Notes under the pieces: model-generated
What the model was told of the DNA's origin: nothing
Database searches by the model: none
The model's input: the letters and a program-made list of their open reading frames with translations, nothing else
Program-made: the position numbers and the translations under genes
Assembly: GCA_017409785.1 (NCBI GenBank)
Contig: JAFQSD010000004.1
Span: 130,910 to 194,909, forward strand
Source: Bacilli bacterium
GTDB lineage: Bacteria > Bacillota_I > Bacilli_A > RF39 > UBA660
Direction of reading: 5' to 3'
DNA length: 64,000 nucleotides
Shown: piece after piece, positions 1 to 64,000 of the stretch
How positions within the stretch are numbered: position 1 is the stretch's first letter
How the letters are laid out: every line of letters begins with the position of its first letter

Positions 1-698
1 TACCAGGATTTGAACAACCAGTAGTAATATTAACAGCCAATGCTATAACAGGAATGAAAGAAAAATACTTAAGTGAAGGATTTGAAGATTATCTAGCAAA
101 ACCAATCGAAAAGGATGAACTTATTAGAGTATGTAATACAGTATTTACTAAATATCCAAATATTTCACAACAAGTACCAGAAGTTGCACCAGTAGCACCA
201 GTTGAACAAATAGGAGAATCTTCACAAGTAGAAGAAGTTGAATTAATAGAACCTATTGAAACGGTAGAAGAAATAGAACAACTAGAAAATACAGAAGAAC
301 TTGAAATAATTGGTGAAGAAACAATAGAACCCAAGTCAAAAGAAGAATATCTAAAATCAAATGGTGTAGATTTAGAAAAAGCAAAAGAACTACTAGGTGA
401 TATTGAAATGTATGATATGACTATTTCTGATTTCTTATCAGAAGTAGAAGAAAAATGGCAAAATATTATTACATATAAAACTAACAATGATATGGAAAAC
501 TATGCTATTGAAGTTCACTCATTAAAGAGTGATGCTAAATACTTAGGATTCATGTCTTTAGCAGATATCTCATATCAACATGAATTAAAAAGTAAAGAAA
601 ATGATTCATCATTTGTTAATGAAAACTTTACTAAGTTAGAAGAAGAATATAATAAAGCCTTAAATATTGCAAAAACTTACAACGAAATGTCAAAATAA
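1..698 (+). CDS. C-terminal part of a hybrid two-component protein: end of a receiver (REC) domain followed by an Hpt phosphotransfer domain. The 5' end lies outside the window.
   Basis: The frame is open from position 3 (PGFEQPVVILTANAITGMKEKYLSEGFEDYLAKP is the C-terminal REC motif). An Hpt-like motif HSLKSDAKYLGF is present. Stop at 698. Confidence 0.55.
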   Translation, partial: PGFEQPVVILTANAITGMKEKYLSEGFEDYLAKPIEKDELIRVCNTVFTKYPNISQQVPEVAPVAPVEQIGESSQVEEVELIEPIETVEEIEQLENTEELEIIGEETIEPKSKEEYLKSNGVDLEKAKELLGDIEMYDMTISDFLSEVEEKWQNIITYKTNNDMENYAIEVHSLKSDAKYLGFMSLADISYQHELKSKENDSSFVNENFTKLEEEYNKALNIAKTYNEMSK

Positions 699-722
699 AA
701 CTTCAGTATATCTGAAGTTTTT

Positions 723-1181
723 TTATAAATTTAAAACATAAATTGTAAATGATAAAATAACTGCAAAAGTAGAAAGTAAAACATATGGTATTAATAATTT
801 ACTACTTTTTTCTTTTAAATTATAAGTTTCACTAACTAAAAACAAACAACTTATTAGTGTACCAACACAACTTACAAAACCTAAGAAATTATTTCTTAGT
901 CCAAAAAATAATAAAGTATAACTTTGATTAAACAAATAATTAATAAATAAAGTTAACTTATATGATAAATTAATTTCTTTAATTCTATAAGAATCAAGAA
1001 TATTTACCATACTTATAGCAATTAATATGTAAACTATTGTCCAAGCGATGCTATAAAATATGGTAGGTGGAGCAAACCATGGTAAAATAATTTCATTATA
1101 ATAATTATAATCAAATGGAATTAAAGAAATTAAGAACCATGGAGCTAAACATAAAATAAATATAAAAATTTTTCTTATCAA
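723..1181 (-). CDS. tspO: TspO/MBR family tryptophan-rich sensory protein (5-TM membrane protein).
   Basis: Contains ILPWFAPPTIFYSIAWTIVYIL, which matches the TspO signature (PxWxPP...W..LY). About 150 aa with 5 hydrophobic segments. TTG start with an AGAGGTGA RBS. Confidence 0.55.
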   Translation of the reverse strand: MIRKIFIFILCLAPWFLISLIPFDYNYYNEIILPWFAPPTIFYSIAWTIVYILIAISMVNILDSYRIKEINLSYKLTLFINYLFNQSYTLLFFGLRNNFLGFVSCVGTLISCLFLVSETYNLKEKSSKLLIPYVLLSTFAVILSFTIYVLNL

Positions 1182-1246
1182 AGAATCACCTCTTTTTTTA
1201 TTTTATGTTTTATATTATAATAATATTAGTATTTTAGGAGGTAAAC

Positions 1247-2404
1247 ATGAAGCATGATGATGTATTATTCGATGATAAAAATGTAATGGCTATGAAGCTA
1301 CTTCATTATTTTATTACCGAAAAAAATTATAATCCTATTATTCTTCAAGGTGTAGAAGATGAAATTTGGTTAGAAAACTTACAAGAAGAGTACCAAGTAG
1401 TTCGTATTGTTTCAGGTTATATTCACAATGACGAACAATTTGATTTTGATAAATTTAAAACCAAAAGAATCATGAAGAAAATTAAAAGAAAAACATTATC
1501 TTTATTTAATATGAATGTTGCATCTTTCTTCTTAAACTTAGGTGAAAACGTAAACTTAAAAGATGCTAATACTAAAAATAGTATTTGTATTCGTTTAAAA
1601 GAAGAAAGTGATTTAAATAGAAATGAAACTGCTAAAAAAGCATTTCCTGATTTAAAAAAGAAATTAAAATTTACTGAAAAGGGGACAGAATTATTTATGA
1701 AGATAACAGGTGATATCAGTAAACATAATCAAGAAGATGCAAGAAAAGTTGAAAAAGTATTTAAAAGCAAGTTCCCAATGATTACATATATTTTAATAGC
1801 ATTTAATATAATCCTATATGTAACACCAGTAATATTTGGAGAACTAAATAATGTAATCTTAGATTTCTGTGTTCATGGTCCAAGTATTAGATACGGTCAA
1901 TACTATCGATTATTAACAGGAACATTCCTACATACTGGTCTAATGCACTTACTACTAAACTGTTATTCTTTATATGTATTAGGTAGTCAGCTAGAAAGTT
2001 TCCTAGGTAAAGCTAAATTCACAGTAATATATTTTGTTAGTGCTATATTTGGTAGTTTATTCTCAATGACATTCAATGGAGATACAGCATCTATTGGAGC
2101 AAGTGGAGCAATCTTTGGTTTAATGGGAGCATTACTATACTTTGGATATCACTATCGAGTATATTTAGGTAATGTTATGAAAAGCCAGATAATACCATTA
2201 TTAGTAATTAACCTTGTAATGGGATTTGTCGCATCAGGTGTAGACAATGCTGCTCATATCGGTGGACTAATCGGAGGAGCATTAATCACATTATCTCTAG
2301 GAGTTAAAAATAAAAGTAGTTGGTTTGAAGAAATAAATGGTTGGATCATAACCTTAATATTCTTAGCCTTCACAGTTTATATGGCATTCTTTTATGGCGT
2401 ATAA
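1247..2404 (+). CDS. gluP: Rhomboid-family intramembrane serine protease with an N-terminal cytoplasmic domain (GluP/YqgP-like).
   Basis: GASGAIFGLMGALL (the catalytic GxSG motif) and AHIGGLIGG (the catalytic His) sit within 6 TM segments. AGGAGG RBS. Confidence 0.75.
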   Translation: MKHDDVLFDDKNVMAMKLLHYFITEKNYNPIILQGVEDEIWLENLQEEYQVVRIVSGYIHNDEQFDFDKFKTKRIMKKIKRKTLSLFNMNVASFFLNLGENVNLKDANTKNSICIRLKEESDLNRNETAKKAFPDLKKKLKFTEKGTELFMKITGDISKHNQEDARKVEKVFKSKFPMITYILIAFNIILYVTPVIFGELNNVILDFCVHGPSIRYGQYYRLLTGTFLHTGLMHLLLNCYSLYVLGSQLESFLGKAKFTVIYFVSAIFGSLFSMTFNGDTASIGASGAIFGLMGALLYFGYHYRVYLGNVMKSQIIPLLVINLVMGFVASGVDNAAHIGGLIGGALITLSLGVKNKSSWFEEINGWIITLIFLAFTVYMAFFYGV

Positions 2405-2481
2405 TAAATACCAAACGATTATTGTAATTAAACACAAATAATGATAAAATTAAAATATAAATATTATGGTGAGGTGGTCAT

Positions 2482-2736
2482 ATGTCACAAGAAAATACAA
2501 GCTTATTTAGTGTTCAAGAACTAGATACAGAAATGACTCGTGTAACTTTAAAAGAAGTATACACAGCATTAGAAGAAAGAGGATATAATCCTATTAATCA
2601 AATAGTTGGATACTTAATTAGTGGAGACCCAGGATATATTTCTAGTTATAAAGATGCTAGAAATAAGATTCAAGAAATTGATCGTGCTAAAATCGTAGAA
2701 ATATTACTAGTAGAATTCCAAAATAAAAATAAGTAA
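2482..2736 (+). CDS. ireB: UPF0297/IreB family small regulatory protein (YrzL-like).
   Basis: 84 aa, with a [19 protein letters not shown] motif. It sits directly upstream of ruvX, as in the Bacillus yrzL-yrrK-yrzB-yrrL cluster. Confidence 0.55.
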
Positions 2737-3152
2737 TGAAATATTTAGGATTAGACTTAGGAAGTAGAACTCTAGGAATCGCTACAAGTGATGCCACAGG
2801 CCTTATTGCGTCTACATATAAAACAATCCGTCATAATGAAGAATATGATAGATTGTTAGAAGAAGTAAAACAACTAATCGAAGAATTAAAAATAGATGAA
2901 GTTGTCTTAGGATTTCCTAAAAATATGAATAACACAATCGGACCTAAGGGAGAACTAAGTCTTGAATTTAAAGCAAAATTAGAAAAACTAGTAACAGTAC
3001 CAATTCATCTTCAAGATGAAAGATTAACTACGAAAAGTGCAACAGACATGCTTATTATGGGAAATGTCTCACGTAAGGACCGCAAAAAAGTTGTCGATAG
3101 TGTCGCAGCAACTATAATATTACAAACATTTTTAGATAGAAAGAGGAATTAA
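2736..3152 (+). CDS. ruvX: Putative pre-16S rRNA nuclease / Holliday junction resolvase-like protein RuvX (YqgF).
   Basis: N-terminus [19 protein letters not shown] is the YqgF RNase H-like motif. Its start overlaps the upstream stop (ATGA coupling). Confidence 0.8.
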   Translation: MKYLGLDLGSRTLGIATSDATGLIASTYKTIRHNEEYDRLLEEVKQLIEELKIDEVVLGFPKNMNNTIGPKGELSLEFKAKLEKLVTVPIHLQDERLTTKSATDMLIMGNVSRKDRKKVVDSVAATIILQTFLDRKRN

Positions 3153-3154
3153 TT

Positions 3155-3442
3155 ATGAAACCAAATACATTCTCAATGTTAGATGAAAACGGAGTAGAAG
3201 TAGTATATGATGTACTATTCACATTCGAAAGTGATGAAACAAAGAAAAACTATATAGTATATACAGACAATTCAAAAGATGAATTAGGAAATATCGAAGT
3301 TTACGCTTCAATCTATCATCCAGAAGACAATAACGGAAGATTAGAAGCAATCGAATCAGAAAAAGAGTGGAAAGTTATTGAAACAATTTTAGAAACTCTT
3401 CAAGAAGAAATTAAAAAGAAAACAGAAAATAACGAGCAATAA
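3155..3442 (+). CDS. DUF1292/UPF0473 family protein (YrzB-like).
   Basis: 95 aa acidic protein in the position of Bacillus yrzB between ruvX and mltG. A paralog occurs at 58370. Confidence 0.5.
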   Translation: MKPNTFSMLDENGVEVVYDVLFTFESDETKKNYIVYTDNSKDELGNIEVYASIYHPEDNNGRLEAIESEKEWKVIETILETLQEEIKKKTENNEQ

Positions 3443-3471
3443 TAAGCTCTTTATTTTTTCTAGGAGGTACT

Positions 3472-4548
3472 ATGGCAGTAAAAAAGAAAAGAAAGGCCAA
3501 ACCATTATTAATAATTTTAATAATCTTAGCAATATTATCTTTAAGTGCAGGAATAACATGGATGGTTTTGTCTAGTCCAATCGATAAGAATAATACTGCT
3601 AAAGTAGAAGTTATTATCCCTAATGGAACAACAACACGTCAAATAGGAGTAATTCTAAAACAAAAAGGATTAATTAGAAGCGAACTATTCTTTAATATCT
3701 ATATTAAACTAAATAGACCTTCTCCAATGAAGGCCTCTACATACACAATGACAAAAAATATGTCATTAGATGAAATAATAAAAATATTAGAAAGTGGAAA
3801 TAATTATAATCCTGATGTAATTTCTATTACTTTCAAAGAGGGAGAAAGAATCACTGATTTCTGTAAAACAATCTCTAAAAAAACAAATCATAGTTATGAT
3901 GATGCAATCGCTAAAATGAAAGATAAAGCCTATATTCAAACATTAATTAGCAAATATTGGTTCTTATCAGATGAAATATTAAATGACAGCATCTATTATC
4001 CATTAGAAGGATATCTTGCACCAAATACATATCAATTTACTAATAAAGATGTTTCAATTGAAGCAATCATTGAAACAATGTTAAAACAAACTGATAAAAT
4101 ACTTACAAAATATAAAAGTAAAATGACAAGTCCTGTTCATTACTATGTCACAATGGCATCAATGGCTGAATTAGAGGGAACAAATACTGAAAATAGAAAA
4201 CAAATTGTTAATGTTTTTGAAAATCGTTTAGCTAAAGGAATGAATTTAGGAAGTGATGTTACAACATATTATGCACTTCAACATCCAATGAATCAAGATT
4301 TAACAACTGCTCAGTTTGCAACAGTAAATCCATACAATACGCGTTCAACAACTATGATGGGTAAAATGCCAATTGGTCCAATCTGTAATCCATCAGAATC
4401 AAGTATAGAAGCAGCATTAACTCCAACACAGTCAACATATTTGTACTTTGTTGCTGATAAATATGGTAAAATATATTTCACAAGCACTTTGGCAGAACAC
4501 AATGCTAAAGTAAAAGAAATCAAGGATAAAGGTGACTGGATATGGTAA
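3472..4548 (+). CDS. mltG: Endolytic murein transglycosylase MltG (YceG-like).
   Basis: N-terminal TM anchor followed by a YceG-like extracellular domain. Conserved synteny (yrrL position). Confidence 0.65.
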   Translation: MAVKKKRKAKPLLIILIILAILSLSAGITWMVLSSPIDKNNTAKVEVIIPNGTTTRQIGVILKQKGLIRSELFFNIYIKLNRPSPMKASTYTMTKNMSLDEIIKILESGNNYNPDVISITFKEGERITDFCKTISKKTNHSYDDAIAKMKDKAYIQTLISKYWFLSDEILNDSIYYPLEGYLAPNTYQFTNKDVSIEAIIETMLKQTDKILTKYKSKMTSPVHYYVTMASMAELEGTNTENRKQIVNVFENRLAKGMNLGSDVTTYYALQHPMNQDLTTAQFATVNPYNTRSTTMMGKMPIGPICNPSESSIEAALTPTQSTYLYFVADKYGKIYFTSTLAEHNAKVKEIKDKGDWIW

Positions 4549-5135
4549 ATACAAATGATGCGCTCAAAGAAATAGAATTGTACGCAGAAGAAAATAATGT
4601 CCCAATTATGACAAAAGAAGGAATAACATTCCTAACAAACTATATAAAGAAATATAATATAAAAAGAATTCTAGAAATAGGAGCGGCAATAGGATATTCA
4701 TCTATAATGATGGCCTTAGTTGATGAAGAAATAGAAATAACAACTATCGAAAGAGATGAAAAAAGATATTTAGAAGCAGTAAAAAATATTAAAAAGTTCC
4801 ATCTAGAAGAGCGTATTAATTTAATATATAAAGATGCATTTGATGTAAATCTAACTGATCAATATGACTTAGTATTTATAGATGCAGCTAAAGCTCAAAA
4901 CATAAAGTTTTTTGAAAAATTCTCAAAAAATCTTAAACCTAAAGGAACAATTATTACTGATAATATGAATTTCCATGGACTTGTTGATAAAGAACCAGAA
5001 GAAATCAAAAGTCGTAATCTAAGAGCTTTAGTTAGAAAACTAAAAGACTATGCAACATTCCTACAAGAAAACAAAAAATTCGATACAGAATTTTTAGATA
5101 TAGGAGATGGCATAGCTATATCAAGACCAATATAA
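4542..5135 (+). CDS. Class I SAM-dependent O-methyltransferase (YrrM-like; caffeoyl-CoA O-methyltransferase family).
   Basis: SAM-binding motif LEIGAAIGYSS and DLVFIDAAK. Conserved synteny downstream of mltG. Confidence 0.7.
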   Translation: MVNTNDALKEIELYAEENNVPIMTKEGITFLTNYIKKYNIKRILEIGAAIGYSSIMMALVDEEIEITTIERDEKRYLEAVKNIKKFHLEERINLIYKDAFDVNLTDQYDLVFIDAAKAQNIKFFEKFSKNLKPKGTIITDNMNFHGLVDKEPEEIKSRNLRALVRKLKDYATFLQENKKFDTEFLDIGDGIAISRPI

Positions 5136-5243
5136 AAGATGTTAATAAACATCTTTTTCATATGTCAACAAAACAATAAAATGATTTCCAAATAGCAATA
5201 ATAATGCTAAAATAAAAATATAAATGGCAAAGGAGGAAAACCA

Positions 5244-6113
5244 ATGCAATATTTTCAAATATTAACATGTAATGATGCCCTAGGAACTTGTTGTACTGAT
5301 TTTGCTTTAGCATCAGTATTAGATGTAGTACGCAAATTCTTTAATATATTTCAATTAGTAGTTCCAATTCTTTTAATTGTTGGAGTGACAATTCAATTAA
5401 TAAAATTAATGAGTAATCCAGATGAAAAAGGTGGCGGAAAAAAAGTAATAAATAGAATTATTGCTGCTGTAGTTTGTTTCTTCCTACCAATGATGGTTGA
5501 CGTTGTACTTGGAATGATAAGTCAAACATCAACATTTAAAGTAGCAGATTGCTGGGAATTAGCCAAAATATCAAGTGAAGTTTCTCAAGCAAATAAAGCA
5601 ACGTATATTAATCCATATAAAGATGAAGAAAGAAAATCAATTTTAATTGATCCAAGCCTTTATAAACCAGGAACACCATCTAATCCAACTGGTTCAGATC
5701 CACAACCCGGTAATGGACAAGCTTCATTATTAGGTTCTCAAATAGTAGTATATGCCAAAAAATTCGTAGGACAAAGATATGTATATGGTGGTTCATGGAA
5801 CGGAGAACTACCATACACCCCAACTGACTGTAGTGGATTTGTTCAAGGAGTATTTAAACATTTTGGTATAAGTCTTCCAAGAACCACATCGACTCAATGG
5901 GCTGCTAAGTCAAAATATCAATTAGTAAGTCCAGCAGATATTAGAGCAGGAGACCTAGTAATGTATGACGGTCATGTCGGAATATTAACAGGTATTGGTA
6001 CAGAAGTAGTTCATGCTAAAGGATCAAAATGGGGAGTTGTTCTTGATCCTGACTATAGAACTTGTTCTAGTCATGCAATCCTTGGAATAATGCGAATTAA
6101 TGGTGTAAATTAG
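5244..6113 (+). CDS. Fusion protein: an N-terminal two-helix pilin-like membrane hairpin plus a C-terminal NlpC/P60 (C40) cell-wall peptidase.
   Basis: The N-terminal region ...IQLIKLMSNPDEKGGGKKVINRIIAAVVCFFLPMMVDVVLG is paralogous to ORF 26057 and to the C-terminus of ORF 26470. The C-terminus has the C40 Cys and His motifs DCSGFV...GHVGIL. AGGAGG RBS. Confidence 0.6.
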   Translation: MQYFQILTCNDALGTCCTDFALASVLDVVRKFFNIFQLVVPILLIVGVTIQLIKLMSNPDEKGGGKKVINRIIAAVVCFFLPMMVDVVLGMISQTSTFKVADCWELAKISSEVSQANKATYINPYKDEERKSILIDPSLYKPGTPSNPTGSDPQPGNGQASLLGSQIVVYAKKFVGQRYVYGGSWNGELPYTPTDCSGFVQGVFKHFGISLPRTTSTQWAAKSKYQLVSPADIRAGDLVMYDGHVGILTGIGTEVVHAKGSKWGVVLDPDYRTCSSHAILGIMRINGVN

Positions 6114-6122
6114 GAGGGGAAT

Positions 6123-6908
6123 ATGGCTAGTAATAGAAGAGTTAGACAAATAAAAAGAAGAATGAGTCCTAGCACCCAAAAATATTCCGTTATTTTAGGT
6201 GCAGTAATCCTAATTATGTTTATAATGTTTGTATTTTATAATAATACATCATCAACAAACTACAATAATATTAAACAAGATAAAGGAGCATATCTAGTTT
6301 ATACAAAATATTCTGATCAAAGTACAAAATATACTAAGGAAATCCCTTACGTTAATTTAAAAGCAGATATATTTAAAGAAGTAAATAAAGATATTTTAGT
6401 CTTCTGTGATAAATATATGTCAGAAAAAAGTATTATTACATATGAATATGATGTAAATGGAATTATTCTTTCACTTGTAATTAAAGTAATTAATAATGAT
6501 ACAACTTATGCCCCCGAACCATACTTTAGAACATACAATATCAATTTAGAAAGAGAAGAGGTTATTGCAGATGATGCCTTACTTCAATTCTTTGGAGTAA
6601 CTGAATCTAATGTTCAATATAAAATAAAAAGACAATTTAATAATTATTATTCTGATATAGTAAAAGAAAGATATTACTCGTCAAATGAATGTAGTTATGA
6701 ATGCTTTATGAAATGGCGTGGTGTTACAAAATATCTAGACCATGTATCTTATTATGTTAGGGATGGAAAACTAATTGCCTTTAAATCATTTATAGCTCAC
6801 TCAATATTTGGAGAAGAAGAATATTTTACTGATAAAAGTTTTGAATTTGAAATAGCAGATTCACCAATAGAAACAGACACAAGTTTACCATTATCAAGTG
6901 GTAATTAA
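6123..6908 (+). CDS. Bitopic membrane protein of unknown function (possibly T4SS-associated, VirB8-like topology).
   Basis: Basic N-terminus, one TM segment, then an extracytoplasmic domain. It is co-inserted with ORF 5244 inside the conserved yrrM-yrrN operon. GGAGGGG RBS. Confidence 0.4.
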   Translation: MASNRRVRQIKRRMSPSTQKYSVILGAVILIMFIMFVFYNNTSSTNYNNIKQDKGAYLVYTKYSDQSTKYTKEIPYVNLKADIFKEVNKDILVFCDKYMSEKSIITYEYDVNGIILSLVIKVINNDTTYAPEPYFRTYNINLEREEVIADDALLQFFGVTESNVQYKIKRQFNNYYSDIVKERYYSSNECSYECFMKWRGVTKYLDHVSYYVRDGKLIAFKSFIAHSIFGEEEYFTDKSFEFEIADSPIETDTSLPLSSGN

Positions 6909-6936
6909 TTGTATAAATAAAAAACTATGTTATAAT
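6909..6936 (+). promoter_or_regulatory. Candidate sigma-A promoter (TTGTAT-16-TATAAT) for a short plus-strand transcript that ends at the 6989-7026 terminator.
   Basis: TTGTAT at 6909-6914 and TATAAT at 6931-6936. Confidence 0.3.
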
Positions 6937-6988
6937 ATTATTAAGGAACATCTAATTTTCGTAGGTTAGGTGTTACTGTTTATGTGTG

Positions 6989-7026
6989 ACACCTAAAACT
7001 CTACTGAGTTAGGTGTTTTTCTTTTA
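6989..7026 (+). terminator. Rho-independent terminator (ACACCTAA/TTAGGTGT stem plus U-tract). An alternative upstream hairpin at 6966-6996 shares its left arm.
   Basis: 8-bp stem, 12-nt loop, then TTTTTCTTTT. The first copy of TTAGGTGT at 6966-6973 can pair with ACACCTAA instead, giving mutually exclusive hairpins. Confidence 0.5.
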
Positions 7027-7107
7027 TATTAATACTACAAGTAATATTAATAATAAAAAGAGGATTATTACTATTAGAGAAATAATTATAAAGTCATATC
7101 TCTTCAT
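7024..7107 (-). CDS. 27-aa hydrophobic peptide (MKRYDFIIISLIVIILFLLLILLVVLI), a candidate type I toxin-like small membrane peptide.
   Basis: AAAGGAGGTGA sits 5 nt upstream of the ATG (plus-strand 7105-7107, complemented). Single TM helix. Its 3' end is convergent with and overlaps the plus-strand terminator transcript. Not in the ORF track. Confidence 0.3.
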   Translation of the reverse strand: MKRYDFIIISLIVIILFLLLILLVVLI

Positions 7108-7260
7108 ATAATCACCTCCTTTCATTAAAGGACAGTAATCACCTAACAATTAAATGTTCCAATATAATTATTCGAAAAAATAAAATAATTTATCGCTAAA
7201 TAGAAAGTTGCTTACTTTCTTTTTTTAGTACTTTATTATATAATATGAACGAGGTGAATT

Positions 7261-8124
7261 ATGAAACTTTTAATAGAACCAAGTAACAAACAAGAATTAA
7301 ATATTGATAGTATAGATGGTCTTATAATTGCCTTAGAAGATTATGCAATTCAAAGTCCAGTTTACTATTCCCTAGAAGAAATAAAAGAATTAAGAAACGC
7401 TAATCCAAATATCGAATTATTTATAAGTATTAATAAAAATCTTTTAAATAAAGATATAGAACCATTAACTAAAATACTAATTGAATTAGATAAGTTGAAT
7501 ATTAATGGAATCTTCTTCTATGATTTAGCACTACTAAAATTAAAGAAAGAATTAAATTTAAAAACTGATTTAATATGGAGTCAAACACATATGGTAAATA
7601 ATTACAAAACATGTAATTATTACCATACTAAAGGAGTAAAATACGCACTACTAGGAAAAGAAATAACTTTAGAAGAAATTATTGAAATATTAAATAACAC
7701 AACAATAACTCCTATGGTTGAAGTACTAGGTTTACCAAGTGTTGCATTCTCTAAAAGAAAACTAATTTCTAACTACTATAAAGATTTAAATAAATCTTCA
7801 AAAAACTCATTAGAAGTATTAGAAAAAGTTACAGACACAACATATTTATTAACAGAAGATCAAAATGGAACAAGTTTCTTTATGAAAGATATTGTAAATG
7901 GAACATCAATTATTAAAGATTTATTTGCTAACGGCTTACAATATATTATTATGAGAGGATATGGTTTAGAAGCAGAGTTATTCAAAGAAATAATTGTAGA
8001 TACAAAAACTTATTTACAAACAAATTGTACTGATCAAAAGTATATTGAAAAATATCAAAAACTAGGTACAAATACAAACTTCTTCTTTAAAAAGACTATA
8101 TATCAGGTGAAGAAAAATGGATAG
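7261..8124 (+). CDS. YrrN-like protein (peptidase U32 family partner, by synteny).
   Basis: It is the first gene of a pair immediately upstream of the U32 peptidase at 8117, with a 4-nt overlap, as in Bacillus yrrN-yrrO. Confidence 0.4.
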   Translation: MKLLIEPSNKQELNIDSIDGLIIALEDYAIQSPVYYSLEEIKELRNANPNIELFISINKNLLNKDIEPLTKILIELDKLNINGIFFYDLALLKLKKELNLKTDLIWSQTHMVNNYKTCNYYHTKGVKYALLGKEITLEEIIEILNNTTITPMVEVLGLPSVAFSKRKLISNYYKDLNKSSKNSLEVLEKVTDTTYLLTEDQNGTSFFMKDIVNGTSIIKDLFANGLQYIIMRGYGLEAELFKEIIVDTKTYLQTNCTDQKYIEKYQKLGTNTNFFFKKTIYQVKKNG

Positions 8125-9310
8125 AGTAGAATTACTTTCACCAGCAGGTGATTTAGAAAGACTAAAAGTAACTCTTTTATATGGTGCAGATGCTGTATAT
8201 ATAGGAGGACAAAAATATTCATTAAGAGCAAATGCTACAAATTTTTCAATTGAAGAAATAAAAGAAGGTTGTGACTTTGCTCATAAGCTAAACAAAAAGG
8301 TTTACCTAACATTAAATATAGTTTTCCATAACGAAGATATGGATGGAGTAGAAGAATATATTAAAGATGTAGTAGAAGCAGGAATTGATGCTTTCATTGT
8401 AAGTGACCCATTTATTATTTCACATATCAAAACTAATTATCCAAATGTTGAAGTACACTTATCAACTCAAAATTCAACAAGTAATTATTCTGCGGTAGAG
8501 TATTTCAAAGAAGAAGGAATCAACAGAGTAGTACTTGCAAGAGAATTATCAAAAGAAGAAATAAAAGAAATAATTGATAAAACAAAAGTAGATATTGAAG
8601 TATTTATTCATGGAGCTATGTGTACATGCTTCTCAGGAAGATGTGCATTATCTAATTATGTAACAAACAGAGATGCTAATCGTGGTGGATGTTCTCAAGT
8701 ATGTCGTTTTGCATTTGAAACATCAGAAGAAAAGAAATTTACTATGGCTACAAAAGATTTAAATATGGCAACTTTTATTAAAGACTTAATCGAAATAGGT
8801 GTAAAAAGTTTAAAAGTAGAAGGACGCATGCGATCATTATATTATCTAGCAACAGTAATTGGTACATATAGAGAACTAATTGATTCTATCTATAATAATG
8901 ACTTAACAGAAGAAAAACTAAAACTACTAGAATATCGCTTAAGTAGAGTAGCCAATAGAGAAGTATCAACTCATTACTTTATGAAAGAAGCAGATGAAAC
9001 AGACCAATACTATACAGGTCGTCAAGAAATATCAAATCAAGATTACCTTGGTCAAGTAATTAGTTATGATAAAAATCAAAAATTAGTAAAAATATTTGAA
9101 AGAAATTATTTTGAACTAGGTGATACACTAGAATTATTCACCCCATCAGGAGAAGTAATAACATTTGAATTAGAAAAACTATTTGACGAAGAATTAAATG
9201 AAATTGATGTTGCTAGACACCCAGATAATATCTATTATTTATATTTAGATACAGAAATTGAAATACCAGAATATTCAATGATTAGATTAATTAAGAAAAG
9301 AGCTGAATAA
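8117..9310 (+). CDS. Peptidase U32 family (collagenase-like; YrrO/RlhA-like).
   Basis: N-terminus MDRVELLSPAGDLERLKVTLLYGADAVYIGG is the U32 signature. Cys-rich central region CTCFSGRCALSNY. Confidence 0.75.
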   Translation: MDRVELLSPAGDLERLKVTLLYGADAVYIGGQKYSLRANATNFSIEEIKEGCDFAHKLNKKVYLTLNIVFHNEDMDGVEEYIKDVVEAGIDAFIVSDPFIISHIKTNYPNVEVHLSTQNSTSNYSAVEYFKEEGINRVVLARELSKEEIKEIIDKTKVDIEVFIHGAMCTCFSGRCALSNYVTNRDANRGGCSQVCRFAFETSEEKKFTMATKDLNMATFIKDLIEIGVKSLKVEGRMRSLYYLATVIGTYRELIDSIYNNDLTEEKLKLLEYRLSRVANREVSTHYFMKEADETDQYYTGRQEISNQDYLGQVISYDKNQKLVKIFERNYFELGDTLELFTPSGEVITFELEKLFDEELNEIDVARHPDNIYYLYLDTEIEIPEYSMIRLIKKRAE

Positions 9311-9311
9311 T

Positions 9312-9743
9312 ATGCCAAAGTATTACTATGTAGATTTATATGAAGTTAGATATAAAGATGGTTTTCGAGGACAAGCAATTTATGTTTCTGACATAATTGT
9401 CGAAAAGAAATTTAACCAAGTAAGTGAATTATTAACTGAGTATAGAATTGATGTGCTCCCAGATAGTGCCAAAATAAATCAGTTTGGTGTTATAGACGAA
9501 GCTTATCACGATAAGAAAACAGCAGAAGAGACTGGCTATCATTTAGTAGTATTTAGAAGTGCACTTAATAAAGGACACTTAGTTACACCTACAATGATTG
9601 AAGACTATGTAGATGAGTATGAATGCGATGATATAAGATTTAAAGAAATATACGAAGATATCAAATCAAGAACAGAACCACAAGTTAAAAAAGAACCAAC
9701 AGTTAGACAAAAAGTCAAAACTTATAAAGGGACAAAAAAATAA
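9312..9743 (+). CDS. Hypothetical protein.
   Basis: 143-aa ORF with ATG start, tightly spaced after the U32 gene. Confidence 0.4.
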   Translation: MPKYYYVDLYEVRYKDGFRGQAIYVSDIIVEKKFNQVSELLTEYRIDVLPDSAKINQFGVIDEAYHDKKTAEETGYHLVVFRSALNKGHLVTPTMIEDYVDEYECDDIRFKEIYEDIKSRTEPQVKKEPTVRQKVKTYKGTKK

Positions 9744-9755
9744 AGAGGTGAGCAT

Positions 9756-10889
9756 ATGAATTATTTAGAACAAGCTAAACAAAACTTCTTACTTAAAGAA
9801 GCAAATTTAAGTGAGTATGCTACTAAAAGTAGTGATGCAATTCGTTTACTTCCACTTGAAGAAGATATTCGTCCAAATTTCTTTCGAGATATAGATAGAA
9901 TTATTCATTCACTAAGTTATACACGTTATACAGATAAAACCCAAGTATTCTCATATAAAGAAAATGACCACATTTCTAAACGTATGATTCATGTTCAACT
10001 TGTAAGTAAAGTAGCAAGAACAATTGGAAGAGCCCTAAACTTAAATGAAGATTTAATAGAAGCAATTGCTCTTGGCCATGACATTGGCCATACACCTTTA
10101 GGACATGAAGGAGAATATATTTTAGATAAAATCTCCCAAAGAGAACTAGGAGAAACTTTTGCTCATAACATTCAAAGTGTAAGACATTGTATGTATGTAG
10201 AAAATAAAGGAAATGGATTGAATTTATCAATCCAAGTTCTTGATGGCATAATGTGCCATAATGGAGAAATTCTTTCAAATAAATATATTCCAATGCAAAA
10301 AGATGAGAAAGAATTTCTAAAAGAATTTGAAAATTCCTACAAGGATTATGCATCTACTAAGAAATGTAGTCCTATGACTTTAGAAGGATGCGTAGTAAGA
10401 ATTAGTGATATAATTGGTTACATTGGTAGAGATATAGAAGATGCTATCGCCTTAGGAAAAATAAAAAGAGAAGAAATCCCAGAAGATATATCAAATGTCC
10501 TAGGTACAACAAACAAAGAAATAATAAATACAATTATTTTGGATATAATAAAAGAAAGTATGGGAAAGCCATATATTCAAATGAGTGAAGAAGTATATAA
10601 AGCATTATTTGCTTTAAAAGAATTTAATGCTAAAAATATATATTATAAAAGTCTAACAACAGAGGAAAAAGAATACTACAATAAGGGTATGAATATATTA
10701 TTTAATGATTATCTAAATGCGATAGAAAATCATGATAAAGAAAATATTATTTATGAGATGTTTTTAAATAATCAATCAACAACATATCTTGAAAATACAA
10801 CTCCAAAAAGAATGGTAATTGACTTTATAGCTGGTATGACAGATGACTTATTCATGTCAGAATTAAGTCGCAAGAATTGCAAAAACTAA
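9756..10889 (+). CDS. dGTPase-like HD-domain deoxynucleoside triphosphate triphosphohydrolase.
   Basis: HD motif LGHDIGHTPLGHEGE. GAGGTGA RBS. Confidence 0.7.
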   Translation: MNYLEQAKQNFLLKEANLSEYATKSSDAIRLLPLEEDIRPNFFRDIDRIIHSLSYTRYTDKTQVFSYKENDHISKRMIHVQLVSKVARTIGRALNLNEDLIEAIALGHDIGHTPLGHEGEYILDKISQRELGETFAHNIQSVRHCMYVENKGNGLNLSIQVLDGIMCHNGEILSNKYIPMQKDEKEFLKEFENSYKDYASTKKCSPMTLEGCVVRISDIIGYIGRDIEDAIALGKIKREEIPEDISNVLGTTNKEIINTIILDIIKESMGKPYIQMSEEVYKALFALKEFNAKNIYYKSLTTEEKEYYNKGMNILFNDYLNAIENHDKENIIYEMFLNNQSTTYLENTTPKRMVIDFIAGMTDDLFMSELSRKNCKN

Positions 10890-10896
10890 GAAAAAC

Positions 10897-10925
10897 TTGC
10901 ATTTTTTTTAAAAGTGTGATATAAT
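10897..10925 (+). promoter_or_regulatory. Sigma-A promoter with an extended -10 (TTGCAT-17-TGaTATAAT).
   Basis: TTGCAT at 10897-10902, TG at 10917-10918, TATAAT at 10920-10925. An imperfect hairpin GCCTGCTTC...GAAGTAGGC follows in the 5' UTR. Confidence 0.4.
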
Positions 10926-10983
10926 TAGCCTGCTTCTGAAAAAAAGGGGAAGTAGGCAAATTTATTTATAAAGGAATGATAGA

Positions 10984-11661
10984 ATGAAAGATTTTAGATT
11001 AGATCGTAAAGCCGATCCAAAATATATTCTTGATGTAAAGCCAGTTAAGAATAGACCAACAGCTGAGGGAGAAGAAGCTAGAGAAACATTAACAATTACT
11101 TTTGCAGACGGAAGAAAGTTTGACAACATTGAGTATAGTGCTGAAAACATTCAAACAATTATTGCTCAACAAGAAAGACAAGCACGTGCCGGTGTAAAAA
11201 ACTTACCAGTATTCCAAGGTAGAAAAACAATCGCTGGTGTTATGACTGCAGCCTCAATCGTAGGTGGACCAGTAATTGGAGCAGTTACTTCAACTGCAAT
11301 TGATAATCCAATTGCTTTAGCAATCGGAACAGGTGTTGTTACACTTGCAGCATTAATTCCATCAGCATGCTCATTAGTTAAGAACGCAGGAAAAGTAAAA
11401 GAATTAAGAAAAATTAAGTTCCGTGACGTTCACAGAAAAGAACTTGAAACATATCCAAATTATGAAAATGCATTAGCTGGATTACCAACTCGTAAGAGAC
11501 AATGGTTTGAAGGTATGGCAAATGAAGGACAAGATCCTTTCTGTATAACAGAAATTGATTCATATACACAACGTGATTTAGAGCAAATCATGGAAAATAT
11601 GGAAACAGAAAAACAATATACATTCAAATATGCACCAAGAAAAACAGCATCTAGTAAATAA
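10984..11661 (+). CDS. Hypothetical membrane-associated protein.
   Basis: 225 aa. The central hydrophobic Gly/Ala-rich segment TIAGVMTAASIVGGPVIGAVTSTAIDNPIALAIGTGVVTLAAL suggests 2 TM helices. Confidence 0.4.
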   Translation: MKDFRLDRKADPKYILDVKPVKNRPTAEGEEARETLTITFADGRKFDNIEYSAENIQTIIAQQERQARAGVKNLPVFQGRKTIAGVMTAASIVGGPVIGAVTSTAIDNPIALAIGTGVVTLAALIPSACSLVKNAGKVKELRKIKFRDVHRKELETYPNYENALAGLPTRKRQWFEGMANEGQDPFCITEIDSYTQRDLEQIMENMETEKQYTFKYAPRKTASSK

Positions 11662-11771
11662 TAAAAATAATATATTGTAAAAGATAAAAAAATATGTTAT
11701 ACTATCGCAAGTTGAGTCTAGAGTTCAACTATCTAAAAATTTAGATAAACATTAACAATGAGGTGATAGAA

Positions 11772-12242
11772 ATGGGAAATAAAAACACTGTATATTTAAC
11801 ACAACAAGGATTAGAAGATTTAAAGAAAGAATTAGATAACTTAATAAATGTTAGACGTCCAGAAAACATCATTGCTATTAAAGAAGCAAGATCTTTAGGT
11901 GATTTATCTGAAAATGCTGAATATGATGCTGCTCGTAACGAACAAGCTCAAATCGAAGCAAGAATCCAACAATTAGAAAAAATGTTAGAAAACGTTTCAA
12001 TTATTACAGAAGTATCTAATGAAAAAGTAGGAATCGGAAACACTGTTGCTATTAAATATGTTGATGACGATGAAGAGGATGAATATAAAATCGTTGGTTC
12101 TCAAGAAGCAGATCCATTCGAAAGTAAGATTTCTAACGAATCACCAATCGCACAAGCATTATTTGACCACAAAGTAGGAGATATCGTAACAGTAGAAAGT
12201 CCTAACGGATCATATGATGTAGAAATCATTGAAATTAAATAA
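11772..12242 (+). CDS. greA: Transcription elongation factor GreA.
   Basis: MGNKNTVYLTQQGLEDLKKELDNL...SENAEYDAAR. The ORF-track start at 11763 is GTG; the ATG at 11772 has an AGGTGA RBS 5 nt upstream. Confidence 0.85.
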   Translation: MGNKNTVYLTQQGLEDLKKELDNLINVRRPENIIAIKEARSLGDLSENAEYDAARNEQAQIEARIQQLEKMLENVSIITEVSNEKVGIGNTVAIKYVDDDEEDEYKIVGSQEADPFESKISNESPIAQALFDHKVGDIVTVESPNGSYDVEIIEIK

Positions 12243-12246
12243 ATGA

Positions 12247-12273
12247 AGATAATCGAAAGATTATCTTTTTTTA
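12247..12273 (+). terminator. Rho-independent terminator after greA.
   Basis: AGATAATC-GAAA-GATTATCT followed by T7. Confidence 0.6.
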
Positions 12274-12309
12274 TTAACTATCTTTTGCTATAATTAAGAA
12301 GGTGATTCG

Positions 12310-12483
12310 ATGCAACAAATAGAAAATTTAGAATTATTAAAGAAAATAATTGCATTTGGTATGACTATATTAGTATTAGGTTCTTTAGCAACCACTTATA
12401 TTATTTCTAAATGTAATATTATTAAAAGAAAAAAAGATCAAAGTATATCACTTATCTATAAAGTAGACTATCAAACTTCATAA
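12310..12483 (+). CDS. 57-aa single-TM small protein (hypothetical).
   Basis: AAGAAGGTGA RBS, ATG start, and its own terminator at 12476-12500 (ACTTCA/TGAAGT plus T8). Not in the ORF track. Confidence 0.35.
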   Translation: MQQIENLELLKKIIAFGMTILVLGSLATTYIISKCNIIKRKKDQSISLIYKVDYQTS

Positions 12484-12574
12484 CAATGAAGTTTTTTTTA
12501 TGCAATACTATCTTTTATTTTTAAATAAAATACGATATACTTAAAAAGAATAAGATAAGGGAGTGTAGATATAA

Positions 12575-14128
12575 ATGATTATTAGAAAACCATATGCCTT
12601 TTTAATTAAACATTTCAAAAAAATTCATATTTTATTATTAGTATTAAGTGCTTTTATTTATTATAGAAGTTTACAATTAAGTTCCTTTATCAGTGAATTC
12701 ATGCGTTTAGAAACATATGATTCTTATTATGAACCAATAACAAATCATGTATCATTCCTACCAATCTTGGCAATGATTCTATTGAGTATTGGAAGTATAA
12801 CCTTAATATTTTTACTACGTCATAAGAAAAAACCATGGAAACTATATATATTACCGGCCTTTGAATATATCTTTATGATGATTGTATTCTTTTCAGCAAA
12901 AAGCTTCTTCGACCAATATAATGGTATTGTAGATTCAGCTGGTATAAGAGCAATAAGAGACTTCTTGTTTATTGCTACGGTATTACAATATCCATCTATG
13001 TTTATATTCCTTTTAAGAACAATTGGAGTCGATTTAAAAAAATTTAATTTTCAATCTGATGAAGAATATCTAGAACTAAGCAGTGCGGACCACGAAGAAT
13101 TAGAAATTAATATTGAATTTGATAAAGATAGTTTAAAACGTGGAGCAAAAAAACTCTTCAGAAACATGAGTTATATATATGCAGAACACAAACTGATAAT
13201 AAACATCATAGCATCAGTTTTATTTGTAGTGTTCTCATACGGAATGTATAAGTTTATTTTCATAACAAATAAATCATATGGACAAGGTGAATCCCTAAAT
13301 GCTAATGGTTATGAAATAACCATAAATAAAAGTTATTATACGGATAAAGACTATACGGGAAAAGTAGTAAGTGATAAAAGTGCATTCGTCATTGTAAATA
13401 TGACTGTAAAAAATACACAACAACAAAGAGAAGCTGATTTACAAAAATATCACGTTATGAACGGAATTAAAGACTATGTTACAACAGAAAAAATTTATGA
13501 AACAGAATTCCAAGATTTTGGTAATGCAGTTAAAACGCTAGATCTTAAACGTGATGAAAGTCAGACATTCATTATGATTTTTAAAGTAGATAAAGAACTA
13601 AGAAGAAATAGATTTGTACTATATTATCAAGAATTTAACGGAGATACTCCACATTTAAGAAAAATTAAATTAAAACTAAATGATGTTTCAGAAATAAAAG
13701 AACATAAAGCAATCACAATCGGAGATGAATTAAAGTTTACTCTAGAAGAAAAAACAGAAAAGATAACATTTGATGATTTTGAGTTCCTTGATTCAGTCGA
13801 ATATTCATATAGAATTTGTTATAGTTCTAACTGTTCCACAAAACAAGGAATTTACACTGCAAAAGAAGGGTACAAAATCCTTAAAATGCCGTTCTCTTCC
13901 AACAATTTTGAGGGCAAAGATATGATTGACTTTTCAACTAAATATGGTACAATAAATTATATAGATAATAAGGGTAAGAAGAGTAGCATATCAATCAAAA
14001 ATCCATTCAATAAAACATACTACGGAAAGTACTTATATGCTCAAGTCCCTATAGCAGTATCAAATTCAACAAATATTGAATTAGAATATACAATTAGAAA
14101 CAATAGATATATATATAAGATTAGATAA
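12575..14128 (+). CDS. Polytopic membrane protein (about 4 N-terminal TM helices) with a large extracytoplasmic beta-rich domain (DUF4352-like). First gene of the accessory block.
   Basis: Hydrophobic segments in residues 15-150. The C-terminal region ITINKSYYTDKDYTGKVVSDKSAFVIVNMTVKNT...SQTFIMIFKVDKE resembles a DUF4352-type beta-sandwich. Confidence 0.45.
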   Translation: MIIRKPYAFLIKHFKKIHILLLVLSAFIYYRSLQLSSFISEFMRLETYDSYYEPITNHVSFLPILAMILLSIGSITLIFLLRHKKKPWKLYILPAFEYIFMMIVFFSAKSFFDQYNGIVDSAGIRAIRDFLFIATVLQYPSMFIFLLRTIGVDLKKFNFQSDEEYLELSSADHEELEINIEFDKDSLKRGAKKLFRNMSYIYAEHKLIINIIASVLFVVFSYGMYKFIFITNKSYGQGESLNANGYEITINKSYYTDKDYTGKVVSDKSAFVIVNMTVKNTQQQREADLQKYHVMNGIKDYVTTEKIYETEFQDFGNAVKTLDLKRDESQTFIMIFKVDKELRRNRFVLYYQEFNGDTPHLRKIKLKLNDVSEIKEHKAITIGDELKFTLEEKTEKITFDDFEFLDSVEYSYRICYSSNCSTKQGIYTAKEGYKILKMPFSSNNFEGKDMIDFSTKYGTINYIDNKGKKSSISIKNPFNKTYYGKYLYAQVPIAVSNSTNIELEYTIRNNRYIYKIR

Positions 14129-14137
14129 GGAGGAATT

Positions 14138-15940
14138 ATGAATAAAAAAACTATAAATTTTTTAAAACTTTTGGTAGTAGTAGTAATCGCAGCCTTATTT
14201 GTATGGTTTGTATTTATATATCCATCATACAACTTTAGTAAATATGAAAAAAGTTTAGAGGAAGCAGCAAAAAGATATTTCGATTTAAATCAAACAGAAT
14301 TACCTACTGGAAATAGAATTGCAACAGTCTCAATGCAAACTCTATATCACAAATCATATTTAAAAGAAGATTTTTATATTCCATATACTGATGAACCATG
14401 TAACTTAAAAGATTCATGGGTAAAAGTTAGAAAAGTAGATGGAGAATATAAGTATTATACATATCTACAATGCGGAGCTATTAGATCAACAGTAGATAGT
14501 AAAGGACCAACAATAAATTTAAATGGTTCTGAAAAAATAACAGTTGATTTAGGCGAAGAATATAAAGACCCAGGAATTAAAAGTGTAGTAGATAACAGTG
14601 ACGGAAAAATGGATGTTAAAGAAGTAACTGTTAATGCTAGTAAAGTTGATACAAATAAAATTGGAACATACGAAGTAACATATACAGCACAAGATGCATT
14701 AAAGAATAAAACAGTAGTTACAAGAGAAGTTGAAGTTGTATCTAAAATAAAAAATGCTGTAAAAGTTGCCACTGATAAAAAAGGTTATTATACAGGTAAA
14801 GAACCAAATAACTACTTAAGATTATCAGGAATGTTATTTAGAATCATTGGTGTAGATGGAGATAATGTTAAAATAGTTGCCTCAGAAGATATTGCCAATG
14901 TTAACTATAGTGGTATCTCATCATGGCTAGAAGATTACTATATGAGTCATATTAATGACGAAGCTAAAAAGCTTTTAGTAAAAAACAAATATTGTAATAT
15001 GTCAGCAACTACAGAAAACTTATCAACGACAGAATGTACATCATATACGAAGAAAAGATATGCGTATGTAACTTCAATAACAGATGTAAATAAATCATTA
15101 GTAAATAATGAATCATTCTTAAGACCAGGAACAATGACTTGGTTAGCAAATGAGAGTGATAAAGATAAAGCCTATGCAACAAGAAATATTTTCTTTGGAG
15201 AATATTCTTACAATTATGTATTTATTCCAGAAAACAAATCTGAAAACTATGGAGTTCGCCCGGTACTAACTGTAAAAGGAAATACATTAGTAAAAAAAGG
15301 AGACGGAACATATGAAAATCCATATTCATTTGGTGAAACCAAATCTGGAAAGATTGATGAAAAGATAAATACAAGATATTCTGGTGAATATTTAGAATAT
15401 GCAGGAAACCTATGGAGAATCATTGAAGTAAATAGCGATGGAACAACAAAAATTATTTCTGTAGAAAATATTAAAAAAAATGGTGTCCCTGTTGAAATAA
15501 AATATGACACAAAATCAGACAAAAAGATTTATAATCCAAAAGAAAAAGGAAACATAGGATATCAAATTAACAATAGAATGAGTGAATATATTGATACATC
15601 ATATTTCGTTAATAAAAATATAAGTGTGCCAATTTATAAAAAAGAATTCCAATATGGCAAAGAATTAGAAACTAAGAAGTACAAAGTTAAATTGTCCGCA
15701 CCAAATATGTATGAAATGTTCTCAACTATTGAAAATCAAAAAAATTCATCATATTGGTTAATTAATTCATCTGAAGCAAAATATTACAAAGCAGTAACAT
15801 CAGATGTAGGAGTAGTGGTTAGTGGAGAAATAGGAGATTTCACAAAATTTGGAGTAAGAGTAGTTGGAAATCTATCTAAATCGGTAATCATTACAAAAGG
15901 AAATGGAACACTTGAAAAACCATATGGTATTACGAAGTAA
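14138..15940 (+). CDS. Membrane-anchored surface protein with an Ig-like (DUF5011-type) domain and C-terminal repeats shared with ORF 37871.
   Basis: N-terminal TM segment. GPTINLNGSEKITVDLGEEYKDPGIKSVVDNSDGK...IGTYEVTYTAQDALKNKTVVTREVEVV is a classic DUF5011 Ig-like pattern. Repeated NY.RL...(F/W)RII...K(I/V)(I/V) and RPV..L.....K.G.GT...PY motifs. Confidence 0.55.
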   Translation: MNKKTINFLKLLVVVVIAALFVWFVFIYPSYNFSKYEKSLEEAAKRYFDLNQTELPTGNRIATVSMQTLYHKSYLKEDFYIPYTDEPCNLKDSWVKVRKVDGEYKYYTYLQCGAIRSTVDSKGPTINLNGSEKITVDLGEEYKDPGIKSVVDNSDGKMDVKEVTVNASKVDTNKIGTYEVTYTAQDALKNKTVVTREVEVVSKIKNAVKVATDKKGYYTGKEPNNYLRLSGMLFRIIGVDGDNVKIVASEDIANVNYSGISSWLEDYYMSHINDEAKKLLVKNKYCNMSATTENLSTTECTSYTKKRYAYVTSITDVNKSLVNNESFLRPGTMTWLANESDKDKAYATRNIFFGEYSYNYVFIPENKSENYGVRPVLTVKGNTLVKKGDGTYENPYSFGETKSGKIDEKINTRYSGEYLEYAGNLWRIIEVNSDGTTKIISVENIKKNGVPVEIKYDTKSDKKIYNPKEKGNIGYQINNRMSEYIDTSYFVNKNISVPIYKKEFQYGKELETKKYKVKLSAPNMYEMFSTIENQKNSSYWLINSSEAKYYKAVTSDVGVVVSGEIGDFTKFGVRVVGNLSKSVIITKGNGTLEKPYGITK

Positions 15941-15951
15941 GAGGTGAGGTT

Positions 15952-16782
15952 ATGCACAAGAAAAATAAAAGAAAATTAAAACTGAATCAGAGGACCAAGA
16001 CATTAGCTCTTGTAACAGGTCTTCTGATTTGTTGCTGTATTGTACTAGTTACATTAACTGCGATGTGGATAGTACCAAAAAATATCTATAAAGTAGAAGA
16101 CAGACAAAAAGAAATTAAGAAAGAACAAAAGAAAGATGAAGAAGGAATCGAAACAGTAGCTTGGCTAAGAGTTCAAGGAACAATGATTGATACTCCAATC
16201 GTTGCCTATGAAGAAGGAAAAGATCTAAGTTACCTAGATAAAGAAGATTTCTTGTGGACAGAAGCAAAAACAGCAGAATATAAAAACCAAATCAAAATAA
16301 TGGGCCATAACATTTTAAATCTATCTGCCACACCAGAAATAGGAGTAAACTACTTTACAAAATTTGAAGATTTAATGGCATTTACTTATGAAGATTTTGT
16401 TAAAGAAAACAAATATATTCAATATTCAATCGGTGATAAAGAATATGTATATAAAGTATTCGCTGTGCTATATGACAAAAGTTATAATTTAGATTTATAT
16501 AATACAGATAATTATTCAACTGAAGAAATGGCAGATTATATTGAATTAGTGGAATCAAAGAGTTTATACGACTTTGATATAGATGTTGATGCAAGTGATG
16601 ACATCATTTCATTAGTAACATGTTCTAGACTATACGGAGTAGATCAAAAAAGACAATTCGTTGTTGTAGGAAGATTACTAAGAGATAATGAAAAGATGAC
16701 AAACTATTCATTTGAAACAACAGAAAAATATGAAGAAATTCAAAAACTAATGAAAGGAGAAATTAACTATGAAGCAGTATAG
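15952..16782 (+). CDS. srtB: Class B sortase-family transpeptidase.
   Basis: N-terminal TM segment. AWLRVQGTMIDTPIV matches the SrtB GWL.I.GT.IDYPV motif. Catalytic His (IMGHN), the TLxTC-type Cys motif ISLVTCS, and a downstream Arg (VVVGRLL) are present. Confidence 0.65.
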   Translation: MHKKNKRKLKLNQRTKTLALVTGLLICCCIVLVTLTAMWIVPKNIYKVEDRQKEIKKEQKKDEEGIETVAWLRVQGTMIDTPIVAYEEGKDLSYLDKEDFLWTEAKTAEYKNQIKIMGHNILNLSATPEIGVNYFTKFEDLMAFTYEDFVKENKYIQYSIGDKEYVYKVFAVLYDKSYNLDLYNTDNYSTEEMADYIELVESKSLYDFDIDVDASDDIISLVTCSRLYGVDQKRQFVVVGRLLRDNEKMTNYSFETTEKYEEIQKLMKGEINYEAV

Positions 16783-19726
16783 AAAAAGATTAATAGGGGT
16801 TATTCTTCTTGGTTTATTCACCTTAGTTTTAAGTTATAATGCTATAGCTGAAGAAACAACAACAACACCTCCAGCTGAAGAACCTGCAGTAAAAGAGTGT
16901 AAAAACGGTGAAGTTCAAGACATTGAATCTCGTTATAACTTAAAACTAGAAAAAGTTGGTGCTGGTCAATATAAAGTAACAATGGCTGGAGATGCAGCTG
17001 ATATTGATACAGGTGCATTCAAAATCATCGGTACTGAAGTAGGTATTGGTGATGACGAATATGAAGGAATTACTGGACCAGTTGGTACAATCAATGCCAT
17101 AGAAACAATTGCAGAAATTAAAAAAGGTCAAGATGCATACTTCAATGCAACACCAGCCACAGCAGCAGATGGTGCTAAGATATTAGCAGTAAAAGTTCAA
17201 ATGGTTGCAGGATCATCACTATTAAATGACTGTGACTATACAGGTAGACTTGTAATTAAAGATTACGGAGATTCAGCAATAAGCAATATCTTCAGTGGTG
17301 GTAACACACAAGAAAATTCAAAGTCTATTTATAAAACAGGAAGTATTTGTTATAACTTCTACAATGGAATTTGGAATAGTGAACAATTTATAGGTATAAG
17401 AGAATCAGATTTTAATGCTTACAATTACCAAGCGGCAGCAGGATTAATGGTTGGTGGTAAATCAGCTCAAGCAATTTATCAAACAACATTATCATATTGT
17501 TTCCAACAACATGTAACAATTGGAGCAGAATATTCTGATACAGACTTAGCTAATATGATTGGAAATGCAATCACATATACAAAGTCAAGAACACAAACAA
17601 TCGGTGGTTCAAATAAAACGTTTGCACAATTATTTGAAGAAATAAAAACTCACGCAAAAGTTCAAAATAAATCTGGTAAAACAGCTGAAGATAAAGGAAT
17701 CACTTGTGATTGGCAAAAAACAGAAACAACAGGAGATCCAAACGATTATTATAAAAATAAAAACTATTATTACAAAGAAGAACAAGTAGAATCAATTTCA
17801 GTTCAATATACATATAACTATGCTCCTGGTGATGTAGTAACAACACCAGCACAAGAAGTATGTACAAGAACATGTGCAGAAGCAGTAAAAGTGGAATATG
17901 GTCCACCAGTTGCTTCAAAAGCTGGATTATGCTTTGAATATAACGTAAAAGTAACAAGTTATGTAGAATGTACATCTGATATAAAACTTGATCCTCCAGT
18001 AGCACAAACAAACTATTGTAGTCCAGTTGCATTCTGTCACGAAAAGAACTGGAGATGGAGTGGTCACCAAGCAGGACCAACAGAAGAATTCGACGCATGT
18101 ATTCAAGAATGCGACGGAGGAAAATATACAAGTAAATGTAGTAAAAAATGTTACAAGAAAGTATATAAAAATTCAAAACTAAAATTATCATATGAAAATG
18201 ATATAGTAGCTAGTAGATTAAGCAATACATATACAGTAGATTCATGTATCGCAACAAGTCCAGATGGTGGATGTTATTACTGGAGTGGTAACGACATCAT
18301 GTGGAAGAGTACATACCAAGGCGGTCTAGACTTTACTAATGATGTAAGAGCTCTAGGAAGATGGTATAGAGAAGTACAATGGTACGTTGGAGACTTAGGA
18401 GAAGGAAGATCATACGACGTTTCTTCAAATGGTATCAAGACTAAGAAGAAAGCAAGTTCTTCAACAGGACACTGTCAAGATATTTGTTATTGGAAAACAG
18501 ACGTTTGTACAAAAGGTCAATATTTAAATCCAAACTCAGCATTAGAAGACTACCAAGCTAACTTAAAATTATATCAATCAAAAGTTGCTCAATGTGAAGC
18601 TGCAACAACATGTAGTTCATCAACTGCAACATTTACAATTTCAATTAACTATGATTCATATGTACAAGAAACAGGGGCAAGTGCTAAAACTAAAAAGAAA
18701 ACAACAATTAATTTCCCTCGTTCACCATTGAATCAAGATAAATTACCATCACATGGTAAAGATGTAGTAGATACAAGCAACACATTCAATGCCGATGGTT
18801 CAACATTATTGTCATACAATGGATGTTATACAGCAGCAACAGAAAAGAACTGGTATCAAGCTGAATGGGGATTCCCAGGAACATACATCCATAACAAAAC
18901 TGGAGAAATTTCTTATTCAAAAGATAAGATTCAAAGTGATACAGGTACAATCGAAGGATGGTACTATGATGATAATAAATTCTGTATGCCACTTGAAGCA
19001 GAAAGTGTTAATACAAAATGGTGGGAATGGTACAAGATAAACAACATGCAATTTAGCTGTTACACAAGCGACCAAATCAAAAATGAATTAGCAACAAACG
19101 ACGGAACATCAAATGGATACAACATCCATGCATCAACAACAGATTTTGGATACTTCGGTTGGGACTTCGATATAAGTTGTTTCTATGCACTTAGAAATGA
19201 ACTATGTGACGAAGATACATTAACACATTGTTGTAAAAAAGATACTTGTGTTGGAGATTCTTGTGAAACAGAAATAAACGGAGTTAAAAATTATATGTTC
19301 AGAGCAATCGATACAAATAACGTATTCCCAAATGCGATTGTAGAAGGTGTTACTGATGAAACAAAACGACCAATTGGATTCAACTGGACAAATAAAGCAG
19401 CAAACTCTAAAAACCCAGATTATCTTGTTAATCCAGCAAAATTAATTGAACAAATTGAAAATAGAAGTGAAAGTCTTTATACAGATGATAACTTAGATTA
19501 TCAATTCCATTTAACACCAGAAGTATTATGGAAAATTAAAGAGTACAATAAAGAAACACCATATGGTACATGGAATGGTAGAGTAGATATCAAAAACGGA
19601 ATCTACGTATATTTCAGTAACCTATGGGGAGAAATAGATAGTGGTGTAACAAAAACAGTAGACTTAAGAAACTACAGTTCAGTACTTAAAACTGGTACAC
19701 CAGGTGTAAATAATGAGGAGGATTGA
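16769..19726 (+). CDS. Large (985 aa) secreted cysteine-rich protein of unknown function.
   Basis: Signal peptide MKQYRKRLIGVILLGLFTLVLSYNAIA. About 40 Cys in clustered C-x-x-C, C-x3-C and CC patterns. No LPXTG or NPQTN sorting signal and no C-terminal anchor. Start overlaps the sortase stop. Confidence 0.6.
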   Translation: MKQYRKRLIGVILLGLFTLVLSYNAIAEETTTTPPAEEPAVKECKNGEVQDIESRYNLKLEKVGAGQYKVTMAGDAADIDTGAFKIIGTEVGIGDDEYEGITGPVGTINAIETIAEIKKGQDAYFNATPATAADGAKILAVKVQMVAGSSLLNDCDYTGRLVIKDYGDSAISNIFSGGNTQENSKSIYKTGSICYNFYNGIWNSEQFIGIRESDFNAYNYQAAAGLMVGGKSAQAIYQTTLSYCFQQHVTIGAEYSDTDLANMIGNAITYTKSRTQTIGGSNKTFAQLFEEIKTHAKVQNKSGKTAEDKGITCDWQKTETTGDPNDYYKNKNYYYKEEQVESISVQYTYNYAPGDVVTTPAQEVCTRTCAEAVKVEYGPPVASKAGLCFEYNVKVTSYVECTSDIKLDPPVAQTNYCSPVAFCHEKNWRWSGHQAGPTEEFDACIQECDGGKYTSKCSKKCYKKVYKNSKLKLSYENDIVASRLSNTYTVDSCIATSPDGGCYYWSGNDIMWKSTYQGGLDFTNDVRALGRWYREVQWYVGDLGEGRSYDVSSNGIKTKKKASSSTGHCQDICYWKTDVCTKGQYLNPNSALEDYQANLKLYQSKVAQCEAATTCSSSTATFTISINYDSYVQETGASAKTKKKTTINFPRSPLNQDKLPSHGKDVVDTSNTFNADGSTLLSYNGCYTAATEKNWYQAEWGFPGTYIHNKTGEISYSKDKIQSDTGTIEGWYYDDNKFCMPLEAESVNTKWWEWYKINNMQFSCYTSDQIKNELATNDGTSNGYNIHASTTDFGYFGWDFDISCFYALRNELCDEDTLTHCCKKDTCVGDSCETEINGVKNYMFRAIDTNNVFPNAIVEGVTDETKRPIGFNWTNKAANSKNPDYLVNPAKLIEQIENRSESLYTDDNLDYQFHLTPEVLWKIKEYNKETPYGTWNGRVDIKNGIYVYFSNLWGEIDSGVTKTVDLRNYSSVLKTGTPGVNNEED

Positions 19727-19732
19727 TTATAG

Positions 19733-20224
19733 ATGAACAAAGGAATGTTAACAGTAGGAATTATCATGTTAAGTCTAATGGCACTATTATTAATCAATGT
19801 CATTAGTAACTACTCAACTGGTGGAGAATTAGACTACTACCTAGTAAAAGAAACAACAGAGGCTGCAATGGAAGATGCCATTGACCTTGAATATTACAGA
19901 ATGAATTCATTATTAAGAATCGACAAAGAGAAGTTCGTAGAGAGCTTCCTTCGTCGATTTGCCGATAATGTCGATAATACACGTTCATACACAGTGAGCT
20001 TCTATGATATTAATGAAGTTCCACCAAAAGTAAGTGTAAAAGTTGATTCTCATACAGTATTAAGTTTCTCAGGTTCAGCAGCAAATATTTCAACAAATAT
20101 TGATGCAATTCTAGAAACAGATTACGAAGAAGATAAATACACTGAAAAAGTATTATCAGATCCAGATAACGATGCTGGATATGGAATCGGTGATAGAAGT
20201 AATAGTGCGAAAGGAGCAGAATAA
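19733..20224 (+). CDS. Bitopic membrane protein with a pseudopilin-like (TadE/TadF-like?) N-terminus.
   Basis: N-terminal hydrophobic segment MNKGMLTVGIIMLSLMALLLINVISNY. First gene of the Tad-like module. Confidence 0.3.
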   Translation: MNKGMLTVGIIMLSLMALLLINVISNYSTGGELDYYLVKETTEAAMEDAIDLEYYRMNSLLRIDKEKFVESFLRRFADNVDNTRSYTVSFYDINEVPPKVSVKVDSHTVLSFSGSAANISTNIDAILETDYEEDKYTEKVLSDPDNDAGYGIGDRSNSAKGAE

Positions 20225-20226
20225 AA

Positions 20227-21033
20227 ATGGGGAATCTTAGTACAGGAATAAAAAAGTTCTTACAAAACAAGAATACCGTAACAGTACTTGGAGTTGTTGT
20301 TGCAATCATCATATTATATGTTGCATACAATATGCGTGTTCAATCAGCAATTAATCCAATTAATGTTCCATATGCTAAAGAACAAATTTCACCTGGTACA
20401 CAAATTACAGCAAACATGGTTGGAACAAGAGCTGTACCACCATCAATGCTTGAAGGAGATGTAATCACATCTCAAAGTGCTGTAATTGATAAGTATTCTA
20501 GTGCTGATACAGTAATACCTGCAGGAAGTCTATTCTATGCAAGAACTGTAGTAGAAAAAGAACAATTACCTGCAAATATTATTCTTACTTATCCAAAAGG
20601 ATATGTATTATATAATATGTCAGTTACAACATCAACAACATATGGAAACTCAGTTTATCCAGGAAACTATATTGATATTTACTTAAAAGCAGTAAATAAA
20701 ATTGGTGAAGACGAAGAAATGACTGCTGATGCTGATAAAATCATGTTAGGAAAACTAATGTCTAACGTTAAAGTTTTAGCAGTAAAAGATTCTTCTGGAC
20801 AAGCAGTTTTCTCAAATCTAGATGAAAAAAGAACACCTGCAATGATCGTATTTGCAGTACCAGAAGAATATTATATTTTACTTAAAAAAGCAGAATATTT
20901 AAGAACATATGATTCAACACTAATCCCAGTTCCAACAAACGAAAGTTTAAAAGACGAACCAGGAGAATTAGAAATCAGTAGTGAATCATTAAAAGACTGG
21001 ATTAACAAAGTTACAGTTTGGACAGAATCATAA
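20227..21033 (+). CDS. cpaB: CpaB/RcpC-like SAF-domain Flp pilus assembly protein.
   Basis: N-terminal TM segment followed by a SAF-like segment VPYAKEQISPGTQITANMVGTRAVPPSMLEGDVI. Confidence 0.55.
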   Translation: MGNLSTGIKKFLQNKNTVTVLGVVVAIIILYVAYNMRVQSAINPINVPYAKEQISPGTQITANMVGTRAVPPSMLEGDVITSQSAVIDKYSSADTVIPAGSLFYARTVVEKEQLPANIILTYPKGYVLYNMSVTTSTTYGNSVYPGNYIDIYLKAVNKIGEDEEMTADADKIMLGKLMSNVKVLAVKDSSGQAVFSNLDEKRTPAMIVFAVPEEYYILLKKAEYLRTYDSTLIPVPTNESLKDEPGELEISSESLKDWINKVTVWTES

Positions 21034-21078
21034 AAAAGAAAAAAAGAATTACAAAAGAATTAAAGGGATGTGAGTTAG

Positions 21079-22470
21079 ATGAATGAAAATATATTTGATA
21101 AGTTAGACTTTGGTGCATTTCGTCCGTTACTAGACAACGATGATATTACCGATATTTCATATAGTAATGGGGGACAAATATGGATACGTTCTCTAACTCA
21201 AGGATCCCTAAGAGTAGAAATCGATGGTGCAACTCCAGAATTCGTTGAAAAACTAGCATTTCAATGTTCCAACGTTATGGGAACAACCTTCAATAATGCT
21301 AAGCCATTCTTAGATGCTGAATCTGCTGAGTTACGTATGAACTTCGTTCACCAATCAATTGCGACAAATGGAATTGCCTTAGTTATTCGTAAAACTCCAG
21401 CAAAAATCCGTTTGGAAAAAGAAAAATTGATTAAAGATGACTACTTCACAAGAGATATACATGACTTACTAATTAAATGTGTTCAAGGACACTGTAATGT
21501 CATGGTAGCAGGAGAAACTGGTTCCGGAAAAACAGAGTTCGTTAAGTACTTAGCCAGTCATACAAAAACAAGTGAAAAAATTATTACAATCGAAGATACA
21601 TTGGAACTTCACTTAGACAGAATCTTCCCACAAAGAGATATTGTTTCAATGAAGACCAACAATGTAGCAAGTTACTCAGATGTATTAGTTACTTGTATGC
21701 GTCAGAATCCAAAATGGATTCTACTTTCCGAAGTACGTAGTGCAGAAGCGGTTTCTGCAGTACGTAACTCAATTTCATCAGGACACAACATTTTATCTAC
21801 AATCCACGCTGACAAAGCATCAGCTATTCCATATCGTCTATATTCATTAATGGAAACTGACTTAGATGTACATCAATTCTTATCAACAATTTATCGTTAT
21901 ATTCAATTAGGTGTACATATTAAAGCTTACTACAGTAAAGAAAGAGGAAAATTCCATCGTGAATTAGATGAAGTGTGTGAATTCTATGTAGATGATGATA
22001 ATGTTCCACAATCTAGAATAATTTATCAAAAAATATTTGGTAAAAATCCAGTAATGAGAAAACCAAGTGATCATTTACTTCAATTCTTAGAAAATCAAAA
22101 TATTGATGTAAGTGCTATTGTTGATAAATTACCTGATGATATGCCATTTAAAGAACAAGAAGAAATTAAGTTAGAAAATGATCAAGACAATCAAACAACT
22201 GCTCAACCAGAAGCAACAAGTGAAACACCAGCAATAGAAAACAAACCAGTAGAAGAGCCAAAATTGGTTGAAGAAAAAAAAGAAGTAGTACAACCAGAAC
22301 AACCAACATTGCAACCACTTAATGAATCACCTCAACCAACACAACCTGCTCCTCAATTAGTTGCACAACCAAGCGAGCCAGTACAACAAGTAACACAACA
22401 ACCTGTACAACAACCAGCTCAACCGCAAGTACAACAACCAGCAGTTACTAAATTAGATAGTCTATCATAA
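21079..22470 (+). CDS. cpaF: CpaF/TadA-type (VirB11 superfamily) secretion ATPase with a Pro/Gln-rich C-terminal extension.
   Basis: Walker A motif VMVAGETGSGKTEF, Walker B/Asp box ITIEDTLEL, His box STIHADKA, and WILLSEVRSAEA. The C-terminal ~100 aa are QP/PQ-rich low complexity. Confidence 0.8.
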   Translation: MNENIFDKLDFGAFRPLLDNDDITDISYSNGGQIWIRSLTQGSLRVEIDGATPEFVEKLAFQCSNVMGTTFNNAKPFLDAESAELRMNFVHQSIATNGIALVIRKTPAKIRLEKEKLIKDDYFTRDIHDLLIKCVQGHCNVMVAGETGSGKTEFVKYLASHTKTSEKIITIEDTLELHLDRIFPQRDIVSMKTNNVASYSDVLVTCMRQNPKWILLSEVRSAEAVSAVRNSISSGHNILSTIHADKASAIPYRLYSLMETDLDVHQFLSTIYRYIQLGVHIKAYYSKERGKFHRELDEVCEFYVDDDNVPQSRIIYQKIFGKNPVMRKPSDHLLQFLENQNIDVSAIVDKLPDDMPFKEQEEIKLENDQDNQTTAQPEATSETPAIENKPVEEPKLVEEKKEVVQPEQPTLQPLNESPQPTQPAPQLVAQPSEPVQQVTQQPVQQPAQPQVQQPAVTKLDSLS

Positions 22471-22485
22471 TAGAAAGGAGTTTGT

Positions 22486-23388
22486 ATGTATTTAGAAGAG
22501 TTATTAATAATTATAGTAATTATAGTTGGTATTTTCTTATACAGAAATTACAAAGGACAAAATGTTGGTAAATTTATTACTGAACAAGTAACAACAATCT
22601 ATGAAAAATACGCACCATTCTCCTTTAAAGTTGTTAGAGAAAAAGCCAAAGAATTAGGACAAGAGTATAGTACAAAACAATATATTATGCAAATATGTTT
22701 ATTTGCAGGAGGAGCTGCAGCCATAAGCTACTTATACTTTTACAACATTGTTATAAGTTTATTCTATGCTGTAATTGCCGTTACTTTTGTTCCTTATCTA
22801 GCATACTTAAGATGTAAAAGAGTATATAGTGAATTTATTTTTGAGCAAATCCAAGTATATACATCAAACGTAATTATGGAATTTGCTACAACTCAATCAT
22901 TTGTTAAGTCATTAGAAGGAGTTAGAAATTCAGGAATCTTAGAAGATCCAGTTCTAAGTGACGTTAATCACATGATTGAATTATCTTATGACAATGGTAC
23001 TATTGATGAAGCCTTAGCATATATGAGTGAATTATATCCATATTATATAGTTAAGAATATGCATCAATTATTCTTACAAATTACAAAAGAAGGTGCTCGT
23101 AACTCAGCAGATTCACTTGATAACATGCAACTTGATATCGACATGTTAATTGAAAGTGTATATCGTGACCGTATTGAAAGAGCATCATTCCACAAAAACT
23201 TCTTAACATTCGGATTTACATTATATTTACTTGTAATGTTAGTTCAACTCCTACTAGGAAATGAAAGTTATATCATTCTACTAGAAAGATGGTATATCCA
23301 AGTATTATTACATGCAGTAATTGTTGTTAATACATATTTCCTTTTAAAAGGAGAAAAATACTATAATGAGAATGTAGGTGCTGAATAA
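22486..23388 (+). CDS. tadB: TadB-like (T2SSF/GspF-domain) pilus assembly inner-membrane protein.
   Basis: About 300 aa with N-terminal and C-terminal TM pairs flanking a cytoplasmic alpha-helical domain. Adjacent to cpaF. Confidence 0.5.
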   Translation: MYLEELLIIIVIIVGIFLYRNYKGQNVGKFITEQVTTIYEKYAPFSFKVVREKAKELGQEYSTKQYIMQICLFAGGAAAISYLYFYNIVISLFYAVIAVTFVPYLAYLRCKRVYSEFIFEQIQVYTSNVIMEFATTQSFVKSLEGVRNSGILEDPVLSDVNHMIELSYDNGTIDEALAYMSELYPYYIVKNMHQLFLQITKEGARNSADSLDNMQLDIDMLIESVYRDRIERASFHKNFLTFGFTLYLLVMLVQLLLGNESYIILLERWYIQVLLHAVIVVNTYFLLKGEKYYNENVGAE

Positions 23389-24194
23389 TGGAAGTATTAA
23401 TTATTGGAGCAATCATATTATTTGTATTAGTATATAACAATACCATTGATAAGAATAAGTTCTTCGCAGATAATGAAAAATATCTAGAATCATTAAAAGA
23501 AAAAGATTATGAGTTCCTAGTATATGCAAGATATGGAGATCAAGTTGATGTTAAACAACTATATATGCAAAGAGTTACATATGCACTTATAACATTCTTC
23601 ATTGTATTAGGATTTGCAGTTAGTGGAGGAAATCAAGATAAACTTGGTTCAGAGTTCTTCCTATATTTAGCAATAGCTGCAGTAGTAGCCTTTATAGTTT
23701 TTAAATCATCATATACCCAATTAAAAGGTTATTATAAAAAACACTTACATGAAATTGACGTTATGTTACCATACTATTTAAAGAGTTTGGAAATCTTAAT
23801 CCAACACTATACAGTTCCAGTAGCATTAGGTAAGTCAATAGACGATGCTCCTGAAATATTTAAACCAGGATTAAGAAAATTAATTGATCGTATCAATGCC
23901 GGAGATTCAACAATTGATCCTTACATGGAATTTGCAAATACATATCCTGTAAGAGATTCAATGCGTATGATGCGTCTATTATATCGTCTTGGATTAGGTT
24001 CACAAGAAAAGAAACAAGAACGTTTAATGATGTTTTCAAGAACTGTTTCAACACTACAAAACAAAGCTCGTGAAACAAAATATAAAGAACGTTTAGGATT
24101 CATGGAATCTCAAACTATGGTAATGTTAGTTGTTACCGGAGTTGGTGTAATGTTAATTATTTTAATCTCAATGATGATGATGTTCAGTATGTAA
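23388..24194 (+). CDS. tadC: TadC-like (T2SSF/GspF-domain) pilus assembly inner-membrane protein.
   Basis: Same architecture as ORF 22486. ATGA start/stop overlap with tadB. Confidence 0.5.
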   Translation: MEVLIIGAIILFVLVYNNTIDKNKFFADNEKYLESLKEKDYEFLVYARYGDQVDVKQLYMQRVTYALITFFIVLGFAVSGGNQDKLGSEFFLYLAIAAVVAFIVFKSSYTQLKGYYKKHLHEIDVMLPYYLKSLEILIQHYTVPVALGKSIDDAPEIFKPGLRKLIDRINAGDSTIDPYMEFANTYPVRDSMRMMRLLYRLGLGSQEKKQERLMMFSRTVSTLQNKARETKYKERLGFMESQTMVMLVVTGVGVMLIILISMMMMFSM

Positions 24195-24210
24195 ACAATA
24201 CAAAAAAAAG

Positions 24211-24239
24211 TTGTTTAGTAGATTTTAATTTGCTATAAT
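24211..24239 (+). promoter_or_regulatory. Candidate sigma-A promoter (TTGTTT-17-TATAAT) dedicated to the small pilin-like gene.
   Basis: TTGTTT at 24211-24216 and TATAAT at 24234-24239, 32 nt upstream of the ATG at 24272. Confidence 0.4.
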
Positions 24240-24271
24240 TAAATTATGATAACGAAAGGATGGGATAATAA

Positions 24272-24439
24272 ATGAAAGATGCGACAGGTGAATTAAACTT
24301 AACAGTAATCACATTAGTAGCTATCGCTGCAGTTATTGGATTCTTCTGGGTAATGTGGCCAAATATTCAAAATGCCTTAAATACTCAATGGTCTAATATC
24401 AGTAGTGGAGGACCTGCTACAATCATAGTAGAAAGATAA
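24272..24439 (+). CDS. flp: 55-aa Flp/pilin-like small hydrophobic protein, absent from the ORF track.
   Basis: MKDATGELNLTVITLVAIAAVIGFFWVMWPNIQNALNTQWSNISSGGPATIIVER: a short polar leader ending in Gly, then a hydrophobic helix. AAGGATGGG RBS and its own promoter. It has no E at +5, so it is not a canonical G/XXXXEY Flp. Confidence 0.4.
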   Translation: MKDATGELNLTVITLVAIAAVIGFFWVMWPNIQNALNTQWSNISSGGPATIIVER

Positions 24440-24458
24440 CAAAAAGAGGGTGTTTTAA

Positions 24459-24914
24459 ATGCGTGATGCTTTTGGAGGAGTTGCCAACTTAGTTATTATA
24501 GTTGTATTCCTTACTTTAGTTTCTGGATATTTAGCGTTTAACGTTAACTATACCAAAGCATTCAGAGTTAAGAATAAAATAATTTCTTTATATGAACAAT
24601 ATGAAGGAGAACAATGTTACCACAACGATACAAGTGAATGTAATATTAAAATTCGTGACTATATGAATGCACTTGGATACGATGCTCCATATCTAAATCT
24701 AGAAGGATACAATTGTTATTATGGATATTGTGCAAAAAAATTTGAAACTGAAAAAGTAGATGACAGCGTAACGGGTGACACTAAGAAAAAAGCGTATTAC
24801 AACATTGTAACGCAAATAAATATTGATATTCCTATTATTAATAAGATACTACCGGGATTGAAAATATTTCAAATAGCCGGTGATACAAAACCAATCGTAA
24901 TTGGAATTGGCTAA
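24459..24914 (+). CDS. TadE-like pseudopilin (putative minor pilin).
   Basis: N-terminus MRDAFGGVANLVIIVVFLTLVSGYLAF: a short leader with GG then a hydrophobic helix. Cys-containing extracellular part. AGAGGGTG RBS. Confidence 0.35.
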   Translation: MRDAFGGVANLVIIVVFLTLVSGYLAFNVNYTKAFRVKNKIISLYEQYEGEQCYHNDTSECNIKIRDYMNALGYDAPYLNLEGYNCYYGYCAKKFETEKVDDSVTGDTKKKAYYNIVTQINIDIPIINKILPGLKIFQIAGDTKPIVIGIG

Positions 24915-24931
24915 AAAGAGGGTGATACTGA

Positions 24932-26002
24932 GTGAACGTAATAGTTTCAAATGAACAACAAAGTCAAACAGCTAATTTAGATGTCGATATAATTAAAAGT
25001 ATTACTGGAGCATATAGTTCAATTGAACTAGTAGAAATGTTTAAGAATTTCTTCTACAGTAAAATGGTTTTAGATGTAACATCTATTAAAAATTATCAAA
25101 ATATCTTAGAATATAAAACATTAGCTGATGGATTAGATCCAGATAAAATTATTTTCTTTATTCCAGAAGGAAGTAGTTTATGTACACCTAACTTTCTAGC
25201 TAAACTAGTAACGTTGGGAATATATAATTTCACAACTAATATAGATGGAGTAAAATATTTATTAAAAAAATCAAACACATTTAATGATGTAGCTCACATT
25301 CAACAAATGGGCGGTGGTGTTATTGAAGAACTTCAACAACCACCACAACCAGACCCTGCGGAACAAGGGGCTCAAACTCAACAAGGAACTTTTGTAGCTC
25401 CGGCACATCATGTTCAAGTTCAGCAAGGAAGTATGGCTAGAACAATAAAAATTGGTGTACGTAATGTTACAGACCATGCAGGAGCAACAAGTTTGATATA
25501 TATGTTCAAAAAAGAACTTACATCAGTATTTGGTGAAAGTAACGTTGTTGCAATAGAAATTAATAAAAATGATTTTCAATTCTATAATGATAAGAATATG
25601 ATATCAACAACAACTAATGACATAAAGACAGTTATTGAAAGATATAATGGAGTATCTGTACTGTTAATAGATTTAAATGATTTTGAAGATAACACAATTT
25701 GTGATGATGTTCTATATTTATTAGAGCCAAGTACTTTAAAATTAAATAAGTTAATTAGAAAGAATAAACATATTTTTGGTAAAATAAAAGATAAAAAAAT
25801 TGTATTCAATCAAAGTTTATTAACTAGTAAAGATATAAGTGAGTTAGAATACGAAGCGGGAATCAAATCCTTCTTTAATCTACCTCCAGTTAATGATAGA
25901 AAGAAAAACGAAATAGTAACAGAATTACTTGCAAAACTTGGATTATTACAAATTACAGGTGGCAATAATTCTGGTAAAATATTTGGTCTATTTAGACGTT
26001 AA
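24932..26002 (+). CDS. TadZ/CpaE-like protein: a pseudo-receiver N-domain plus a ParA/MinD-like domain with a degenerate P-loop.
   Basis: GTG start with AAGAGGGTGA RBS. The second half has IKIGVRNVTDHAGATSLIYMF where ParA has KGGVGKTT, and VLLIDLND is a Walker-B-like box. Confidence 0.35.
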   Translation: MNVIVSNEQQSQTANLDVDIIKSITGAYSSIELVEMFKNFFYSKMVLDVTSIKNYQNILEYKTLADGLDPDKIIFFIPEGSSLCTPNFLAKLVTLGIYNFTTNIDGVKYLLKKSNTFNDVAHIQQMGGGVIEELQQPPQPDPAEQGAQTQQGTFVAPAHHVQVQQGSMARTIKIGVRNVTDHAGATSLIYMFKKELTSVFGESNVVAIEINKNDFQFYNDKNMISTTTNDIKTVIERYNGVSVLLIDLNDFEDNTICDDVLYLLEPSTLKLNKLIRKNKHIFGKIKDKKIVFNQSLLTSKDISELEYEAGIKSFFNLPPVNDRKKNEIVTELLAKLGLLQITGGNNSGKIFGLFRR

Positions 26003-26005
26003 TAT

Positions 26006-26034
26006 TTGACAAAAAAAATGATATAATGTATTAT
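26006..26034 (+). promoter_or_regulatory. Candidate sigma-A promoter (TTGACA-17-TATTAT) upstream of the pilin-like gene 26057.
   Basis: TTGACA at 26006-26011 and TATTAT at 26029-26034. An alternative -10 is TGATATAAT. Confidence 0.35.
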
Positions 26035-26056
26035 ATACATTGAAGGAGAGGTTTGT

Positions 26057-26377
26057 ATGTTAGAATTAGTTCAATTAGCTTCAGCATGTGGAGGATTAGA
26101 CCCACTAGTAAGTTTAGTTAAAAACGGGTTGTTCCCAATCGTATATATTATTATTCCAATTGCATTACTTATTTATGCAGTTATCGATTTTGGTAAGGCA
26201 GTAATTGCAAGTGATGAAAAAGAAGTTAAAGCAGCACAAAGTAGATTAATCAAACGTGCAATTTATGCAGCACTAATTTTCTTCGTAGTATTCCTAGTTA
26301 AAGCAATTATGGATGTAGTTGCTAAAGGTGGAACTGGAAATACTGGAGATTGGTGGTCTTGCTGGGAATCAGTATAA
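26057..26377 (+). CDS. Two-helix hairpin membrane protein, a VirB2/TrbC-like T4SS pilin candidate.
   Basis: The 106-aa sequence ...PIVYIIIPIALLIYAVIDFGKAVIASDEKEVKAAQSRLIKRAIYAALIFFVVFLVKAIMDVV... is paralogous to the N-domain of ORF 5244 and to the C-domain of ORF 26470. Confidence 0.45.
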   Translation: MLELVQLASACGGLDPLVSLVKNGLFPIVYIIIPIALLIYAVIDFGKAVIASDEKEVKAAQSRLIKRAIYAALIFFVVFLVKAIMDVVAKGGTGNTGDWWSCWESV

Positions 26378-26469
26378 TATAGACAGTAAAATAAAAAATA
26401 GTAAATAAATTGCTATTTTTTTTTTCTTCTGATATACTTAATATGTTATAATGTATTTGGAGTGATCTT

Positions 26470-27552
26470 ATGAAAAAAAAGCAACTATTTGGTTTGATTT
26501 TATTAATGTTAATAACATTATTTATACCAAATAACATCAATGCAAAAGAGAAAAAAGTAATTTGTGAATATCAATATAAAAACCAAGAATTAATTTATAC
26601 AATTGATAATAAAGTAATTCTTCCATTTGAGGATGGAAAAGACAATTGGTATCATGGACAAGATTTTAAAAATAACTATTTGAAAAATTCAAAAATAAAT
26701 AGCAATACTTATGTATGTCCAACAATAACAATTGAAGAATCTGATAGTTTTATAACAATATTTAATAATCCAAGAAGTGAAGATGAGTGTAGTGGAGTAT
26801 GTACAACTCTATCAGCAATAAACTATCAGTCAAGTAAAAATATAAATGTTAAAAAAGCAGTAGATACTACTGCTATTAGTAGTGTAGGAATTTATAATCA
26901 AGATAATTACTTTATTCCATATTTTAGATTATTAGAAGACGGTACAAAAGAATGGTCAGTTGATGGAATTAATTACAAGCCAGTAACTGAAAAAGTAGAA
27001 AATGACAAACTAGAAATAAGTTTAGATAAGTCATTAATTGAAGAAATTTATCAAGATAAAAACTTAAATAAAAATGTCACAATATATAGAAATGTAAAAA
27101 ATGATAATAACAAATATATCTATTTATTAGCAACACATAAAGTATCTGGTTACAATTTAAATGACGGACAAGAAACTAGTGCTAGAGCATATCATGCTGC
27201 ATATGGTGACCCAGACATAGATGAGTGGTTAGAAGATTATAATCAAAACCAAGATTGTTCTGGAGATAATAGTATTCTAGGAAGTTATAACGACCCTAAC
27301 TCAGTAGCATACTTCCTACAAATAATATTTAATTGGTTAAAACTTATTGGTCCATTTATAGTTATAGTTATGAGTGGTATAGATTTTGCTAAAGTAATCG
27401 TAATGGGTGATGATGATGGAATGAAGAAAGCTCAAACAAAATTAATCATCAGATTAATTCTTGCAGCATGTTTATTCTTCTTACCAGATTTAATCAAAGC
27501 ATTCTTAGACTTATTCAATATTACATCAAGTGGAATCTGTGGATTACAATAG
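26470..27552 (+). CDS. Secreted protein with a ~270-aa ectodomain fused to a C-terminal pilin-like two-helix domain.
   Basis: Signal peptide MKKKQLFGLILLMLITLFIPNNINA. The C-terminus GIDFAKVIVMGDDDGMKKAQTKLIIRLILAACLFFLPDLIKAFLDLF matches the ORF 26057 family. Confidence 0.45.
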   Translation: MKKKQLFGLILLMLITLFIPNNINAKEKKVICEYQYKNQELIYTIDNKVILPFEDGKDNWYHGQDFKNNYLKNSKINSNTYVCPTITIEESDSFITIFNNPRSEDECSGVCTTLSAINYQSSKNINVKKAVDTTAISSVGIYNQDNYFIPYFRLLEDGTKEWSVDGINYKPVTEKVENDKLEISLDKSLIEEIYQDKNLNKNVTIYRNVKNDNNKYIYLLATHKVSGYNLNDGQETSARAYHAAYGDPDIDEWLEDYNQNQDCSGDNSILGSYNDPNSVAYFLQIIFNWLKLIGPFIVIVMSGIDFAKVIVMGDDDGMKKAQTKLIIRLILAACLFFLPDLIKAFLDLFNITSSGICGLQ

Positions 27553-27580
27553 TTTAAAGCAAAAAAGAGGTGATTAGTAA

Positions 27581-29653
27581 ATGACAGATTATATGACAGC
27601 CAATACGATAAACGATCTATTCAGAAGTTTATTCGCATTATTAGATAGAGCAGCATATATGATGCTTGGATGGATGTATGAAATCTTGTTCAATGTAGCA
27701 AGTGCAGACATTTTTGCCAATGATACAGTTCAAAAATTTTATGGACGTATACAAATGATCATTGGTGTATTCATGCTATTCAAATTAGCTGTTTCAATTA
27801 TTCAAGGTATAATTAATCCTGATACTTTTACAGATAAAAAGTCAGGATTTTCGCACATAATTTCAAGAGTAGTTTTTGCTTTAATAATGTTAACCGTGTT
27901 AACTCCAATTAATATTCCAGGAGCAAGAAGTAGTTATGAAATTAATCTTAACAATAACGGATTATTATTCGGAACATTATATGAATTACAAGATAGAATT
28001 TTAGAAAATAATACATTAGGTAGATTAATATTAGGTACAAATGATGGAACTACTGGAAGTGGTAGTGGTGGTACAAATACAGCGCTAACGCAAGCTGAAA
28101 AGTTAAAAAAATCATCTAATATGTTTACCGCAACTATTCTTAAAGGATTCATTAGAATCAATATGAAAGAGTCTGGCGGAATGGATGAAACAAATCCAGA
28201 TGATAGAGTTTGTGACTATATTGATCAAGAAGTACTTGATGTATATGCAGATTTAGAAACAAGTCCAAATCAATTATTATCATTAGTTAATGCTAGCTGT
28301 GAATATCAAGGAAATGATGGATTCTTCGATACAATGGCAGCATTCTTTACAAGATTATTTACAGGTGATAGATACGTATTTGCATATATGCCAATTATCT
28401 CAACAATTGTAGCAGCCGTATTTATCTATATTTTACTAGGAGAAATAATTACAATTGCAATTCGTTCAATAAAACTTGCAGTATTAAGACTTTTAGCACC
28501 AATCCCAATTATTAGTTATATTGATCCAAAATCAGAAAAAGATGGTGCATTTGCTTCATGGACTAAATCATTAACATCAACTTATTTAGAATTATTTATC
28601 CATTTAGCAGTAATTTATTTCGTAATATTCTTAATCCAAGACATGATTGTTAATGGATTAGTAATCAATACAGGAACAGGTGTTATTGGAGTAATATCAT
28701 GTATCTTCATCTGGATAGGATTATTCTTCTTCGTAAAACAAGCACCTAAGTTCATTAAAGATATCCTTGGAGTAAAAGGTGGAAGTTCAAATGTTGGACT
28801 TGCCGGATTACTTGGAGGAACAGCAATGCTTGCTGGCGGTGGAGGAATGTCAGGATTTGCTCTTGGAGCAATGCAAGGTTTCGATGCTGCAGTACAAGGT
28901 AATAATCAAGGAAAAGCAGCACCACTTGGTGCAATTTGGACACAAAATAGCAATAAAATGGCCCAAATCAGAACTGGAGACAAAGATGCTCAAGGTGGAT
29001 TATGGGGACAAGCAATGGACCGTTTCAACTACGATACACGTGAAGCTCAAGCTAGAAGACTTGGAATCGGTTCAAACGATGTTGCCGATGCTAAATACAT
29101 TAAAGATCAACGTGAAGCTGAAGCAAATAATGCTAAACGTAACCTAGACTTTGCTGCACGTGAAGTAGAATATGCAAAAGCTGAAATGGAAGCTGCAAGA
29201 TACGAACTTGATAGAACAGCTGAAGGTTCAACAGAACGTACATCTGCAGAAGCTAGATATAGAGCTGCTCAATCTAGATATGCAGATGCTCAGACAGGAT
29301 ATACAACAGCATATACACAAAACGAAGCATACCAAGAAGCATATGGAAAAGCTTCATCTGCATACGAAAAAATGGATAAAGACAGAGCTCAAATGGGTGT
29401 TGGTCCACGTATCAGTGATAAACGTGGAGATCGTGCAACTTATAGATCACCACATAAAGCAGATGGTACATACACTCCATACACAGCTGATGAAACAGGA
29501 AGAAATGCACCAAGAAGTGAAGATGATATTAAAGGAACAATTACAGGACATAGTAATGACCTTAAAAACTTCAGTGGTACAACAGATGACTCTGGTATCG
29601 GTTCTATGGGTGGAGGAGCCCGTGGTGGTGGACCAGGACCAGGACGTCCATAA
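27581..29653 (+). CDS. VirB6/TrbL-like polytopic T4SS channel protein with a long hydrophilic C-terminal tail.
   Basis: At least 6 TM segments with large loops (TcpH/ConG-like). The C-terminal ~250 aa are A/Q/R/Y/E-rich coiled coil ending in GGGARGGGPGPGRP. Confidence 0.55.
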   Translation: MTDYMTANTINDLFRSLFALLDRAAYMMLGWMYEILFNVASADIFANDTVQKFYGRIQMIIGVFMLFKLAVSIIQGIINPDTFTDKKSGFSHIISRVVFALIMLTVLTPINIPGARSSYEINLNNNGLLFGTLYELQDRILENNTLGRLILGTNDGTTGSGSGGTNTALTQAEKLKKSSNMFTATILKGFIRINMKESGGMDETNPDDRVCDYIDQEVLDVYADLETSPNQLLSLVNASCEYQGNDGFFDTMAAFFTRLFTGDRYVFAYMPIISTIVAAVFIYILLGEIITIAIRSIKLAVLRLLAPIPIISYIDPKSEKDGAFASWTKSLTSTYLELFIHLAVIYFVIFLIQDMIVNGLVINTGTGVIGVISCIFIWIGLFFFVKQAPKFIKDILGVKGGSSNVGLAGLLGGTAMLAGGGGMSGFALGAMQGFDAAVQGNNQGKAAPLGAIWTQNSNKMAQIRTGDKDAQGGLWGQAMDRFNYDTREAQARRLGIGSNDVADAKYIKDQREAEANNAKRNLDFAAREVEYAKAEMEAARYELDRTAEGSTERTSAEARYRAAQSRYADAQTGYTTAYTQNEAYQEAYGKASSAYEKMDKDRAQMGVGPRISDKRGDRATYRSPHKADGTYTPYTADETGRNAPRSEDDIKGTITGHSNDLKNFSGTTDDSGIGSMGGGARGGGPGPGRP

Positions 29654-29676
29654 TATAAAGAGGAGTGTGATACATA

Positions 29677-30003
29677 GTGCGTAACTATTTAATTCCTGCA
29701 AACACAAAAAGAGGGAAATTAATACTAGGAATGTTTAAACCGTTTGATTTAGTGTTATTTGGAACAGGAATTCTTATTACATTTATATTTCTAGCATTCA
29801 TGCCGCTAAGCTCAACACTTGTAACAATACTTGTGTTGAGCCCAGCGCTTGTTACTGGATTCTTAGTTTTACCTGTACCTTATTATCACAACATACTAAA
29901 TATCCTAATTGAAATGTATGAATTTATAACAACAAATCAAACATATAGATGGAAAGGTTGGTGTTTTAGAAGTGGCGAAAAAGTCATCAAAAAACGTAAG
30001 TAG
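29677..30003 (+). CDS. Small 2-TM membrane protein (VirB3-like candidate).
   Basis: GTG start with AAGAGGAG RBS. 108 aa with two hydrophobic helices, immediately upstream of the VirB4 ORFs. Its 3' end overlaps ORF 29972 by 32 nt. Confidence 0.35.
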   Translation: MRNYLIPANTKRGKLILGMFKPFDLVLFGTGILITFIFLAFMPLSSTLVTILVLSPALVTGFLVLPVPYYHNILNILIEMYEFITTNQTYRWKGWCFRSGEKVIKKRK

Positions 30004-30532
30004 TGGTTATACTGAAGATTGGCTACCAGTCCGTGGTATTCAAAATAACATGATAATTACTAGAGATAATTACAAAGTAACAGGAGTTAAAATATCTCCA
30101 AAAAATATTTTTATCTTGGACCCAATTGCTCAAGATAATATGTTAATAAGTTTAAAGAATTTTTATAACACAATTGATTTTGAATTCTGGCTAGTAGTTG
30201 CTGATAGACCGGTAGACATCTCTGTATATCTATCACAAATGCAATTACTATATAATGAAGCACATACACCAGCAATTAGAAAATTAATTATGCAAGATAT
30301 TAATAAAGGACATACTTTTATCAATAATAGTATTGTTGATACTGAATATTATTTCTTATTCAAGTCAAAAGACCCTGATCTTTTAGCCAAAAGAGTAAGA
30401 ATGATGATTAATGGTCTTGCATCATGCGGATTAGCTGCTGCTCAAGCAAGTAATTCGGATTTAAGAATAGTATTAGATAACTTCCTAAACGGAGGAAGTA
30501 CAACAGAGTTTGGGGTGGTGATGCCAGTATGA
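29972..30532 (+). CDS. VirB4 N-terminal domain-like protein (a separate ORF coupled to the VirB4 ATPase).
   Basis: 186 aa, GTG start. Its stop overlaps the ATG of the VirB4 ATPase (ATGA at 30529-30532). Hydrophilic, with no TM segment. Confidence 0.4.
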   Translation: MAKKSSKNVSSGYTEDWLPVRGIQNNMIITRDNYKVTGVKISPKNIFILDPIAQDNMLISLKNFYNTIDFEFWLVVADRPVDISVYLSQMQLLYNEAHTPAIRKLIMQDINKGHTFINNSIVDTEYYFLFKSKDPDLLAKRVRMMINGLASCGLAAAQASNSDLRIVLDNFLNGGSTTEFGVVMPV

Positions 30533-32319
30533 GTACCGGATTAAGAAGTCAATTAGCTCCAAAAGGGCTACATTTCTCACCAAGTGAGTTTTTCATAAGT
30601 GATAAGTATGCAACTATTTTAACAGTTGTATCATTTCCAAAATACATAACACCAGGTTATTTATCATCATTAACAAATATGGCAGGAATTAAAATTGTTA
30701 TTAAACATATTCCTGTTCCATATCAAGATATGGTTAAGATGTTAAATAAAGAAGTAGCAGATTTAAAAGAAAAATATCGTAATGAAAGAGACCAAACTAT
30801 TCGTGAAAGATTAAGACAAGATGCAGAAAGTTTGGAATACTTCACATCAATGATTGCAGGAAGTCAAGCAAGAAACTTCGATTTCCAAATGCATATCATG
30901 ATTGCTGCAAATACAAAAGAAGAATTAGAATTAAAGAAAATGAATGTTAAAAACTACTTAGATGCAATGGAATTAAGAGCAATTTCCCTACGTTTTGAAC
31001 AAGAAAAAGTTCTTAAATCAATGTTACCAATTTTCCCTGCTCAAGATATTGAACAAAGAATTGGAACACCAATTCCATCAGTAACAGTAGCAGCAATGTA
31101 TCCATTTATTTTCGATAGTATTAAAGACCCAGGATTATCAACACTACTTGGAGTTGATTTCTCTGGAGGAGTAATTCTATTTAATCAATTCTTATATAAA
31201 ATAAGAAAAGAACATAATAGAAATAATGCTAATATGATTATCTTAGGAACATCTGGTTCCGGAAAATCAACAGCAGCAAAATTATTACTAAGAACACATA
31301 TTAGAAATGGATGTCAAATTGTTATTATCGACCCAGAAGATGAATTTAGAGAAATTACTAGATCATTTGGTGGAGATACAGTAGATATTGGTAAAGGTGG
31401 AGAATTTGGTTTAATCAACCCACTAGAAGTAATCTTCGATGCTGATGAAGAAGAAATTAAACAAGGTATGGGATACACAGTATTAAATAGAACATTAAAC
31501 TTCTTAAAAGGTTTTATGAAATACTATAATCCATCAATTGCACAAGATGTTTTAGCAATGTTTAGTGATGTAGTTCAAGATACATATAAACGTTTTGGAA
31601 TTGACTTTGAAACAGATTTCTCAAACTTCACATCAAAAGATTTCCCAGTTTTCTCAGATGTTTATGCAACAATCAAAGGAAGACTACTTTCTATGACAGA
31701 TCAAACTAAAGAAAGAGATATCATGGAAAGACTTGAATTAGAAGTAAGACCAATCGTTAAAGAATTAAGATTCTACTTCGATGGTCATACAACATTACCA
31801 AGAGATAGTGATTTCATGGTATTTAATATTAAAGAATTAATGAATAGTGATGCAAATATTAGAAATGCCTTATTATTCAACGTCTTAAAATATGCTTGGG
31901 GAATGTGTTTAGACCCAAGTGTAGATACAGTATTATTAGTTGATGAAGCACACGTATTAATGAGTAGCAGAAACCAACAAGGTTCAGAATTCTTAGCTCA
32001 AGTACAAAGACGTGCTCGTAAATATAACACAGGAACTATTATTATTACTCAACAACCAAGTGACTTCGCTGATGAGGCTGTAATCACTGATGGTAAAGCA
32101 ATTTTCGATAATGCTTCTTACTATCTAGTAATGGGATTAAAGAAACAAGCAGTTGAAGATTTATCAAGATTAATAGACCTAAATGAAAATGAAAAAGAAA
32201 GTATCAAACGTTATTCTCAAGGAGAAGCACTATTCGTTTGTGGAAGCAGACGTATGAGAATTAACGTAGTAGTTACAAAAGAAGAATTAGATTCATTCGG
32301 CTCAGGCGGAGGATTCTAA
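30529..32319 (+). CDS. virB4: VirB4/TrbE/CagE-family T4SS ATPase (Gram-positive ConE/TcpF/PrgJ-like).
   Basis: Walker A motif MIILGTSGSGKST and Walker B motif VLLVDEAHVLM. N-terminal YATILTVVSFPKYITPGYLSSL. Confidence 0.8.
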   Translation: MSTGLRSQLAPKGLHFSPSEFFISDKYATILTVVSFPKYITPGYLSSLTNMAGIKIVIKHIPVPYQDMVKMLNKEVADLKEKYRNERDQTIRERLRQDAESLEYFTSMIAGSQARNFDFQMHIMIAANTKEELELKKMNVKNYLDAMELRAISLRFEQEKVLKSMLPIFPAQDIEQRIGTPIPSVTVAAMYPFIFDSIKDPGLSTLLGVDFSGGVILFNQFLYKIRKEHNRNNANMIILGTSGSGKSTAAKLLLRTHIRNGCQIVIIDPEDEFREITRSFGGDTVDIGKGGEFGLINPLEVIFDADEEEIKQGMGYTVLNRTLNFLKGFMKYYNPSIAQDVLAMFSDVVQDTYKRFGIDFETDFSNFTSKDFPVFSDVYATIKGRLLSMTDQTKERDIMERLELEVRPIVKELRFYFDGHTTLPRDSDFMVFNIKELMNSDANIRNALLFNVLKYAWGMCLDPSVDTVLLVDEAHVLMSSRNQQGSEFLAQVQRRARKYNTGTIIITQQPSDFADEAVITDGKAIFDNASYYLVMGLKKQAVEDLSRLIDLNENEKESIKRYSQGEALFVCGSRRMRINVVVTKEELDSFGSGGGF

Positions 32320-32346
32320 AATATAAAGTAGTAAGGTGGTGGAAGC

Positions 32347-34668
32347 ATGGCATACGAAGCAAATAGAGAAGGCGACCAAAGAGAAAACCAAATGTCTCAA
32401 GATGAACGCAACATTCAAAATAATGCAAACAACATAAGAAACGCAGCTGATGTTGCCATGGCTTCCGGTAACCCTTATGCAATGGCTGCAGGAGCAGCAG
32501 TAAAAGCTGCAGATAAACTTACAGGTGGGAAAAGTACTGAAATGGCAGGAAAAGCCCTAAATCAAGCAAATAAAATGGCTCCAGGAGGAAATCAAGTACA
32601 AAACTCATTAAATAAAATGAGCGAAAGTGGAGCAAGTGATAAAATCGGACAAGCAGCAGCCATAAAAAACGGAATGAGTAATGGTGGATCTGGAGGTGCA
32701 GATGCTGCTTCAAAAGCTGGAGAAACAGCAAATCCTACAGATAAAGCATCTTCAACTTCAAGTTCATCATCTGATTCATCAGGTGACGGATTAGGTAAAG
32801 GCTTTGGTGGTGGAAGAAAACCAAAAAATTGGTTAGATGATGGCTCTGATGAAAATAATGAGCCACAAGAGCCAACAGATACAATGTTTGAATTCCAAAT
32901 GAAACCAGAAACTAAAGCAATTATGTTGCTAGTTGCACCATTAGCAGGAATATTACTATTATTCTTTGCGATATCTGGTGCTGTAGGTGGAGGAGTTGCA
33001 GACTTCAATGATGCTCTAGGAGCAAGTGGAGCATCAGGTGGAGAAACAGGAAACATTGTATTCACAGCATCAGACCCTGATGCCCAAGCATTCTACGAAA
33101 GAATTAATAATGTAAAATTAAATATGCAAGCTAGTGGTAAAAGCGTAGACGTATTAAAAGTCGTAGCTGTTTACCACGTATTAAACGTAAATAATAATAA
33201 TTATGATTATAAATATATGACAGAGTCAGTTATCACAGATATTGCCAATGCAATGTTTAGTGGTAATGTCTATGATGAAACAACATTCAAGTTTAATTTA
33301 ACTAATGACATTTTCTATAAGCACTTCCCAAGAACAACTCAAAGTAAACGTGAATTAATGACTGAAGATGTATTTGATTATATTGATAGATATTACAGTT
33401 TCATTGGTACCGAAGGTTATGGTTGTGCTGCAGCTGGAGCATGTAATTACGATATTAAAGGTTTTTATATACCAGGCGCTGGAAATATCTCTAAACAAAT
33501 GCAAATATCAAATTTAATGGTTAGATTAATGGAATGTGGAAGTCCATATGGAAATGGAACATATGGAACACCAATTGACCAAGATATGGTTCCATTCGAA
33601 GAGTATGTAGCAGGAGTTGCATACGCAGAAGTTGGTCCAAGTGCTCACATTGAAGTACTAAAAGCCCAAATGGTTATGGCAAGAAGCTTTGCTCTTGCAA
33701 GACCAACAGGAATGGGAAATGCTCTTGGTAAAAAACTAGAACAAGAAAATAATCAATGGGTATTACAAATTTCATCATGCGTAGCCGACCAAGTATTCTG
33801 TAACATCAATGAAGGTTGTTCTTTCATGGGTGGTGGAGATGGTCAGGGTGGAATATGTCGAAGTGGACACGTTGCAGGAGCAGTAAGAACAAGAGATGCT
33901 TTAGCAGCGGACCATCAATTACGTACAGCAATGGCTGCAACAGCCGGAGAAGTATTAGTAAATGATCAAGGATATATTATCCAAACAGGCTATTTATCAA
34001 CAGAACAAAATCTTATGTCAAGCCTTGCTAATCAAGGAATGAATTATAAACAAATTCTGTTACAAGTATATAACTCAGGAAACAGAAATTATGGTGCAGC
34101 AGATATTCAAAAAATGGCTTGTAATACAGCAGGTTCTGCAAACTGTGGAACAGCATCATCTGGACCATACGCAAGTTGGAAACAATATGAAGGTCCATGG
34201 ACAAATGTAATCTTAGGTAATAGTGGAAAAACAATTAGACAAATCGGATGTTTAGCAACATCAGTTTCAATATTAATTGCTAAGAGTGGAGTTCCAACTG
34301 TCTTAGGAGATAACTTCAACCCAGGTACATTCGTTGAATATCTAAGTCAAAATGGTGGATTTGTAAGTGGAGGAAACTTCGTATGGGCATCAGCCTCAAA
34401 AGTAGCACCATCATTCCAATTCGTTGGACGAGCTTACGTTTCAGGATATACTAAAAATCAAAAATTACAAAAACTTACAGAACTAATGAATCAAGGATAT
34501 TATGTAGTTGCAGAAGTAAAAGGTAATACTGGACAACACTGGGTAGCAATAGATGCCATCGCTGGACAAACAATCATTATGATGGACCCTGGAAGTAGTA
34601 GCACAGATATGTGGGCTCAATATGATTGGAGAAATACAAGTACTTTTGCATACTTTAAAGCGGGGTAA
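32347..34668 (+). CDS. Cell-wall hydrolase (VirB1 analog): a disordered G/S/A-rich N-terminus, a TM segment, a SpoIID/LytB-like domain, and a C-terminal CHAP-like Cys/His peptidase domain.
   Basis: EEYVAGVAYAEVGPSAHIEVLKAQMVMARSFALAR matches the SpoIID motif. The C-terminus has RQIGCLATSVSILIAKSG and GQHWVAIDAI (CHAP-like Cys and His). TM segment AIMLLVAPLAGILLLFFAISGAV. Confidence 0.55.
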   Translation: MAYEANREGDQRENQMSQDERNIQNNANNIRNAADVAMASGNPYAMAAGAAVKAADKLTGGKSTEMAGKALNQANKMAPGGNQVQNSLNKMSESGASDKIGQAAAIKNGMSNGGSGGADAASKAGETANPTDKASSTSSSSSDSSGDGLGKGFGGGRKPKNWLDDGSDENNEPQEPTDTMFEFQMKPETKAIMLLVAPLAGILLLFFAISGAVGGGVADFNDALGASGASGGETGNIVFTASDPDAQAFYERINNVKLNMQASGKSVDVLKVVAVYHVLNVNNNNYDYKYMTESVITDIANAMFSGNVYDETTFKFNLTNDIFYKHFPRTTQSKRELMTEDVFDYIDRYYSFIGTEGYGCAAAGACNYDIKGFYIPGAGNISKQMQISNLMVRLMECGSPYGNGTYGTPIDQDMVPFEEYVAGVAYAEVGPSAHIEVLKAQMVMARSFALARPTGMGNALGKKLEQENNQWVLQISSCVADQVFCNINEGCSFMGGGDGQGGICRSGHVAGAVRTRDALAADHQLRTAMAATAGEVLVNDQGYIIQTGYLSTEQNLMSSLANQGMNYKQILLQVYNSGNRNYGAADIQKMACNTAGSANCGTASSGPYASWKQYEGPWTNVILGNSGKTIRQIGCLATSVSILIAKSGVPTVLGDNFNPGTFVEYLSQNGGFVSGGNFVWASASKVAPSFQFVGRAYVSGYTKNQKLQKLTELMNQGYYVVAEVKGNTGQHWVAIDAIAGQTIIMMDPGSSSTDMWAQYDWRNTSTFAYFKAG

Positions 34669-34672
34669 TTAA

Positions 34673-35452
34673 ATGAAAAAGAAAAAAAGATATATTGTGA
34701 TATTAGCAGTTTTAGCAATTTATGTAGTAATAATGCTTCTAGTCCTTGGAAAAGATATGCTAGTAAAAAATAAAGATGAAGCAACAATTGTTGTTGGAGA
34801 TACATCAATATGGGTATATAAAGACAAGGGCTGGACAAACATTACTAATCCACAAACGATAGCCTCACTTAATTGGACTGAATATAATGTATATTTAGAT
34901 AACCAAGAATATGGAAAATATTATTTATGGAATGATGACAAATGGTATTTATTTGATAAAAATAAAAAAGCCATTCCAAGAGAAGGTACATTATTAGCAA
35001 TAAAGTCAAATTATGATATAAAAGTAAAAAATTTCACTCCGAAAAACATAAGAAATTACTATCATGTAGAAAAAGTGCTTGAACAAAATAATTTAAGTAC
35101 ATCATCTAAATATACCGTTGAACAAGAAGTATCAATAGATATAGATAATGATGGAAATAATGAAACATTTTATTTTGTAAGTAATGCCTTTTCATTAGAT
35201 TATAATCCAAGTAAAATATTCTCAATTGTATTTATGGTAAAGAATAGTAAGATTTATCCAATATATACAGATATAGCACCAAACACAACAAATAATGGGT
35301 GCAAGCCATACTTAAGTGCAGTGCTTGATGTTGATCAAGATAACATCTATGAGATGGTTATAAGTTGTGGAAAATATTCAACAGAAACACCATCAGACAT
35401 GTTATACAAACTAACAGATGATGGTTTCAAAATTGTGATTTCAAATCAATAA
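34673..35452 (+). CDS. Bitopic membrane protein (VirB8/TcpC-like candidate) of unknown function.
   Basis: N-terminal TM segment MKKKKRYIVILAVLAIYVVIMLLVLG followed by an extracytoplasmic beta-rich domain. Located between the hydrolase and the coupling protein. Confidence 0.3.
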   Translation: MKKKKRYIVILAVLAIYVVIMLLVLGKDMLVKNKDEATIVVGDTSIWVYKDKGWTNITNPQTIASLNWTEYNVYLDNQEYGKYYLWNDDKWYLFDKNKKAIPREGTLLAIKSNYDIKVKNFTPKNIRNYYHVEKVLEQNNLSTSSKYTVEQEVSIDIDNDGNNETFYFVSNAFSLDYNPSKIFSIVFMVKNSKIYPIYTDIAPNTTNNGCKPYLSAVLDVDQDNIYEMVISCGKYSTETPSDMLYKLTDDGFKIVISNQ

Positions 35453-35513
35453 ATAATGACAGTTATAAAAAGTTAAGTTATAATAAAAAAGAAAAAAGAA
35501 AGGAAGTAGTAAT

Positions 35514-37853
35514 ATGAAACTTAAATTTCGTGCAGACCCAGAAGATTGGATGATATTTGGTATATTTGCAGTTGCATTATTGTACGTTATTGCAATTGGT
35601 GTAGTAAATCTAGCATCATTCGCATCAGATGGAACCTTATCAGGGTTAAATCCTTTTCCTGCGTTTAGCACAGAACATATAACAACAACATTAGTATTAT
35701 ATTTCTTAACACTTGGTGGTCTATTCGTAAGTGTTAGTTCATACTTTTTTGAAAGAGAAAAAGGTTTTGGTCTAACAGCCGATAAAAAAGACAAAGGATA
35801 TTCAAGATGGGCTAAAGATAAAGAAATCAAAGAAGAATTAAAATGTGTTAAAATTCAACAAAAAAATTCTAAAGCCGCAGGTATTCCAATTATCTTGAAT
35901 AAAGAAGAAATGTGGGTAGACGACAGTGAATACCACTCATTAGTAATCGGAGCTACTGGGTCAGGTAAAACACAAGGTATTGTATTCCCACAAGTTAATA
36001 GTTTAGCTAAAGCTAGAGAGTCAATGATTATTACCGACCCTAAAGGTGAAATCTATGAACAAACAAGTTTAATGTTACGAAAAAGAGGATATCAAATCTT
36101 ACTTTTAAACTTCCGTGATCCACAAAACGGTAATGCATGGAATCCATTATCATTACCTTATAAAATGTACAAATCAGGAAATCAAGATAAAGCAATCGAG
36201 TTATTAGACGACTTAGCATTGAACATTCTATATGATGATTCAAATAAAAATGCTGACCCATTCTGGGAGAAAACATCAGCAGACTACTTTTCTGGAGTAG
36301 CTCTAGGATTGTTTGAAGATGCTAAAGAATCAGAAATTAATATTAATAGTATTTCCTTAGCAACAACAGTTGGTGAAGAAAAATTTGGTGGTTCAACATA
36401 CATCAAAGAATACTTTGCAGCTAAAGACCAATCAAGTGCAGCTGCAATCAATGCATCAAGTACAATCATGGCACCATCAGAAACAAAAGGAAGTATCCTT
36501 TCAGTATTTAAACAAAAAGTTAAATTATTCGCATCACGTGAAAATTTAAGTGAAATGTTATCACATAGTGATATCGATTTAGAGAGTATTGGTGCAAGAC
36601 CAACTGCCGTATTCATCGTTATTCAAGATGAAAAGAAAACATATCACTCATTAGTAACAATTTTATTAAAGCAAATATATGAAACACTAATTTCTACAGC
36701 ACAAAAGAATGGTGGAAAACTACCAGTAAGAACTAACTTCATTCTAGATGAGTTTGCCAACATGCCACCATTAAAAGATGTTACAACAATGATTACTGCC
36801 GCACGTTCACGTAGAATTAGATTTACAATGATTATTCAAAACTTTGCACAATTAGATGGTACATATGGTAAAGATGATGCCGAAACAATCAGAGGTAACT
36901 GTGGTAACATAATTTACCTAATTACAACAGAACTTAAAGCCTTAGAAGAAATTTCAAAAATGTGTGGTGAAGTAAAATCTAAGAAAGATGATAAAACTGC
37001 CTCAACACCACTTGTTACAGTATCAGACTTACAACGTATGAAACAATATGAAACAGTAATATTAAGAATGCGTAAACAACCATTCAAAACAAAACTTACA
37101 CCAAACTGGCAATTAGATTGGGGAATAAAATATCCTAATGCCAAGTATCCAATACGTAAGAAAGTAGAAGTTGATACTTTTGATATTAAAGAGTTTGTTA
37201 AAGATCAAAAGAAGAAAAAGTTATTAGAAATGATGAATGGATCAGATGATGCTAAAAAAGAGGTTATGTCTAAACTACCTCCAGCAGATTTCATGAAAAA
37301 AGATCCACTTCCATTTGATAAACCTGCAGAAGCAGCAAGAATTCCTGACTTCTTAACAAGAGGGCCTATCGAACCAGAAGAAAGAAAAGTTATGGGTGGC
37401 GGAAGAGTATCTGCTCCAGCAAGACCACCAGTTTATGAAGAACCAATATCTAAACCACCAGTTGATGATGATTTGGGATTTGATGTAGACGAGTTAGTAA
37501 AGAAAATTGATGCTAAAATTGCTGAACTTGAAGAAGAAGAAAGACGCAATAAAGCAGGAGCAACTGCAACACCAGCAACTAAGCCACAACCAATTATCAA
37601 TAAGCCAGTTGCAGTACCTAAACAACAACCATTACCAACAGAGACACCAAGTTCTGATGGTGGCGCAGTTTCAAGTATTGATGAATTCTTAAGTAAAGCA
37701 CCAGTAGCTGAAACAACAATGCCAAAGATTAAACCTTTAGAAGAAAAAGTAGTCGAACCAATTAATAGTGTTGTCAAACCTAAAGACAACTTATCATTAT
37801 CAGATGAAGAAAATGATGATGATGATTTCTTTGATGACTTTTTTGATAATTAA
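35514..37853 (+). CDS. virD4: VirD4/TraG-family type IV coupling protein with a long disordered acidic C-terminal tail.
   Basis: Two N-terminal TM segments. Walker A motif VIGATGSGKTQG and Walker B motif NFILDEFANMPP. The C-terminal ~250 aa are P/A/K/E-rich and end in EENDDDDFFDDFFDN. Confidence 0.75.
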   Translation: MKLKFRADPEDWMIFGIFAVALLYVIAIGVVNLASFASDGTLSGLNPFPAFSTEHITTTLVLYFLTLGGLFVSVSSYFFEREKGFGLTADKKDKGYSRWAKDKEIKEELKCVKIQQKNSKAAGIPIILNKEEMWVDDSEYHSLVIGATGSGKTQGIVFPQVNSLAKARESMIITDPKGEIYEQTSLMLRKRGYQILLLNFRDPQNGNAWNPLSLPYKMYKSGNQDKAIELLDDLALNILYDDSNKNADPFWEKTSADYFSGVALGLFEDAKESEININSISLATTVGEEKFGGSTYIKEYFAAKDQSSAAAINASSTIMAPSETKGSILSVFKQKVKLFASRENLSEMLSHSDIDLESIGARPTAVFIVIQDEKKTYHSLVTILLKQIYETLISTAQKNGGKLPVRTNFILDEFANMPPLKDVTTMITAARSRRIRFTMIIQNFAQLDGTYGKDDAETIRGNCGNIIYLITTELKALEEISKMCGEVKSKKDDKTASTPLVTVSDLQRMKQYETVILRMRKQPFKTKLTPNWQLDWGIKYPNAKYPIRKKVEVDTFDIKEFVKDQKKKKLLEMMNGSDDAKKEVMSKLPPADFMKKDPLPFDKPAEAARIPDFLTRGPIEPEERKVMGGGRVSAPARPPVYEEPISKPPVDDDLGFDVDELVKKIDAKIAELEEEERRNKAGATATPATKPQPIINKPVAVPKQQPLPTETPSSDGGAVSSIDEFLSKAPVAETTMPKIKPLEEKVVEPINSVVKPKDNLSLSDEENDDDDFFDDFFDN

Positions 37854-37870
37854 TAGAAGGAGATTTGCTT

Positions 37871-39088
37871 ATGTCAATGAATTTTAAAGTAGAAGGCGAA
37901 AAAGACAAAGAAAAAGTAGCCGATGAATTAGATGAAGTAGTAGATGAATACGAAGAATTTGAAGAAGTAGAAACAAGTTCATCATCAAGTAGTAAAAGCG
38001 ATGATAAAAAAGGTCTTGTTAAACTATTATCTATACTTCTAGGGGTTATAATAGTGTTTATTTTAGTAATGTTCCTATTAACTTCATGTACATCAGGTAC
38101 AAAAACATATGAAGAAATGGAAGCATTAATGGTAGAGGCAGCAGAGTCATATTTTGCTGATCATAACGAAAACTTACCTAAAAAAGATGGTGGAACACAA
38201 ACTATCGACGTATCAGTACTAGTTGCAGAAGGATATATGAAGGACTTATCTAAATATAATAGTGCAATATGTACAGGAACTGTAAAAGTTCAAAAATCTG
38301 GAAGCACATATGCTTATACACCAAACTTAAATTGTGGTGAATCATATGCTTCAGTAGAATTATCTGATAAAATTAAAGACGATAATAAAATAGTTAGTTC
38401 AGGATATGGATTATATAATAAGAATGGAAATTATGTATTCCGTGGTGAAACAGTAAATAACTATGTTCAATTAGATAATGCAGTATGGAGAGTTGTTAAA
38501 ATTACTTCTAGTGGTAATACAGTAATTATCTTAGATGAACCACTACCAATGACATCACCATATGATAATCGTTATAATGAAGTAGCAAACTACAAGTCAG
38601 GAATTAATAACTATTCTTCAAGTAGATTAAAAGAAAAATTATTAGAAGAATATAACAAAGAAGAATCATTCCTAAGTGATAACGATAAAGCAAAAACAGA
38701 TACATTTAATATTTGTTCTGGAGCACGTTCATTAACTGAAACAGGTGTAGAACAAGCAGTTGAATGTAAATTACAAGAACAAAATCAAAAAGTAGGATTA
38801 TTAACAGCAGCAGATTACATGAATGCAAGTGTTGATGCAGGATGTACAACAGTAGCAAGTAAGAACTGCCAAAACTATAACTACTTAAATGGTCCAAAAG
38901 CTGAGTGGTGGACATTAACTCCATCTAAAACTAATACATATTTAGCTTATATGGTTAGTATCAATAATGGAATTAAAGAAACAGAAACATATAACTATGC
39001 AGCATTAAGACCAGTTGTTTACTTAAACTCTAATGTATTATACAAGAGTGGTACAGGTACAGAAACTGATCCATATATAGTAAAATAA
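37871..39088 (+). CDS. Membrane-anchored surface protein: acidic cytoplasmic N-terminus, TM segment, and an extracellular domain sharing repeats with ORF 14138.
   Basis: First ATG at 37871 with an AAGGAG RBS (the ORF-track start at 37865 is TTG). Motifs NYVQLDNAVWRVVKITSSGNTVIIL and ALRPVVYLNSNVLYKSGTGTETDPYIV parallel the repeats in ORF 14138. Confidence 0.5.
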   Translation: MSMNFKVEGEKDKEKVADELDEVVDEYEEFEEVETSSSSSSKSDDKKGLVKLLSILLGVIIVFILVMFLLTSCTSGTKTYEEMEALMVEAAESYFADHNENLPKKDGGTQTIDVSVLVAEGYMKDLSKYNSAICTGTVKVQKSGSTYAYTPNLNCGESYASVELSDKIKDDNKIVSSGYGLYNKNGNYVFRGETVNNYVQLDNAVWRVVKITSSGNTVIILDEPLPMTSPYDNRYNEVANYKSGINNYSSSRLKEKLLEEYNKEESFLSDNDKAKTDTFNICSGARSLTETGVEQAVECKLQEQNQKVGLLTAADYMNASVDAGCTTVASKNCQNYNYLNGPKAEWWTLTPSKTNTYLAYMVSINNGIKETETYNYAALRPVVYLNSNVLYKSGTGTETDPYIVK

Positions 39089-39116
39089 GAATCTATTCAA
39101 TAGATTCTTTTTTTTT
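39089..39116 (+). terminator. Strong rho-independent terminator closing the accessory block.
   Basis: GAATCTAT-TCA-ATAGATTC (8-bp stem) followed by T9. Confidence 0.7.
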
Positions 39117-39142
39117 CATCTAATACTATAGAGGTGAATAAA

Positions 39143-39436
39143 ATGAATAGTATAGATATAGAAAAACTACTTGAACTTCTAAACAATAAATCAATAAATA
39201 TAATTGATATCAGAACAAAGTATGAGTATATGCTTAACCATATACCTACATCAAAAAATATTGATAAAATTCTTTTAAGAATAGCACCAGAAAAATATTT
39301 TAATTCTAAAGAAATATATTATATTTATTGTCAGTCAGGATATTCGAGTAAAGCCTTAGTTGAGTATTTAAACACACTAGGATATAATACTGTAAACATT
39401 AATGGTGGATATAATAATTACTTGTTAAGAAAATAG
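39143..39436 (+). CDS. Rhodanese-like domain protein.
   Basis: Active-site Cys in IYCQSGYSSKA. ATG at 39143 with a GAGGTGA RBS (the ORF-track start at 39134 is GTG). Confidence 0.6.
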   Translation: MNSIDIEKLLELLNNKSINIIDIRTKYEYMLNHIPTSKNIDKILLRIAPEKYFNSKEIYYIYCQSGYSSKALVEYLNTLGYNTVNINGGYNNYLLRK

Positions 39437-39470
39437 AATTATAATATAATAAAACAAGAAGGTGATAGTA

Positions 39471-40049
39471 GTGACAACACTTACTGAAATCATAGAAACC
39501 TGTACTGAATTAATCCAAAAAGGTGGTTTTTTAATGGGGTTCTTTCTAATTTTAATAGAAGCCTTTATCCCAATATTACCATTAGGAGCCTTTGTAACAT
39601 TAAACATTAATGCCTTTGGTACATTTCCAGGTTTACTTATCTCTTGGAGTGCTTCAGTAATTGGTAGTTACATTATGTATTTATTATGTTACTATGTATC
39701 AAATAAGATAATATATAAATTCATAAAAGAAAAAACAAAAGAAAAGATAATAGAAAAAACTACCCACTTTCAAAAAATTAAACTAACCTCATTAGTTTTG
39801 ATAATAACCTTACCATTTACACCTTCATGTTTTATTAATCTTCTTGCTGGTATATCAAACGTATCAAAAGAAAAATATATAATATCTCTCATAATAGGAA
39901 AAGTATTTAATATCATCTTTTGGGGATATATTGGTATGAGTTTAATTGAAAGTTTAACTAATATTAAAGCAATTATATTTATTATAATAATCTTATTAAT
40001 TGCTTATTTAATTTCAAAAATAATATCAAAAAAATTTAAAATTGACTAG
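39471..40049 (+). CDS. DedA/TVP38 family membrane protein.
   Basis: Multiple TM segments with a DedA-like GxxxM/GxxxG core (PILPLGAFVTLNINAFG). Start is ambiguous: GTG at 39462 or GTG at 39471 with an AAGGTGA RBS. Confidence 0.55.
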   Translation: MTTLTEIIETCTELIQKGGFLMGFFLILIEAFIPILPLGAFVTLNINAFGTFPGLLISWSASVIGSYIMYLLCYYVSNKIIYKFIKEKTKEKIIEKTTHFQKIKLTSLVLIITLPFTPSCFINLLAGISNVSKEKYIISLIIGKVFNIIFWGYIGMSLIESLTNIKAIIFIIIILLIAYLISKIISKKFKID

Positions 40050-40063
40050 AAAGGAAGAACTTT

Positions 40064-41146
40064 ATGGACTACATAATAATAATTTTATTAATAATAATTT
40101 TAATACTTGGAGTTATATCTCTATTTAAAAATATAAATGAAAGTAATATTACAGAACGTCTTGGTAAATTAGAACTAAGTATGATGAAAGAAATGGGAGA
40201 TTTCAAAACAGAGTTAAGTCGTAATATGAATAAAGACTTTACAGACCTAAATGAACAATTAGAACGAAGACTACTAGCAATTAATGAAAAAGTAAATACT
40301 CGTTTAGATGAAAACTTTGAAAAAACAAATAAAACATTTACAAATGTTATTGAGCGTTTATCAAAAATAGATGAAGCTCAAAAGAAAATAGAAACTTTAT
40401 CAACAGATATAGTAAGTCTACAAAGTATTTTAACTGATAAAAAAACTAGAGGTATCTTTGGAGAAGTAAATCTTAAACATATTCTTACAAGTGTTTTTGG
40501 TGAAAAAAATGATAATATATTCAGACTACAACATACCCTATCAACAGGAGTTATAGCTGACTCAGTTGTCTTTGCACCTGAACCTTTAGGAACAATTGCT
40601 ATTGATTCCAAATTCCCATTAGAGCACTATCAACTAATGGTTGATAAAAGCCTAACTCAAGATATGCGTGATAACTATGAAAAAATGTTTAAACAAGATA
40701 TGAAAAAACATATTGATGCTATCAGCAGCAAATATATAATACCTGGAGAAACAGCAGATCAAGCAATTTTATTCCTTCCAGCAGAAGCAATCTTTGCAGA
40801 AGTAAATGCATATCACCAAGATATAATAAATTATGCCTATAAAAAACGTGTATGGATAACATCACCAACTACCTTAATTTCAACACTTACTGTAGTAGAA
40901 ATGATTATTAAAAATATGGAACGAGATAAATATACATCTGTTATCCATGAAGAATTAAATAAATTAGGATTAGAATTTGCCAGATACAAAGAACGTTGGG
41001 ATAAACTATCTAAGAGTATCCAAACAGTAAATAAAGATGTAGAAAATGTTACAATAACTACTGATAAAATCTCTAAAAAATTCGAAGCAATTAATAAAGT
41101 TGAAGTAGAAGTAGTAAAACAATTAGAACTACATGAAGAAGAATAA
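40064..41146 (+). CDS. rmuC: DNA recombination protein RmuC.
   Basis: N-terminal TM segment, a coiled coil, and a C-terminal RmuC nuclease-like domain (RGIFGEVNLKHILTSVFGE...IDSKFPLEHY...TSPTTLISTL). Confidence 0.7.
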   Translation: MDYIIIILLIIILILGVISLFKNINESNITERLGKLELSMMKEMGDFKTELSRNMNKDFTDLNEQLERRLLAINEKVNTRLDENFEKTNKTFTNVIERLSKIDEAQKKIETLSTDIVSLQSILTDKKTRGIFGEVNLKHILTSVFGEKNDNIFRLQHTLSTGVIADSVVFAPEPLGTIAIDSKFPLEHYQLMVDKSLTQDMRDNYEKMFKQDMKKHIDAISSKYIIPGETADQAILFLPAEAIFAEVNAYHQDIINYAYKKRVWITSPTTLISTLTVVEMIIKNMERDKYTSVIHEELNKLGLEFARYKERWDKLSKSIQTVNKDVENVTITTDKISKKFEAINKVEVEVVKQLELHEEE

Positions 41147-41170
41147 GAAAGTTTTATACTTTCTTTTTTT
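41145..41170 (+). terminator. Rho-independent terminator after rmuC.
   Basis: AAGAAAGT-TTTAT-ACTTTCTT followed by a T-run. Confidence 0.6.
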
Positions 41171-41203
41171 GTATATAAAAAGATCTAGTGCATAAACTTT
41201 ATT

Positions 41204-41416
41204 ATGATATTAAAACTTATTTTAATAATGCTAGGATACATTTTAATGGTCTACGGAATATCATACATAATTATATACATAAATCTATTTTCATTTGGTT
41301 ATACTATAAAAGAATATTTTATGTTTTTATATACAACATTCGAGGGTTATTTACTTCCCTTAGGAATGATCATCGAAGTAATAGCATTAACTAAAAGAAA
41401 GGACAAAAGAAAATGA
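41204..41416 (+). CDS. Small 2-TM membrane protein (hypothetical).
   Basis: 70 aa and hydrophobic. Its stop overlaps the start of ORF 41413. No obvious RBS, so confidence is low. The alternative frame 41188-41394 was rejected. Confidence 0.3.
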   Translation: MILKLILIMLGYILMVYGISYIIIYINLFSFGYTIKEYFMFLYTTFEGYLLPLGMIIEVIALTKRKDKRK

Positions 41417-42057
41417 CATATATATACGATGTACTATTAAATTTTACTGAGCAAAACAATCCAATTGAGTTCTTCGAATGGAATAAAGATGACACTTTAG
41501 AACACATAAAAAGAATCCCACTAATTAAAGTGTCATCTAAAACATTAAATGACTTTACTAAATACAACATACAAGTAGATAAGTCCTTATTAGATAGAAT
41601 AAAAGAAATAACTATAATGTATCGAAAAACAAAAGATTTAGACTATGCACTTTTATTATCAGATACAAATAGAGTAGTAGCTTTTGAATTTAATAAAAAG
41701 GGAGAAATAATAAGTAGAAGTAGTCTATTACTTGATGAAGAAGAAGAAATAATAGAAGAGTCATATGATGAAAAAGAAGAACAATTACTATATAAGAAAA
41801 TAAATAAACTATCTCAAGAAAATTTTCTAACACGTACTGAAAAAAATCATCAAAACTACTTACTAAAAGAAATAGACTTTTTATATAAAGAAAAGTATAA
41901 AGAAAAACTTCAATATTTATATGAAGAAATATATTCAAAAGATAATCTTACCATAGAAGAAAAATATTTAAAATTAAAACAAGACCTTCTTCAAAAATAC
42001 ACAAATAAATTTGAACAATTATACAAAATAGTTCGCCTAACATACATAAAAAAATAG
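41413..42057 (+). CDS. Hypothetical protein.
   Basis: 214 aa, Lys/Glu-rich, with an ATG start. Confidence 0.4.
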   Translation: MTYIYDVLLNFTEQNNPIEFFEWNKDDTLEHIKRIPLIKVSSKTLNDFTKYNIQVDKSLLDRIKEITIMYRKTKDLDYALLLSDTNRVVAFEFNKKGEIISRSSLLLDEEEEIIEESYDEKEEQLLYKKINKLSQENFLTRTEKNHQNYLLKEIDFLYKEKYKEKLQYLYEEIYSKDNLTIEEKYLKLKQDLLQKYTNKFEQLYKIVRLTYIKK

Positions 42058-42064
42058 ACTACAA

Positions 42065-43069
42065 TTAGTAGTCTATTTTCATTGCTTTTTTTACTTCAGC
42101 CATCTTATTAACTGCTTTTTCTCTAGCAGCTTTTGTACCTTCTTCTAATATCTTCTTAACTTCTTCAGGATTCTCTTCATAATATTTTCTTCTTTCTTGA
42201 ATTGGACTTAAGAAGTTTTTCATAGCTTCAATTAATTCTTTCTTACATTGAACACATCCACGAGCACCTGCTTTACATTCATTACAAATAGTATTAATAT
42301 TTTCATCATTATTAACTAATTTATGATAGTAATAAACCATACATACATCTGGATTAGCAGGATCATCTTTTTTAATTTTATTTGGATCAGTAACAGCTCC
42401 CATTACTTTAGTTCTAATAGTATCTTCATCATCAACTAAGTAAATAGCATTTCCAAGACTTTTACCCATCTTTTCATTACCATCTAAACCTTTAACTCGA
42501 GTAGTTTTACTTAATACTTGTTGAGGCTCTTTTAATACTTCTCCATAAATAGAATTAAACTTACGTACTATTTCACGACATTGTTCAAGTAAAGGTAATT
42601 GATCATCTCCAACTGGAACAACCTCACCATCAAATGCAGTAATGTCAGCAGCTTGACTAACAGGATATCCTAAGAAACCATAAGTAATACTTTCACCGCT
42701 ATTTCCAAATAATTCTTTCTTTTGACTAATTTCAGTTTTTACAGTTGGGTTTCTTTGAAGTCTCGCAACAGTAACTAAGTTAGAATAATAAACTGTTAAC
42801 TCAGCAATTTCCGGTATTTGTGATTGAATAAAGAAATGAACTTTCTTAGGATCAAGCCCTATAGCAAGTAAATCCTTAGTAATCTCAAAAACATTCTTTC
42901 TAACTTTTTCAGGATTATCAAAATTATCAGTTAATGCTTGTACATCAGCAATCTCTAAATAAAAGTCATAATCATCTTGTAATCTAACATAATTTTGTCC
43001 AGCTCCAAAATAGTGACCTAAATGTAAATTACCAGTAGGTCTAAGCCCAGTTAATATTGTTTTTTTCAT
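42065..43069 (-). CDS. trpS: Tryptophan--tRNA ligase.
   Basis: HIGH motif PTGNLHLGHYFG and KMSKS motif KMGKSLGN. AGGAAGTGA RBS. Confidence 0.85.
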   Translation of the reverse strand: MKKTILTGLRPTGNLHLGHYFGAGQNYVRLQDDYDFYLEIADVQALTDNFDNPEKVRKNVFEITKDLLAIGLDPKKVHFFIQSQIPEIAELTVYYSNLVTVARLQRNPTVKTEISQKKELFGNSGESITYGFLGYPVSQAADITAFDGEVVPVGDDQLPLLEQCREIVRKFNSIYGEVLKEPQQVLSKTTRVKGLDGNEKMGKSLGNAIYLVDDEDTIRTKVMGAVTDPNKIKKDDPANPDVCMVYYYHKLVNNDENINTICNECKAGARGCVQCKKELIEAMKNFLSPIQERRKYYEENPEEVKKILEEGTKAAREKAVNKMAEVKKAMKIDY

Positions 43070-43180
43070 AATATCACTTCCTAGACATATTTTATCACAT
43101 AATCATAAAAATTGCCTTATATTTGCAAAAAAACACAAAATATGATATAATGTAGCAGTACTCGAAAGAGGGGGAAAAAC

Positions 43181-43576
43181 ATGGCATTATTCGGAAGATT
43201 ATCAAAATTTAATAAAACAGAATTAAAAACAATCAAAGAAGCTGTAATTGAAGCAACTACAAGAGATGAATTATTAACTACTATCGAAGAAATAATAGCG
43301 CAAAAGGAGAAATTAGAAACTGAAGGTCCAAATGCATGTATACCAGTAAGTTTCTTTAATATAGATCCTGATTATAGACAACTATTACACGATAATGGCA
43401 TAGAAAATCTTGCTCAATTAAGAAGCATAAAAGAAGAAGATTTATGGAGCCTAAAGGGAATGACTCATGGCGGATTTGAACAAATTTCATGGGCAAGAGA
43501 ATTCTTTAATATGGAACCATTAGTTCAAGATACAAAACCAAAAACAAATACTAAAGGAACTAAAAAAAATAAGTAA
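43181..43576 (+). CDS. Hypothetical protein with a helix-hairpin-helix-like segment.
   Basis: 131 aa. GAGGGGG RBS. Confidence 0.35.
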   Translation: MALFGRLSKFNKTELKTIKEAVIEATTRDELLTTIEEIIAQKEKLETEGPNACIPVSFFNIDPDYRQLLHDNGIENLAQLRSIKEEDLWSLKGMTHGGFEQISWAREFFNMEPLVQDTKPKTNTKGTKKNK

Positions 43577-43685
43577 AAGAGAATTAATTTCTCTTTTTTT
43601 GTTGACAAATAGTTTACACCTCAAGGTTGGCTCACTAAGTAAATTGTGTTATAATATAACAAATTTAAATTAGAGGAGGGAAATA

Positions 43686-44171
43686 ATGAACAAATATTAT
43701 AAAATACCAATGACAGAAAGAATAATAAAAGTAAATGATACTTCATTATTCGATATTTTACTGGAACATTATCCGGATTTATATAATAGGGAAAAGGGAC
43801 GTGTAGAACTACAGTATGGCATACCTGAACCCGGAATTATGACACCTCAGCTAGAAGAGGCTGTGAACGAATACAATCAAGAGACAAAAAGATTGTATAT
43901 GGAACAAGGCGTTCCAACCCATATAATTGCTATAGGCAATAATGAAGGAGTAACTGAATATTTTACTCACACTCCAATTCAAACATCTGGATATGATAGT
44001 TTCTTACAAGGAAGAGAAGTATCAAGACAAGAAGCATATGAATATTTAGACCAAACTCAAAATTACATTGAGCAAGTCTCAAAGATGTTTGCAAAAAAAG
44101 AATCTAAATCATTAAGAAAAGTACTTGTTCAAAAAGTAACAAGCATCCTAAAAAGTAAAACAGATAATTAA
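43686..44171 (+). CDS. Hypothetical protein.
   Basis: 161 aa. GAGGAGGG RBS. Confidence 0.35.
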   Translation: MNKYYKIPMTERIIKVNDTSLFDILLEHYPDLYNREKGRVELQYGIPEPGIMTPQLEEAVNEYNQETKRLYMEQGVPTHIIAIGNNEGVTEYFTHTPIQTSGYDSFLQGREVSRQEAYEYLDQTQNYIEQVSKMFAKKESKSLRKVLVQKVTSILKSKTDN

Positions 44172-44232
44172 GAAAAATTGTTGTTTTCAATAAAAATATA
44201 CTGTATAATATAAGACGTTGGAGGGAATACAA

Positions 44233-45528
44233 ATGGCAAAAGCAAAAGAAACAGTAGAAAAAAAAGAAGAAACAAAGAAAAATGTTCATGAAGTAGTAAT
44301 TAAAATTGAAGGTGAAGAATGGGAAAAAGCATTAGATCAAGCTTTCGCAAAAAGACAAAAAACTGCAAAAGTTGATGGATTCCGTGCTGGAAAAGTACCA
44401 AGAGATATTTTTGAAAAGAATTTTGGAAAAGAATCACTATACTTTGATGCAGCAGATGTGTTATTACAAGTTGCATATGTAAAAGCAGTAGAAGAATCTA
44501 AATTAATCCCAGCAGTACAACCAGGAGTTGATTTAAAAAGTATCAACGAAAGTGGTGTTGAATTTATTTTCACTATTATTACTAAACCTGAAGTTACTGT
44601 AAAGAAATATAAAGGATTAAATGTTAAACCTGAAACAGTTGAAGTAACTGATGAAGAAATTAATCACGAACTTGGACATTTATTAGAAAGATATACTGAA
44701 TTAACTACAAAAGATGAAGGAAACGTTGAAGAAGGAGACGTTGCAGTAATCGATTTCGAAGGATTCAAAGATGGAGAAGCATTCGAAGGTGGAAAAGGAG
44801 AAAACTATTCACTAGAAATCGGATCAAATACATTCATCCCTGGATTCGAAGAACAAGTTAAAGGAATGAAAGTTGGAGAAGAAAAAGACCTTAACTTAAC
44901 ATTCCCTGAAGATTACGGTGCTAAAGATTTAGCAGGAGCAGCAGTAGTATTCAAAGTAAAAGTAAATGAAATCAAACAAAAAGTTGCTAGAGAATTAGAT
45001 GAAGAATTCTTCGAAGATCTAGGAATGGAAGGTGTTGATTCAGAAGAATCATTAAAGAATGCAATTAAAGATTCAATTAAAGCTCAAAAAGAAATGGATG
45101 CTGAAAACGCATACGTTGATAGAATCTTAGAAGCAGTTGCTAAAAATGTAGAAGTAGACATTCCACAAGAAATGGTTGATGAAGAAGTTGAACGTTTAAT
45201 GGGAAGATTTGCTGAACAAATGAAGATGCAAGGAATCTCACTTGACTTATATTATCAATTTACTGGAAGTAGCGAAGCAGAGCTTAAATCACAAATGGAA
45301 AAAGAAGCTTACAACAATGTTCTATATCGTTTAATGTTAGAAGAAATTATGACAATTGAAAAGATTGAAGTAACAGAAGAAGAAGCTGATAAAGAAGCTA
45401 CTGCTTTAGCAGAAAAATATCAAATGGATAAGAAAGATTTCTTAGCTCAATTTGGTGGAATCGATATGATTCAATATGATTTAGAAATCCGTAAAGTTAT
45501 GGAATTACTAAAAGAATTAAATAAATAA
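44233..45528 (+). CDS. tig: Trigger factor.
   Basis: MAKAKETVEKK...ALDQAFAKRQKTAKVDGFRAGKVPRDIFEKNFG. ATG at 44233 after a GGAGGG RBS (the ORF-track start at 44218 is TTG). Confidence 0.85.
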   Translation: MAKAKETVEKKEETKKNVHEVVIKIEGEEWEKALDQAFAKRQKTAKVDGFRAGKVPRDIFEKNFGKESLYFDAADVLLQVAYVKAVEESKLIPAVQPGVDLKSINESGVEFIFTIITKPEVTVKKYKGLNVKPETVEVTDEEINHELGHLLERYTELTTKDEGNVEEGDVAVIDFEGFKDGEAFEGGKGENYSLEIGSNTFIPGFEEQVKGMKVGEEKDLNLTFPEDYGAKDLAGAAVVFKVKVNEIKQKVARELDEEFFEDLGMEGVDSEESLKNAIKDSIKAQKEMDAENAYVDRILEAVAKNVEVDIPQEMVDEEVERLMGRFAEQMKMQGISLDLYYQFTGSSEAELKSQMEKEAYNNVLYRLMLEEIMTIEKIEVTEEEADKEATALAEKYQMDKKDFLAQFGGIDMIQYDLEIRKVMELLKELNK

Positions 45529-45536
45529 TAATAAAA

Positions 45537-45569
45537 GGAACACTAAAATAATAAGTGTTCTTTTTTTTT
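45537..45569 (+). terminator. Rho-independent terminator after tig.
   Basis: GAACACT...AGTGTTC followed by T9. Confidence 0.6.
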
Positions 45570-45675
45570 ATATTTTTATTGGAAAAAATTATGAAAAATG
45601 GCCGATTTCCTTGAAAAAAATTTTTTTTATTATATAATAGTAAGCAGTATTTAAAAATTGGAGGTGGATAAGCCC

Positions 45676-48000
45676 ATGGAAAATGAAAAATTACTAGTTC
45701 TAATCATTAACGACATGGTTATCTTCCCCAATAACGAGATAAGAATAGAATATGATAACACATTCGATAAATCAATGATCAACATCATTGATAAACTAGA
45801 TAATGACTTAATGTTAATTGTTAATCCAATAGAAGAAAGTGAAGACATAAGTTTAACTAACTTACCAAGTTACGGAACATTAGGAAGATTAAAATTAAAA
45901 ATGAATGTTCCAAATGGAAAAACAAGAGTAGTGATCGACGGTTTAAAAAGAGTTGAAATATCAAATTATTCCAAAGAAGATGATGAATTCTTCTACGCCG
46001 ACTATAAAGAATTACATCATGAAGAAACAAAAGAAGAAAAAGACTATTATAATATTTTAGTTAAGTCATTAGAACACTATATTGAAAGAGTACCATATAT
46101 GAGTAATGCAGTAATTACTCAATTAAATAAAGTTAATACATTAGATGAACTATGTGATTTAACTGGTTCTTTCTTAACAATTGATTATCAAAAGAAAAAG
46201 AAATATATAACTATTACTAATCCTATTGAAAGATGCAAACAACTAATTGAAGACATGAATCAAGATCTTAAATTTATAGAACTTGAACAAAAAATAGAAG
46301 AACAAGTTGAAAAAGAATTATCGGAAACACAAAAAGAATATTTCTTAAGAGAAAAAATAAAAATAATGCAACAAGAACTAGGAGAAGTTAATAGTAAAGA
46401 CGATGAAGTAGTTAAATTAAAAAATAAGTGTAATAAACTAAAATGTTCGCCTAGAGTAAAAGATAGAATTAAAAGAGAAATTGCTCGTTATGAAGCAATT
46501 AACAGTAATTCGCCTGAATTAGGAATAGTAAGAGAATATCTAGATTGGATGTTAAATCTTCCATGGAATAATCTAACTAAAGATAATGATGATTTAGTAA
46601 AAGTAAAATCAATTCTAGATTCATCACATTATGCTTTAGACGATGTAAAAGATCGTATCCTAGAATATCTAGCAGTAAAACAAAATACAAATAGCTTACG
46701 TAGTCCAATTCTATGTTTAGTTGGTCCACCAGGAGTTGGAAAGACTTCACTTGCACTAAGTATTGCCAAATCATTAGGTAGAAAGTCTGCAAAAATAAGT
46801 GTTGGTGGAATAAATGATGAAGCAGAAATTATTGGTCATAGAAGGACATATGTAGGTGCAAATCCAGGTCGAATAATTCAAGGAATTAGAAAAGCGGGAA
46901 CATCAAATCCAGTCTTTATAATTGACGAAATTGATAAGATGACTAAAGACATTAAGGGAGACCCTGCCAGTAGTTTATTAGAAGTTCTAGATCCAGAGCA
47001 AAATAATAAGTTTTCTGATCATTATATCGAAGAGGATTTTGATTTATCAAAAGTGTTATTCATTGCAACAGCAAACTACATAGAACAAATTCCATATGAA
47101 TTAAGAGACAGATTAGAAATAATACATGTATCTAGTTACACAGAATATGAAAAATTAGATATTGCTAAACGACACTTAGTTCCAAAAGAGTTAGAAGAAC
47201 ATGGACTAACTCCATTACAAGTTCAAATTACTGATGAAGCATTAATGTTAATAATCAGACACTATACAAAAGAAGCTGGTGTCAGAGAATTGGAAAGAAT
47301 GATTGCAACATTATTTAGAAAAATAGTAAAGAAGATCTTATTAGAAAAAGATATGCCATTCTACAATATTGATGAACAAGTAATTGAAGAATTCTTAGGA
47401 AAGAAAAAATATCAATATAAAGAAAATACTGAAAAAAATGAAGTTGGAGTAGTAAATGGAATGGCCTATACCGTTTTTGGTGGAGACATTCTTCCAATTG
47501 AAGCAACATTATATAAAGGAAAAGGTGAATTAAAACTAACTGGTTCTTTAGGTGATGTAATGCAAGAGTCTTGCCATATTGCTCTAAGTTACATTAAAGC
47601 AAATATGAAAGAGTTTTTCTTAAACGAAAAGATTTTCTCAGAAAACGATATTCATATACATGTACCTGAAGGTGCAGTAAACAAAGATGGCCCTTCAGCA
47701 GGTGTAACTATTACTACAGCCCTAATAAGTTTACTTACAAATCAAGCTGTTGATAAAAATGTAGCTATGACTGGTGAAATAACTTTAAGAGGTAGAGTAC
47801 TTGGAATTGGTGGATTGAAAGAAAAAATTATTGGGGCCCATCGTGCTGGAATCAAAAAAATAATTCTTCCAGAAGAAAACGAAAAAGATCTAGATGAAGT
47901 ACCAACTGAATTAAAGAAAAGTATTAAGTTTATTTTTGTAAAAAAATATCAAGAAATATATAAACAATTATTCAAAGTAGGTAATAAACATGACGTATGA
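45676..48000 (+). CDS. lon: ATP-dependent Lon protease.
   Basis: Walker A motif GPPGVGKTS. Catalytic Ser-Lys dyad region DGPSAGVTITTALISL...KEKIIGAHRAGIK. ATG at 45676 after a GGAGGTGG RBS (the ORF-track start at 45658 is TTG). Confidence 0.9.
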   Translation: MENEKLLVLIINDMVIFPNNEIRIEYDNTFDKSMINIIDKLDNDLMLIVNPIEESEDISLTNLPSYGTLGRLKLKMNVPNGKTRVVIDGLKRVEISNYSKEDDEFFYADYKELHHEETKEEKDYYNILVKSLEHYIERVPYMSNAVITQLNKVNTLDELCDLTGSFLTIDYQKKKKYITITNPIERCKQLIEDMNQDLKFIELEQKIEEQVEKELSETQKEYFLREKIKIMQQELGEVNSKDDEVVKLKNKCNKLKCSPRVKDRIKREIARYEAINSNSPELGIVREYLDWMLNLPWNNLTKDNDDLVKVKSILDSSHYALDDVKDRILEYLAVKQNTNSLRSPILCLVGPPGVGKTSLALSIAKSLGRKSAKISVGGINDEAEIIGHRRTYVGANPGRIIQGIRKAGTSNPVFIIDEIDKMTKDIKGDPASSLLEVLDPEQNNKFSDHYIEEDFDLSKVLFIATANYIEQIPYELRDRLEIIHVSSYTEYEKLDIAKRHLVPKELEEHGLTPLQVQITDEALMLIIRHYTKEAGVRELERMIATLFRKIVKKILLEKDMPFYNIDEQVIEEFLGKKKYQYKENTEKNEVGVVNGMAYTVFGGDILPIEATLYKGKGELKLTGSLGDVMQESCHIALSYIKANMKEFFLNEKIFSENDIHIHVPEGAVNKDGPSAGVTITTALISLLTNQAVDKNVAMTGEITLRGRVLGIGGLKEKIIGAHRAGIKKIILPEENEKDLDEVPTELKKSIKFIFVKKYQEIYKQLFKVGNKHDV

Positions 48001-48640
48001 TTTAGAAGATAAAAAGAACATAATTTATTTAAAGAACCAATTAATTCATGGTGATGTAAAAAAACTAAAAGAATTATATTCGAGTGAAGATGGATATGCA
48101 TTCTTTCTAGATACCTTTAATATTGCCTTAGATACTGAACCTATATTTTTCTTGCTTGATGATTCAATTTTAAGAAAAGCAGAAGATATATTTTATAATA
48201 AAAGATTTGATTTTAAAGATCCTAATATAACACAAGTAACTAATGAGATAATTGGTAGACTTAATTCTATACGTGCAGTTCCAGAAAACATTAAAAATTT
48301 AAAATGTAGACAATATTCTATGTGGCAACAACAAATTAGAGGAACAGCATTTACAAGTAAAGATGATCTATTAGGTGGTCTAGCATATGATGCAATATTA
48401 ATGGAAAAACTATATCAAGGAAAATTAGGAGAAGTGGATGCTGTATATTTCTTCGCAAGTACTAATTATCTTGCACAAGTTTTACCAGAATTCTATCAAG
48501 AGGACCCAGCAAGAATCGACTTAACAATGGCTCGCCTTGATGCTCATGCCAGTAAGCTTTGGATTTGGAATTGGGCAGAAAGAGATTTTGCTAAGAAAGC
48601 AATCAATAATTTACAAAAAGTTAAAGCAAAAGAAGAATAA
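47990..48640 (+). CDS. Hypothetical protein.
   Basis: 216 aa. Its start overlaps the lon stop. Confidence 0.4.
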   Translation: MTYDLEDKKNIIYLKNQLIHGDVKKLKELYSSEDGYAFFLDTFNIALDTEPIFFLLDDSILRKAEDIFYNKRFDFKDPNITQVTNEIIGRLNSIRAVPENIKNLKCRQYSMWQQQIRGTAFTSKDDLLGGLAYDAILMEKLYQGKLGEVDAVYFFASTNYLAQVLPEFYQEDPARIDLTMARLDAHASKLWIWNWAERDFAKKAINNLQKVKAKEE

Positions 48641-48656
48641 TAATTCTTCTTTTTTC
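48630..48656 (+). terminator. Rho-independent terminator.
   Basis: AAGAAGAAT-AATA-ATTCTTCTT followed by a T-run. It overlaps the upstream stop codon. Confidence 0.55.
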
Positions 48657-48679
48657 ATACTCTTTTTTAGGAGGATTAT

Positions 48680-49411
48680 ATGAAAAAAATAATATCTTTT
48701 GAAAAGAGAATAGAGTTTCCTACTATGATTGGAGAAGTAACATCTATCTCTTTAGAACATGATTTAAAGTTTATTGATGAAAGTACAATCGAAGGAATGT
48801 TTACTGTTAATGGTACTTATAAACTAACAGAGGCATCAAGAATAGAAGAACCTTTCACATATGAGCTACCTGCAGAAATAATCTTAGGAGAAAAAATTGA
48901 TATTCCTGGATCAAAAATAGAAATTAATGATTTTTACTACGAAATAGAGAATGACTATAATTTAATTTGTTATATAGATGTTCAAGTAGAAGGAGTAGAA
49001 GTAGTAGAAATAGAAGAAAATACTAACCAAGAACCTGAAAGTGAAATGATTAGTTCACCACCTCAACCAGAAGAAATAACCTTAAAAATAGAAAAAATAG
49101 ATTCCATGGAAGAAGATAGAGAGTGCGATGGAGAATATCAAGAAGAGCAAATATCAGAAAGAGAGAATGAAGAAACTATGATACCTGAAACAAAAGAAAT
49201 GGTAAAATCCTTATTTGAAAATATTAATGATAGTGAAGAGTCATATGCAACATATTCTGTATACATATTAAGGGAAGAAGAAACAATAACTTCTCTAATG
49301 ACAAAATATAAAACAACAAAAGAAGAATTAGAAAATTATAATGATTTAACCAATTTAACTATTGGTTCAAAAATAATAATTCCTTATCATGAAGAAAAAA
49401 ATAATCTATAA
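48680..49411 (+). CDS. SpoVID/SipL-like spore morphogenetic protein (acidic, with a C-terminal LysM domain).
   Basis: C-terminal LysM domain TITSLMTKYKTTKEELENYNDLTNLTIGSKIIIPY. Acidic central region. It sits next to a CotS/YsxE-like gene downstream of lon, as in Bacillus spoVID-ysxE. Confidence 0.45.
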   Translation: MKKIISFEKRIEFPTMIGEVTSISLEHDLKFIDESTIEGMFTVNGTYKLTEASRIEEPFTYELPAEIILGEKIDIPGSKIEINDFYYEIENDYNLICYIDVQVEGVEVVEIEENTNQEPESEMISSPPQPEEITLKIEKIDSMEEDRECDGEYQEEQISERENEETMIPETKEMVKSLFENINDSEESYATYSVYILREEETITSLMTKYKTTKEELENYNDLTNLTIGSKIIIPYHEEKNNL

Positions 49412-50249
49412 ATCAAAAGTTCAAATTTTTGAAAAAGACAACAAAAAATATGTAAAAAAAATAAAGAAAAGTAATAAACAAGACCTATTTAATTATTTAG
49501 ACAATAAAGGTTTTAAAAATTATCTTCCTATTATCGAAGAAACAAATGAATATGAAATATATCGTTATATTTTAGAAAAGGATTTCCCAAGTGAAGATAA
49601 AGCTATTGAAATAGTAAAAGTTTTATCACTACTTCATATCTTAACAACAACATATCAAGAAATAAATCAAAACAAAGTAAATGATTTATATGAAAAAACA
49701 CTGAACACTCTTTCAGAATTAAAAACCTATTATTTAGAACTACAAGACCATATCGAAACAAAAGAATTTTTCTCACCAGCAGAACATCTTCTTATGAATA
49801 ATATTTCTAACATTTATAAAGCAATAAATTATTCAAATTATAAATTAGAAGAATGGTATCAATTAATAAAAACAAAAAAATCTCAACGATATGTCCAACT
49901 ACATAATAATATTTCTTTAAATCATGCATTAAAAGAAGAAACACTATACTTTATCAATTGGGATAATTCTAAAAAAGATTTTGCAATTTACGATTTTATT
50001 AATTTTTATAAAAACAACTTTCAAGATATAGAAATGACTTCCTTATTTAAAATATATCAATCAAAATTTACATACACAGATGATGAACTAATTCTTTTTG
50101 AGTCTCTAATTTCAATTCCACCAAAAGTAATATTTAGTAAAAATAACTATATTGATGTCATCAATGTAAGGCAATTGGTTAACTATGTTGAAAAAACGAA
50201 TAAATTTTTATTAGAAGATAATAAAGAAAATCAAGAAGAAAACAAATAG
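49389..50249 (+). CDS. CotS/YsxE-family spore coat protein-like (kinase-fold) protein.
   Basis: 286 aa. Assignment is mainly from synteny with the spoVID-like gene. Confidence 0.35.
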   Translation: MKKKIIYKSKVQIFEKDNKKYVKKIKKSNKQDLFNYLDNKGFKNYLPIIEETNEYEIYRYILEKDFPSEDKAIEIVKVLSLLHILTTTYQEINQNKVNDLYEKTLNTLSELKTYYLELQDHIETKEFFSPAEHLLMNNISNIYKAINYSNYKLEEWYQLIKTKKSQRYVQLHNNISLNHALKEETLYFINWDNSKKDFAIYDFINFYKNNFQDIEMTSLFKIYQSKFTYTDDELILFESLISIPPKVIFSKNNYIDVINVRQLVNYVEKTNKFLLEDNKENQEENK

Positions 50250-50520
50250 AAACTCACAAAAAAGCAAAATAGCGTTTAATTTAGTAGTAATAAATATTAG
50301 TAATAACATCTGATAAAAAATAATTATCAAAAATACAAATATACTATAAATATAAAAAATATTACTTCTTCTTTTTTGTTTACAGTTATTACATCTACAA
50401 AATAGAGAGTGTTTCTTCCTCATAAATATCACCACTTTATTTTATGCGTAAAAAAATATATTGACATCTTTATTAAATATGATAAAATAATATTGATAAT
50501 CATTATCAATAAGGAGAAAT

Positions 50521-50922
50521 ATGAATACAAGAAACACAAAACAAAAGGAAATAGTTCTTGAAATATTAGAAGCTAATAGAATACATCCCACTATGCAAGA
50601 AATATATAAGTTAGCTAAATTAAAATATCCTAATATTGGTCAAGCAACAATTTATCGTAATGTGAATAAGCTTGTTGAAGAAAGTAAGGTATTACGTCTA
50701 CCGGCAACATCTGATGAAGGATATCATTACGATATAAACATTGAACCCCACAATCATTTGGTTTGTAATTCTTGTGGGAAAATTATTGATTTATATGACA
50801 ATGATTATAATTCTATGATTCAAAGAATTGAAACTACAAACTCTGTTAAGATAAGTAGGTCATTATTAATATTAGAGGGAATTTGTTCTAAATGTATTAA
50901 TCAAAATACTACAAAAAAATAA
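50521..50922 (+). CDS. perR: Fur-family transcriptional regulator (PerR-like).
   Basis: Winged-helix N-terminus plus H..H.C..C...C..C metal-binding sites (HNHLVCNSCGKIID...CSKC). Located upstream of rubrerythrin. Confidence 0.65.
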   Translation: MNTRNTKQKEIVLEILEANRIHPTMQEIYKLAKLKYPNIGQATIYRNVNKLVEESKVLRLPATSDEGYHYDINIEPHNHLVCNSCGKIIDLYDNDYNSMIQRIETTNSVKISRSLLILEGICSKCINQNTTKK

Positions 50923-51000
50923 CTAATATTGGTATAATATAAGTATATTAAGAGATGAACTCTTAAATATAAACAAAATAATTAGAAAAGAGGTAATAAA

Positions 51001-51543
51001 ATGGAACTAAAAGGAAGTAAAACAGAACAAAATTTAATGACTGCATTCGCAGGAGAATCACAAGCAAGAAATAAATACACATATTATGCAAGCAAGGCAA
51101 AAAAAGATGGTTATGAACAATTAGCAGCAATTTTCGAAGAAACTGCAAATAATGAAAAAGAACATGCAAAAATATGGTTTAAAGAATTACATGGTGGAGA
51201 AGTACCATCAACAGAAGAAAACTTACTTGATGCTGCAATGGGTGAAAACTACGAATGGACAGAAATGTATAAAGAATTTGCTGAAACAGCAAAAGAAGAA
51301 GGATTTACTCGTTTAGCTAAATTATTTGAAATGGTTGCAGAAATCGAAAAAGAACACGAAAATAGATATAGAATTCTATTACAAAATATTAAAGATGATC
51401 GTGTATTTAAAAAAGACGGAAAGAAAATCTGGGTATGTCGTAACTGTGGACACGTATATGAAGGAGAAGAAGCTCTTAAAGTTTGTCCAGTATGTGCTCA
51501 TCCACAAAGTTACATGGAAGTACAAGCAGATAACTATAGATAA
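51001..51543 (+). CDS. rbr: Rubrerythrin.
   Basis: Ferritin-like diiron ExxH motifs ([16 protein letters not shown]) and a C-terminal rubredoxin-like CxxC...CxxC ([10 protein letters not shown]...CPVCAHP). Confidence 0.8.
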
Positions 51544-51548
51544 AACAA

Positions 51549-51572
51549 AATATTCCTTCGGGAATATTTTTT
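51549..51572. terminator. Bidirectional rho-independent terminator between rbr (+) and ORF 51571 (-).
   Basis: AATATTCC-TTCG-GGAATATT flanked by T-runs on both strands. Confidence 0.6.
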
Positions 51573-51948
51573 AATTGAAAGCAATTTCTGTATCAAGGTT
51601 TTCATCATAGATCGCAATATATAAAAAAATAACCCCGGCAATAACAATTAATGCTGAAGCAATAAAATTAAGTTCATTAAATTTTTTTTTCTTATAAGAA
51701 TCAAATACGCTTAACTCATTAATAACCTTAAAATTACCTTTAAAAAAATATAAATATACCACTAAAACAGCACTAAAAATAAATATATTGATCATTCTAT
51801 ATATATCTTTAGATTCAAGATTATTATTAATGTAATAATCTTTTTCAAATGAATTAGCTAAAAAAGATAATCCAATTATTAATAAATATATAATCCATAT
51901 AAAATTTTCAGTTTCAATTTCATTTAAAATCGCTTTACTATTATTCAT
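51571..51948 (-). CDS. Hypothetical membrane protein (about 3-4 TM segments).
   Basis: The ORF track extends to a TTG at 52032, overlapping the start of the U32 gene. The first ATG (MNNSKAIL) is at 51948. The start is uncertain. Confidence 0.3.
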   Translation of the reverse strand: MNNSKAILNEIETENFIWIIYLLIIGLSFLANSFEKDYYINNNLESKDIYRMINIFIFSAVLVVYLYFFKGNFKVINELSVFDSYKKKKFNELNFIASALIVIAGVIFLYIAIYDENLDTEIAFN

Positions 51949-52025
51949 ATTAAAATATATGTTACTTAGCAATTTATTATCGTTATAAATTATGATATAA
52001 TCAATATACAAATCGGGGTGATTAT

Positions 52026-54203
52026 ATGACAAAACATGAGTTACTAGTTCCAGCTGGAGACATGGAAAGTTTAAAACAAGCTATTCATAATGGAGCAGAT
52101 GCTATCTACTTAGGATGTAAATGTTTTGGTGCTAGAAAATTTGCAAGAAATTTTGATAATGAAGAAATCGTTGAAGCAATAAAACTAGCTCATTTATATG
52201 GCGTAAAAATATATGTAACTATGAATACTCTAGTTAAAGATGAAGAAGTAACATACTTTTTAGAACAAGTTGAATTTCTATATAAGTCTGGCGTAGATGC
52301 CATTATAGTTCAAGATTTTGGAATGATATGTTTAGTAAGAAACATGTACCCAGAATTAGAAATACACGCATCAACACAAGCTAATACTTCTTCAAAAGAA
52401 ACAGCCAAACTTTTTTATGATCTTGGGGTTAAAAGAGTAGTATTTTCACGTGAAATGACTTTAGAAGAAATTAATAGCATCGATGTACCTATTGAAAAAG
52501 AAGTGTTTATTCATGGTGCCCTATGTATTAGTTATTCTGGATGCTGTCTTATGAGTAGTATGTTAGGTACTCGTAGTGGAAACAGAGGAGAATGTGCTGG
52601 TAGTTGTCGTTTACCATATTCCCTAGAATTAGATGGTAAAGAACTATTATCTAAGAAATATCTATTAAGTACAAAAGAACTAAATTCTTCATCAAGAATA
52701 CAAGAACTACTAGATAGCGATATAGCAAGTTTTAAAATAGAAGGACGTATGAAAAGCCCTGAATATGTAGGCTTCATTACAAGATTCTATCGTAATCTAA
52801 TTGATCATAAAAAAATTGATTTAACTGAAGAAACAAGTAAGTTAAAAACAATCTTTAATCGTGAGTTTACAAATGGAAATCTTTTCTCAACACCAGCTGT
52901 AGAATTAATGAACAATAAAACACCAAATCACATTGGCCTTGAAATCGGAAAAGTACTAGAAGTAACGCCCCAAAAAATAAAAATAAAGTTAACTCAGCCA
53001 CTAAATCAACAAGATGCTATTCGTTTTCTAAATAGCGGAAAAGGATTTATAGTCAACTTCTTATATGACGAAAAAGATAAATTAATAAATCAAGCTACTG
53101 ATATTTGTTATGTAGACAATAAAGTAAACTTAACTGAATGTGACATAGTATGTAAAACACAAGATTATAAGTTATTAACAGAGTTAAAAAACTTACCAGA
53201 ACGTAAAATAAACATCTCTTATAAAGTCGCTGCTTTCATTGACAAGCCTTTAGAAATAACAATAAGCGATGGTATAAATAATATTACAGAAACTAAAAAC
53301 ATAGTTGCTAAATCAATCAATGCTCCACTTACTAAAGAACGAATTAAAGAACAATTAGAGAAACTAGGTAATACACCATTTATATCTACTAATACAGAAA
53401 TATCTTCAGATAATAACATATTTATCTCAATTAAAGAATTAAATGAATTAAGACGTTATCTAGTAGAAAAATTAATATCATTAAGAGAAAATAGTAAACG
53501 CCCATTCATAAAAAAACAAGTAGAATTTAACTACAGCAAACAACAAGGTGATAAAGGAAAAACAGCATCCGTATATACTGAAGAACAACTAACTACTTGC
53601 TTGGAATTAGGTTTCTCTAGAATTTATGTTATAGACTACAACTTATATGAAAAATATAAAGATAATGAGTCTATTTACTATAAAATACCTCGCTGTACAA
53701 GAATACCAAAAGTCTTAGAACAAGAAAGAAACCTTGTTTCAGACTACTATGATTATAAAGAAACAGAAAATAAATATATAGCTGATTATTCATTAAATGT
53801 AACTAATATATATACAATGTATTATTTAAATGAGTTAAAAATGCAATCAACAACTTTATCTGTTGAACTAACAGATAATGAGATAGTAAATTTATTAAAT
53901 AAATTTCAATCTAAATTTAATCAAGTTCCAGTATCTGAATTGCTAGTATATGGAAGAGTTGAAAACATGATTATTAAAGGAAACATTCTATCATTAGAAG
54001 AAAAAAATTACGGTTATCGAATAATTGATTTCAAAAATAGAAGATTCCCTGTATATTTTGATGGTATAAACACACATATACTTAATTTTGAAAATAAAAA
54101 TATAACTGACAAAGAACTATTAAGTAAAGTTACTCATTACAGATTTGACTTTTTTGACGAAGATGCAACTGAAATTAAAAAAATTGTAAACCAATATCTA
54201 TAA
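52026..54203 (+). CDS. Peptidase U32 family protein (large form, 725 aa).
   Basis: N-terminus MTKHELLVPAGDMESLKQAIHNGADAIYLG. Cys cluster CISYSGCCLMSS. Paralog of ORF 8117. Confidence 0.7.
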   Translation: MTKHELLVPAGDMESLKQAIHNGADAIYLGCKCFGARKFARNFDNEEIVEAIKLAHLYGVKIYVTMNTLVKDEEVTYFLEQVEFLYKSGVDAIIVQDFGMICLVRNMYPELEIHASTQANTSSKETAKLFYDLGVKRVVFSREMTLEEINSIDVPIEKEVFIHGALCISYSGCCLMSSMLGTRSGNRGECAGSCRLPYSLELDGKELLSKKYLLSTKELNSSSRIQELLDSDIASFKIEGRMKSPEYVGFITRFYRNLIDHKKIDLTEETSKLKTIFNREFTNGNLFSTPAVELMNNKTPNHIGLEIGKVLEVTPQKIKIKLTQPLNQQDAIRFLNSGKGFIVNFLYDEKDKLINQATDICYVDNKVNLTECDIVCKTQDYKLLTELKNLPERKINISYKVAAFIDKPLEITISDGINNITETKNIVAKSINAPLTKERIKEQLEKLGNTPFISTNTEISSDNNIFISIKELNELRRYLVEKLISLRENSKRPFIKKQVEFNYSKQQGDKGKTASVYTEEQLTTCLELGFSRIYVIDYNLYEKYKDNESIYYKIPRCTRIPKVLEQERNLVSDYYDYKETENKYIADYSLNVTNIYTMYYLNELKMQSTTLSVELTDNEIVNLLNKFQSKFNQVPVSELLVYGRVENMIIKGNILSLEEKNYGYRIIDFKNRRFPVYFDGINTHILNFENKNITDKELLSKVTHYRFDFFDEDATEIKKIVNQYL

Positions 54204-54268
54204 TCAACTTTAATATATAAAATTGTAAATATTTGTGTTAAAATATTAATTGATAAGGAGTTGTTAAA

Positions 54269-54790
54269 ATGGAAAAGAAAGAAACTCAAAGAAAAGTAGG
54301 AATAAAGAATTACCTAATCTTAGCTCTTATTTTTATCGTTGCAACTGTCATAACATTATATTTATGTAATGTTTACAATGTTTATGAAGAAAGTAAACGT
54401 CAAATACCAGTAATTAGAGGAACATTATCGGAAATCACAAGTGAAGAACTAGAACACTATATTTCTGAAAATCCTACTATTATGATGTATATTTGTACAG
54501 CAAGTAATGAAACTTGTAGAAAATATGAACAAAGTTTAAAAAAATATGTTGTTAGAGAAGAACTACAAGAAACAATGGTTTACTTAAATTTAACAGAAGA
54601 TGAAAATTTAAACTTCTCTGAGAAATTTAACGAAAAATATAGTGTAAATTTAAAATTAAAAGATAATTATCCAGCACTAGTTATTTTCGAAGAAGGTAAA
54701 GTAACTCATCTTCTTCAAGGAAAAGAAAAAGAGAAGTTGACTATAACAAAAACAAAACAATTTATGGAATTACATAAAATAGGAGAGTAA
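54269..54790 (+). CDS. Membrane-anchored thioredoxin-like protein (hypothetical).
   Basis: N-terminal TM segment. The CTASNETC motif is a possible redox pair. Confidence 0.3.
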   Translation: MEKKETQRKVGIKNYLILALIFIVATVITLYLCNVYNVYEESKRQIPVIRGTLSEITSEELEHYISENPTIMMYICTASNETCRKYEQSLKKYVVREELQETMVYLNLTEDENLNFSEKFNEKYSVNLKLKDNYPALVIFEEGKVTHLLQGKEKEKLTITKTKQFMELHKIGE

Positions 54791-54814
54791 TCTCCTTTTA
54801 AATTAGGAGGAAGT

Positions 54815-55324
54815 ATGAATAATATCGTTTTATATCAACCAGAAATACCACAAAATACAGGAAATATCATGCGTACTTGTGTCGCAACAGATACTAAATT
54901 ACATTTGATAAAACCATTGGGCTTTGTCATCGATGATGCTCATCTAAAAAGAAGTGGTGTTAACTACATTGATAAATTAGAATATGAAATATATGAAGAT
55001 TTTGAAGATTTTAAAAGTAAAAATCCAGGAGTGTACTATTACTTTACAAGATATGGTCACAAACCCCATACAAGTTTTGACTATAGCAATAAAGAAAATG
55101 AGAACTTATATTTTATATTTGGTAAAGAATCAACAGGAATACCAAAGGAAATTCTTCAAGATGATTTAGAACATTGCATGCGTATACCAATGACAGATAA
55201 AGTAAGAGCACTCAATGTATCAAATAGTGTCGCAATCGTAATTTATGAAGCTCTACGTCAACAAGATTATAATGACTTATTAAAAGAGGAACCTCATAAA
55301 GGTGCAAACTTCCTAGAAGAATAA
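54815..55324 (+). CDS. trmL: tRNA (cytidine34/uridine34-2'-O)-methyltransferase TrmL (SpoU family).
   Basis: MNNIVLYQPEIPQNTGNIMRTCVATDTKLHLIKPLGF is the TrmL N-terminal signature. AGGAGG RBS. Confidence 0.75.
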   Translation: MNNIVLYQPEIPQNTGNIMRTCVATDTKLHLIKPLGFVIDDAHLKRSGVNYIDKLEYEIYEDFEDFKSKNPGVYYYFTRYGHKPHTSFDYSNKENENLYFIFGKESTGIPKEILQDDLEHCMRIPMTDKVRALNVSNSVAIVIYEALRQQDYNDLLKEEPHKGANFLEE

Positions 55325-55339
55325 GAAAGAGTGAATAAT

Positions 55340-56161
55340 ATGTTAGAAAGAAAACAAGAAATTGAACGAAGTATTATTACCAAATTCCGTAAAACAATCT
55401 GGCGTCCATTTACAAAAGCTATTAGAGATTATGAGTTGATTCAAGAAAACGATAAAATAGCAGTTTGTATTTCTGGTGGAAAAGATTCTGTTATTCTAGC
55501 AAAATGTTTAGAAGAATTAAAAAAACATGGCAAAGTTAATTTTGAATTAGTCTACATCGTAATGAATCCAGGATATAATGACCAAAATCTTAATAAAATA
55601 ATTGAAAACGCCAAAACACTTGGCATAGATATTCAAATATTTAATTCGGATATTTTTGATGTTGTAAATAAACATGCTAGTGACTCGCCTTGTTACTTAT
55701 GCGCCAGAATGAGAAGGGGATTTCTATACGATAGAGCAAAAAGTCTAGGTTGTAATAAAATTGCCCTCGGACATCACTTTGATGACGTAGTAGAAACAAT
55801 TCTTCTATCTATGCTATATGGTGGAGAATATAAAGGCATGATGCCTAAATTAAAAAGTACAAATTTTGAAGGAATGGAATTAATTAGACCTCTATATCTA
55901 GTTAGAGAAGATGACATTATAGCTTGGAAAAACTATAACAACCTAGAATTTATTAATTGTGCTTGTAAGTTTACAGAAAAAGATAGTCAAAAAGATTCAA
56001 AACGATTAGAAATAAAACTTCTAATAAAGGAATTAGAAAAGAAAAATAAAAATGTTGCTTACAATATCTTTAAGTCAAGTGAGAATGTTAATATAGATAC
56101 AGTGTTAGCAACAAAAAAAGATGGAGAAAAAAATTCATTTTTAGAAAACTATAATAAATAA
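55340..56161 (+). CDS. ttcA: TtcA-like PP-loop ATPase (tRNA 2-thiocytidine synthase family).
   Basis: PP-loop motif CISGGKDS and CxxC motif CYLCARMRRG. ATG at 55340 (the ORF-track start at 55331 is GTG). Confidence 0.6.
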   Translation: MLERKQEIERSIITKFRKTIWRPFTKAIRDYELIQENDKIAVCISGGKDSVILAKCLEELKKHGKVNFELVYIVMNPGYNDQNLNKIIENAKTLGIDIQIFNSDIFDVVNKHASDSPCYLCARMRRGFLYDRAKSLGCNKIALGHHFDDVVETILLSMLYGGEYKGMMPKLKSTNFEGMELIRPLYLVREDDIIAWKNYNNLEFINCACKFTEKDSQKDSKRLEIKLLIKELEKKNKNVAYNIFKSSENVNIDTVLATKKDGEKNSFLENYNK

Positions 56162-56214
56162 TTGTATAAAATAATCTCTCTTCAATCATTATTGATTTGA
56201 AGGGAGATTTTTAA

Positions 56215-56994
56215 ATGTCTAAATATAAAGTAGAAATAAGTGGTATTAACACCAATGATATAGTAGTACTTTCGCAGGAAGAGATGCAAGCATTATTTCA
56301 GAAAATGCAACAAGGGGATTCTTTCGCTAGAGAATTATTAGTACAAGGTAATTTAAAACTAGTTTTATCAATAATAAAAAAATTTAGTAATCGTTTAGAC
56401 AACCTAGATGACTTATTTCAAATAGGATGTGTTGGATTGTTAAAAGCAATTGACAATTTTGATCTATCACATGAGGTAAAATTCTCAACTTATGCAGTAC
56501 CAATGATTTTAGGTGAAGTAAAACGTTATGTAAGAGATAATTCAAGTAGTATAAGAGTTAGCCGCTCTATTAAGGACCTAGCCTATAAAATATTAAAACA
56601 AAAAGAAGAATATAATCAAGAATATGGTCAGGAAATATCAAATGAAGAATTGGCTAAGAGACTTAATGTATCTACATATGACATAATTATTGCTTTAGAG
56701 TCATTAAAAGAACCAATTAGTATGTTTGAACCAATCTACAACGATGGAGGAGACACAATATATTTATATGATCAAATAGAGGATAAATCATCCAATTCAA
56801 CAGAACTTGCAACAAAACTTGCCATTTCTGCAGCAATCAATAATCTAGATGATAGAGAAAAATATATATTAGATGAAAGATTTATTATAGGAAAAACTCA
56901 AATGGAAATTGCCAATGAATTAAATATTAGTCAAGCTCAAGTATCAAGGTTAGAAAAAGGAGCGATAAACCAACTAAAAAAAGTTCTAAAATAA
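56215..56994 (+). CDS. sigG: Sporulation sigma factor SigG.
   Basis: Near-colinear with B. subtilis SigG: VEISGINT, LVLSIIKKF, VSRSIKDLAYK, FEPIYNDGGDTIY, GKTQMEIANELNISQAQVSRLEK. Followed by ylmC/ymxH, as in Bacillus. Confidence 0.8.
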   Translation: MSKYKVEISGINTNDIVVLSQEEMQALFQKMQQGDSFARELLVQGNLKLVLSIIKKFSNRLDNLDDLFQIGCVGLLKAIDNFDLSHEVKFSTYAVPMILGEVKRYVRDNSSSIRVSRSIKDLAYKILKQKEEYNQEYGQEISNEELAKRLNVSTYDIIIALESLKEPISMFEPIYNDGGDTIYLYDQIEDKSSNSTELATKLAISAAINNLDDREKYILDERFIIGKTQMEIANELNISQAQVSRLEKGAINQLKKVLK

Positions 56995-57035
56995 TAACAT
57001 ATTAAATATATATTTAGTAATAAGCAGGTGACAAA

Positions 57036-57269
57036 ATGAGATTATCAGAATTACAGTCAAAAAAAATAATTAATATAACTGATGGGAAGAGCATTGGAAG
57101 CATCATTGATATAAATATACAAGAAAATGGAAATATTGAATCATTAGTATTAGAATCTACTAGAAGTATCTTTTCATTAAATAAGGAATTAGACACATAT
57201 GTTTTATGGAAAGATATAACAAAAATTGGTGAAGATGTTATTCTAGTTAAACTAAATAATCATGAATAG
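57036..57269 (+). CDS. YlmC/YmxH family sporulation protein (PRC-barrel).
   Basis: MRLSELQSKKIINITDGKSIGSIIDINIQENGNIESLVL. Confidence 0.6.
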   Translation: MRLSELQSKKIINITDGKSIGSIIDINIQENGNIESLVLESTRSIFSLNKELDTYVLWKDITKIGEDVILVKLNNHE

Positions 57270-57978
57270 ACTAAAACTATTTATAATTATTATCGTTTTA
57301 TCTATAATATCTTCTTTTATTTTAGTAGGATATACTGGTAAAAAACTAAATAAAAAATTATATAACTACGTTAATTTTGAGTCAAAAAGAATTGTTAGTA
57401 ACGTAGTAAACTATTCAATTAATGAAATTATAGCGGAAAATATAATAGATGACTTATTTGAAATAACTAAAAATAATAGAGGAGAAATTGAACTTTTAGA
57501 CTATAACACTAAAGAAGTAAATAAATTACTCCAAAAGGTAAATCAATCTGTCCAAAAAGAATTGGTTAAATTAGAAGAAGGCAAAGTAAAAGAATATGTA
57601 ATTGCAGAAACCTTTAAACAAGGAAAATTTAAACAAATTAAATCAGGAATAATTTGTGAAATACCATTAGGCGTTTTAAAAGAAAATGCCTTATATTCGA
57701 ATTTTGGCCCATATATACCAATTAGAATGTCATTTCTAGGTTCAATTAACTCATACATTAATACAAAAATAACTCCATATGGTTTTAATAGTTTAGTAAT
57801 GGAAGTAAACCTCCATATAGAAATAGAAGAAAAAGTCACAATGCCCACATCATCAGAAATATCCACGCTCAAGTTAAAATCACCATTAACATTAAAGATA
57901 ATACAAGGAATAATCCCAGAATATTATTATACAAAAGGTCTTGAAAAAACATCTAATCAATATTCTATAAGCGAATAA
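57262..57978 (+). CDS. yunB: Sporulation protein YunB-like.
   Basis: N-terminal TM segment, about 240 aa, in a sporulation gene context. Start overlaps the upstream stop. Confidence 0.4.
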   Translation: MNRLKLFIIIIVLSIISSFILVGYTGKKLNKKLYNYVNFESKRIVSNVVNYSINEIIAENIIDDLFEITKNNRGEIELLDYNTKEVNKLLQKVNQSVQKELVKLEEGKVKEYVIAETFKQGKFKQIKSGIICEIPLGVLKENALYSNFGPYIPIRMSFLGSINSYINTKITPYGFNSLVMEVNLHIEIEEKVTMPTSSEISTLKLKSPLTLKIIQGIIPEYYYTKGLEKTSNQYSISE

Positions 57979-58023
57979 TATACACCCTCCAGAAAATATG
58001 ATATAATTAAGATGAGGTGTGTT

Positions 58024-58302
58024 ATGAAAACAATAGAATTAAATGGAACAAAATACGAAATTATAAAAAATGAAGGAAACTGTGTTGAAAAAGAAGAATT
58101 AGAAGCCAAAATTACCGATTATTTTGAACCATATGACTACATCTTTGGAGACTATGCCTATGAAAAAGTAAGATTAAAAGGCTACTATGAAAGCAGTAAC
58201 AAAAAGGCAAATAAAGTAAATGATATAAAAACGTTAGATGATTATATAGCAAATTATTGTAGTTATGGAGCAAAACACTTTCTAATAAAAAAAGTTAAGT
58301 AA
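58024..58302 (+). CDS. YutD/DUF1027 family protein.
   Basis: YEIIKNEG...DYFEPYDYIFGDYAYEKVRLKGY. ATG at 58024 after a GAGGTG RBS (the ORF-track start is at 58012). Confidence 0.5.
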   Translation: MKTIELNGTKYEIIKNEGNCVEKEELEAKITDYFEPYDYIFGDYAYEKVRLKGYYESSNKKANKVNDIKTLDDYIANYCSYGAKHFLIKKVK

Positions 58303-58369
58303 AATACTTGTAATTATTTTAAAATATGTTAGAATTAAATTATATGAATAATAAGGGAGGATTTTTATT

Positions 58370-58648
58370 ATGACAGAAAATCAAGAAGTAGAAAAGAAAA
58401 TAATGTCAATCGTTGCTGAAGACGGTTCAGTTGAGGAAGTAGAAGTAATTTTAGCTTTCGAATTTAAAGATACAAAAAAAGAATATGTTATCTATACAAA
58501 AAATGAAAAAGATGAAAATGATAATATAACAGTGTATGTTTCACACGTTGATCGTTCATCTGGAGAACCAAAATTATTAGGTGTTGAAGATGAAGAAGAG
58601 TGGAGCAGAATTAAAGACGTTTTACGTGAATTATCAAAATCAGAATAA
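58370..58648 (+). CDS. DUF1292/UPF0473 family protein (paralog of ORF 3155).
   Basis: 92 aa and acidic, with the same VEVILAFEF...YVIYTKNE pattern as ORF 3155. AAGGGAGG RBS. Confidence 0.5.
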   Translation: MTENQEVEKKIMSIVAEDGSVEEVEVILAFEFKDTKKEYVIYTKNEKDENDNITVYVSHVDRSSGEPKLLGVEDEEEWSRIKDVLRELSKSE

Positions 58649-58684
58649 CATCATTTTAAATTGACATTATAAGGAGGTAAGTTT

Positions 58685-60166
58685 ATGGTACACAAGGATA
58701 TCGAGTTAGTAGACAATGATTATTTTAGAATACCATTAGTAAAACCAAGTAGAAAAATCAAATTTAAAGGCATCTCATTTAAAAATATTTTATCTCGTTG
58801 GAATGAGTTTAGACTTGAACGTCTAAAGAAAAAATTAGCAGCTAAAAAAGAAAATCTTGTTGGAATGGAGTTTCCTGGGGACAAACTAGTTCCAGGAACA
58901 CAAAGAGAACGTATTGAGAAAAAGGTTGAAAGAAAAACACGTGCTATAGCTAAATTAGAATCAAAAATTAATTTCCTTGAACAAGGAGAATACTATACAG
59001 AAGAATTCGTTGATTCAAGAGCAATTAAATTAAAAGATTTAATGATGAAAAATTTAGTATATAATAGAGATTCACTATATAGCGTAACAGAAAAAGTAGC
59101 AGAAGAAATTATGAGTAATAATAGCGTTGATAGTATTATTGATGCTGAAACAGAAAAAATTGGAGCTAGAGTAAGAGAAATTCTAGCAGAAAAAGAAGCT
59201 CAAAGAAAAGCTGCATTACAAACTGAAAATCAAGTACATTCAGAAGAAAGTTTAGTTCCTCCAGTTGGAGATAATACACAAGCTGCACCAGTAGAAGAAA
59301 ATATTTCAAATACTGAAATAAATGAAGTAATAAATGAGAATATGGCAGGAATAGATGTAATTCCTGTAGTAAGTAATGATGAAGTTGCTGCTGCAATAGA
59401 TTCAGAGATGCAAAAAATTAAAGTTAGTGGAAATGAAAGTACACCAGCAAAAGTTAATAAATTTATAAATGAAGATGGTACATATAGACTAAGAAGAGAA
59501 GATATCGATGAAGACTTTAGAATCACAAGATTTGATAGAAGTAAGTTACCAATTGCAGAAACTACTCCTGTTGAAAAGGCTGAAGAACCAGAGATTCCTC
59601 CATTTAGTACTACAGCCGCAAAAAGAAAAGCACCATATGTTGAAGCACCAAGAAAAGCACTTACAGAAATTGTTGAAAGAACATCACATAAATTCCCAGA
59701 AATTGTTATGCCAACAATAAAGGAATCATTTGGACAAGAAAACAATGCAGAAGCATCAGAAAGAGAAACTCCAGTTGTTGTTCCTGAAAGAAAACCAATT
59801 CGTGTAAAAGTAAGAAAAGTTGAATCAGTAGAAGAGCCAGTTATTGAAGATAATCAAGAAAATGGTGATCTTAGTGCACTTATTGCAAAAGTAAATCTAC
59901 TTAAAGCAGAAAAAAGAGCTATTGCCAATATGACTGCAGAAGCAGAGCAAAAAGCAAATAGTGTAAACTCAGCACATAGAGAAATGGTAAGAAGATTACA
60001 AGATTTTGCAAACTCATTAGAAGCAGATTGTAATGCATCTTATCAAACAATGAGTGAAGTTGAGAGAAGTGCCGCAACAAAAGAAGCTCAAATTACTGCA
60101 ATGATTGAAATTATGGCATCAAGTGGAGCTCAAGAACCAGAAAAAGTACCAGGAAGAGTTAAATAA
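58685..60166 (+). CDS. Hypothetical coiled-coil protein.
   Basis: 493 aa, Glu/Lys/Ala-rich. AAGGAGG RBS. Terminator at 60153-60181. Confidence 0.4.
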   Translation: MVHKDIELVDNDYFRIPLVKPSRKIKFKGISFKNILSRWNEFRLERLKKKLAAKKENLVGMEFPGDKLVPGTQRERIEKKVERKTRAIAKLESKINFLEQGEYYTEEFVDSRAIKLKDLMMKNLVYNRDSLYSVTEKVAEEIMSNNSVDSIIDAETEKIGARVREILAEKEAQRKAALQTENQVHSEESLVPPVGDNTQAAPVEENISNTEINEVINENMAGIDVIPVVSNDEVAAAIDSEMQKIKVSGNESTPAKVNKFINEDGTYRLRREDIDEDFRITRFDRSKLPIAETTPVEKAEEPEIPPFSTTAAKRKAPYVEAPRKALTEIVERTSHKFPEIVMPTIKESFGQENNAEASERETPVVVPERKPIRVKVRKVESVEEPVIEDNQENGDLSALIAKVNLLKAEKRAIANMTAEAEQKANSVNSAHREMVRRLQDFANSLEADCNASYQTMSEVERSAATKEAQITAMIEIMASSGAQEPEKVPGRVK

Positions 60167-60181
60167 CTCTTCTTTTTTTTT
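60153..60181 (+). terminator. Rho-independent terminator.
   Basis: GAAGAGTT-AAAT-AACTCTTC followed by T9. Confidence 0.6.
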
Positions 60182-60212
60182 GACATTTGAATATACTTTA
60201 CTAAGTGATTAT

Positions 60213-61079
60213 ATGATTTTTATATTAAAGTATTATTATGGATTAGAGAATCCAAGTATATATAAGGATGCAGAACATATATACGTAAGAGATAAACAAA
60301 AAAAATATATGTTATACACAATCGAAAATTTAATAGAGTTTAACGAAGTAATAAAATTAACAAGTATAAATAACGAATACTTCGATAGAATAGTTGCCAC
60401 AAAAGATAATGATTTATATATATATTATCATGATAAAGCATACGCATTAATAGAAATTACTCGCGAAGAAAGAAGAAATCAAGAACTAATAAATAATATA
60501 AATAAAGTAAAAATTCGCGATCTAAAAGAATATAATTTTTTAAACAGAAGCAACTGGTATTTTCTTTGGTGTAATAAAACTGATTATTTTAGAGAAAAAA
60601 ATAAGTATTATGTAGATAATACTAATTACTATGTATCAGATTACTATATCGGAATGGCAGAATCAGCAATACAATATTATAATAGCGCAATCAGTAAAGA
60701 AAAAACAAATAAGAGTTTATATGTTTCTCACAAGAGAATTACTAAGAAACTAAATACAAATCCAATAAACATTGTAATTGATAGAGCAGAAAGAGATATT
60801 GCTGAATATGTAAAGTATTTAATTCTAAAAGGTGAATATACAGATGAATGTGATAAGTATTTAACAGAAAAAATATACAAGAATAATTTAAATCCAGAAT
60901 TGATATTTGCACGGTTACTTTTTCCAACACATTATTTTGATATGTGTGAAACTGTAATTCTTAATAACAAAAATAAAATATTAACATCAGAACAAGTAAT
61001 ATATTATGAAAAAAAAATAAAAAATGTTTATAAAATGCTTTCTAAAATAAAAAAAATAAAAAAAATAGACTGGTTATGA
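60213..61079 (+). CDS. Hypothetical protein.
   Basis: The ORF-track start at 60105 lies inside the upstream gene and before the terminator. The ATG at 60213 downstream of the terminator is more plausible. Confidence 0.3.
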   Translation: MIFILKYYYGLENPSIYKDAEHIYVRDKQKKYMLYTIENLIEFNEVIKLTSINNEYFDRIVATKDNDLYIYYHDKAYALIEITREERRNQELINNINKVKIRDLKEYNFLNRSNWYFLWCNKTDYFREKNKYYVDNTNYYVSDYYIGMAESAIQYYNSAISKEKTNKSLYVSHKRITKKLNTNPINIVIDRAERDIAEYVKYLILKGEYTDECDKYLTEKIYKNNLNPELIFARLLFPTHYFDMCETVILNNKNKILTSEQVIYYEKKIKNVYKMLSKIKKIKKIDWL

Positions 61080-61086
61080 AATATAA

Positions 61087-61323
61087 CTAGTCTACATTTT
61101 TAACTTCTTTTACCTCAGGAATTTCATTAATAATTATTTCCTCAATTCCTTCTTTTAAAGTAACGTCCATCATTTCACAATCTTTGCAAGCTCCCATTAA
61201 TCTTACATAAACGATATTGTCTTCATATTTTACAAATTCTAAATTTCCACCATCACTTATCAAAAATGGTTTTAGTTTTTCTATTAACACCAAAATTTTA
61301 TTAACAATTTCATCATTTCTCAT
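61087..61323 (-). CDS. NifU-like (Nfu-type) Fe-S cluster scaffold domain protein.
   Basis: 78 aa. ISDGGNLEFVKYEDNIVYVRLMGACKDCEM contains the CxxC motif typical of the NifU C-terminal domain. Confidence 0.6.
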   Translation of the reverse strand: MRNDEIVNKILVLIEKLKPFLISDGGNLEFVKYEDNIVYVRLMGACKDCEMMDVTLKEGIEEIIINEIPEVKEVKNVD

Positions 61324-61377
61324 AATTAATCACCAACAAAATTATACCATGAACACAAATCGTATACAAATAAATTC

Positions 61378-61406
61378 TTGTTATATATTAGCTAAAATGA
61401 TATAAT
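61378..61406 (+). promoter_or_regulatory. Sigma-A promoter (TTGTTA-17-TATAAT) for the S1-domain gene.
   Basis: TTGTTA at 61378-61383 and TATAAT at 61401-61406. Confidence 0.45.
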
Positions 61407-61426
61407 ACAAACAGAAGGTGTATTAA

Positions 61427-61792
61427 ATGAGTAAATATAAGTGCGGTGAAATAGTAACAGGATATGTTACTGGGATTGAAAAATATGGAATATTTGTAAA
61501 TATTGACGATAAGTATGATGGTCTTATACATATTTCAGAAATAACAAGTTCCTATGTAAGAAATATAAATGACTATGCAAGAGTTGGAGAGATAATTCGT
61601 GCAAAAGTAATAGATGAAGAGAAAAATAATCAAATAAAACTAAGTATAAAAGATATCGATTATCGAATTATGAGAAAAAAAAGCACTAAAATTGAAGAGA
61701 CAGAAAAAGGTTTTTCGACACTTATAATAATGTTAAACAAGTGGATAGATGAGAAAACAGAAGAAATAAGTGAAAAAATTGAAAAAAAATAA
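61427..61792 (+). CDS. S1 RNA-binding domain protein (general stress protein 13/YugI-like).
   Basis: GEIVTGYVTGIEKYGIFVNIDDKYDGLIHISEI is an S1 fold motif. Confidence 0.65.
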   Translation: MSKYKCGEIVTGYVTGIEKYGIFVNIDDKYDGLIHISEITSSYVRNINDYARVGEIIRAKVIDEEKNNQIKLSIKDIDYRIMRKKSTKIEETEKGFSTLIIMLNKWIDEKTEEISEKIEKK

Positions 61793-61800
61793 AAAAAATG

Positions 61801-61829
61801 TTGACAAAAAAAACAATAATTGATATATT
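61801..61829 (+). promoter_or_regulatory. Sigma-A promoter (TTGACA-17-TATATT) for the tRNA operon.
   Basis: TTGACA at 61801-61806 and TATATT at 61824-61829, about 25 nt upstream of tRNA-Val. Confidence 0.5.
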
Positions 61830-61853
61830 TAATTACGTCAACTGATTTATTTC

Positions 61854-61930
61854 GGGCGATTAGCTCAGTTGGTTAGAGCACCTGCCTTACAAGCAGGGGG
61901 TCACAGGTTCGAGTCCTGTATCGCCCACCA
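61854..61930 (+). tRNA. tRNA-Val (anticodon TAC).
   Basis: Cloverleaf with a 7-bp GGGCGAT/ATCGCCC acceptor stem, anticodon loop CTTACAA, and an encoded CCA. Confidence 0.85.
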
Positions 61931-61934
61931 TAAT

Positions 61935-62010
61935 GCCGAAATAGCTCAATTGGTAGAGCAACTGATTTGTAATCAGTAGGTTACGGGTTCAAGTCCTGTT
62001 TTCGGCACCA
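61935..62010 (+). tRNA. tRNA-Thr (anticodon TGT).
   Basis: Acceptor stem GCCGAAA/TTTCGGC, anticodon stem ACTGA/TCAGT with loop TTTGTAA, CCA end. Confidence 0.85.
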
Positions 62011-62017
62011 TTTTTTT

Positions 62018-62102
62018 GGAGAGGTAGCGAAGAGGCTAAACGCGACAGACTGTAAATCTGTTCTCATTGAGTTCGATGGTTCGAATCCATCTCTCTCCAC
62101 CA
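62018..62102 (+). tRNA. tRNA-Tyr (anticodon GTA), class II with a long variable arm.
   Basis: Acceptor stem GGAGAGG, anticodon loop TGTAAAT, long variable arm, CCA end. Confidence 0.8.
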
Positions 62103-62110
62103 CTTAAGAT

Positions 62111-62185
62111 TGCCTCGTAGCCAAGCGGTAAGGCATCAGACTTTGACTCTGACATGCGTTAGTTCGAATCTAACCGAGGCAGCCA
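62111..62185 (+). tRNA. tRNA-Gln (anticodon TTG).
   Basis: U1-A72 acceptor stem (TGCCTCG...CGAGGCA) with a G discriminator, anticodon loop CTTTGAC, CCA end. Confidence 0.8.
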
Positions 62186-62195
62186 TCTAAAATTT

Positions 62196-62271
62196 GATCT
62201 GTTAGCTCAGTTGGTAGAGCATTTGACTTTTAATCAAAGGGTCATGAGTTCGAATCTCATACAGGTCACCA
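62196..62271 (+). tRNA. tRNA-Lys (anticodon TTT).
   Basis: Acceptor stem GATCTGT/ACAGGTC, anticodon loop CTTTTAA, CCA end. Confidence 0.85.
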
Positions 62272-62277
62272 TTTTGT

Positions 62278-62366
62278 GCCTGAGTGGCGGAATTGGTAGA
62301 CGCACAGGACTTAAAATCCTGCGAGAATCAACCCTCGTGCCGGTTCAAGTCCGGCCTCAGGCACCA
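62278..62366 (+). tRNA. tRNA-Leu (anticodon TAA), class II.
   Basis: Acceptor stem GCCTGAG/CTCAGGC, anticodon loop CTTAAAA, long variable arm, CCA end. Confidence 0.85.
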
Positions 62367-62427
62367 TTCTAATAATTACTCAGTTAGTAATAATTGAGTT
62401 TTTTTAAACAAATGTCATAGAAATTTA

Positions 62428-62457
62428 TTGACACAATAAAAAACACTATGATATAAT
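62428..62457 (+). promoter_or_regulatory. Internal sigma-A promoter (TTGACA-18-TATAAT) for the second tRNA block.
   Basis: TTGACA at 62428-62433 and TATAAT at 62452-62457. Preceded by a weak hairpin plus T7 after tRNA-Leu. Confidence 0.5.
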
Positions 62458-62487
62458 CAATTTGTCGTCCGAACTTCGGGCTACAAT

Positions 62488-62580
62488 GGAGGAATACCCA
62501 AGTCTGGTTGAAGGGACCGGTCTTGAAAACCGGGAGGTCGTGCGAGCGGCGCAGGGGTTCGAATCCCTTTTCCTCCGCCA
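62488..62580 (+). tRNA. tRNA-Ser (anticodon TGA), class II.
   Basis: Acceptor stem GGAGGAA/TTCCTCC, anticodon loop CTTGAAA, long variable arm, CCA end. Confidence 0.85.
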
Positions 62581-62593
62581 CTTTTAAAAATAT

Positions 62594-62670
62594 CGCGGGA
62601 TGGAGCAGTCTGGCAGCTCGTCGGGCTCATAACCCGAAGGTCGGAGGTTCAAATCCTTCTCCCGCAACCA
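62594..62670 (+). tRNA. Initiator tRNA-fMet (anticodon CAT).
   Basis: C1 opposite A72 (unpaired), three consecutive G-C pairs in the anticodon stem (TCGGG/CCCGA), anticodon loop CTCATAA, CCA end. Confidence 0.85.
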
Positions 62671-62681
62671 ATTTAATTTAT

Positions 62682-62758
62682 GGTCTCATGGTGCAGCTGG
62701 TTAACACGTCTGCCTGTCACGCAGAAGATCGCGGGTTCGAGTCCCGTTGAGACCGCCA
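62682..62758 (+). tRNA. tRNA-Asp (anticodon GTC).
   Basis: Acceptor stem GGTCTCA/TGAGACC, anticodon loop CTGTCAC, CCA end. Confidence 0.85.
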
Positions 62759-62766
62759 TTTATTTT

Positions 62767-62842
62767 GGCTTCATAGCTCAGTTGGTAGAGCAAGGGACTG
62801 AAAATCCCTGTGTCGCTGGTTCGATTCCCGCTGGAGCCACCA
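62767..62842 (+). tRNA. tRNA-Phe (anticodon GAA).
   Basis: Acceptor stem GGCTTCA/TGGAGCC, anticodon loop CTGAAAA, CCA end. Confidence 0.85.
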
Positions 62843-62880
62843 GTTTTTTGTTATAACCTGACTTATTTAGTTAAGGTCAT

Positions 62881-62957
62881 GCGCTCGTAGCTCAGTTGGA
62901 TAGAGTGTTTGGCTACGAACCAAAAGGTCAGGGGTTCGAATCCCTTCGAGCGCACCA
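62881..62957 (+). tRNA. tRNA-Arg (anticodon ACG).
   Basis: Acceptor stem GCGCTCG/CGAGCGC, anticodon loop CTACGAA, CCA end. Confidence 0.85.
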
Positions 62958-62963
62958 TATTAT

Positions 62964-63040
62964 CGGGAAGTGGCTCAACTTGGTAGAGCACTTGGTTTGG
63001 GACCAAGGGGTTGCAGGTTCAAATCCTGTCTTCCCGACCA
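62964..63040 (+). tRNA. tRNA-Pro (anticodon TGG).
   Basis: Acceptor stem CGGGAAG/CTTCCCG, anticodon stem CTTGG/CCAAG with loop TTTGGGA, CCA end. Confidence 0.85.
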
Positions 63041-63072
63041 TTTGTTTTTTAGCTCATATATTGGGTTCGAGA

Positions 63073-63100
63073 AAGTACTTATTGCAAGTACTATTTTTTT
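63073..63100. terminator. Rho-independent terminator ending the tRNA operon. It is convergent with the minus-strand ORF 63091.
   Basis: AGTACTT-ATTGC-AAGTACT followed by T9. Confidence 0.65.
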
Positions 63101-63849
63101 TGCTCAAAATTAGTAAATTTAATAAATAAATTTGATAACGTATTACTTTTTATCGAAAAAGAAGTACCATGATTATAAGGCATTCCACGTTTATACCCAT
63201 TTCTATAAACTCCATATTTTAAACTTACAATTATATTACCTTTTTCCAATTCAGATAAAAAAGAATCAAAACCTGCAAAACTATAAAAATTATATTTAAA
63301 AAAATTACAATATATATGATTATTGTTTGTTGCTTTTTGAAAGTAAACAACACATAGTTTGTTTAATTTTCTATGAAGCAGAGAACTAATTGTTTCAAAA
63401 TTCCAGTATGCTCTTTTTTCAATTACTTTACCATTCTTATTTGCAATCAAAATAAATATTTTTTTATTATGTCTATCTACAAGTAATTTCATTTTTAGAT
63501 ATTTTCCCCACTCAGTGAATTTATTAGCATAAAGTTTAGTAGATAAGACTTTTACATCTTTAAACATATAATCTTTAACACCAAATTTTTCAACTAATCT
63601 ATTTAACTCAAAAAAATCCGGTCCATCACAAGTACAACTAAAAAGAGTAATTGGATATTTTGAAAAAATGTTAACAGCTTTTACTTCAACACCATCAATA
63701 TCTGCAACAGAAAAATCATTTGTCTCAATTCCTAATTCTCTTTCTAAAAGAAGCCCGGAATTAATATATTTATCAGAGTCCATTTTTATATAACCTTTTT
63801 CGCATATTTCATTCAATTTATGATCCAGTAAACTATAATTATTATTCAA
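63091..63849 (-). CDS. Hypothetical protein with a PD-(D/E)xK-like nuclease motif (restriction endonuclease-like).
   Basis: VADIDGVEVKAV fits D...(D/E)xK. The likely start is TTG at 63849 after an AGGAGGTGA RBS (the ORF-track GTG at 63858 is too close to the SD). No adjacent methyltransferase is visible in the window. Confidence 0.35.
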   Translation of the reverse strand: MNNNYSLLDHKLNEICEKGYIKMDSDKYINSGLLLERELGIETNDFSVADIDGVEVKAVNIFSKYPITLFSCTCDGPDFFELNRLVEKFGVKDYMFKDVKVLSTKLYANKFTEWGKYLKMKLLVDRHNKKIFILIANKNGKVIEKRAYWNFETISSLLHRKLNKLCVVYFQKATNNNHIYCNFFKYNFYSFAGFDSFLSELEKGNIIVSLKYGVYRNGYKRGMPYNHGTSFSIKSNTLSNLFIKFTNFEQKK

Positions 63850-64000
63850 TTGAATCACCTCCTACTATATTATTCGCAAAAAAAAATTATTTTTTTCATA
63901 TTTTCATAATAAAAAAATAAAATTATACTAGGTGATGTAATATTGAAAAAAATTTTAATAATATTTTTAATATTAATATTATCTTCAGTTACAAATGTTA

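Follow-up and report, generated by a model that had tools for sequence, protein, structure and literature searches.

A T4SS_pilin-like membrane hairpin in three proteins of an RF39 genome: candidate type IV secretion subunits and a putative hydrolase anchor

VirB2 pilins of type IV secretion systems (T4SSs) adopt a topology in which the termini face out and the loop faces in, and a leader peptide is typical of both VirB2 and TraA. TrbC and the T-pilin undergo head-to-tail cyclisation, and VirB2 is needed for transfer even when no pilus is made. According to a December 2025 review, VirB2 and VirB5 have not been found in Gram-positive T4SSs, Patescibacteria excepted, and no pilus has been reported from a Gram-positive T4SS in reviews (PMC12857230). 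Within the Patescibacteria/Saccharibacteria, for example in Ca. Southlakia epibionticum ML1, arrays of VirB2-like pilins were found via the Pfam family PF18895 (PMC12102498). Two further systems are relevant here: the transfer module of pBMB67, a Bacillus cereus-group plasmid, which comprises VirD4, TrbL_4, PrgI, a split VirB4, DUF5411, CpaB, ATPases and TadB/C-like proteins, and the integrative and conjugative elements (ICEs) of Mycoplasma, among which ICEA cannot transfer without its CDS15-17 (PMC6030558).

The sequence analysed here is a 64,000-nucleotide stretch (the window) from a member of RF39, an uncultured, abundant gut order of the Bacilli with reduced genomes; a literature search for RF39 together with T4SSs or pili found nothing relevant. 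Three ORFs, at 26057-26377 (106 aa), 26470-27552 (360 aa) and 5244-6113 (289 aa), each preceded by a Shine-Dalgarno sequence, are referred to as PilA, PilB and the 289-aa protein. The explanation judged probable is that they carry paralogous hairpins, PilA and PilB being pilin-like T4SS subunits and the 289-aa protein an anchored hydrolase. PF18895 pilin-like genes in RF39 matter because reviews call such pilins absent from Gram-positive bacteria: here a Bacillota order appears to have them, within a conserved T4SS on the chromosome and in the canonical place, which would make RF39 a second, independent lineage for asking whether monoderm T4SSs make pili.

The shared hairpin and its family

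A first-pass annotation of the window had proposed that these proteins have one segment in common, standing alone in PilA, following a secreted ectodomain in PilB and preceding an NlpC/P60 peptidase in the 289-aa protein. The common segment is borne out by pairwise comparison and by a family HMM, and the three layouts were correct, a disordered linker separating the ectodomain and hairpin of PilB. Composition-corrected BLASTP aligned the PilA hairpin with that of PilB at E 4e-13 (34% identity over 73 aa) and with that of the 289-aa protein at E 3e-8, the latter two matching each other at E 8e-8; the uncorrected scores of 38.5-49.3 bits compare with a maximum of 18-22 bits against shuffled partners (100 shuffles). 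When all six-frame ORFs of the window were scanned with the HMM, PilA scored 125 bits and the other two ORFs 107 and 101 bits, with the runner-up reaching 9.7 bits despite the many other membrane proteins encoded there. By these comparisons a homologous two-helix hairpin is confirmed in exactly three ORFs of the window, the shuffle controls and the gap to the other membrane ORFs arguing for real homology rather than generic transmembrane composition.

The hairpin segments are short and hydrophobic, and their profile draws spurious matches to GPCR TM5-TM6 in the PDB, both of which would suit a likeness that was merely one of generic transmembrane (TM) helices, while the resemblance of the NlpC/P60 domain of the 289-aa protein to phage tail lysins would suit a phage-type holin or lysis module. 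Such an origin of the likeness is extremely improbable. Purely compositional similarity, which the annotation had named as fatal to its proposal, is refuted by the corrected E values, the shuffles and the HMM scan, and a signature unrelated to hydrophobicity is kept across the hairpins (a Cys pair, a Pro in helix 1, K/R positions and FF in helix 2); a holin or phage-lysis identity is rejected on zero PHROG matches for the hairpins and the absence of phage genes nearby.

Assignment of the hairpin to PF18895 (T4SS_pilin) is supported by the score of the 289-aa protein, 28.1 bits against a gathering threshold of 26.6 bits; PilA (17.3 bits) and PilB (17.4 bits) lie below it, at E about 0.005, all three being mutually homologous. 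The family was matched by 63 of 147 representatives (E <=0.001), a weak precomputed match exists for a PilB ortholog (P0347), and a profile of the three hairpins retrieved 9,383 cluster representatives. The small two-TM helical hairpin typical of PF18895 is indicated by hydropathy and the AF2 model of PilB, and the T4SS core neighbours VirB4 and VirB6 accompany PilA and PilB in the window as well as at the related loci that were examined; the gene for the 289-aa fusion sits in the yrr operon instead. As part of the favoured explanation, the three would be ancient paralogues of one membrane hairpin, the PF18895 module.

The annotation had also likened the topology to that of VirB2/TrbC pilins. 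This stood for the arrangement of outward termini and inward K/R loop, but not for a sequence relation: the hairpin proteins gave zero matches to VirB2/TrbC (PF04956) at E <=0.1, a PDB profile search with 32 hairpins returned no conjugative pilin chain at E <=10, only the spurious GPCR segments, and hhalign gave F TraA a probability of 0.07%. PilA and the 289-aa hairpin reached 15.0 and 14.9 bits against the 40-bit cut-off of NF045849 (Mbov_0395 pilin-like), which PilB missed as well, and tblastn of PilA and the 289-aa hairpin against 72,556 plasmids gave no match. The fold search itself cannot discriminate pilin identity, because a helical hairpin is a generic fold.

Insertion with both termini outside and the K/R-rich tip in the cytoplasm is supported by several predictive cues. 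Hydropathy gives two hydrophobic helices per hairpin, with 5-6 K/R residues in the loops versus 0-2 in the tails and Cys confined to the tails in all three proteins; in PilB, TM1 comes after a signal peptide and a Cys-rich ectodomain, and in the 289-aa protein TM2 leads into an extracytoplasmic enzyme. An out-out hairpin is consistent with all three sequences, of which PilB has a signal peptide and PilA and the 289-aa protein have none. Cys residues occur on both hairpin flanks in 140 of the 147 representatives and are invariant in all three subfamilies, such that a disulfide between the outward tails would probably staple the two hairpin ends together.

The pilA-pilB tandem and its chromosomal T4SS

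In every related genome examined, pilA and pilB lie directly upstream of the genes for VirB6, VirB3 and VirB4 (Table 1). A relative of PilA is present in at least 168 species genomes, from which 80 loci were examined; the tandem was found in 76, the other four being cut contigs, and synteny of the whole cluster extends across these 80 RF39-type species genomes. The chromosomal flank is likewise conserved (54% protein identity), and the flanking genes are housekeeping ones. No relaxase, integrase or transposase domain was detected in any ORF of 12575-39088, so that the pairing of relaxase and integration genes with MPF genes seen in conjugative T4SSs and ICEs does not occur within this interval. 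In the favoured explanation, PilA and PilB would be pilin-like subunits, encoded in tandem, of a chromosomal T4SS that is inherited vertically, lacks a relaxase and is joined to a Tad-like module.

Table 1. Features of the window, with positions counted from its first nucleotide
Feature	Position	Strand	Details
Hairpin of 289-aa protein	5244..5582	+	TM 35-53 and 72-90; Cys9, Cys16, Cys17, Cys103 invariant in outward tails; PF18895 above cut-off
NlpC/P60 peptidase domain	5769..6038	+	residues 176-265; PF00877 56.9 bits vs cut-off 23
Partner gene	6123..6908	+	261 aa; N-terminal TM and extracytoplasmic domain without known family; conserved
Tad-like module adjoining T4SS	19733..26002	+	homologous and syntenic with pBMB67 module
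Sigma-70-like site	26006..26034	+	TTGACA-17-TATTAT (11/12), just upstream of pilA; consensus match only
pilA RBS	26043-26052	+	GAAGGAGAGG; Shine-Dalgarno scan
PilA, bare hairpin	26057..26377	+	TM 25-43 and 71-89; Cys11 and Cys102 invariant in outward tails
AU-rich hairpin then U run	26393..26425	+	terminator-/attenuator-like; between pilA and pilB
PilB signal peptide	26470..26544	+	residues 1-25, MKKKQLFGLILLMLITLFIPNNINA; hydrophobic segment 5-23
PilB ectodomain	26548..27219	+	residues 27-250 (about 235 aa), beta-rich; invariant Cys32, Cys83, Cys107, Cys111
PilB hairpin	27253..27552	+	flanking Cys263 and Cys357; AF2 helices 279-312 and 315-348
VirB6/TrbL-like polytopic membrane protein	27581..29653	+	690 aa, long low-complexity C-terminal tail; TrbL_4 E 4.8e-4; NF045890 E 3.3e-10
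VirB3-like and split VirB4	29677..32319	+	three overlapping ORFs; NF045975
VirB3-like	29677-30003	+	NF045975 model positions 2-96
VirB4 N-terminal part	29972-30532	+	NF045975 model positions 92-276
VirB4 ATPase	30529-32319	+	NF045975 model positions 295-891
Membrane-anchored SpoIID-domain protein	32347..34668	+	773 aa; Pfam SpoIID 2.6e-12; TIGR02669; PDB 4rwr
VirD4-type coupling protein	35514..37853	+	T4SS-DNA_transf 1.2e-58; NF045973 306 bits, above cut-off

The TM segments of the VirB6-like protein were assigned by hydropathy, and TrbL_4 was also matched by its ortholog at locus L008; the NF045890 match (pLS20_p028) hints at a protein in which a hairpin-like N-terminus is joined to a VirB6-like C-terminus. 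The three-ORF layout of VirB3 and VirB4 is not a frameshifted pseudogene, because the split is conserved in loci L006 and L008 and in pBMB67. The 773-aa SpoIID protein, whose C-terminal domain is faintly C39-like (E 0.15), is a candidate VirB1-like cell-wall hydrolase of the T4SS. The Tad-like module encodes DUF5411, CpaB/RcpC, an ATPase of the TadA/VirB11 type and two membrane proteins resembling TadB/C, along with a Flp-like protein of 55 aa, a protein of 151 aa that has a TM segment at its N-terminus, and one of 356 aa. Assembly by sortase of a pilus from the 517-, 600- and 985-aa proteins was considered and rejected, no C-terminal LPXTG-type signal being present in any of them.

PilA, with 663 homologues, is a candidate core or major pilin-like subunit. 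Its loop is its most conserved part and its tails are variable. In one genome it is 99% identical where PilB is 66% identical. The sigma-70-like site upstream is the best in the scanned 3.5-kb region, in which the number of such sites does not exceed shuffled expectation. The element between pilA and pilB folds at -10.9 kcal/mol (z = -3.0), with 0 of 200 shuffles as stable, and was not picked up by a scan for G+C-rich terminators. As a highly conserved core subunit, PilA would be handled by VirB6 and VirB4; extrusion as a fibre may or may not follow.

The PilB ectodomain, by contrast, is the facultative and fastest-evolving part: between loci L009 and L010, identity is 97% for PilA, 91% for the PilB hairpin and 58% for the ectodomain. 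The N-terminal extension of PilB ranges from 21 to about 417 aa and has been gained or lost among close relatives, offering at one locus a natural series with and without a displayed ectodomain, and the PilB-type N-terminus is found in nearly all of the 64 family members that combine an ectodomain with a C-terminal hairpin. The ectodomain has a confident AF2 model and no known structural relative, which makes PilB of interest in itself. PilB could be a hairpin exported by a Sec signal peptide that displays its ectodomain at the cell or fibre surface, likely as a minor subunit and as an adhesin or specificity determinant; the role of tip adhesin suggested by the annotation for this copy is plausible on the same sequence features.

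The hairpin-peptidase protein and the competing readings

The 289-aa protein has an intact NlpC/P60 active site, with Cys196, His244 and His257 invariant among 120 homologues. Its annotation as an unusual pilin-hydrolase fusion needs amending, since the lineage conserves it as a single-copy gene, with full-length homologues in at least 120 clusters, and it is one of a series in which the hairpin is joined to NlpC/P60, M23, CHAP, Amidase_5 or GDSL domains. The 261-aa partner gene lies downstream of it in loci L001 and L003 as well, and its homologue (E 4e-32) follows a hairpin-M23 fusion gene in L090, so the hydrolase domain behind the hairpin appears interchangeable. Because these fusions are found in housekeeping contexts outside the T4SS cluster, as with the 289-aa gene in the mltG (yceG)/yrr operon, co-option of their hairpin as a membrane anchor is likelier than a role as polymerising pilin. 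The gene and its partner would constitute a two-gene module inserted in that operon, in which an N-out/C-out anchor holds an endopeptidase for peptidoglycan at the membrane's outer face; the protein is most likely a wall-remodelling autolysin and not a pilus subunit, and it would exemplify the repeated reuse of a pilin hairpin as an anchor for wall hydrolases.

The protein could equally serve the T4SS, as a VirB1-like wall hydrolase docked by its hairpin to a VirB6/pilin platform, where its endopeptidase activity would complement the glycan-cleaving SpoIID-type enzyme of the cluster. In Gram-positive systems, enzymes of this kind usually pair a glycosidase with a peptidase of the CHAP or NlpC/P60 type behind a TM anchor (PMC12857230; PMC12102498), and the 773-aa protein of the cluster is clearly SpoIID with a merely faint peptidase-like C-terminus; the hairpin comes from the same family as PilA and PilB, and the start of the cluster is about 6.5 kb downstream of the gene in the window, L001 and L003. 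Such a role is nevertheless unlikely, as the gene is placed within the mltG/yrr housekeeping operon rather than among the T4SS genes, M23 and GDSL fusions occupy comparable housekeeping sites, the protein has its own conserved partner, and its hairpin, which has additional Cys residues, makes up an old subfamily of its own. It is also a peptidase only, encoded outside the cluster, where a VirB1-like hydrolase would be expected to lie within it and to have both glycosidase and peptidase activities.

For PilA and PilB, the issue is whether a fibre is extruded, this being the sole difference between the favoured explanation and one in which they are integral to the membrane, as channel or assembly subunits of a monoderm T4SS, and the PilB ectodomain is held at the machine as a wall-spanning or surface adhesin domain. 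The latter is a real possibility, rated a little short of even. It would accord with PilA lacking a cleavable leader, with the conservation of its loop, as expected for contact with a cytoplasmic or membrane partner, with the signal-peptide and 2-TM protein at the same position in the pBMB67 module, and with the silence of reviews on pili of Gram-positive T4SSs (PMC12857230). Against it, the variable PilA tails and fast-evolving PilB ectodomain lean towards an exposed structure, and the promoter-like site and terminator-like hairpin that pilA has for itself are what would be expected of a subunit made in excess. There is also a more far-reaching proposal: the vertically inherited, relaxase-less T4SS would build a VirB2-like pilus on which RF39 possibly depends, the variable ectodomain of PilB would set partner or host specificity, and the hairpin would be a general mounting module, serving wall hydrolases and lipases as well, with the mounted enzymes breaching the partner's envelope or opening the cell's own wall. 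Taken as a whole, this combination is quite improbable.

Comparison with described systems

In its design, the 289-aa protein resembles the membrane-anchored, VirB1-like hydrolases of Gram-positive T4SSs (PrgK, TraG of pIP501, CwlT and TcpG) as well as the housekeeping DL-endopeptidases CwlO and LytE, in all of which a membrane anchor at the N-terminus precedes a Cys-His peptidoglycan peptidase; it differs in that its anchor is a pilin-family hairpin, it has a single catalytic domain, and its gene lies with a dedicated partner in the mltG/yrr operon instead of a T4SS cluster.

The likeness to Mycoplasma ICEs rests on NF045975 (Mbov_0397 VirB4), which among NCBIfam models fits the VirB4 pieces best (the ATPase part scoring 342 bits), and on weak matches of PilA and the 289-aa hairpin to NF045849 (E 0.014-0.016). 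The numbering in the model names suggests the same gene arrangement, in which a small membrane protein is followed by another membrane protein and then by VirB4. In our reading, CDS15 of ICEA would correspond to Mbov_0395. The scores are far below the respective cut-offs (15 vs 40 bits; 342 vs 590), and the Mycoplasma systems are mobile elements of wall-less cells in which VirB3 and VirB4 are fused, rather than split as here.

The pBMB67 module matches six components of the cluster by BLASTP (VirB4C 1e-88, ATPase 2e-34, CpaB 8e-21, VirB4N 7e-14, TadB 1e-5 and TadC 3e-5), with matching gene sub-orders, a DUF5411-like gene, the identical VirB4 split and a small signal-peptide and 2-TM protein directly upstream of TrbL. 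However, it is on a plasmid with a MobP3 relaxase, it has no ectodomain-bearing second copy, and its 126-aa 2-TM protein lacks the Cys pair and a PF18895 match, its similarity to the hairpin not being significant (E about 0.003-0.01 in a 14-sequence search). The tra region of pAW63 (VirB4/VirD4/VirB11) provides a further comparison for the RF39 cluster.

With VirB2, TrbC and TraA, PilA and PilB share a two-helix hairpin with outside termini and a basic inside loop, and genes adjoining those for VirB6, VirB3 and VirB4; by analogy with cyclisation of TrbC and the T-pilin, the N- and C-terminal tails could be linked through the Cys pair, and PilB could take a VirB5-like role as an adhesive minor subunit. 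The differences are that sequence similarity is not detectable, that PilA has no leader peptide, that PilB carries its ectodomain on the pilin itself instead of leaving it to a separate VirB5, and that the RF39 cell is a walled monoderm in which a fibre is hypothetical.

The Patescibacteria share with RF39 tandem pilin paralogues near virB4 and VirB6, a monoderm, MPF_FATA-like T4SS with VirB3, VirB4, VirB6 and VirD4 that is chromosomal and relaxase-less, an additional type IV pilus-class system, and hosts with reduced genomes and many auxotrophies. The auxotrophies of RF39 suggest dependence on other organisms, and the order gains a candidate cell-contact apparatus. By contrast with the CPR, the host here is a Bacillota lineage; a fixed pair, one bare and one ectodomain-bearing, replaces the 2-11 similar small pilins found there; elsewhere in the genome, a hydrolase is fused to a third paralogue; and the pilus system, of a Tad-like kind, directly adjoins the T4SS. 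Were a fibre extruded, a pilus in the walled, Gram-positive RF39 cell would be a parallel to the pilin array and the essential T4SS that epibiotic Patescibacteria have.

Three proteins with a common membrane hairpin

Composition-corrected BLASTP comparisons of the hairpin, a two-helix membrane segment common to PilA, PilB and a 289-aa protein (table), gave pairwise E-values of 4e-13, 3e-8 and 8e-8, and the uncorrected pairwise scores (38.5-49.3 bits) exceeded those of all 100 shuffles (maximum 18-22 bits). When all six-frame ORFs of the window were searched with a family HMM, these three scored 125, 107 and 101 bits and the runner-up 9.7 bits. The window contains exactly three copies of the hairpin, and their likeness is, judged by sequence, one of homology. 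The observation of three paralogous segments in the first-pass annotation was therefore confirmed, while its interpretation was supported in part.

Features of the window
Feature	Position	Remarks
289-aa protein	5244-6113	Shine-Dalgarno sequence
261-aa protein	6123-6908	single-pass; no family assignment
517-, 600-, 985-aa proteins	12575-19726	600-aa Ig-like protein at 14138-15940
Sortase-like gene	15952-16782	flanked by the 517-, 600- and 985-aa proteins
Tad-like set	19733-26002	upstream of PilA/PilB
PilA, 106 aa	26057-26377	Shine-Dalgarno sequence
PilB, 360 aa	26470-27552	Shine-Dalgarno sequence
VirB6/TrbL-like protein	27581-29653	downstream of PilA/PilB
VirB3-like, VirB4 N-terminal, VirB4 ATPase ORFs	29677-32319	downstream of PilA/PilB
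SpoIID-domain membrane protein	32347-34668	downstream of PilA/PilB
259-aa single-pass protein		between SpoIID-domain gene and VirD4
VirD4	35514-37853	
407-aa protein	37865-39088	end of cluster; DUF6273
12-tRNA-gene array	61854-63040, +	Val, Thr, Tyr, Gln, Lys, Leu, Ser, Met, Asp, Phe, Arg, Pro

Every copy comprises two hydrophobic helices, which in the AlphaFold2 model of PilB span residues 279-312 and 315-348, with the acidic GDDDG motif as the turn. All three proteins fit a single predicted orientation, in which the two ends face outwards and the loop inwards, because the connecting region holds 5-6 Lys/Arg residues against 0-2 in the outer tails, cysteines are confined to the tails, a Sec-type signal peptide and Cys-rich ectodomain lie upstream of helix 1 in PilB, and a wall hydrolase lies downstream of helix 2 in the 289-aa protein. 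VirB2 likewise has its termini outside and its loop inside. Each subfamily has an invariant Cys before helix 1 and another after helix 2, and 140 of 147 diverse relatives have Cys on both flanks; a putative disulphide staple may join the two tails.

The hairpin is assigned by Pfam to PF18895 (T4SS_pilin), whose cut-off of 26.6 bits is exceeded by the 289-aa protein (28.1) but not by PilA (17.3) or PilB (17.4). A profile of the three hairpins retrieved 9,383 cluster representatives from 1.84 billion proteins at E <=0.001. Among the best 147, to which the architecture counts refer, 63 match PF18895, 58 are bare hairpins, 64 (170-582 aa) have a signal peptide and N-terminal extension before a C-terminal hairpin, and 25 have an N-terminal hairpin before extensions that include NlpC/P60 (11 members), M23, CHAP, Amidase_5 and GDSL lipase domains. 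On this census, the two fused architectures, of which the hydrolase fusion had been thought unusual, are standard variants of the family. No link to classical conjugative pilins was detectable at the sequence level: the hairpins had no match to PF04956 in the Pfam search, their profile retrieved no pilin from PDB sequences at E <=10, hhalign against F TraA gave a probability of 0.07%, and a fold search returned generic helical hairpins only. The 'pilin' label rests on family name, topology and genomic position, not on similarity to a proven pilin.

Candidate roles of PilA and PilB

PilA and PilB are encoded in tandem at 76 of 80 loci, the other four being truncated contigs. The first gene always encodes a bare hairpin of 101-134 aa; in the product of the second, the hairpin always follows an N-terminal extension of 21 to ~417 aa, which is <=134 aa in 46 loci, an ectodomain of the type in the window in 28 and a different ectodomain of ~415 aa in two. 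Between loci L009 and L010, identity is 97% for PilA, 91% for the PilB hairpin and 58% for the ectodomain; in one genome PilA is 99% identical, PilB 66% and VirB6 69%. Close relatives can diverge in the extension: PilA of L011 and L012 is 84-89% identical to that of L013, yet their PilB extensions are 264-272 and 63 aa long respectively. PilA varies in its tails and has an invariant loop. Tandem constancy, the conservation gradient and the variable extension fit candidate roles for PilA as the conserved core subunit and PilB as a minor, surface-exposed specificity subunit.

Of the promoter-like sites in the region, that of pilA is the best, and 3' of the gene lie an AU hairpin (z = -3.0) and then a U run; tentatively, these might suit over-production of one subunit. 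By our own estimate, a 25-kDa domain on each subunit would be too crowded on F-pilus geometry, which argues for low PilB stoichiometry or a tip position. Both proteins may instead be membrane-embedded machine subunits rather than fibre subunits; reviews report no fibres for Gram-positive T4SSs (PMC12857230).

The surrounding cluster and its inheritance

The Tad-like set encodes DUF5411, CpaB/RcpC, a TadA/VirB11-type ATPase, two TadB/C-like proteins, a 55-aa Flp-like protein, a 151-aa protein with an N-terminal TM segment and a 356-aa protein, and is preceded by large surface proteins and a sortase-like gene. None of the ORFs between 12575 and 39088 has a domain of a relaxase, integrase or transposase. 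The VirB3-like, VirB4 N-terminal (TraC-like) and VirB4 ATPase ORFs overlap in frames 1, 2 and 1. As the same split recurs in distant RF39 genomes (L006, L008) and plasmid pBMB67, there as PrgI + 227 aa + DUF87, sequence comparison identifies it as real, and a frameshifted pseudogene was ruled out.

Relatives of PilA were identified in 168 species-level genomes; among the titles of the best 80 are 'Bacilli bacterium', 'uncultured Tenericutes', 'Mycoplasma sp. CAG:877' and 'Candidatus Faecimonas', the last being GTDB genus CAG-877 of order RF39 (PMC8035907). The full Tad and T4SS gene order is kept in the seven full-length loci with listed gene order, and matches to nearly all cluster genes recur across the 80 loci (identity 79-98% for the VirB4 ATPase, 66-96% for VirD4). 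The same flank, the yrr operon and then greA, precedes the cluster where the hairpin-NlpC/P60 protein is only 54% identical. Retention of gene order, components and housekeeping flank points to vertical inheritance of a chromosomal system and not to recent acquisition of a mobile element.

Several further features were observed. The 26-kb surface, Tad and T4SS cluster, VirD4 included, is bounded by greA on one side and rhodanese/DedA/RmuC/trpS housekeeping genes on the other. The Tad-like module adjoins T4SS genes both here and in pBMB67 (L093 24278-29668), so DUF5411 appears to be a component of this pilus-like module; no prepilin peptidase was recognised. The 517-, 600- and 985-aa proteins are the fastest-evolving of the cluster (23-50% identity), and all three lack a C-terminal sorting signal of the LPXTG type. 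DUF6273 of the 407-aa protein is also weakly present in orthologues of the 600-aa protein (L003, L091) and may be a surface-binding domain common to both. In the SpoIID-domain protein, a low-complexity cytoplasmic N-terminus of ~190 aa and a single TM segment precede a C-terminal domain (~150 aa) that is only faintly Peptidase_C39-like (E 0.15) and possibly a second catalytic domain. The VirB6-like protein is 'extended', its TM core reaching residue ~400 before a charged, coiled-coil-like, Gly-rich tail of ~290 aa. NF045890 (pLS20_p028) matches the hairpin of the 289-aa protein at model positions 57-122 and the VirB6-like protein at 230-374, a hint of hairpin-VirB6 fusions in pLS20-type plasmids.

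The hydrolase fusion and known systems

Homologues of the 289-aa protein among the matches listed are full length (276-314 aa), with invariant catalytic Cys196, His244 and His257 as well as Cys9, Cys16, Cys17 and Cys103; conservation is 0.74 in the N-terminal tail against ~0.60 in the TM helices. Its gene lies between O-methyltransferase and U32 peptidase genes in the IreB-RuvX-DUF1292-YceG(MltG) operon, directly upstream of a conserved gene for ~240-260 aa, here the 261-aa protein. A homologue of the latter (E 4e-32) follows a hairpin-M23 fusion beside lgt in another genome (L090 9845-10552), which suggests a dedicated partner of hairpin-anchored hydrolases, whether regulator, inhibitor or scaffold. 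A hairpin-GDSL fusion is also located among housekeeping genes. Given this shared partner and the housekeeping contexts, the enzyme domain is interchangeable, on a 'hairpin + partner' chassis that stays constant and lies outside the T4SS cluster. The 289-aa protein is preferably read as a predicted membrane-anchored wall-remodelling enzyme, in which the pilin hairpin would be reused for N-out/C-out anchoring. It may instead be a T4SS-docked endopeptidase complementing the SpoIID enzyme, since the C-terminus of the hydrolase encoded in the cluster is only faintly peptidase-like.

Neither the hairpin family nor the T4SS is of a new kind; what appears undescribed in the literature searched is the occurrence, in a Bacillota order, of a core chromosomal T4SS with a fixed pair of pilins, a facultative ectodomain of unknown fold and the reuse of the hairpin for anchoring hydrolases. 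The same combined module is found on pBMB67 of Bacillus thuringiensis, where VirD4 (CD1115 family), a small protein with signal peptide and two TM segments, TrbL_4, PrgI and split VirB4 are followed by a large protein, a DUF5411-like gene, SAF/CpaB, ATPases and TadB/C-like proteins. Six components show significant homology, and the plasmid additionally has a MobP3 relaxase. VirB4, VirD4 and VirB11 homologues are present in pAW63 (PMC9673590). In NCBIfam, the window's VirB4 is nearest to the Mycoplasma ICE ATPase, and PilA and the hairpin of the 289-aa protein weakly match the 'pilin-like' protein of the same system; ICEA transfer depends on CDS15-17 (PMC6030558). Functionally, the nearest parallel is the T4SS of Patescibacteria, which is chromosomal, mostly relaxase-less and equipped with arrays of PF18895-type pilins, the array of strain ML1 being essential (PMC12102498, PMC12857230).

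Follow-up and report, generated by a model that had tools for sequence, protein, structure and literature searches.

Three overlapping genes in a T4SS cluster

The window (the whole stretch of DNA that was analysed, 64 kb long) contains three consecutive ORFs that we call V, A and B (Table 1). The last 32 nt of V (29972-30003) are also the start of A, in another frame, and the frame of B is -1 relative to that of A. By hydropathy analysis only V has transmembrane (TM) segments, at approximately residues 25-43 and 47-65, and there are none in A or B. A first-pass annotation of the window had reported these ORFs together with the V/A overlap and the ATGA overlap between A and B, all of which we confirmed. 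The sequence evidence presented below also supports its principal proposal, that VirB4 is probably encoded at this locus by two translationally coupled ORFs behind a small VirB3-like membrane protein.

Table 1. Positions of the V, A and B genes, their sequence motifs, and other genes of the surrounding cluster
Feature	Position in window	Strand	Remarks
TadA/VirB11-like secretion ATPase	21079..22470	+	same cluster
VirB6-like polytopic membrane protein	27581..29653	+	directly upstream of V; NCBIfam pLS20_p028 family, E 3e-10
V, PrgI/VirB3-like small membrane protein	29677..30003	+	108 aa, 2 TM; GTG start, TAG stop
Shine-Dalgarno-like site of A, AAAGGTTGGTG	29953..29963	+	within 3' end of V; duplex with 16S 3' tail -14.2 kcal/mol
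A, TrsD-like protein	29972..30532	+	186 aa; GTG start, TGA stop 30530-30532
Shine-Dalgarno site of B, GGGGTGGTGAT	30512..30522	+	within 3' end of A; duplex -13.7 kcal/mol
A/B stop/start overlap, ATGA	30529..30532	+	TGA stop of A, ATG start of B
B, "short" VirB4	30529..32319	+	596 aa; ATG start
Walker A, GTSGSGKS	31246..31269	+	B residues 240-247
Walker B, VLLVDE	31930..31947	+	B residues 468-473
Cell-wall hydrolase with SpoIID domain (VirB1-like role)	32347..34668	+	directly downstream of B
VirD4-type coupling protein, CD1115 family	35514..37853	+	NF045973, 306 bits (cut-off 250)

The cluster around these genes appears to be chromosomally fixed and to be without a detectable relaxase. Its right flank is conserved across species, and we did not find the features that define an ICE, namely a relaxase, an integrase or transposase accompanying the T4SS, and variable insertion sites. 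No relaxase or integrase was present among the tested ORFs of the window; several of its ORFs have no family match, and a novel relaxase is possible. The orthologue of the VirB6-like protein at another locus (L089) matches the Pfam family TrbL_4.

The standard genetic code is used in the window, where long ORFs are unbroken, TGG occurs 91 times, and TAA is the commonest stop codon. We considered genetic code 4 (TGA = Trp), which was prompted by a best match to a Mycoplasma family, and rejected it because the ORFs are long under code 11 and TGG encodes Trp. Nor would code 4 remove the break between A and B, since they are in different frames and the frame of A meets a TAA only four codons further on. 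The A/B break is independent of the code table.

A and B as probable parts of a VirB4 ATPase

VirB4 is the signature protein for detecting and classifying type IV secretion systems. When the products of A and B were concatenated and compared to fused VirB4 proteins (800-839 aa), they aligned colinearly in a single BLASTP HSP, both with protein P0259 (query residues 15-781, subject residues 15-799) and with protein P0265 (query 14-773, subject 31-835), which is the colinearity with intact VirB4 that the first-pass annotation had proposed looking for. Similarly, the concatenation of V, A and B spans positions 2-891 of the 894 positions in the Mycoplasma-ICE VirB4 profile NF045975 in one stretch, with A matching positions 92-276 (E 2e-14) and B matching positions 295-891 (E 5e-102). 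The scores of 342 bits for B alone and 406 bits for the three together are below the family's cut-off of 590 bits, so these proteins are not members of it. A+B also matches positions 42-731 of the CD1110-family profile NF045971, at 171-177 bits, again below the cut-off (325 bits).

B has matches to the Pfam families AAA_10, P-loop_TraG and DUF87, and the structure of a VirB4 C-terminal domain (PDB 4AG5) aligns with residues 388-780 of A+B (E 5e-53). A+B has what is expected of a VirB4/TraC protein, in that there is a RecA-like ATPase domain with Walker A and B motifs, a colinear N-terminal domain, and an association with VirB6-, VirB3-, VirB1- and VirD4-like genes, except that it is not a single polypeptide of ~800 aa but two ORFs encoding 186 and 596 aa. 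A and B are in adjacent frames, jointly they make up a complete VirB4, and most of the VirB4 proteins that have been described are single ~800-aa polypeptides, all of which would be expected if this were a frameshift pseudogene or a sequencing or assembly error, with one virB4 gene interrupted by an indel of 1 nt near position 30530.

The first-pass annotation took A to be the usual N-terminal domain of VirB4. Its identification as VirB4 N-terminal sequence holds, but A covers just the first half of that domain, because 4AG5 aligns with A+B only from about residue 388 onward, with the split at residue 186. On these alignments A is best interpreted as the first half of the N-terminal domain, and B as its second half plus the RecA-like ATPase domain. 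Fused homologues have a variable insert of 20-30 aa exactly at the junction, and in an AF2 model the end of A (residues 176-186) is disordered; the linker in which the cut falls, between two subdomains, is variable and disordered.

A is remotely similar to canonical VirB4 proteins. Its AF2 model has a pLDDT of 78.6, and in a Foldseek comparison of this model to the PDB the top 14 matches were all TrwK/VirB4 structures, with TM-scores of only 0.32-0.37 (E 1e-3 to 5e-2). A itself had no Pfam-A match in a local scan, and it did not match the TrsD/TraD model NF041427 at E <= 1. An annotated match to the Pfam TraC-like family PF26593 is weak for A and has E <= 1e-5 for an orthologue that is 79% identical. 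The gene for A has the setting of a stand-alone TrsD/TraD-type protein: its product is in the size range of ~180-230 aa, and it lies downstream of a VirB3-like gene and upstream of a short virB4.

V resembles PrgI/VirB3-like proteins in size (~100 aa), in having two TM segments, and in being encoded directly upstream of the virB4 module and overlapping it; these characteristics are taken from the literature (PMC12857230). There was no direct match between V itself and the PrgI family PF12666, but four of nine V orthologues match it (best E 1e-5). V also aligns with positions 2-96 of the fused Mycoplasma VirB4 profile (E 0.05). In a profile comparison to the PrgI-family protein of the Bacillus thuringiensis plasmid pCT72 the probability was 48%, and the two proteins have the motif YLIPxNxK in common. 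We found no relation between the V profile and the DUF5592 protein of the Clostridium perfringens plasmid pCP13.

Conservation of the split and its interpretation

We found the three-ORF layout at 73 species-level genome loci, with 56-95% identity in A, and at 41 metagenome loci. A metagenome scan with the 407-aa downstream protein as query gave no match, and the scan was rerun with the coupling protein as query. Each of the 114 related loci with both A and B keeps the split, and the genes are fused in none. Values of dN/dS are low for both halves (0.03-0.19 for A and 0.03-0.16 for B) and range from 0.11 to 0.29 for V, and the exact A protein is present on 14 independently assembled contigs. 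At a locus whose A protein is 30% identical (L084) the cut is in the same place, with an 11-nt spacer between the genes and a GGGGG Shine-Dalgarno site. An apparent decay of B at one locus (L091), where 443 aa lie past a gap of 186 nt, was rejected, as the gap is a run of Ns in the scaffold and the junction there is an ordinary 8-nt overlap.

These observations speak against a broken gene, whether by mutation or by a sequencing error, and we regard the chance of one as negligible. The same cut occurs at every one of the 114 loci even though their junction sequences, stop codons and frame offsets differ, strong purifying selection acts on both halves, the ATG and Shine-Dalgarno site of B are conserved, identical sequence has been recovered in independent assemblies, a sequence scan found no homopolymer run near the junction, and proven conjugative plasmids have the same split.

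The starts of A and B are preceded by unusually strong ribosome-binding sites. The median duplex energy of gene starts in the window is -11.6 kcal/mol, as compared to -14.2 for A and -13.7 for B, and only 0.02% of in-gene 20-nt windows reach the strength of the A site and 0.04% of in-gene windows that of the B site. Both of these strong internal sites are made of rare codons–for example, the site of B consists of GGG and GTG codons, each of which makes up 2.4% of its own codon family in the genome. In relatives, A always starts 16-38 nt upstream of the stop codon of V, immediately past a Shine-Dalgarno-like motif, and the sequence GGnACGGTGAT is kept 6 nt upstream of the ATG of B. The junction between A and B is ATGA at 60 of the 114 loci, TAATG at 45 and of other types at 9, and its geometry across relatives includes overlaps of 8 and 11 nt (-8, -11) and a +1 arrangement as well as these two forms. 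In most relatives the frame of B is -1 relative to that of A, and at about nine loci it is +1; there are spacers of +1, +3 (same frame), +8 and +11 nt in L058, pCT72, L172 and L084, respectively.

The prevalence of the -1 frame, together with the existence of fused V-A-B proteins in other lineages (the NF045975 family and protein P0365), would suit a programmed -1 frameshift at the ATGA, and possibly at the V/A overlap too, making a fused A-B or V-A-B protein as in Mycoplasma ICEs. We consider this very improbable. There is no slippery heptamer of the form X XXY YYZ in the last 90 nt of A, and so the check suggested by the first-pass annotation does not favor this reading; neither the frame relation nor the spacing is conserved; in pCP13 the two halves are parted by a 2.1-kb topoisomerase gene; and B never lacks a start codon of its own or a strong Shine-Dalgarno site. 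The locus thus lacks the conserved heptamer, the fixed frame relation and the dependence on an upstream start that define a programmed ribosomal frameshift. Rare frameshifted A-B fusion products may nevertheless be made.

It is also conceivable that A, although descended from a VirB4 N-terminus, now works on its own as an accessory factor, for example in assembly, in regulation or in the handling of substrates, and that B is a self-sufficient truncated VirB4. The weak similarity of A to canonical VirB4 and the fact that the two genes are not adjacent in pCP13 would fit this proposal, which we nonetheless judge unlikely, because A and B exactly complement the fused proteins with nothing missing and nothing doubled, the V-A-B order and translational coupling are almost always kept, and in fused relatives the segment corresponding to A runs on without interruption into the remainder of the N-terminal domain.

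Among the three readings that the first-pass annotation had offered, the evidence backs the natural split. We conclude, with a probability that we put at about 85%, that the VirB3/VirB4 module of a Gram-positive-type (MPF-FATA-like) T4SS is divided at this locus into three separately translated polypeptides, and that the split is natural and ancient. From its sequence we interpret V-A-B as a functional module that is neither a broken gene nor a frameshifting device. V would be a PrgI/TrsC-like VirB3 analogue with two TM segments, A a TrsD-like protein, and B a TrsE-like short VirB4. Each gene is probably initiated independently and yet coupled to the preceding one, which would give V, A and B in roughly equimolar amounts. 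A would then bind B in trans, rebuilding the complete N-terminal domain of VirB4, and V would wrap this domain and anchor it at the membrane beside VirB6, in the way that VirB3 is seen on VirB4 in the R388 structure.

If the split is natural, it would mark a permissive cut site in VirB4 for structural and biochemical work, and the TrsD/TraD-type proteins, which have no assigned function in the literature, would be a detachable first subdomain of the VirB4 N-terminal domain. VirB4 is ~600 aa long in this large clade, where the N-terminal piece has been labelled "hypothetical", "TraC-like" or "ATPase involved in DNA repair". Treating V-A-B as one module would improve annotation in gut Bacilli, in plasmids of Bacillus, Clostridium and Staphylococcus, and in Patescibacteria. 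The split is not evidence of a novel type of system, nor does it involve recoding.

A broader idea, which we think possible but doubtful, is that the split VirB4 marks a chromosomally fixed and vertically inherited T4SS-plus-Tad-like apparatus of these gut Bacilli, whose genomes are reduced, and that this apparatus is not an ICE, has no relaxase of its own and serves another purpose, with the TrsD-type split as a shared ancient hallmark of this class of machine and with A and B assembled in trans. If so, the apparatus might be for chromosomal DNA transfer of the Mycoplasma kind, for DNA uptake, or for contact-dependent dependence on other cells.

Comparison with known systems

The closest described counterpart of the split goes by the name of TrsD, a protein that is associated with virB4 and is remotely homologous to the N-terminal part of VirB4 (PMC12102498). 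We did not find a description of a "split VirB4" as such in the literature, where the relevant statement is made about TrsD, and the word "split" is absent from a 2025 review of T4SSs.

On the Staphylococcus aureus plasmids pSK41/pGO1, trsC-trsD-trsE encode a small membrane protein, a protein of ~227 aa, and a ~672-aa DUF87 "short VirB4", and in pSK41 the first two genes overlap as they do here. TrsD of pSK41 matches the A profile with a probability of 92% (E 6e-7), and residues 46-623 of TrsE align with residues 12-586 of B, with a sequence identity of only 25%. pSK41 differs in being a plasmid with a relaxase, whereas our locus is chromosomal, comes with a TadA/CpaB-like module and lacks any detectable relaxase, and there are 14 nt between trsD and trsE instead of an overlap. 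The traC-traD-traE genes of pIP501 are presumably of the same kind, because the NCBI family name is "TrsD/TraD".

The Bacillus cereus group plasmids pAW63 (CDS12-11-10-9) and pCT72 have a similar series of genes, consisting of a TrbL/VirB6-like protein, a PrgI-family protein (105-111 aa), an A-like protein (223-227 aa), a VirB4 (630-645 aa) and a cell-wall hydrolase, and they also have a VirB11/TadA-like ATPase and two membrane proteins elsewhere in the tra region. pAW63 is a proven conjugative plasmid in which, according to the published table, the trio is CDS11, CDS10 and CDS9, and its 223-aa protein was annotated as an "ATPase involved in DNA repair" (PMC1196294). In pCT72 the trio is the PrgI-family protein followed by proteins of 227 and 630 aa. 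The 227-aa protein shares 26% identity with A (E 2e-15) and also matches both TrsD (E 3e-10) and the canonical VirB4 N-terminus (positions 3-136 of TIGR00929), so by sequence it appears to be intermediate between TrsD and A; the B-like protein (DUF87) is 30% identical to B from end to end. Unlike our locus, both systems are carried on plasmids and have a MOBP relaxase, and the A/B junction in pCT72 is a 3-nt spacer that keeps the same frame.

In C. perfringens, the Pcp locus of pCP13 encodes a VirB6-like protein of the pLS20_p028 family, a 93-aa protein, PcpJ (214 aa) and PcpB4 (632 aa), in the order PcpI, PcpJ, topoisomerase, PcpB4. It is unlike our locus in that the topoisomerase gene lies between both VirB4 parts, and in that the small protein is a DUF5592 protein and not detectably PrgI-like. 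PcpB4 aligns end to end with B. BLASTP found no match between A and PcpJ, and a profile comparison between them was no more than suggestive (probability 54%), but the link is settled because PcpJ matches the same region of the Mycoplasma VirB4 profile as A does (positions 95-279, E 6e-8).

In Patescibacteria (CPR), genes for PrgI, a TraC-like/TrsD protein (219 aa) and a 611-aa VirB4 follow one another on a Parcubacteria contig, and the T4SS is likewise chromosomal and belongs to bacteria whose genomes are reduced. TrsD homologues outnumber all other T4SS components in this group and mostly adjoin virB4, and Ca. S. epibionticum ML1 has one that is essential (PMC12102498). This chromosomal PrgI-TrsD-VirB4 system, which is essential for the epibiotic lifestyle, is a parallel for a fixed apparatus of the sort considered above. 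The short VirB4s of Patescibacteria are ~23% identical to the fused protein P0265. The differences are that Patescibacteria are another phylum, that the genes do not overlap (8-nt spacer), and that we saw no Tad-like module in the Parcubacteria locus.

The best-scoring curated family for V+A+B is that of the Mycoplasma ICE VirB4 (CDS17; NF045975, Mbov_0397 family), which is one fused polypeptide of ~890 aa as opposed to three. In PrgI-PrgJ of pCF10, as in the classical VirB3-VirB4 pair TrwM-TrwK of R388, a VirB3-like gene is directly upstream of virB4 and partly overlaps it, but PrgJ and TrwK are single ~800-aa polypeptides. A small two-TM VirB3-like gene directly upstream of virB4 and partly overlapping it has been described (PMC12857230), and VirB3 wraps the N-terminal domain of VirB4 in a 1:1 ratio (PMC9259494). 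The V-A-B module is a further case of the known TrsC-TrsD-TrsE-type layout and is not peculiar to the genome in which we examined it.

Colinearity of A and B with fused VirB4

V (a PrgI/VirB3-like small protein), A (a TrsD-like first half of the VirB4 N-terminal domain) and B (a short VirB4, with the second half of that domain and the ATPase) are each encoded in a different reading frame. V and A overlap by 32 nt, and A and B share an ATGA overlap; the ORF table and the raw sequence bear out all the coordinates in the first-pass annotation. Hydropathy analysis gives two transmembrane segments for V and none for A or B. B matches the Pfam families AAA_10, P-loop_TraG and DUF87, contains Walker A (GTSGSGKS) and Walker B (VLLVDE) motifs, and aligns with positions 295-891 of NCBIfam NF045975, the Mycoplasma ICE VirB4 family (E = 5e-102); it is a VirB4-type ATPase. 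A matches positions 92-276 of the same profile (E = 2e-14). The annotation had proposed a colinearity check, which the pair passed: in BLASTP the A+B concatenation aligns to fused VirB4 proteins as a single HSP (query 15-781 with residues 15-799 of an 800-aa protein, and query 14-773 with residues 31-835 of an 839-aa protein). V+A+B covers positions 2-891 of the 894 in NF045975 in one continuous stretch, and positions 42-731 of a CD1110-family profile. At the sequence level, A and B are shown to be exactly complementary to fused VirB4. V itself has no direct family match, and its PrgI/VirB3-like character is suggested mostly by indirect evidence: 4 of 9 orthologues match Pfam PrgI (best E = 1e-5), an N-terminal YLIPxNxK motif is common to V and the PrgI-family protein of plasmid pCT72, and V can be aligned, though weakly, with the first 96 positions of the fused Mycoplasma profile.

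The first-pass annotation likened A to the usual VirB4 N-terminal domain. A is an N-terminal piece, but only the first half of that domain: 4AG5, the solved structure of the VirB4 C-terminal domain, aligns with A+B residues 388-780, so the cut at residue 186 lies in the middle of the N-terminal domain and not at the boundary between the domains. Modelled with AF2 (pLDDT 78.6), A folds into a compact alpha/beta domain with residues 176-186 as a disordered tail, and the top 14 PDB matches of the model are all TrwK/VirB4 of R388, with low TM-scores (0.32-0.37). In fused homologues the junction falls inside a variable insert of 20-30 residues with a conserved block on each side; the split site is a linker.

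Genetic code 4 (TGA = Trp) was examined because the best family match of B is a Mycoplasma family. It is ruled out as a means of joining A to B, which are in different frames; reading through the TGA takes the A frame to a TAA stop four codons on. The window (G+C about 29%) uses the standard code, with long ORFs intact, 91 TGG codons, and TAA as the main stop.

Conservation and translation signals of the split

A has about 8,000 homologues; of the best 120, nearly all are proteins of 182-207 aa that stand alone. Across 80 species-representative genomes of uncultured gut Bacilli (which carry the labels Bacilli, Tenericutes, Mollicutes or "Mycoplasma sp. CAG"), no contig able to show the three-ORF layout lacks it, and A is 56-95% identical to the copy in the window. 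Metagenomes added 41 loci, all split and none fused. The A/B junction is ATGA in 60 loci and TAATG in 45, and in nine others, called from the first start codon, the two genes overlap by 8, 11, 14 or 29 nt or lie 1 nt apart; the 14- and 29-nt overlaps are most likely 8-nt overlaps if the ATG nearest the stop is used. In a relative whose A is 30% identical, the cut is in the same place, the spacer is 11 nt and the ribosome-binding site is GGGGG. All three genes are under purifying selection (dN/dS, measured against six relatives: 0.03-0.19 in A, 0.03-0.16 in B, 0.11-0.29 in V), and the exact A protein is present on 14 independently assembled contigs.

Two loci have unusual gene lengths. B seems short in locus L091 (443 aa after a 186-nt gap, at 1400-1502) because of a run of Ns in the scaffold; in fact A and B overlap there by 8 nt in ordinary fashion (ATGGCTAG). 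On an 891-bp contig (locus L085), a 233-aa A-like protein (P0173; 32% identity) does not end at the usual split point but continues for about 50 residues into the region equivalent to B. The cut site could differ here, or the extension could be an artefact of assembly or of a frameshift.

Six nucleotides upstream of the B ATG, the sequence GGnACGGTGAT is conserved among relatives, and its GGTGAT pairs with the 16S 3' tail; in the window this site is composed of GGG and GTG codons, each of which makes up only 2.4% of Gly or Val codons. The predicted anti-Shine-Dalgarno pairing energies of the B and A sites are -13.7 and -14.2 kcal/mol, respectively, compared to a weaker median of -11.6 kcal/mol for gene starts in the window, and only 0.02-0.04% of in-gene windows pair as strongly as these sites. 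In every relative A starts 16-38 nt upstream of the V stop, right after a conserved WKGWC-coding AAAGGTTGGTG. A and B each have their own predicted ribosome-binding site. Scanning near the A/B junction revealed neither an in-frame slippery heptamer nor a homopolymer run of at least 5 nt.

The first-pass annotation had read the locus as VirB4 encoded by two coupled ORFs after a VirB3-like protein, and had left a natural split, a frameshift pseudogene and programmed frameshifting as explanations. A pseudogene or sequencing artefact is excluded by the conserved split with variable junctions, the purifying selection, the separate ribosome-binding sites, the 14 contigs with identical A and the absence of error or recoding signals. 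Programmed frameshifting is left without support, because the junction is not fixed, there is no slippery heptamer and B has its own site. The data support the coupled-ORF interpretation, with a natural split, and the layout is what would be expected of three separately initiated, translationally coupled cistrons.

The strong predicted ribosome-binding sites of A and B sit within the preceding genes, and the cistrons overlap; coupled translation would yield near-equimolar V, A and B. A may then rebuild the VirB4 N-terminal domain by binding the N-terminal 200 residues of B, and V may wrap the rebuilt domain and anchor it beside the VirB6-like protein. The role proposed for V is by likeness to R388, in which VirB3 wraps and anchors VirB4 at 1:1 (PMC9259494). 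That A has instead turned into an independent accessory factor seems improbable.

Genomic setting of the trio

Features of the window discussed in the text
Feature	Position	Strand	Description
V	29677-30003		GTG start, 108 aa
A	29972-30532		GTG start, 186 aa, TGA stop at 30530-30532
B	30529-32319		ATG start, 596 aa
T4SS-plus-Tad-like cluster	12575-39088		about 26 kb, contains V-A-B
Left flank	9756-12242		dGTPase-like HD protein, GreA
Right flank	39143-48000		rhodanese, DedA, RmuC, Trp/Tyr-tRNA synthetase, trigger factor, Lon
289-aa ORF	5244-6113		T4SS_pilin-like N-terminus (E = 2e-6), NlpC/P60 hydrolase domain
Small ORFs (several)	about 24270-26400		55-151 aa, between Tad-like membrane proteins and VirB6-like gene
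360-aa ORF	26470-27552		weak T4SS_pilin match (E = 0.005)
12 tRNA genes	61854-63040	+	cluster at right end of window

The surrounding cluster also encodes Ig-like surface proteins, sortase B, a CpaB-like protein, a TadA/VirB11-like ATPase, a VirB6-like protein, a SpoIID-domain hydrolase and a CD1115-family VirD4. The 360-aa ORF and the small ORFs are candidate pilins. The 289-aa ORF is about 6 kb outside the cluster, amid housekeeping genes, and the tRNA genes have no evident link to the cluster.

Both flanks are housekeeping regions, with U32 peptidases also on the left. No tested ORF in the 64-kb window matched a relaxase or integrase, and synteny of the right flank extends to relatives in which identity in the coupling protein is only 55-86%. 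These observations point to an apparatus that is fixed in the chromosome and passed on vertically, unlike a typical ICE; because several ORFs have no family match, we regard this as a lead and not a conclusion. A chromosomal T4SS that has been domesticated and has no relaxase, similar to the one in Patescibacteria, is a tentative and rather doubtful extension of this idea. Some metagenome loci, among them L133, L151 and L159, encode a related coupling protein (60-66% identity) but have neither V/A/B genes nor an RmuC flank within 10 kb; the protein is thus also present in other contexts, which may be second copies or mobile elements.

The trio in other type IV secretion systems

The V-A-B layout is already known from other systems. 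A tblastn search of plasmids with A found matches in conjugative plasmids of the Bacillus cereus group–for example, B. thuringiensis pCT72 has, in order, genes for a TrbL-like protein, a PrgI-family protein (111 aa), a hypothetical protein (227 aa), a DUF87 protein (630 aa) and an NlpC/P60 protein. The 227-aa protein has 26% identity to A (E = 2e-15), and the DUF87 protein has 30% identity to B, end to end. The A-like protein of pCT72 bridges TrsD, the Mycoplasma profile and the canonical VirB4 N-terminus (TIGR00929 positions 3-136). By its published table, the proven conjugative plasmid pAW63 has a series CDS12-11-10-9 that matches the trio layout, including a 223-aa protein named "ATPase involved in DNA repair", and like the window it has a VirB11-like ATPase and two membrane proteins (PMC1196294). 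In Clostridium perfringens pCP13 (NC_003042.1, 5112-10219; L088), PcpB4 (632 aa) aligns with B end to end, and PcpJ (214 aa, annotated as hypothetical) matches positions 95-279 of the Mycoplasma VirB4 profile (E = 6e-8) and is therefore the detached VirB4 N-terminal piece. Unlike in the window, a topoisomerase gene lies between pcpJ and pcpB4, so the two must act as separate proteins in pCP13. The same trio is found in a C. estertheticum plasmid, in Staphylococcus aureus pSK41 as trsC, trsD ("TrsD/TraD family") and trsE (A profile against TrsD: probability 92%, E = 6e-7), and on a Parcubacteria contig as PrgI, a TraC-like protein (219 aa) and a 611-aa VirB4. One protein (P0365, 996 aa) has PrgI, TraC-like and ATPase Pfam domains in a single chain, a full V-A-B fusion, and another (P0367, 1009 aa) has the TraC-like and ATPase domains, so the module can be split, fused in part or fused in full. 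The Mycoplasma family is likewise fused.

TrsD, already recognised as a remote homologue of the VirB4 N-terminus, belongs to the pGO1 subclass of MPF-FATA, with no assigned function; it is the commonest T4SS component in Patescibacteria, where it usually adjoins virB4, and it is essential in one cultivated strain (PMC12102498). We found no paper that names the layout a split VirB4 or demonstrates colinearity; the word "split" is absent from a 2025 T4SS nomenclature review, and TraD is unmentioned in a 2026 pIP501 paper. To these known systems our analysis adds an explicit showing that A+B corresponds to a single VirB4 divided at a linker, and that the coupling signals are conserved.

Follow-up and report, generated by a model that had tools for sequence, protein, structure and literature searches.

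Results

Genes surrounding the hydrolase

The window comprised the whole 64,000-nucleotide stretch that was analysed (Bacilli bacterium, GTDB RF39, UBA660; assembly GCA_017409785.1, contig JAFQSD010000004.1, positions 130,910 to 194,909). A gene for a modular, predicted cell-wall hydrolase lies in it within a cluster of type IV secretion system (T4SS) genes. The following features were assigned, in window coordinates.

27581..29653, + strand: VirB6/TrbL-like polytopic membrane protein (TrbL_4, weak; pLS20_p028 family)
29677..30003, + strand: small membrane protein of 108 aa in the PrgI/VirB3 position, assigned by position
29972..32319, + strand: split VirB4 ATPase, two overlapping ORFs (29972-30532 and 30529-32319)
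32333..32342, + strand: Shine-Dalgarno-like AAGGTGGTGG, read from the sequence, with the ATG 4 nt downstream
32347..34668, + strand: hydrolase ORF, stop codon included, 773 aa
34673..35452, + strand: membrane-anchored protein of 259 aa in a PrgL/VirB8-like position
35514..37853, + strand: VirD4-type coupling protein

The hydrolase gene follows the split VirB4 gene directly, with a gap of 27 nt, and ends 4 nt before the gene for the 259-aa protein; the VirD4 gene lies two genes downstream of the hydrolase gene. The split VirB4 was covered by NF045975 (VirB4_plasma; model positions 92-276 and 295-891), AAA_10 and P-loop_TraG. The VirD4 protein scored 199.5 bits with T4SS-DNA_transf and 306 bits with NF045973 (conju_CD1115; cut-off 250). 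For the 108-aa gene, the counterpart in the related locus L083 gave a weak match to PF26592 (PrgI_like). A 33-sequence profile of the 259-aa protein gave no PDB or Pfam match, and a role as PrgL/VirB8-like partner is a guess from its position. Genes for pilin-like and sortase/Ig-like surface proteins were also observed upstream.

T4SS neighbours were found in every one of the 80 retrieved loci with DNA extending far enough. About 70 of 80 species loci showed the same gene order around the hydrolase, as did distant variants; VirB4 was conserved in 72-74 of the 80, and the 259-aa protein in all 80. With the adjoining split VirB4 gene, the VirD4 gene nearby and the VirB6/TrbL-like and PrgI-like genes before it, the T4SS association proposed in an earlier note on this DNA, which had named the protein a VirB1-analog hydrolase, was borne out. 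Location within a T4SS cluster beside VirB4 is the placement expected of a Gram-positive T4SS wall hydrolase.

The 773-aa ORF is a real gene and not a chance ORF, because full-length homologues form at least 450 clusters at 90% identity, homologues fall into 1222 clusters at 50% identity (E ≤ 1e-3) and intact copies occur in at least 242 species genomes. Its ATG is directly preceded by the strong Shine-Dalgarno sequence listed above, and its product is identical to NCBI protein MBQ2910598.1 ("SpoIID/LytB domain-containing protein [Bacilli bacterium]").

N-terminal region, membrane anchor and helical domain

32407..32676, + strand: conserved Ala/Asn/Gly/Lys-rich N-terminal segment (aa 21-110), presumed cytoplasmic
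32677..32916, + strand: variable Ser/Gly/Asp/Lys low-complexity linker (aa 111-190)
32917..32988, + strand: single transmembrane segment (aa 191-214), hydropathy maximum
32992..33411, + strand: membrane-proximal, conserved six-helix domain (aa 216-355), from the AF2 model

The N-terminus had been described as 200 aa of disordered, Gly/Ser/Ala-rich sequence. This description suits aa 111-190, which are of low complexity, vary in sequence (21% column identity) and in length among homologues, and contain the poly-Ser/Gly stretch (aa ~111-160). It does not suit aa 21-110, which are conserved (59% mean identity to the window residue over the columns of the homologue alignment) and gave no Pfam or PDB match. 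The single transmembrane segment expected behind the low-complexity stretch was located at aa 191-214 and is the sole strong hydrophobic segment (Kyte-Doolittle mean of 2.8 over 19 aa from aa 191). The positive-inside rule was uninformative on topology.

Between this segment and the SpoIID region lies a conserved helical domain of about 140 aa that was absent from the earlier description. It was modelled by AF2 with a mean pLDDT of 76-96 per 10-residue block. A fold search gave insignificant matches only and no known relative; Mcl-1/Bcl-2-like bundles, matched at E > 1, were rejected as noise. A ColA_N match in the hydrolase (18.4 against a cut-off of 27) was rejected as below threshold.

SpoIID-type region with a predicted glycan-cutting role

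33439..34131, + strand: SpoIID-like lytic-transglycosylase region (aa 365-595), from Pfam, profile and fold matches
33586-33960, + strand: Pfam SpoIID match, PF08486 (aa 414-538)
33628..33630, + strand: codon of E428, the predicted catalytic Glu
33778..33819, + strand: conserved Cys-rich insert C478-x2-D481-x3-C485-x5-C491

The HMM search that the earlier note had proposed returned the SpoIID domain: PF08486 matched with 47.7 bits (gathering threshold 23, E = 2.6e-12) over model positions 10-96 of 97, and was found in 28 of 28 homologues. The peptide that had been quoted for the domain, EEYVAGVAYAEVGPSAHIEVLKAQMVMARSFALAR, is present at aa 418-452. A profile match to 4rwr paired FEDYVAGVAYAE with MEEYVTGVVASE and so aligned GVAYAEV (containing E428) with GVVASEM. 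GVVxxEM is the catalytic motif of SpoIID, its Glu being E88 in B. subtilis and E101 in C. difficile (PMC6934232). Of 115 diverse relatives, 109 have retained E428 and 112 have retained R446. Both the family match and the Glu, on which the assignment had been staked, are thus present.

In a Foldseek search of the region against the PDB, SpoIID structures 5i1t and 4rwr ranked on top, followed by SleC transglycosylase; the match to solved SpoIID was weak (E = 0.03, TM 0.2-0.3). No match to SLT, lysozyme or glucosaminidase domains was obtained in profile and fold searches of the hydrolase. The similarity is to a diverged N-terminal catalytic core only, because the hydrolase scored 47.6 with the full SpoIID/LytB domain model TIGR02669, whose cut-off is 83.3, and aligned with no more than positions 5-103 of its 270. 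The sporulation SpoIID equivalog TIGR02870 was also missed (33.9 against 234.75). With both cut-offs missed, the hydrolase is therefore not the sporulation protein.

The Cys-rich insert is situated at the location of the clostridial SpoIID zinc motif, yCxdxxHCQ (PMC6221140, PMC6934232). Its residues were conserved among the 115 relatives (C478 in 98, D481 in 104, C485 in 113, C491 in 111), and C478, C485 and C491 may form a metal or disulfide site.

C-terminal Cys peptidase domain

34159..34665, + strand: papain-like Cys peptidase domain (aa 605-773), C39_2-like, from AF2, Foldseek and the triad
34249-34251, + strand: codon of C635, predicted peptidase triad
34537-34539, + strand: codon of H731, predicted peptidase triad
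34585-34587, + strand: codon of D747, predicted peptidase triad

This domain was modelled with a pLDDT of 94.8, and the model presents a papain-like Cys-His-Asp peptidase fold. Its predicted triad was kept almost without exception among 144 relatives (C635 in 143, H731 and D747 in 142 each). Foldseek placed 3erv first (putative C39-like peptidase of B. anthracis; E = 1.7e-4), with the same Cys, His, Asp order, and then SpeB, PCAT1 and the peptidoglycan amidase Tse1; ComA was also matched. A viral library contributed a phage "Peptidase" and a phage "Lysozyme" multidomain protein.

The second domain had been called CHAP-like. The papain-like Cys/His/Asp character stood up to analysis; the CHAP identity did not. 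CHAP (PF05257) was found in none of 28 homologues at E ≤ 0.01, CHAP structures were absent from the 50 PDB fold matches listed for the domain, and longer relatives carry true CHAP domains alongside it. It is rather C39_2-like, with membership in that family (PF13529) borderline: PF13529 was found in 4 of 28 homologues (best E = 4e-5), and the hydrolase of this window itself gave no match at E ≤ 1. Double-glycine leaders, rather than peptidoglycan, are what classical C39 domains cut, and no substrate is known for 3erv. Because the nearest solved relatives of the Cys domain include the leader-peptide proteases PCAT1 and ComA and the function-unassigned 3erv, its peptidoglycan substrate is putative.

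Module swapping in the hydrolase slot

Both the SpoIID and the Cys domain were present in 120 of the best 150 representatives of the 50% identity clusters, and the two abut in 113 of these 120. Relatives with other modules occupy the same T4SS slot. Variant P0222 carries a FlgJ-type glucosaminidase and the same C-terminal domain on the same transmembrane-plus-helical scaffold, with the equivalent of aa 216-355 retained. P0169 has the arrangement VanY, CHAP, SpoIID and C-terminal domain, and P0267 has SpoIID, M23 and C39_2. True CHAP domains occur in addition to the C-terminal Cys domain in P0169, P0180 and P0185. These variants directly demonstrate module swapping in the slot. The SpoIID domain had been regarded as an unusual recruitment; the replacement of SpoIID by a glucosaminidase in a related cluster directly supports recruitment, but within the clade the SpoIID architecture is the rule.

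The literature on SpoIID with T4SS, VirB1 or conjugation, and on RF39 with T4SS, yielded nothing specific. An exception was a remark on a "SpoIID-like" domain of polyvalent proteins, which cites PF07486; we take PF07486 not to be the SpoIID family.

The glycan-cutting assignment could be right and the C-terminal domain nevertheless be a regulatory or dimerisation module, or a C39-type protease for the maturation of T4SS components, for instance the pilin-like and surface proteins encoded upstream. The presence of two C39 leader peptidases (PCAT1 and ComA) and of the uncharacterised 3erv among the best folds would suit such a role, as would PrgK, whose CHAP and LytM domains had no hydrolytic activity in vitro and down-regulated the glycosidase (muramidase) (PMC11323569). 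Against it, a triad nearly invariant in 144 diverged representatives argues for catalysis, and the domain can partner either a SpoIID or a glucosaminidase module. A pXO16-type plasmid protein that contains the domain bears a muramoyl-alanine amidase annotation and is encoded near a glucosaminidase gene, and the fold matches of the domain include Tse1 amidase and phage lysin-type proteins. We regard a role away from peptidoglycan as unlikely, and a stem-peptide-directed peptidase is preferred.

Chromosomal setting

The T4SS cluster is chromosomal. Housekeeping genes that are collinear across species flank it, and in about 70 species it shares collinearity with RmuC and TrpRS. A Pfam scan of 59 window ORFs (about 57 of the 65 ORFs of at least 120 aa, the rest being mostly nested in or antisense to longer ORFs) revealed neither a relaxase nor an integrase domain, and no other DNA-processing gene was detected among the scanned ORFs. 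Flanking direct repeats of the cluster were not found, and the only tRNAs lie 20 kb from it. In phage, viral-contig and plasmid collections, the hydrolase gave no match except for its C-terminal domain on pXO16-like plasmids. The relaxase, integrase and boundaries that define a conjugative element (ICE or plasmid) were thus not found in the window.

Identity of T4SS proteins and of flanking genes across loci was weakly and noisily correlated (rho 0.03-0.63), with a concordant gradient in the five closest loci only. The case for vertical inheritance of the cluster is built on synteny and falls short of proof, since an old ICE with site-specific insertion could produce the same pattern. The window contains MltG/YceG and NlpC/P60 genes, which means that the host possesses a wall for the enzyme to act on. 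Spore_YunB and sigma-70-family genes, one of each, were also observed in the window.

It was considered whether the protein is a housekeeping or sporulation-type SpoIID/LytB homologue, engaged in septum or engulfment remodelling and simply situated among T4SS genes. SpoIID-domain proteins do remodel septa in non-sporulating bacteria (PMC6635528), the Spore_YunB and sigma-70-family genes are in the window, and the locus is chromosomal and apparently vertically conserved. The missed TIGR02870 cut-off, the tight packing between VirB4 and VirD4, the T4SS neighbours in all loci with sufficient DNA and the module swapping in the style of T4SS hydrolases, including glucosaminidase replacement on the same scaffold, make this reading highly improbable.

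The lack of a detected relaxase or other DNA-processing gene means that the T4SS may secrete proteins, and the hydrolase could then be an antibacterial or recipient-directed lytic effector with the 259-aa protein as its immunity protein. The resemblance of the C-terminal fold to the T6SS amidase effector Tse1 and the strict co-conservation of the downstream gene fit this proposal. An internal transmembrane anchor behind a long N-terminal tail is, however, what T4SS-resident hydrolases, rather than secreted effectors, typically have; the hydrolase follows VirB4 just as PrgK, TraG and CwlT do, and no secretion signal or immunity fold was recognisable when these were looked for. Little credence is therefore given to an effector.

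Discussion

Proposed function and mechanism

The hydrolase is probably the cell-wall-opening subunit of a Gram-positive-type T4SS, the counterpart of PrgK, TraG of pIP501, CwlT and TcpG, with a predicted bitopic layout and a proposed "strip-then-cut" action in cis. A membrane anchor combined with predicted glycan- and peptide-cleaving modules is the composition expected of such an enzyme. The N-terminal tail of about 190 aa would be cytoplasmic and followed by one transmembrane helix; the helical domain would form a stalk outside the membrane, carrying the SpoIID-type lytic transglycosylase core and the terminal peptidase. Tethered beside the VirB4/VirB6/VirD4 machinery, the enzyme would open a local hole in the peptidoglycan through which the channel could span the wall.

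The Cys peptidase would first detach or cleave stem peptides, a role that the extra VanY, CHAP or M23 modules of relatives may share, and so leave bare glycan strands for the SpoIID domain to cut. We infer this order because characterised SpoIID enzymes act on glycan strands from which stem peptides have already been removed by SpoIIP (PMC6221140, PMC6635528). SpoIID of Waddlia also cuts intact peptidoglycan (PMC6635528), which means that the stripping step may be dispensable. The inactivity of the PrgK CHAP and LytM domains means that accessory domains need not be catalytic.

Comparison with known systems

PrgK (pCF10), TraG (pIP501), CwlT (ICEBs1) and TcpG (pCW3) are likewise encoded right after VirB4, in the order VirB6-VirB3-VirB4-hydrolase-(VirB8-like)-VirD4, and the position between a split VirB4 and VirD4 is the PrgK slot. 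They share with the hydrolase an N-terminal anchor and a modular ectodomain of a glycan cleaver and one or more peptidase domains (architectures in part from PMC11323569). They differ in the glycan module, which is SLT/lysozyme-like or FlgJ glucosaminidase and not SpoIID-type, and in the peptidase, which is CHAP or NlpC/P60 and not C39_2-like. The predicted cytoplasmic tail, the additional helical stalk domain and the chromosomal cluster with no relaxase detected also set the present hydrolase apart. It is an analogue of VirB1-like enzymes by position and predicted function, and not a homologue of their glycosidase modules.

With SpoIID of B. subtilis and C. difficile (4rwr, 5i1t), the hydrolase has in common the Pfam domain, the GVVxxEM-type motif and a Cys-rich insert at the position of the clostridial zinc motif; these structures also headed its PDB fold matches, though weakly. 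SpoIID and the SpoIIP amidase of engulfment likewise pair a membrane-anchored enzyme with a peptide-removing partner. In the hydrolase, only the catalytic core is recognisable, a Cys peptidase joined in cis takes the place of a SpoIIP-type amidase as partner, and the genomic setting is that of a T4SS rather than of the sporulation DMP complex.

The chromosomal, mostly relaxase-less MPF-FATA-type T4SSs of Patescibacteria (PMC12102498) resemble the present cluster in being monoderm-type, in small genomes and without a detected relaxase. The best match of the window VirB4 is NF045975, a Mycoplasma ICE VirB4 family. The present lineage differs from both in being gut Bacilli, and it has kept a wall hydrolase, which mycoplasmas do not need.

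Significance

Wall hydrolases of Gram-positive T4SSs have received little study; the detailed characterisation of PrgK dates only from 2024. The SpoIID-type hydrolase is a real but moderate variation on this theme. The hydrolase slot of one T4SS lineage takes glycan-cutting modules of at least two unrelated folds (SpoIID-type and FlgJ glucosaminidase), along with changing peptidases (C39-like, CHAP, M23 and VanY). Among glycan cleavers, only SpoIID is known to need peptides to be stripped beforehand, which gives a clear, testable prediction of inter-domain cooperation. The fusion to a peptidase takes SpoIID-fold biology beyond sporulation and cell division.

The gut Bacilli that carry this syntenic, apparently relaxase-less chromosomal cluster are abundant and uncultured, and the cluster may represent a co-opted secretion system that merits study of its own. 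A broader proposal is put forward tentatively and is more doubtful than the wall-opening role itself. The hydrolase might serve to breach the wall for a chromosomal T4SS that lacks a relaxase, is inherited vertically as a core trait of this whole small-genome gut Bacilli clade and was co-opted beyond plasmid or ICE conjugation, as proposed for Patescibacteria. It might also be a one-polypeptide SpoIIP-to-SpoIID "strip then cut" machine, possibly zinc-dependent via C478/C485/C491. Metagenome-assembled genomes of the clade carry the labels Bacilli bacterium, "Mycoplasma sp. CAG:877", Tenericutes UMGS and Ca. Faecimonas.

Coding sequence and distribution of the putative hydrolase

The open reading frame claimed in the earlier note for a VirB1-like wall hydrolase was borne out exactly (32347-34668, + strand, 773 aa), and a strong Shine-Dalgarno-like sequence, AAGGTGGTGG, lies four bases 5' of its ATG. 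Scanned exhaustively with HMMER, 1.84 billion representatives yielded 1222 clusters matching the protein at E ≤ 1e-3, 216 of them at E ≤ 1e-30; at 90% identity, full-length homologues formed at least 450 clusters. The ORF is a real gene under selection. With one genome scanned per species, relatives were found in 242 species. All 80 loci listed came from uncultured animal or human gut MAGs, whose labels include Bacilli bacterium, 'Mycoplasma sp. CAG:877', uncultured Tenericutes/Mollicutes, Candidatus Faecimonas or Erysipelotrichaceae. An identical protein is on deposit (MBQ2910598.1) as 'SpoIID/LytB domain-containing protein [Bacilli bacterium]', so the SpoIID domain, and nothing beyond it, was already known to automatic annotation. 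The family was found in no phage genome (50,697 searched) and not in IMG/VR; among 72,556 plasmids, the C-terminal domain alone was found.

Domain architecture

The protein was divided as follows.

aa 1-190: N-terminal tail, without signal peptide
aa 21-110: conserved Ala/Asn/Gly/Lys-rich segment (59% residue identity between homologues and the window)
aa 111-190: variable Ser/Gly/Asp/Lys linker (21% identity; length differs among homologues)
aa 191-214: sole TM helix
aa 216-355: conserved six-helix domain
aa ~365-595: SpoIID-like region
aa 592-600: short linker with an invariant cysteine at either side
aa 605-773: compact alpha/beta domain, modelled at pLDDT 94.8

The Ser/Gly-rich run and the single TM segment reported earlier were both found, the latter as a strongly hydrophobic stretch (mean hydropathy 2.8) that is the only TM helix and lies behind the N-terminal tail as described. 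The account of a disordered, G/S/A-rich N-terminus holds for aa 111-190 and fails for aa 21-110, which are conserved (59% vs 21%). The six-helix domain, absent from that account, was confidently modelled by AF2 (aa 216-600, mean pLDDT 86.5); structure comparison of aa 216-355 gave no significant relative. The tail and helical domain may dock the hydrolase to the ATPases and channel.

The peptide earlier called SpoIID-like was located at aa 418-452, and a SpoIID-type glycan module was upheld: Pfam SpoIID (PF08486) scored 47.7 bits over aa 414-538 (gathering score 23) and matched 28/28 aligned homologues. The family profile matched B. anthracis SpoIID (4rwr) at E 3.7e-5, with vpFedYvaGvayaeiG aligned with LPMEEYVTGVVASEMN. 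The catalytic glutamate of SpoIID lies in a GVVxxEM motif (C. difficile E101, B. subtilis E88; PMC6934232; PMC6635528). Its counterpart here is G423-V-A-Y-A-E428-V, and E428, the predicted catalytic residue, is invariant across the 28-sequence alignment and kept in 109 of 115 representatives sharing ≤50% identity. In the PDB, the folds closest to the model were SpoIID 5i1t and 4rwr (probability 0.99), then SleC lytic transglycosylase, all at modest scores (E 0.03-0.17, TM 0.2-0.3). Neither the full-domain model TIGR02669 (47.6 vs 83.3; model positions 5-103 of 270 alone covered) nor the sporulation equivalog TIGR02870 (33.9 vs 234.75) was reached. We conclude that the region is a diverged SpoIID catalytic core, not orthologous to the sporulation protein. 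At the site of the clostridial SpoIID zinc motif yCxdxxHCQ there is a conserved insert, C478-x2-D481-x3-C485-x5-C491, plausibly a metal or disulfide site.

Each of C635, H731 and D747 in the C-terminal domain was conserved in no fewer than 142 of the 144 diverse representatives. The top solved fold was 3erv, a B. anthracis 'putative C39-like peptidase' (E 1.7e-4), followed by streptopain (SpeB), the C39 domain of PCAT1, interpain and the T6SS peptidoglycan amidase Tse1; among viral models, a siphovirus 'Peptidase' (E 9.7e-5) and a multidomain cyanophage 'Lysozyme' matched best. PF13529 (Peptidase_C39_2) was detected in 4/28 homologues and CHAP in 0/28. The domain is therefore a papain-like Cys peptidase, nearest the C39_2 group, and the 'CHAP-like' label stands at the level of the papain-like fold only. 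Longer relatives carry true CHAP domains besides the C-terminal Cys domain. At 30% identity, this domain recurs in a 434-aa protein of pXO16-type B. thuringiensis plasmids, annotated in one record as N-acetylmuramoyl-L-alanine amidase. On the pXO16-like plasmid ON016099.1 (8905-10209), that protein gave no Pfam match whatever, holds the Cys-peptidase domain in its N-terminal half, and is encoded three genes downstream of a glucosaminidase-domain gene.

The surrounding T4SS cluster

The hydrolase gene lies inside a tightly packed array with all genes on one strand.

26470-27552: pilin-like protein, first in the array
27581-29653: VirB6/TrbL-like protein, pLS20_p028 family
29677-30003: 108-aa membrane protein in the PrgI/VirB3 position
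29972-30532 and 30529-32319 (+): VirB4 as two ORFs (186 aa, 596 aa) with a 4-nt overlap
34673-35452 (+): 259-aa membrane-anchored protein directly after the hydrolase, in a PrgL/VirB8-like position
35514-37853 (+): VirD4 coupling protein, CD1115 family, above its cut-off

We take this order to be that of pCF10 (PrgH-PrgI-PrgJ-PrgK-PrgL...PcfC), which places the hydrolase in the PrgK slot. Gene order from 24459 to 42065 was collinear in ~70/80 species loci. The best family for the VirB4 ORFs was the mycoplasma-ICE VirB4 NF045975 (model positions 92-276 and 295-891); their split was kept in 72-74/80 loci and is therefore no sequencing frameshift. The 259-aa protein was co-conserved with the hydrolase in 80/80 loci and carries an invariant DxDxDGxxE-like motif (D156, D158, D160, E164); no Pfam or PDB relative was found, even by a 33-sequence profile. 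VirD4 has a ~250-aa Pro/Glu/Lys/Asp-rich low-complexity C-terminal tail (aa ~530-779), terminating in an acidic DDDDFFDDFFDN motif.

A Tad-like pilus and surface-protein cluster (12575-24194, +) immediately precedes the T4SS genes; it encodes an Ig-like surface protein, a sortase, DUF5411, RcpC/CpaB, a T2SSE-type ATPase and several proteins without family match, one of 985 aa. At 5244-6113 (+), next to MltG/YceG (3472-4548), a 289-aa protein joins an NlpC/P60 endopeptidase to an N-terminal membrane part resembling T4SS_pilin/pLS20_p028. Encoded 27 kb away from the cluster, this fusion may be another wall hydrolase linked to the T4SS.

Module swapping and proposed mechanism

P0222, P0169 and P0267, three distant relatives, all occupy the hydrolase slot, preceded in each case by the same VirB4 of 596 aa. 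In P0222 the TM segment, helical domain and C-terminal peptidase are retained, with a FlgJ-type glucosaminidase in SpoIID's place; this swap is direct evidence for the proposed substitution of SpoIID for the usual glycosidase. P0169 combines VanY, CHAP, SpoIID and the C-terminal domain, and P0267 SpoIID, M23 and C39_2. SpoIID is the norm in the hydrolase's clade: SpoIID-type and Cys domains were both present in 120 of the 150 best representatives, directly abutting in 113 of those 120.

These findings point to a putative membrane-tethered bifunctional wall hydrolase serving the T4SS, analogous to PrgK, TraG, CwlT and TcpG. The observation in the earlier note is confirmed, and its interpretation as a SpoIID-type T4SS wall hydrolase is supported once three points are amended: the Cys domain resembles C39 rather than CHAP, part of the N-terminus is conserved, and the protein has an additional helical domain. 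Searches of the literature found no SpoIID-type T4SS hydrolase described; the nearest mention was a brief comment about SpoIID-like domains in polyvalent proteins.

B. subtilis and C. difficile SpoIID cut glycan strands only once the SpoIIP amidase/endopeptidase has denuded them (PMC6221140), from which we infer that the Cys peptidase could supply peptide removal. The fused peptidase would remove peptides in cis, SpoIID then cutting the glycan ('strip-then-cut'); extra VanY, CHAP or M23 modules in relatives would likewise remove peptides. Against this, Waddlia SpoIID attacks intact peptidoglycan too (PMC6635528), and the CHAP and LytM domains of PrgK are catalytically silent regulators (PMC11323569). 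We hold such an arrangement to be somewhat less likely than not.

Chromosomal setting

The cluster is flanked by housekeeping genes, with RuvX, MltG and GreA upstream and RmuC, TrpRS, trigger factor and Lon downstream. In ~70 species of uncultured gut Bacilli the whole cluster kept its collinearity with RmuC and TrpRS, these two staying adjacent across species (median identity 86% and 80%; VirB4 84%). A co-divergence test, comparing identities of T4SS proteins and flanking genes across loci, gave weak and noisy correlations (rho 0.03-0.63), which leaves an ancient site-specific ICE as a possible origin of the cluster. A relaxase or integrase domain was found in 0/59 window ORFs scanned against Pfam and no att-like repeats were detected around the cluster, which, with the conserved synteny, suggests vertical inheritance of a chromosomal T4SS. 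A similar situation has recently been described in Patescibacteria (PMC12102498).

Further downstream are two genes of sporulation type, one for a 259-aa sigma-70-family protein (56215-56994, +) and the next for a Spore_YunB protein (57262-57978, +); MAGs of this lineage often carry the label Mycoplasma or Tenericutes. Twelve tRNA genes form an array (61854-63040, +), which is followed on the opposite strand by an MvaI/BcnI-family restriction endonuclease (63091-63858, -), and GC and AT skew switch sign in this region, in the last 2 kb of the window.
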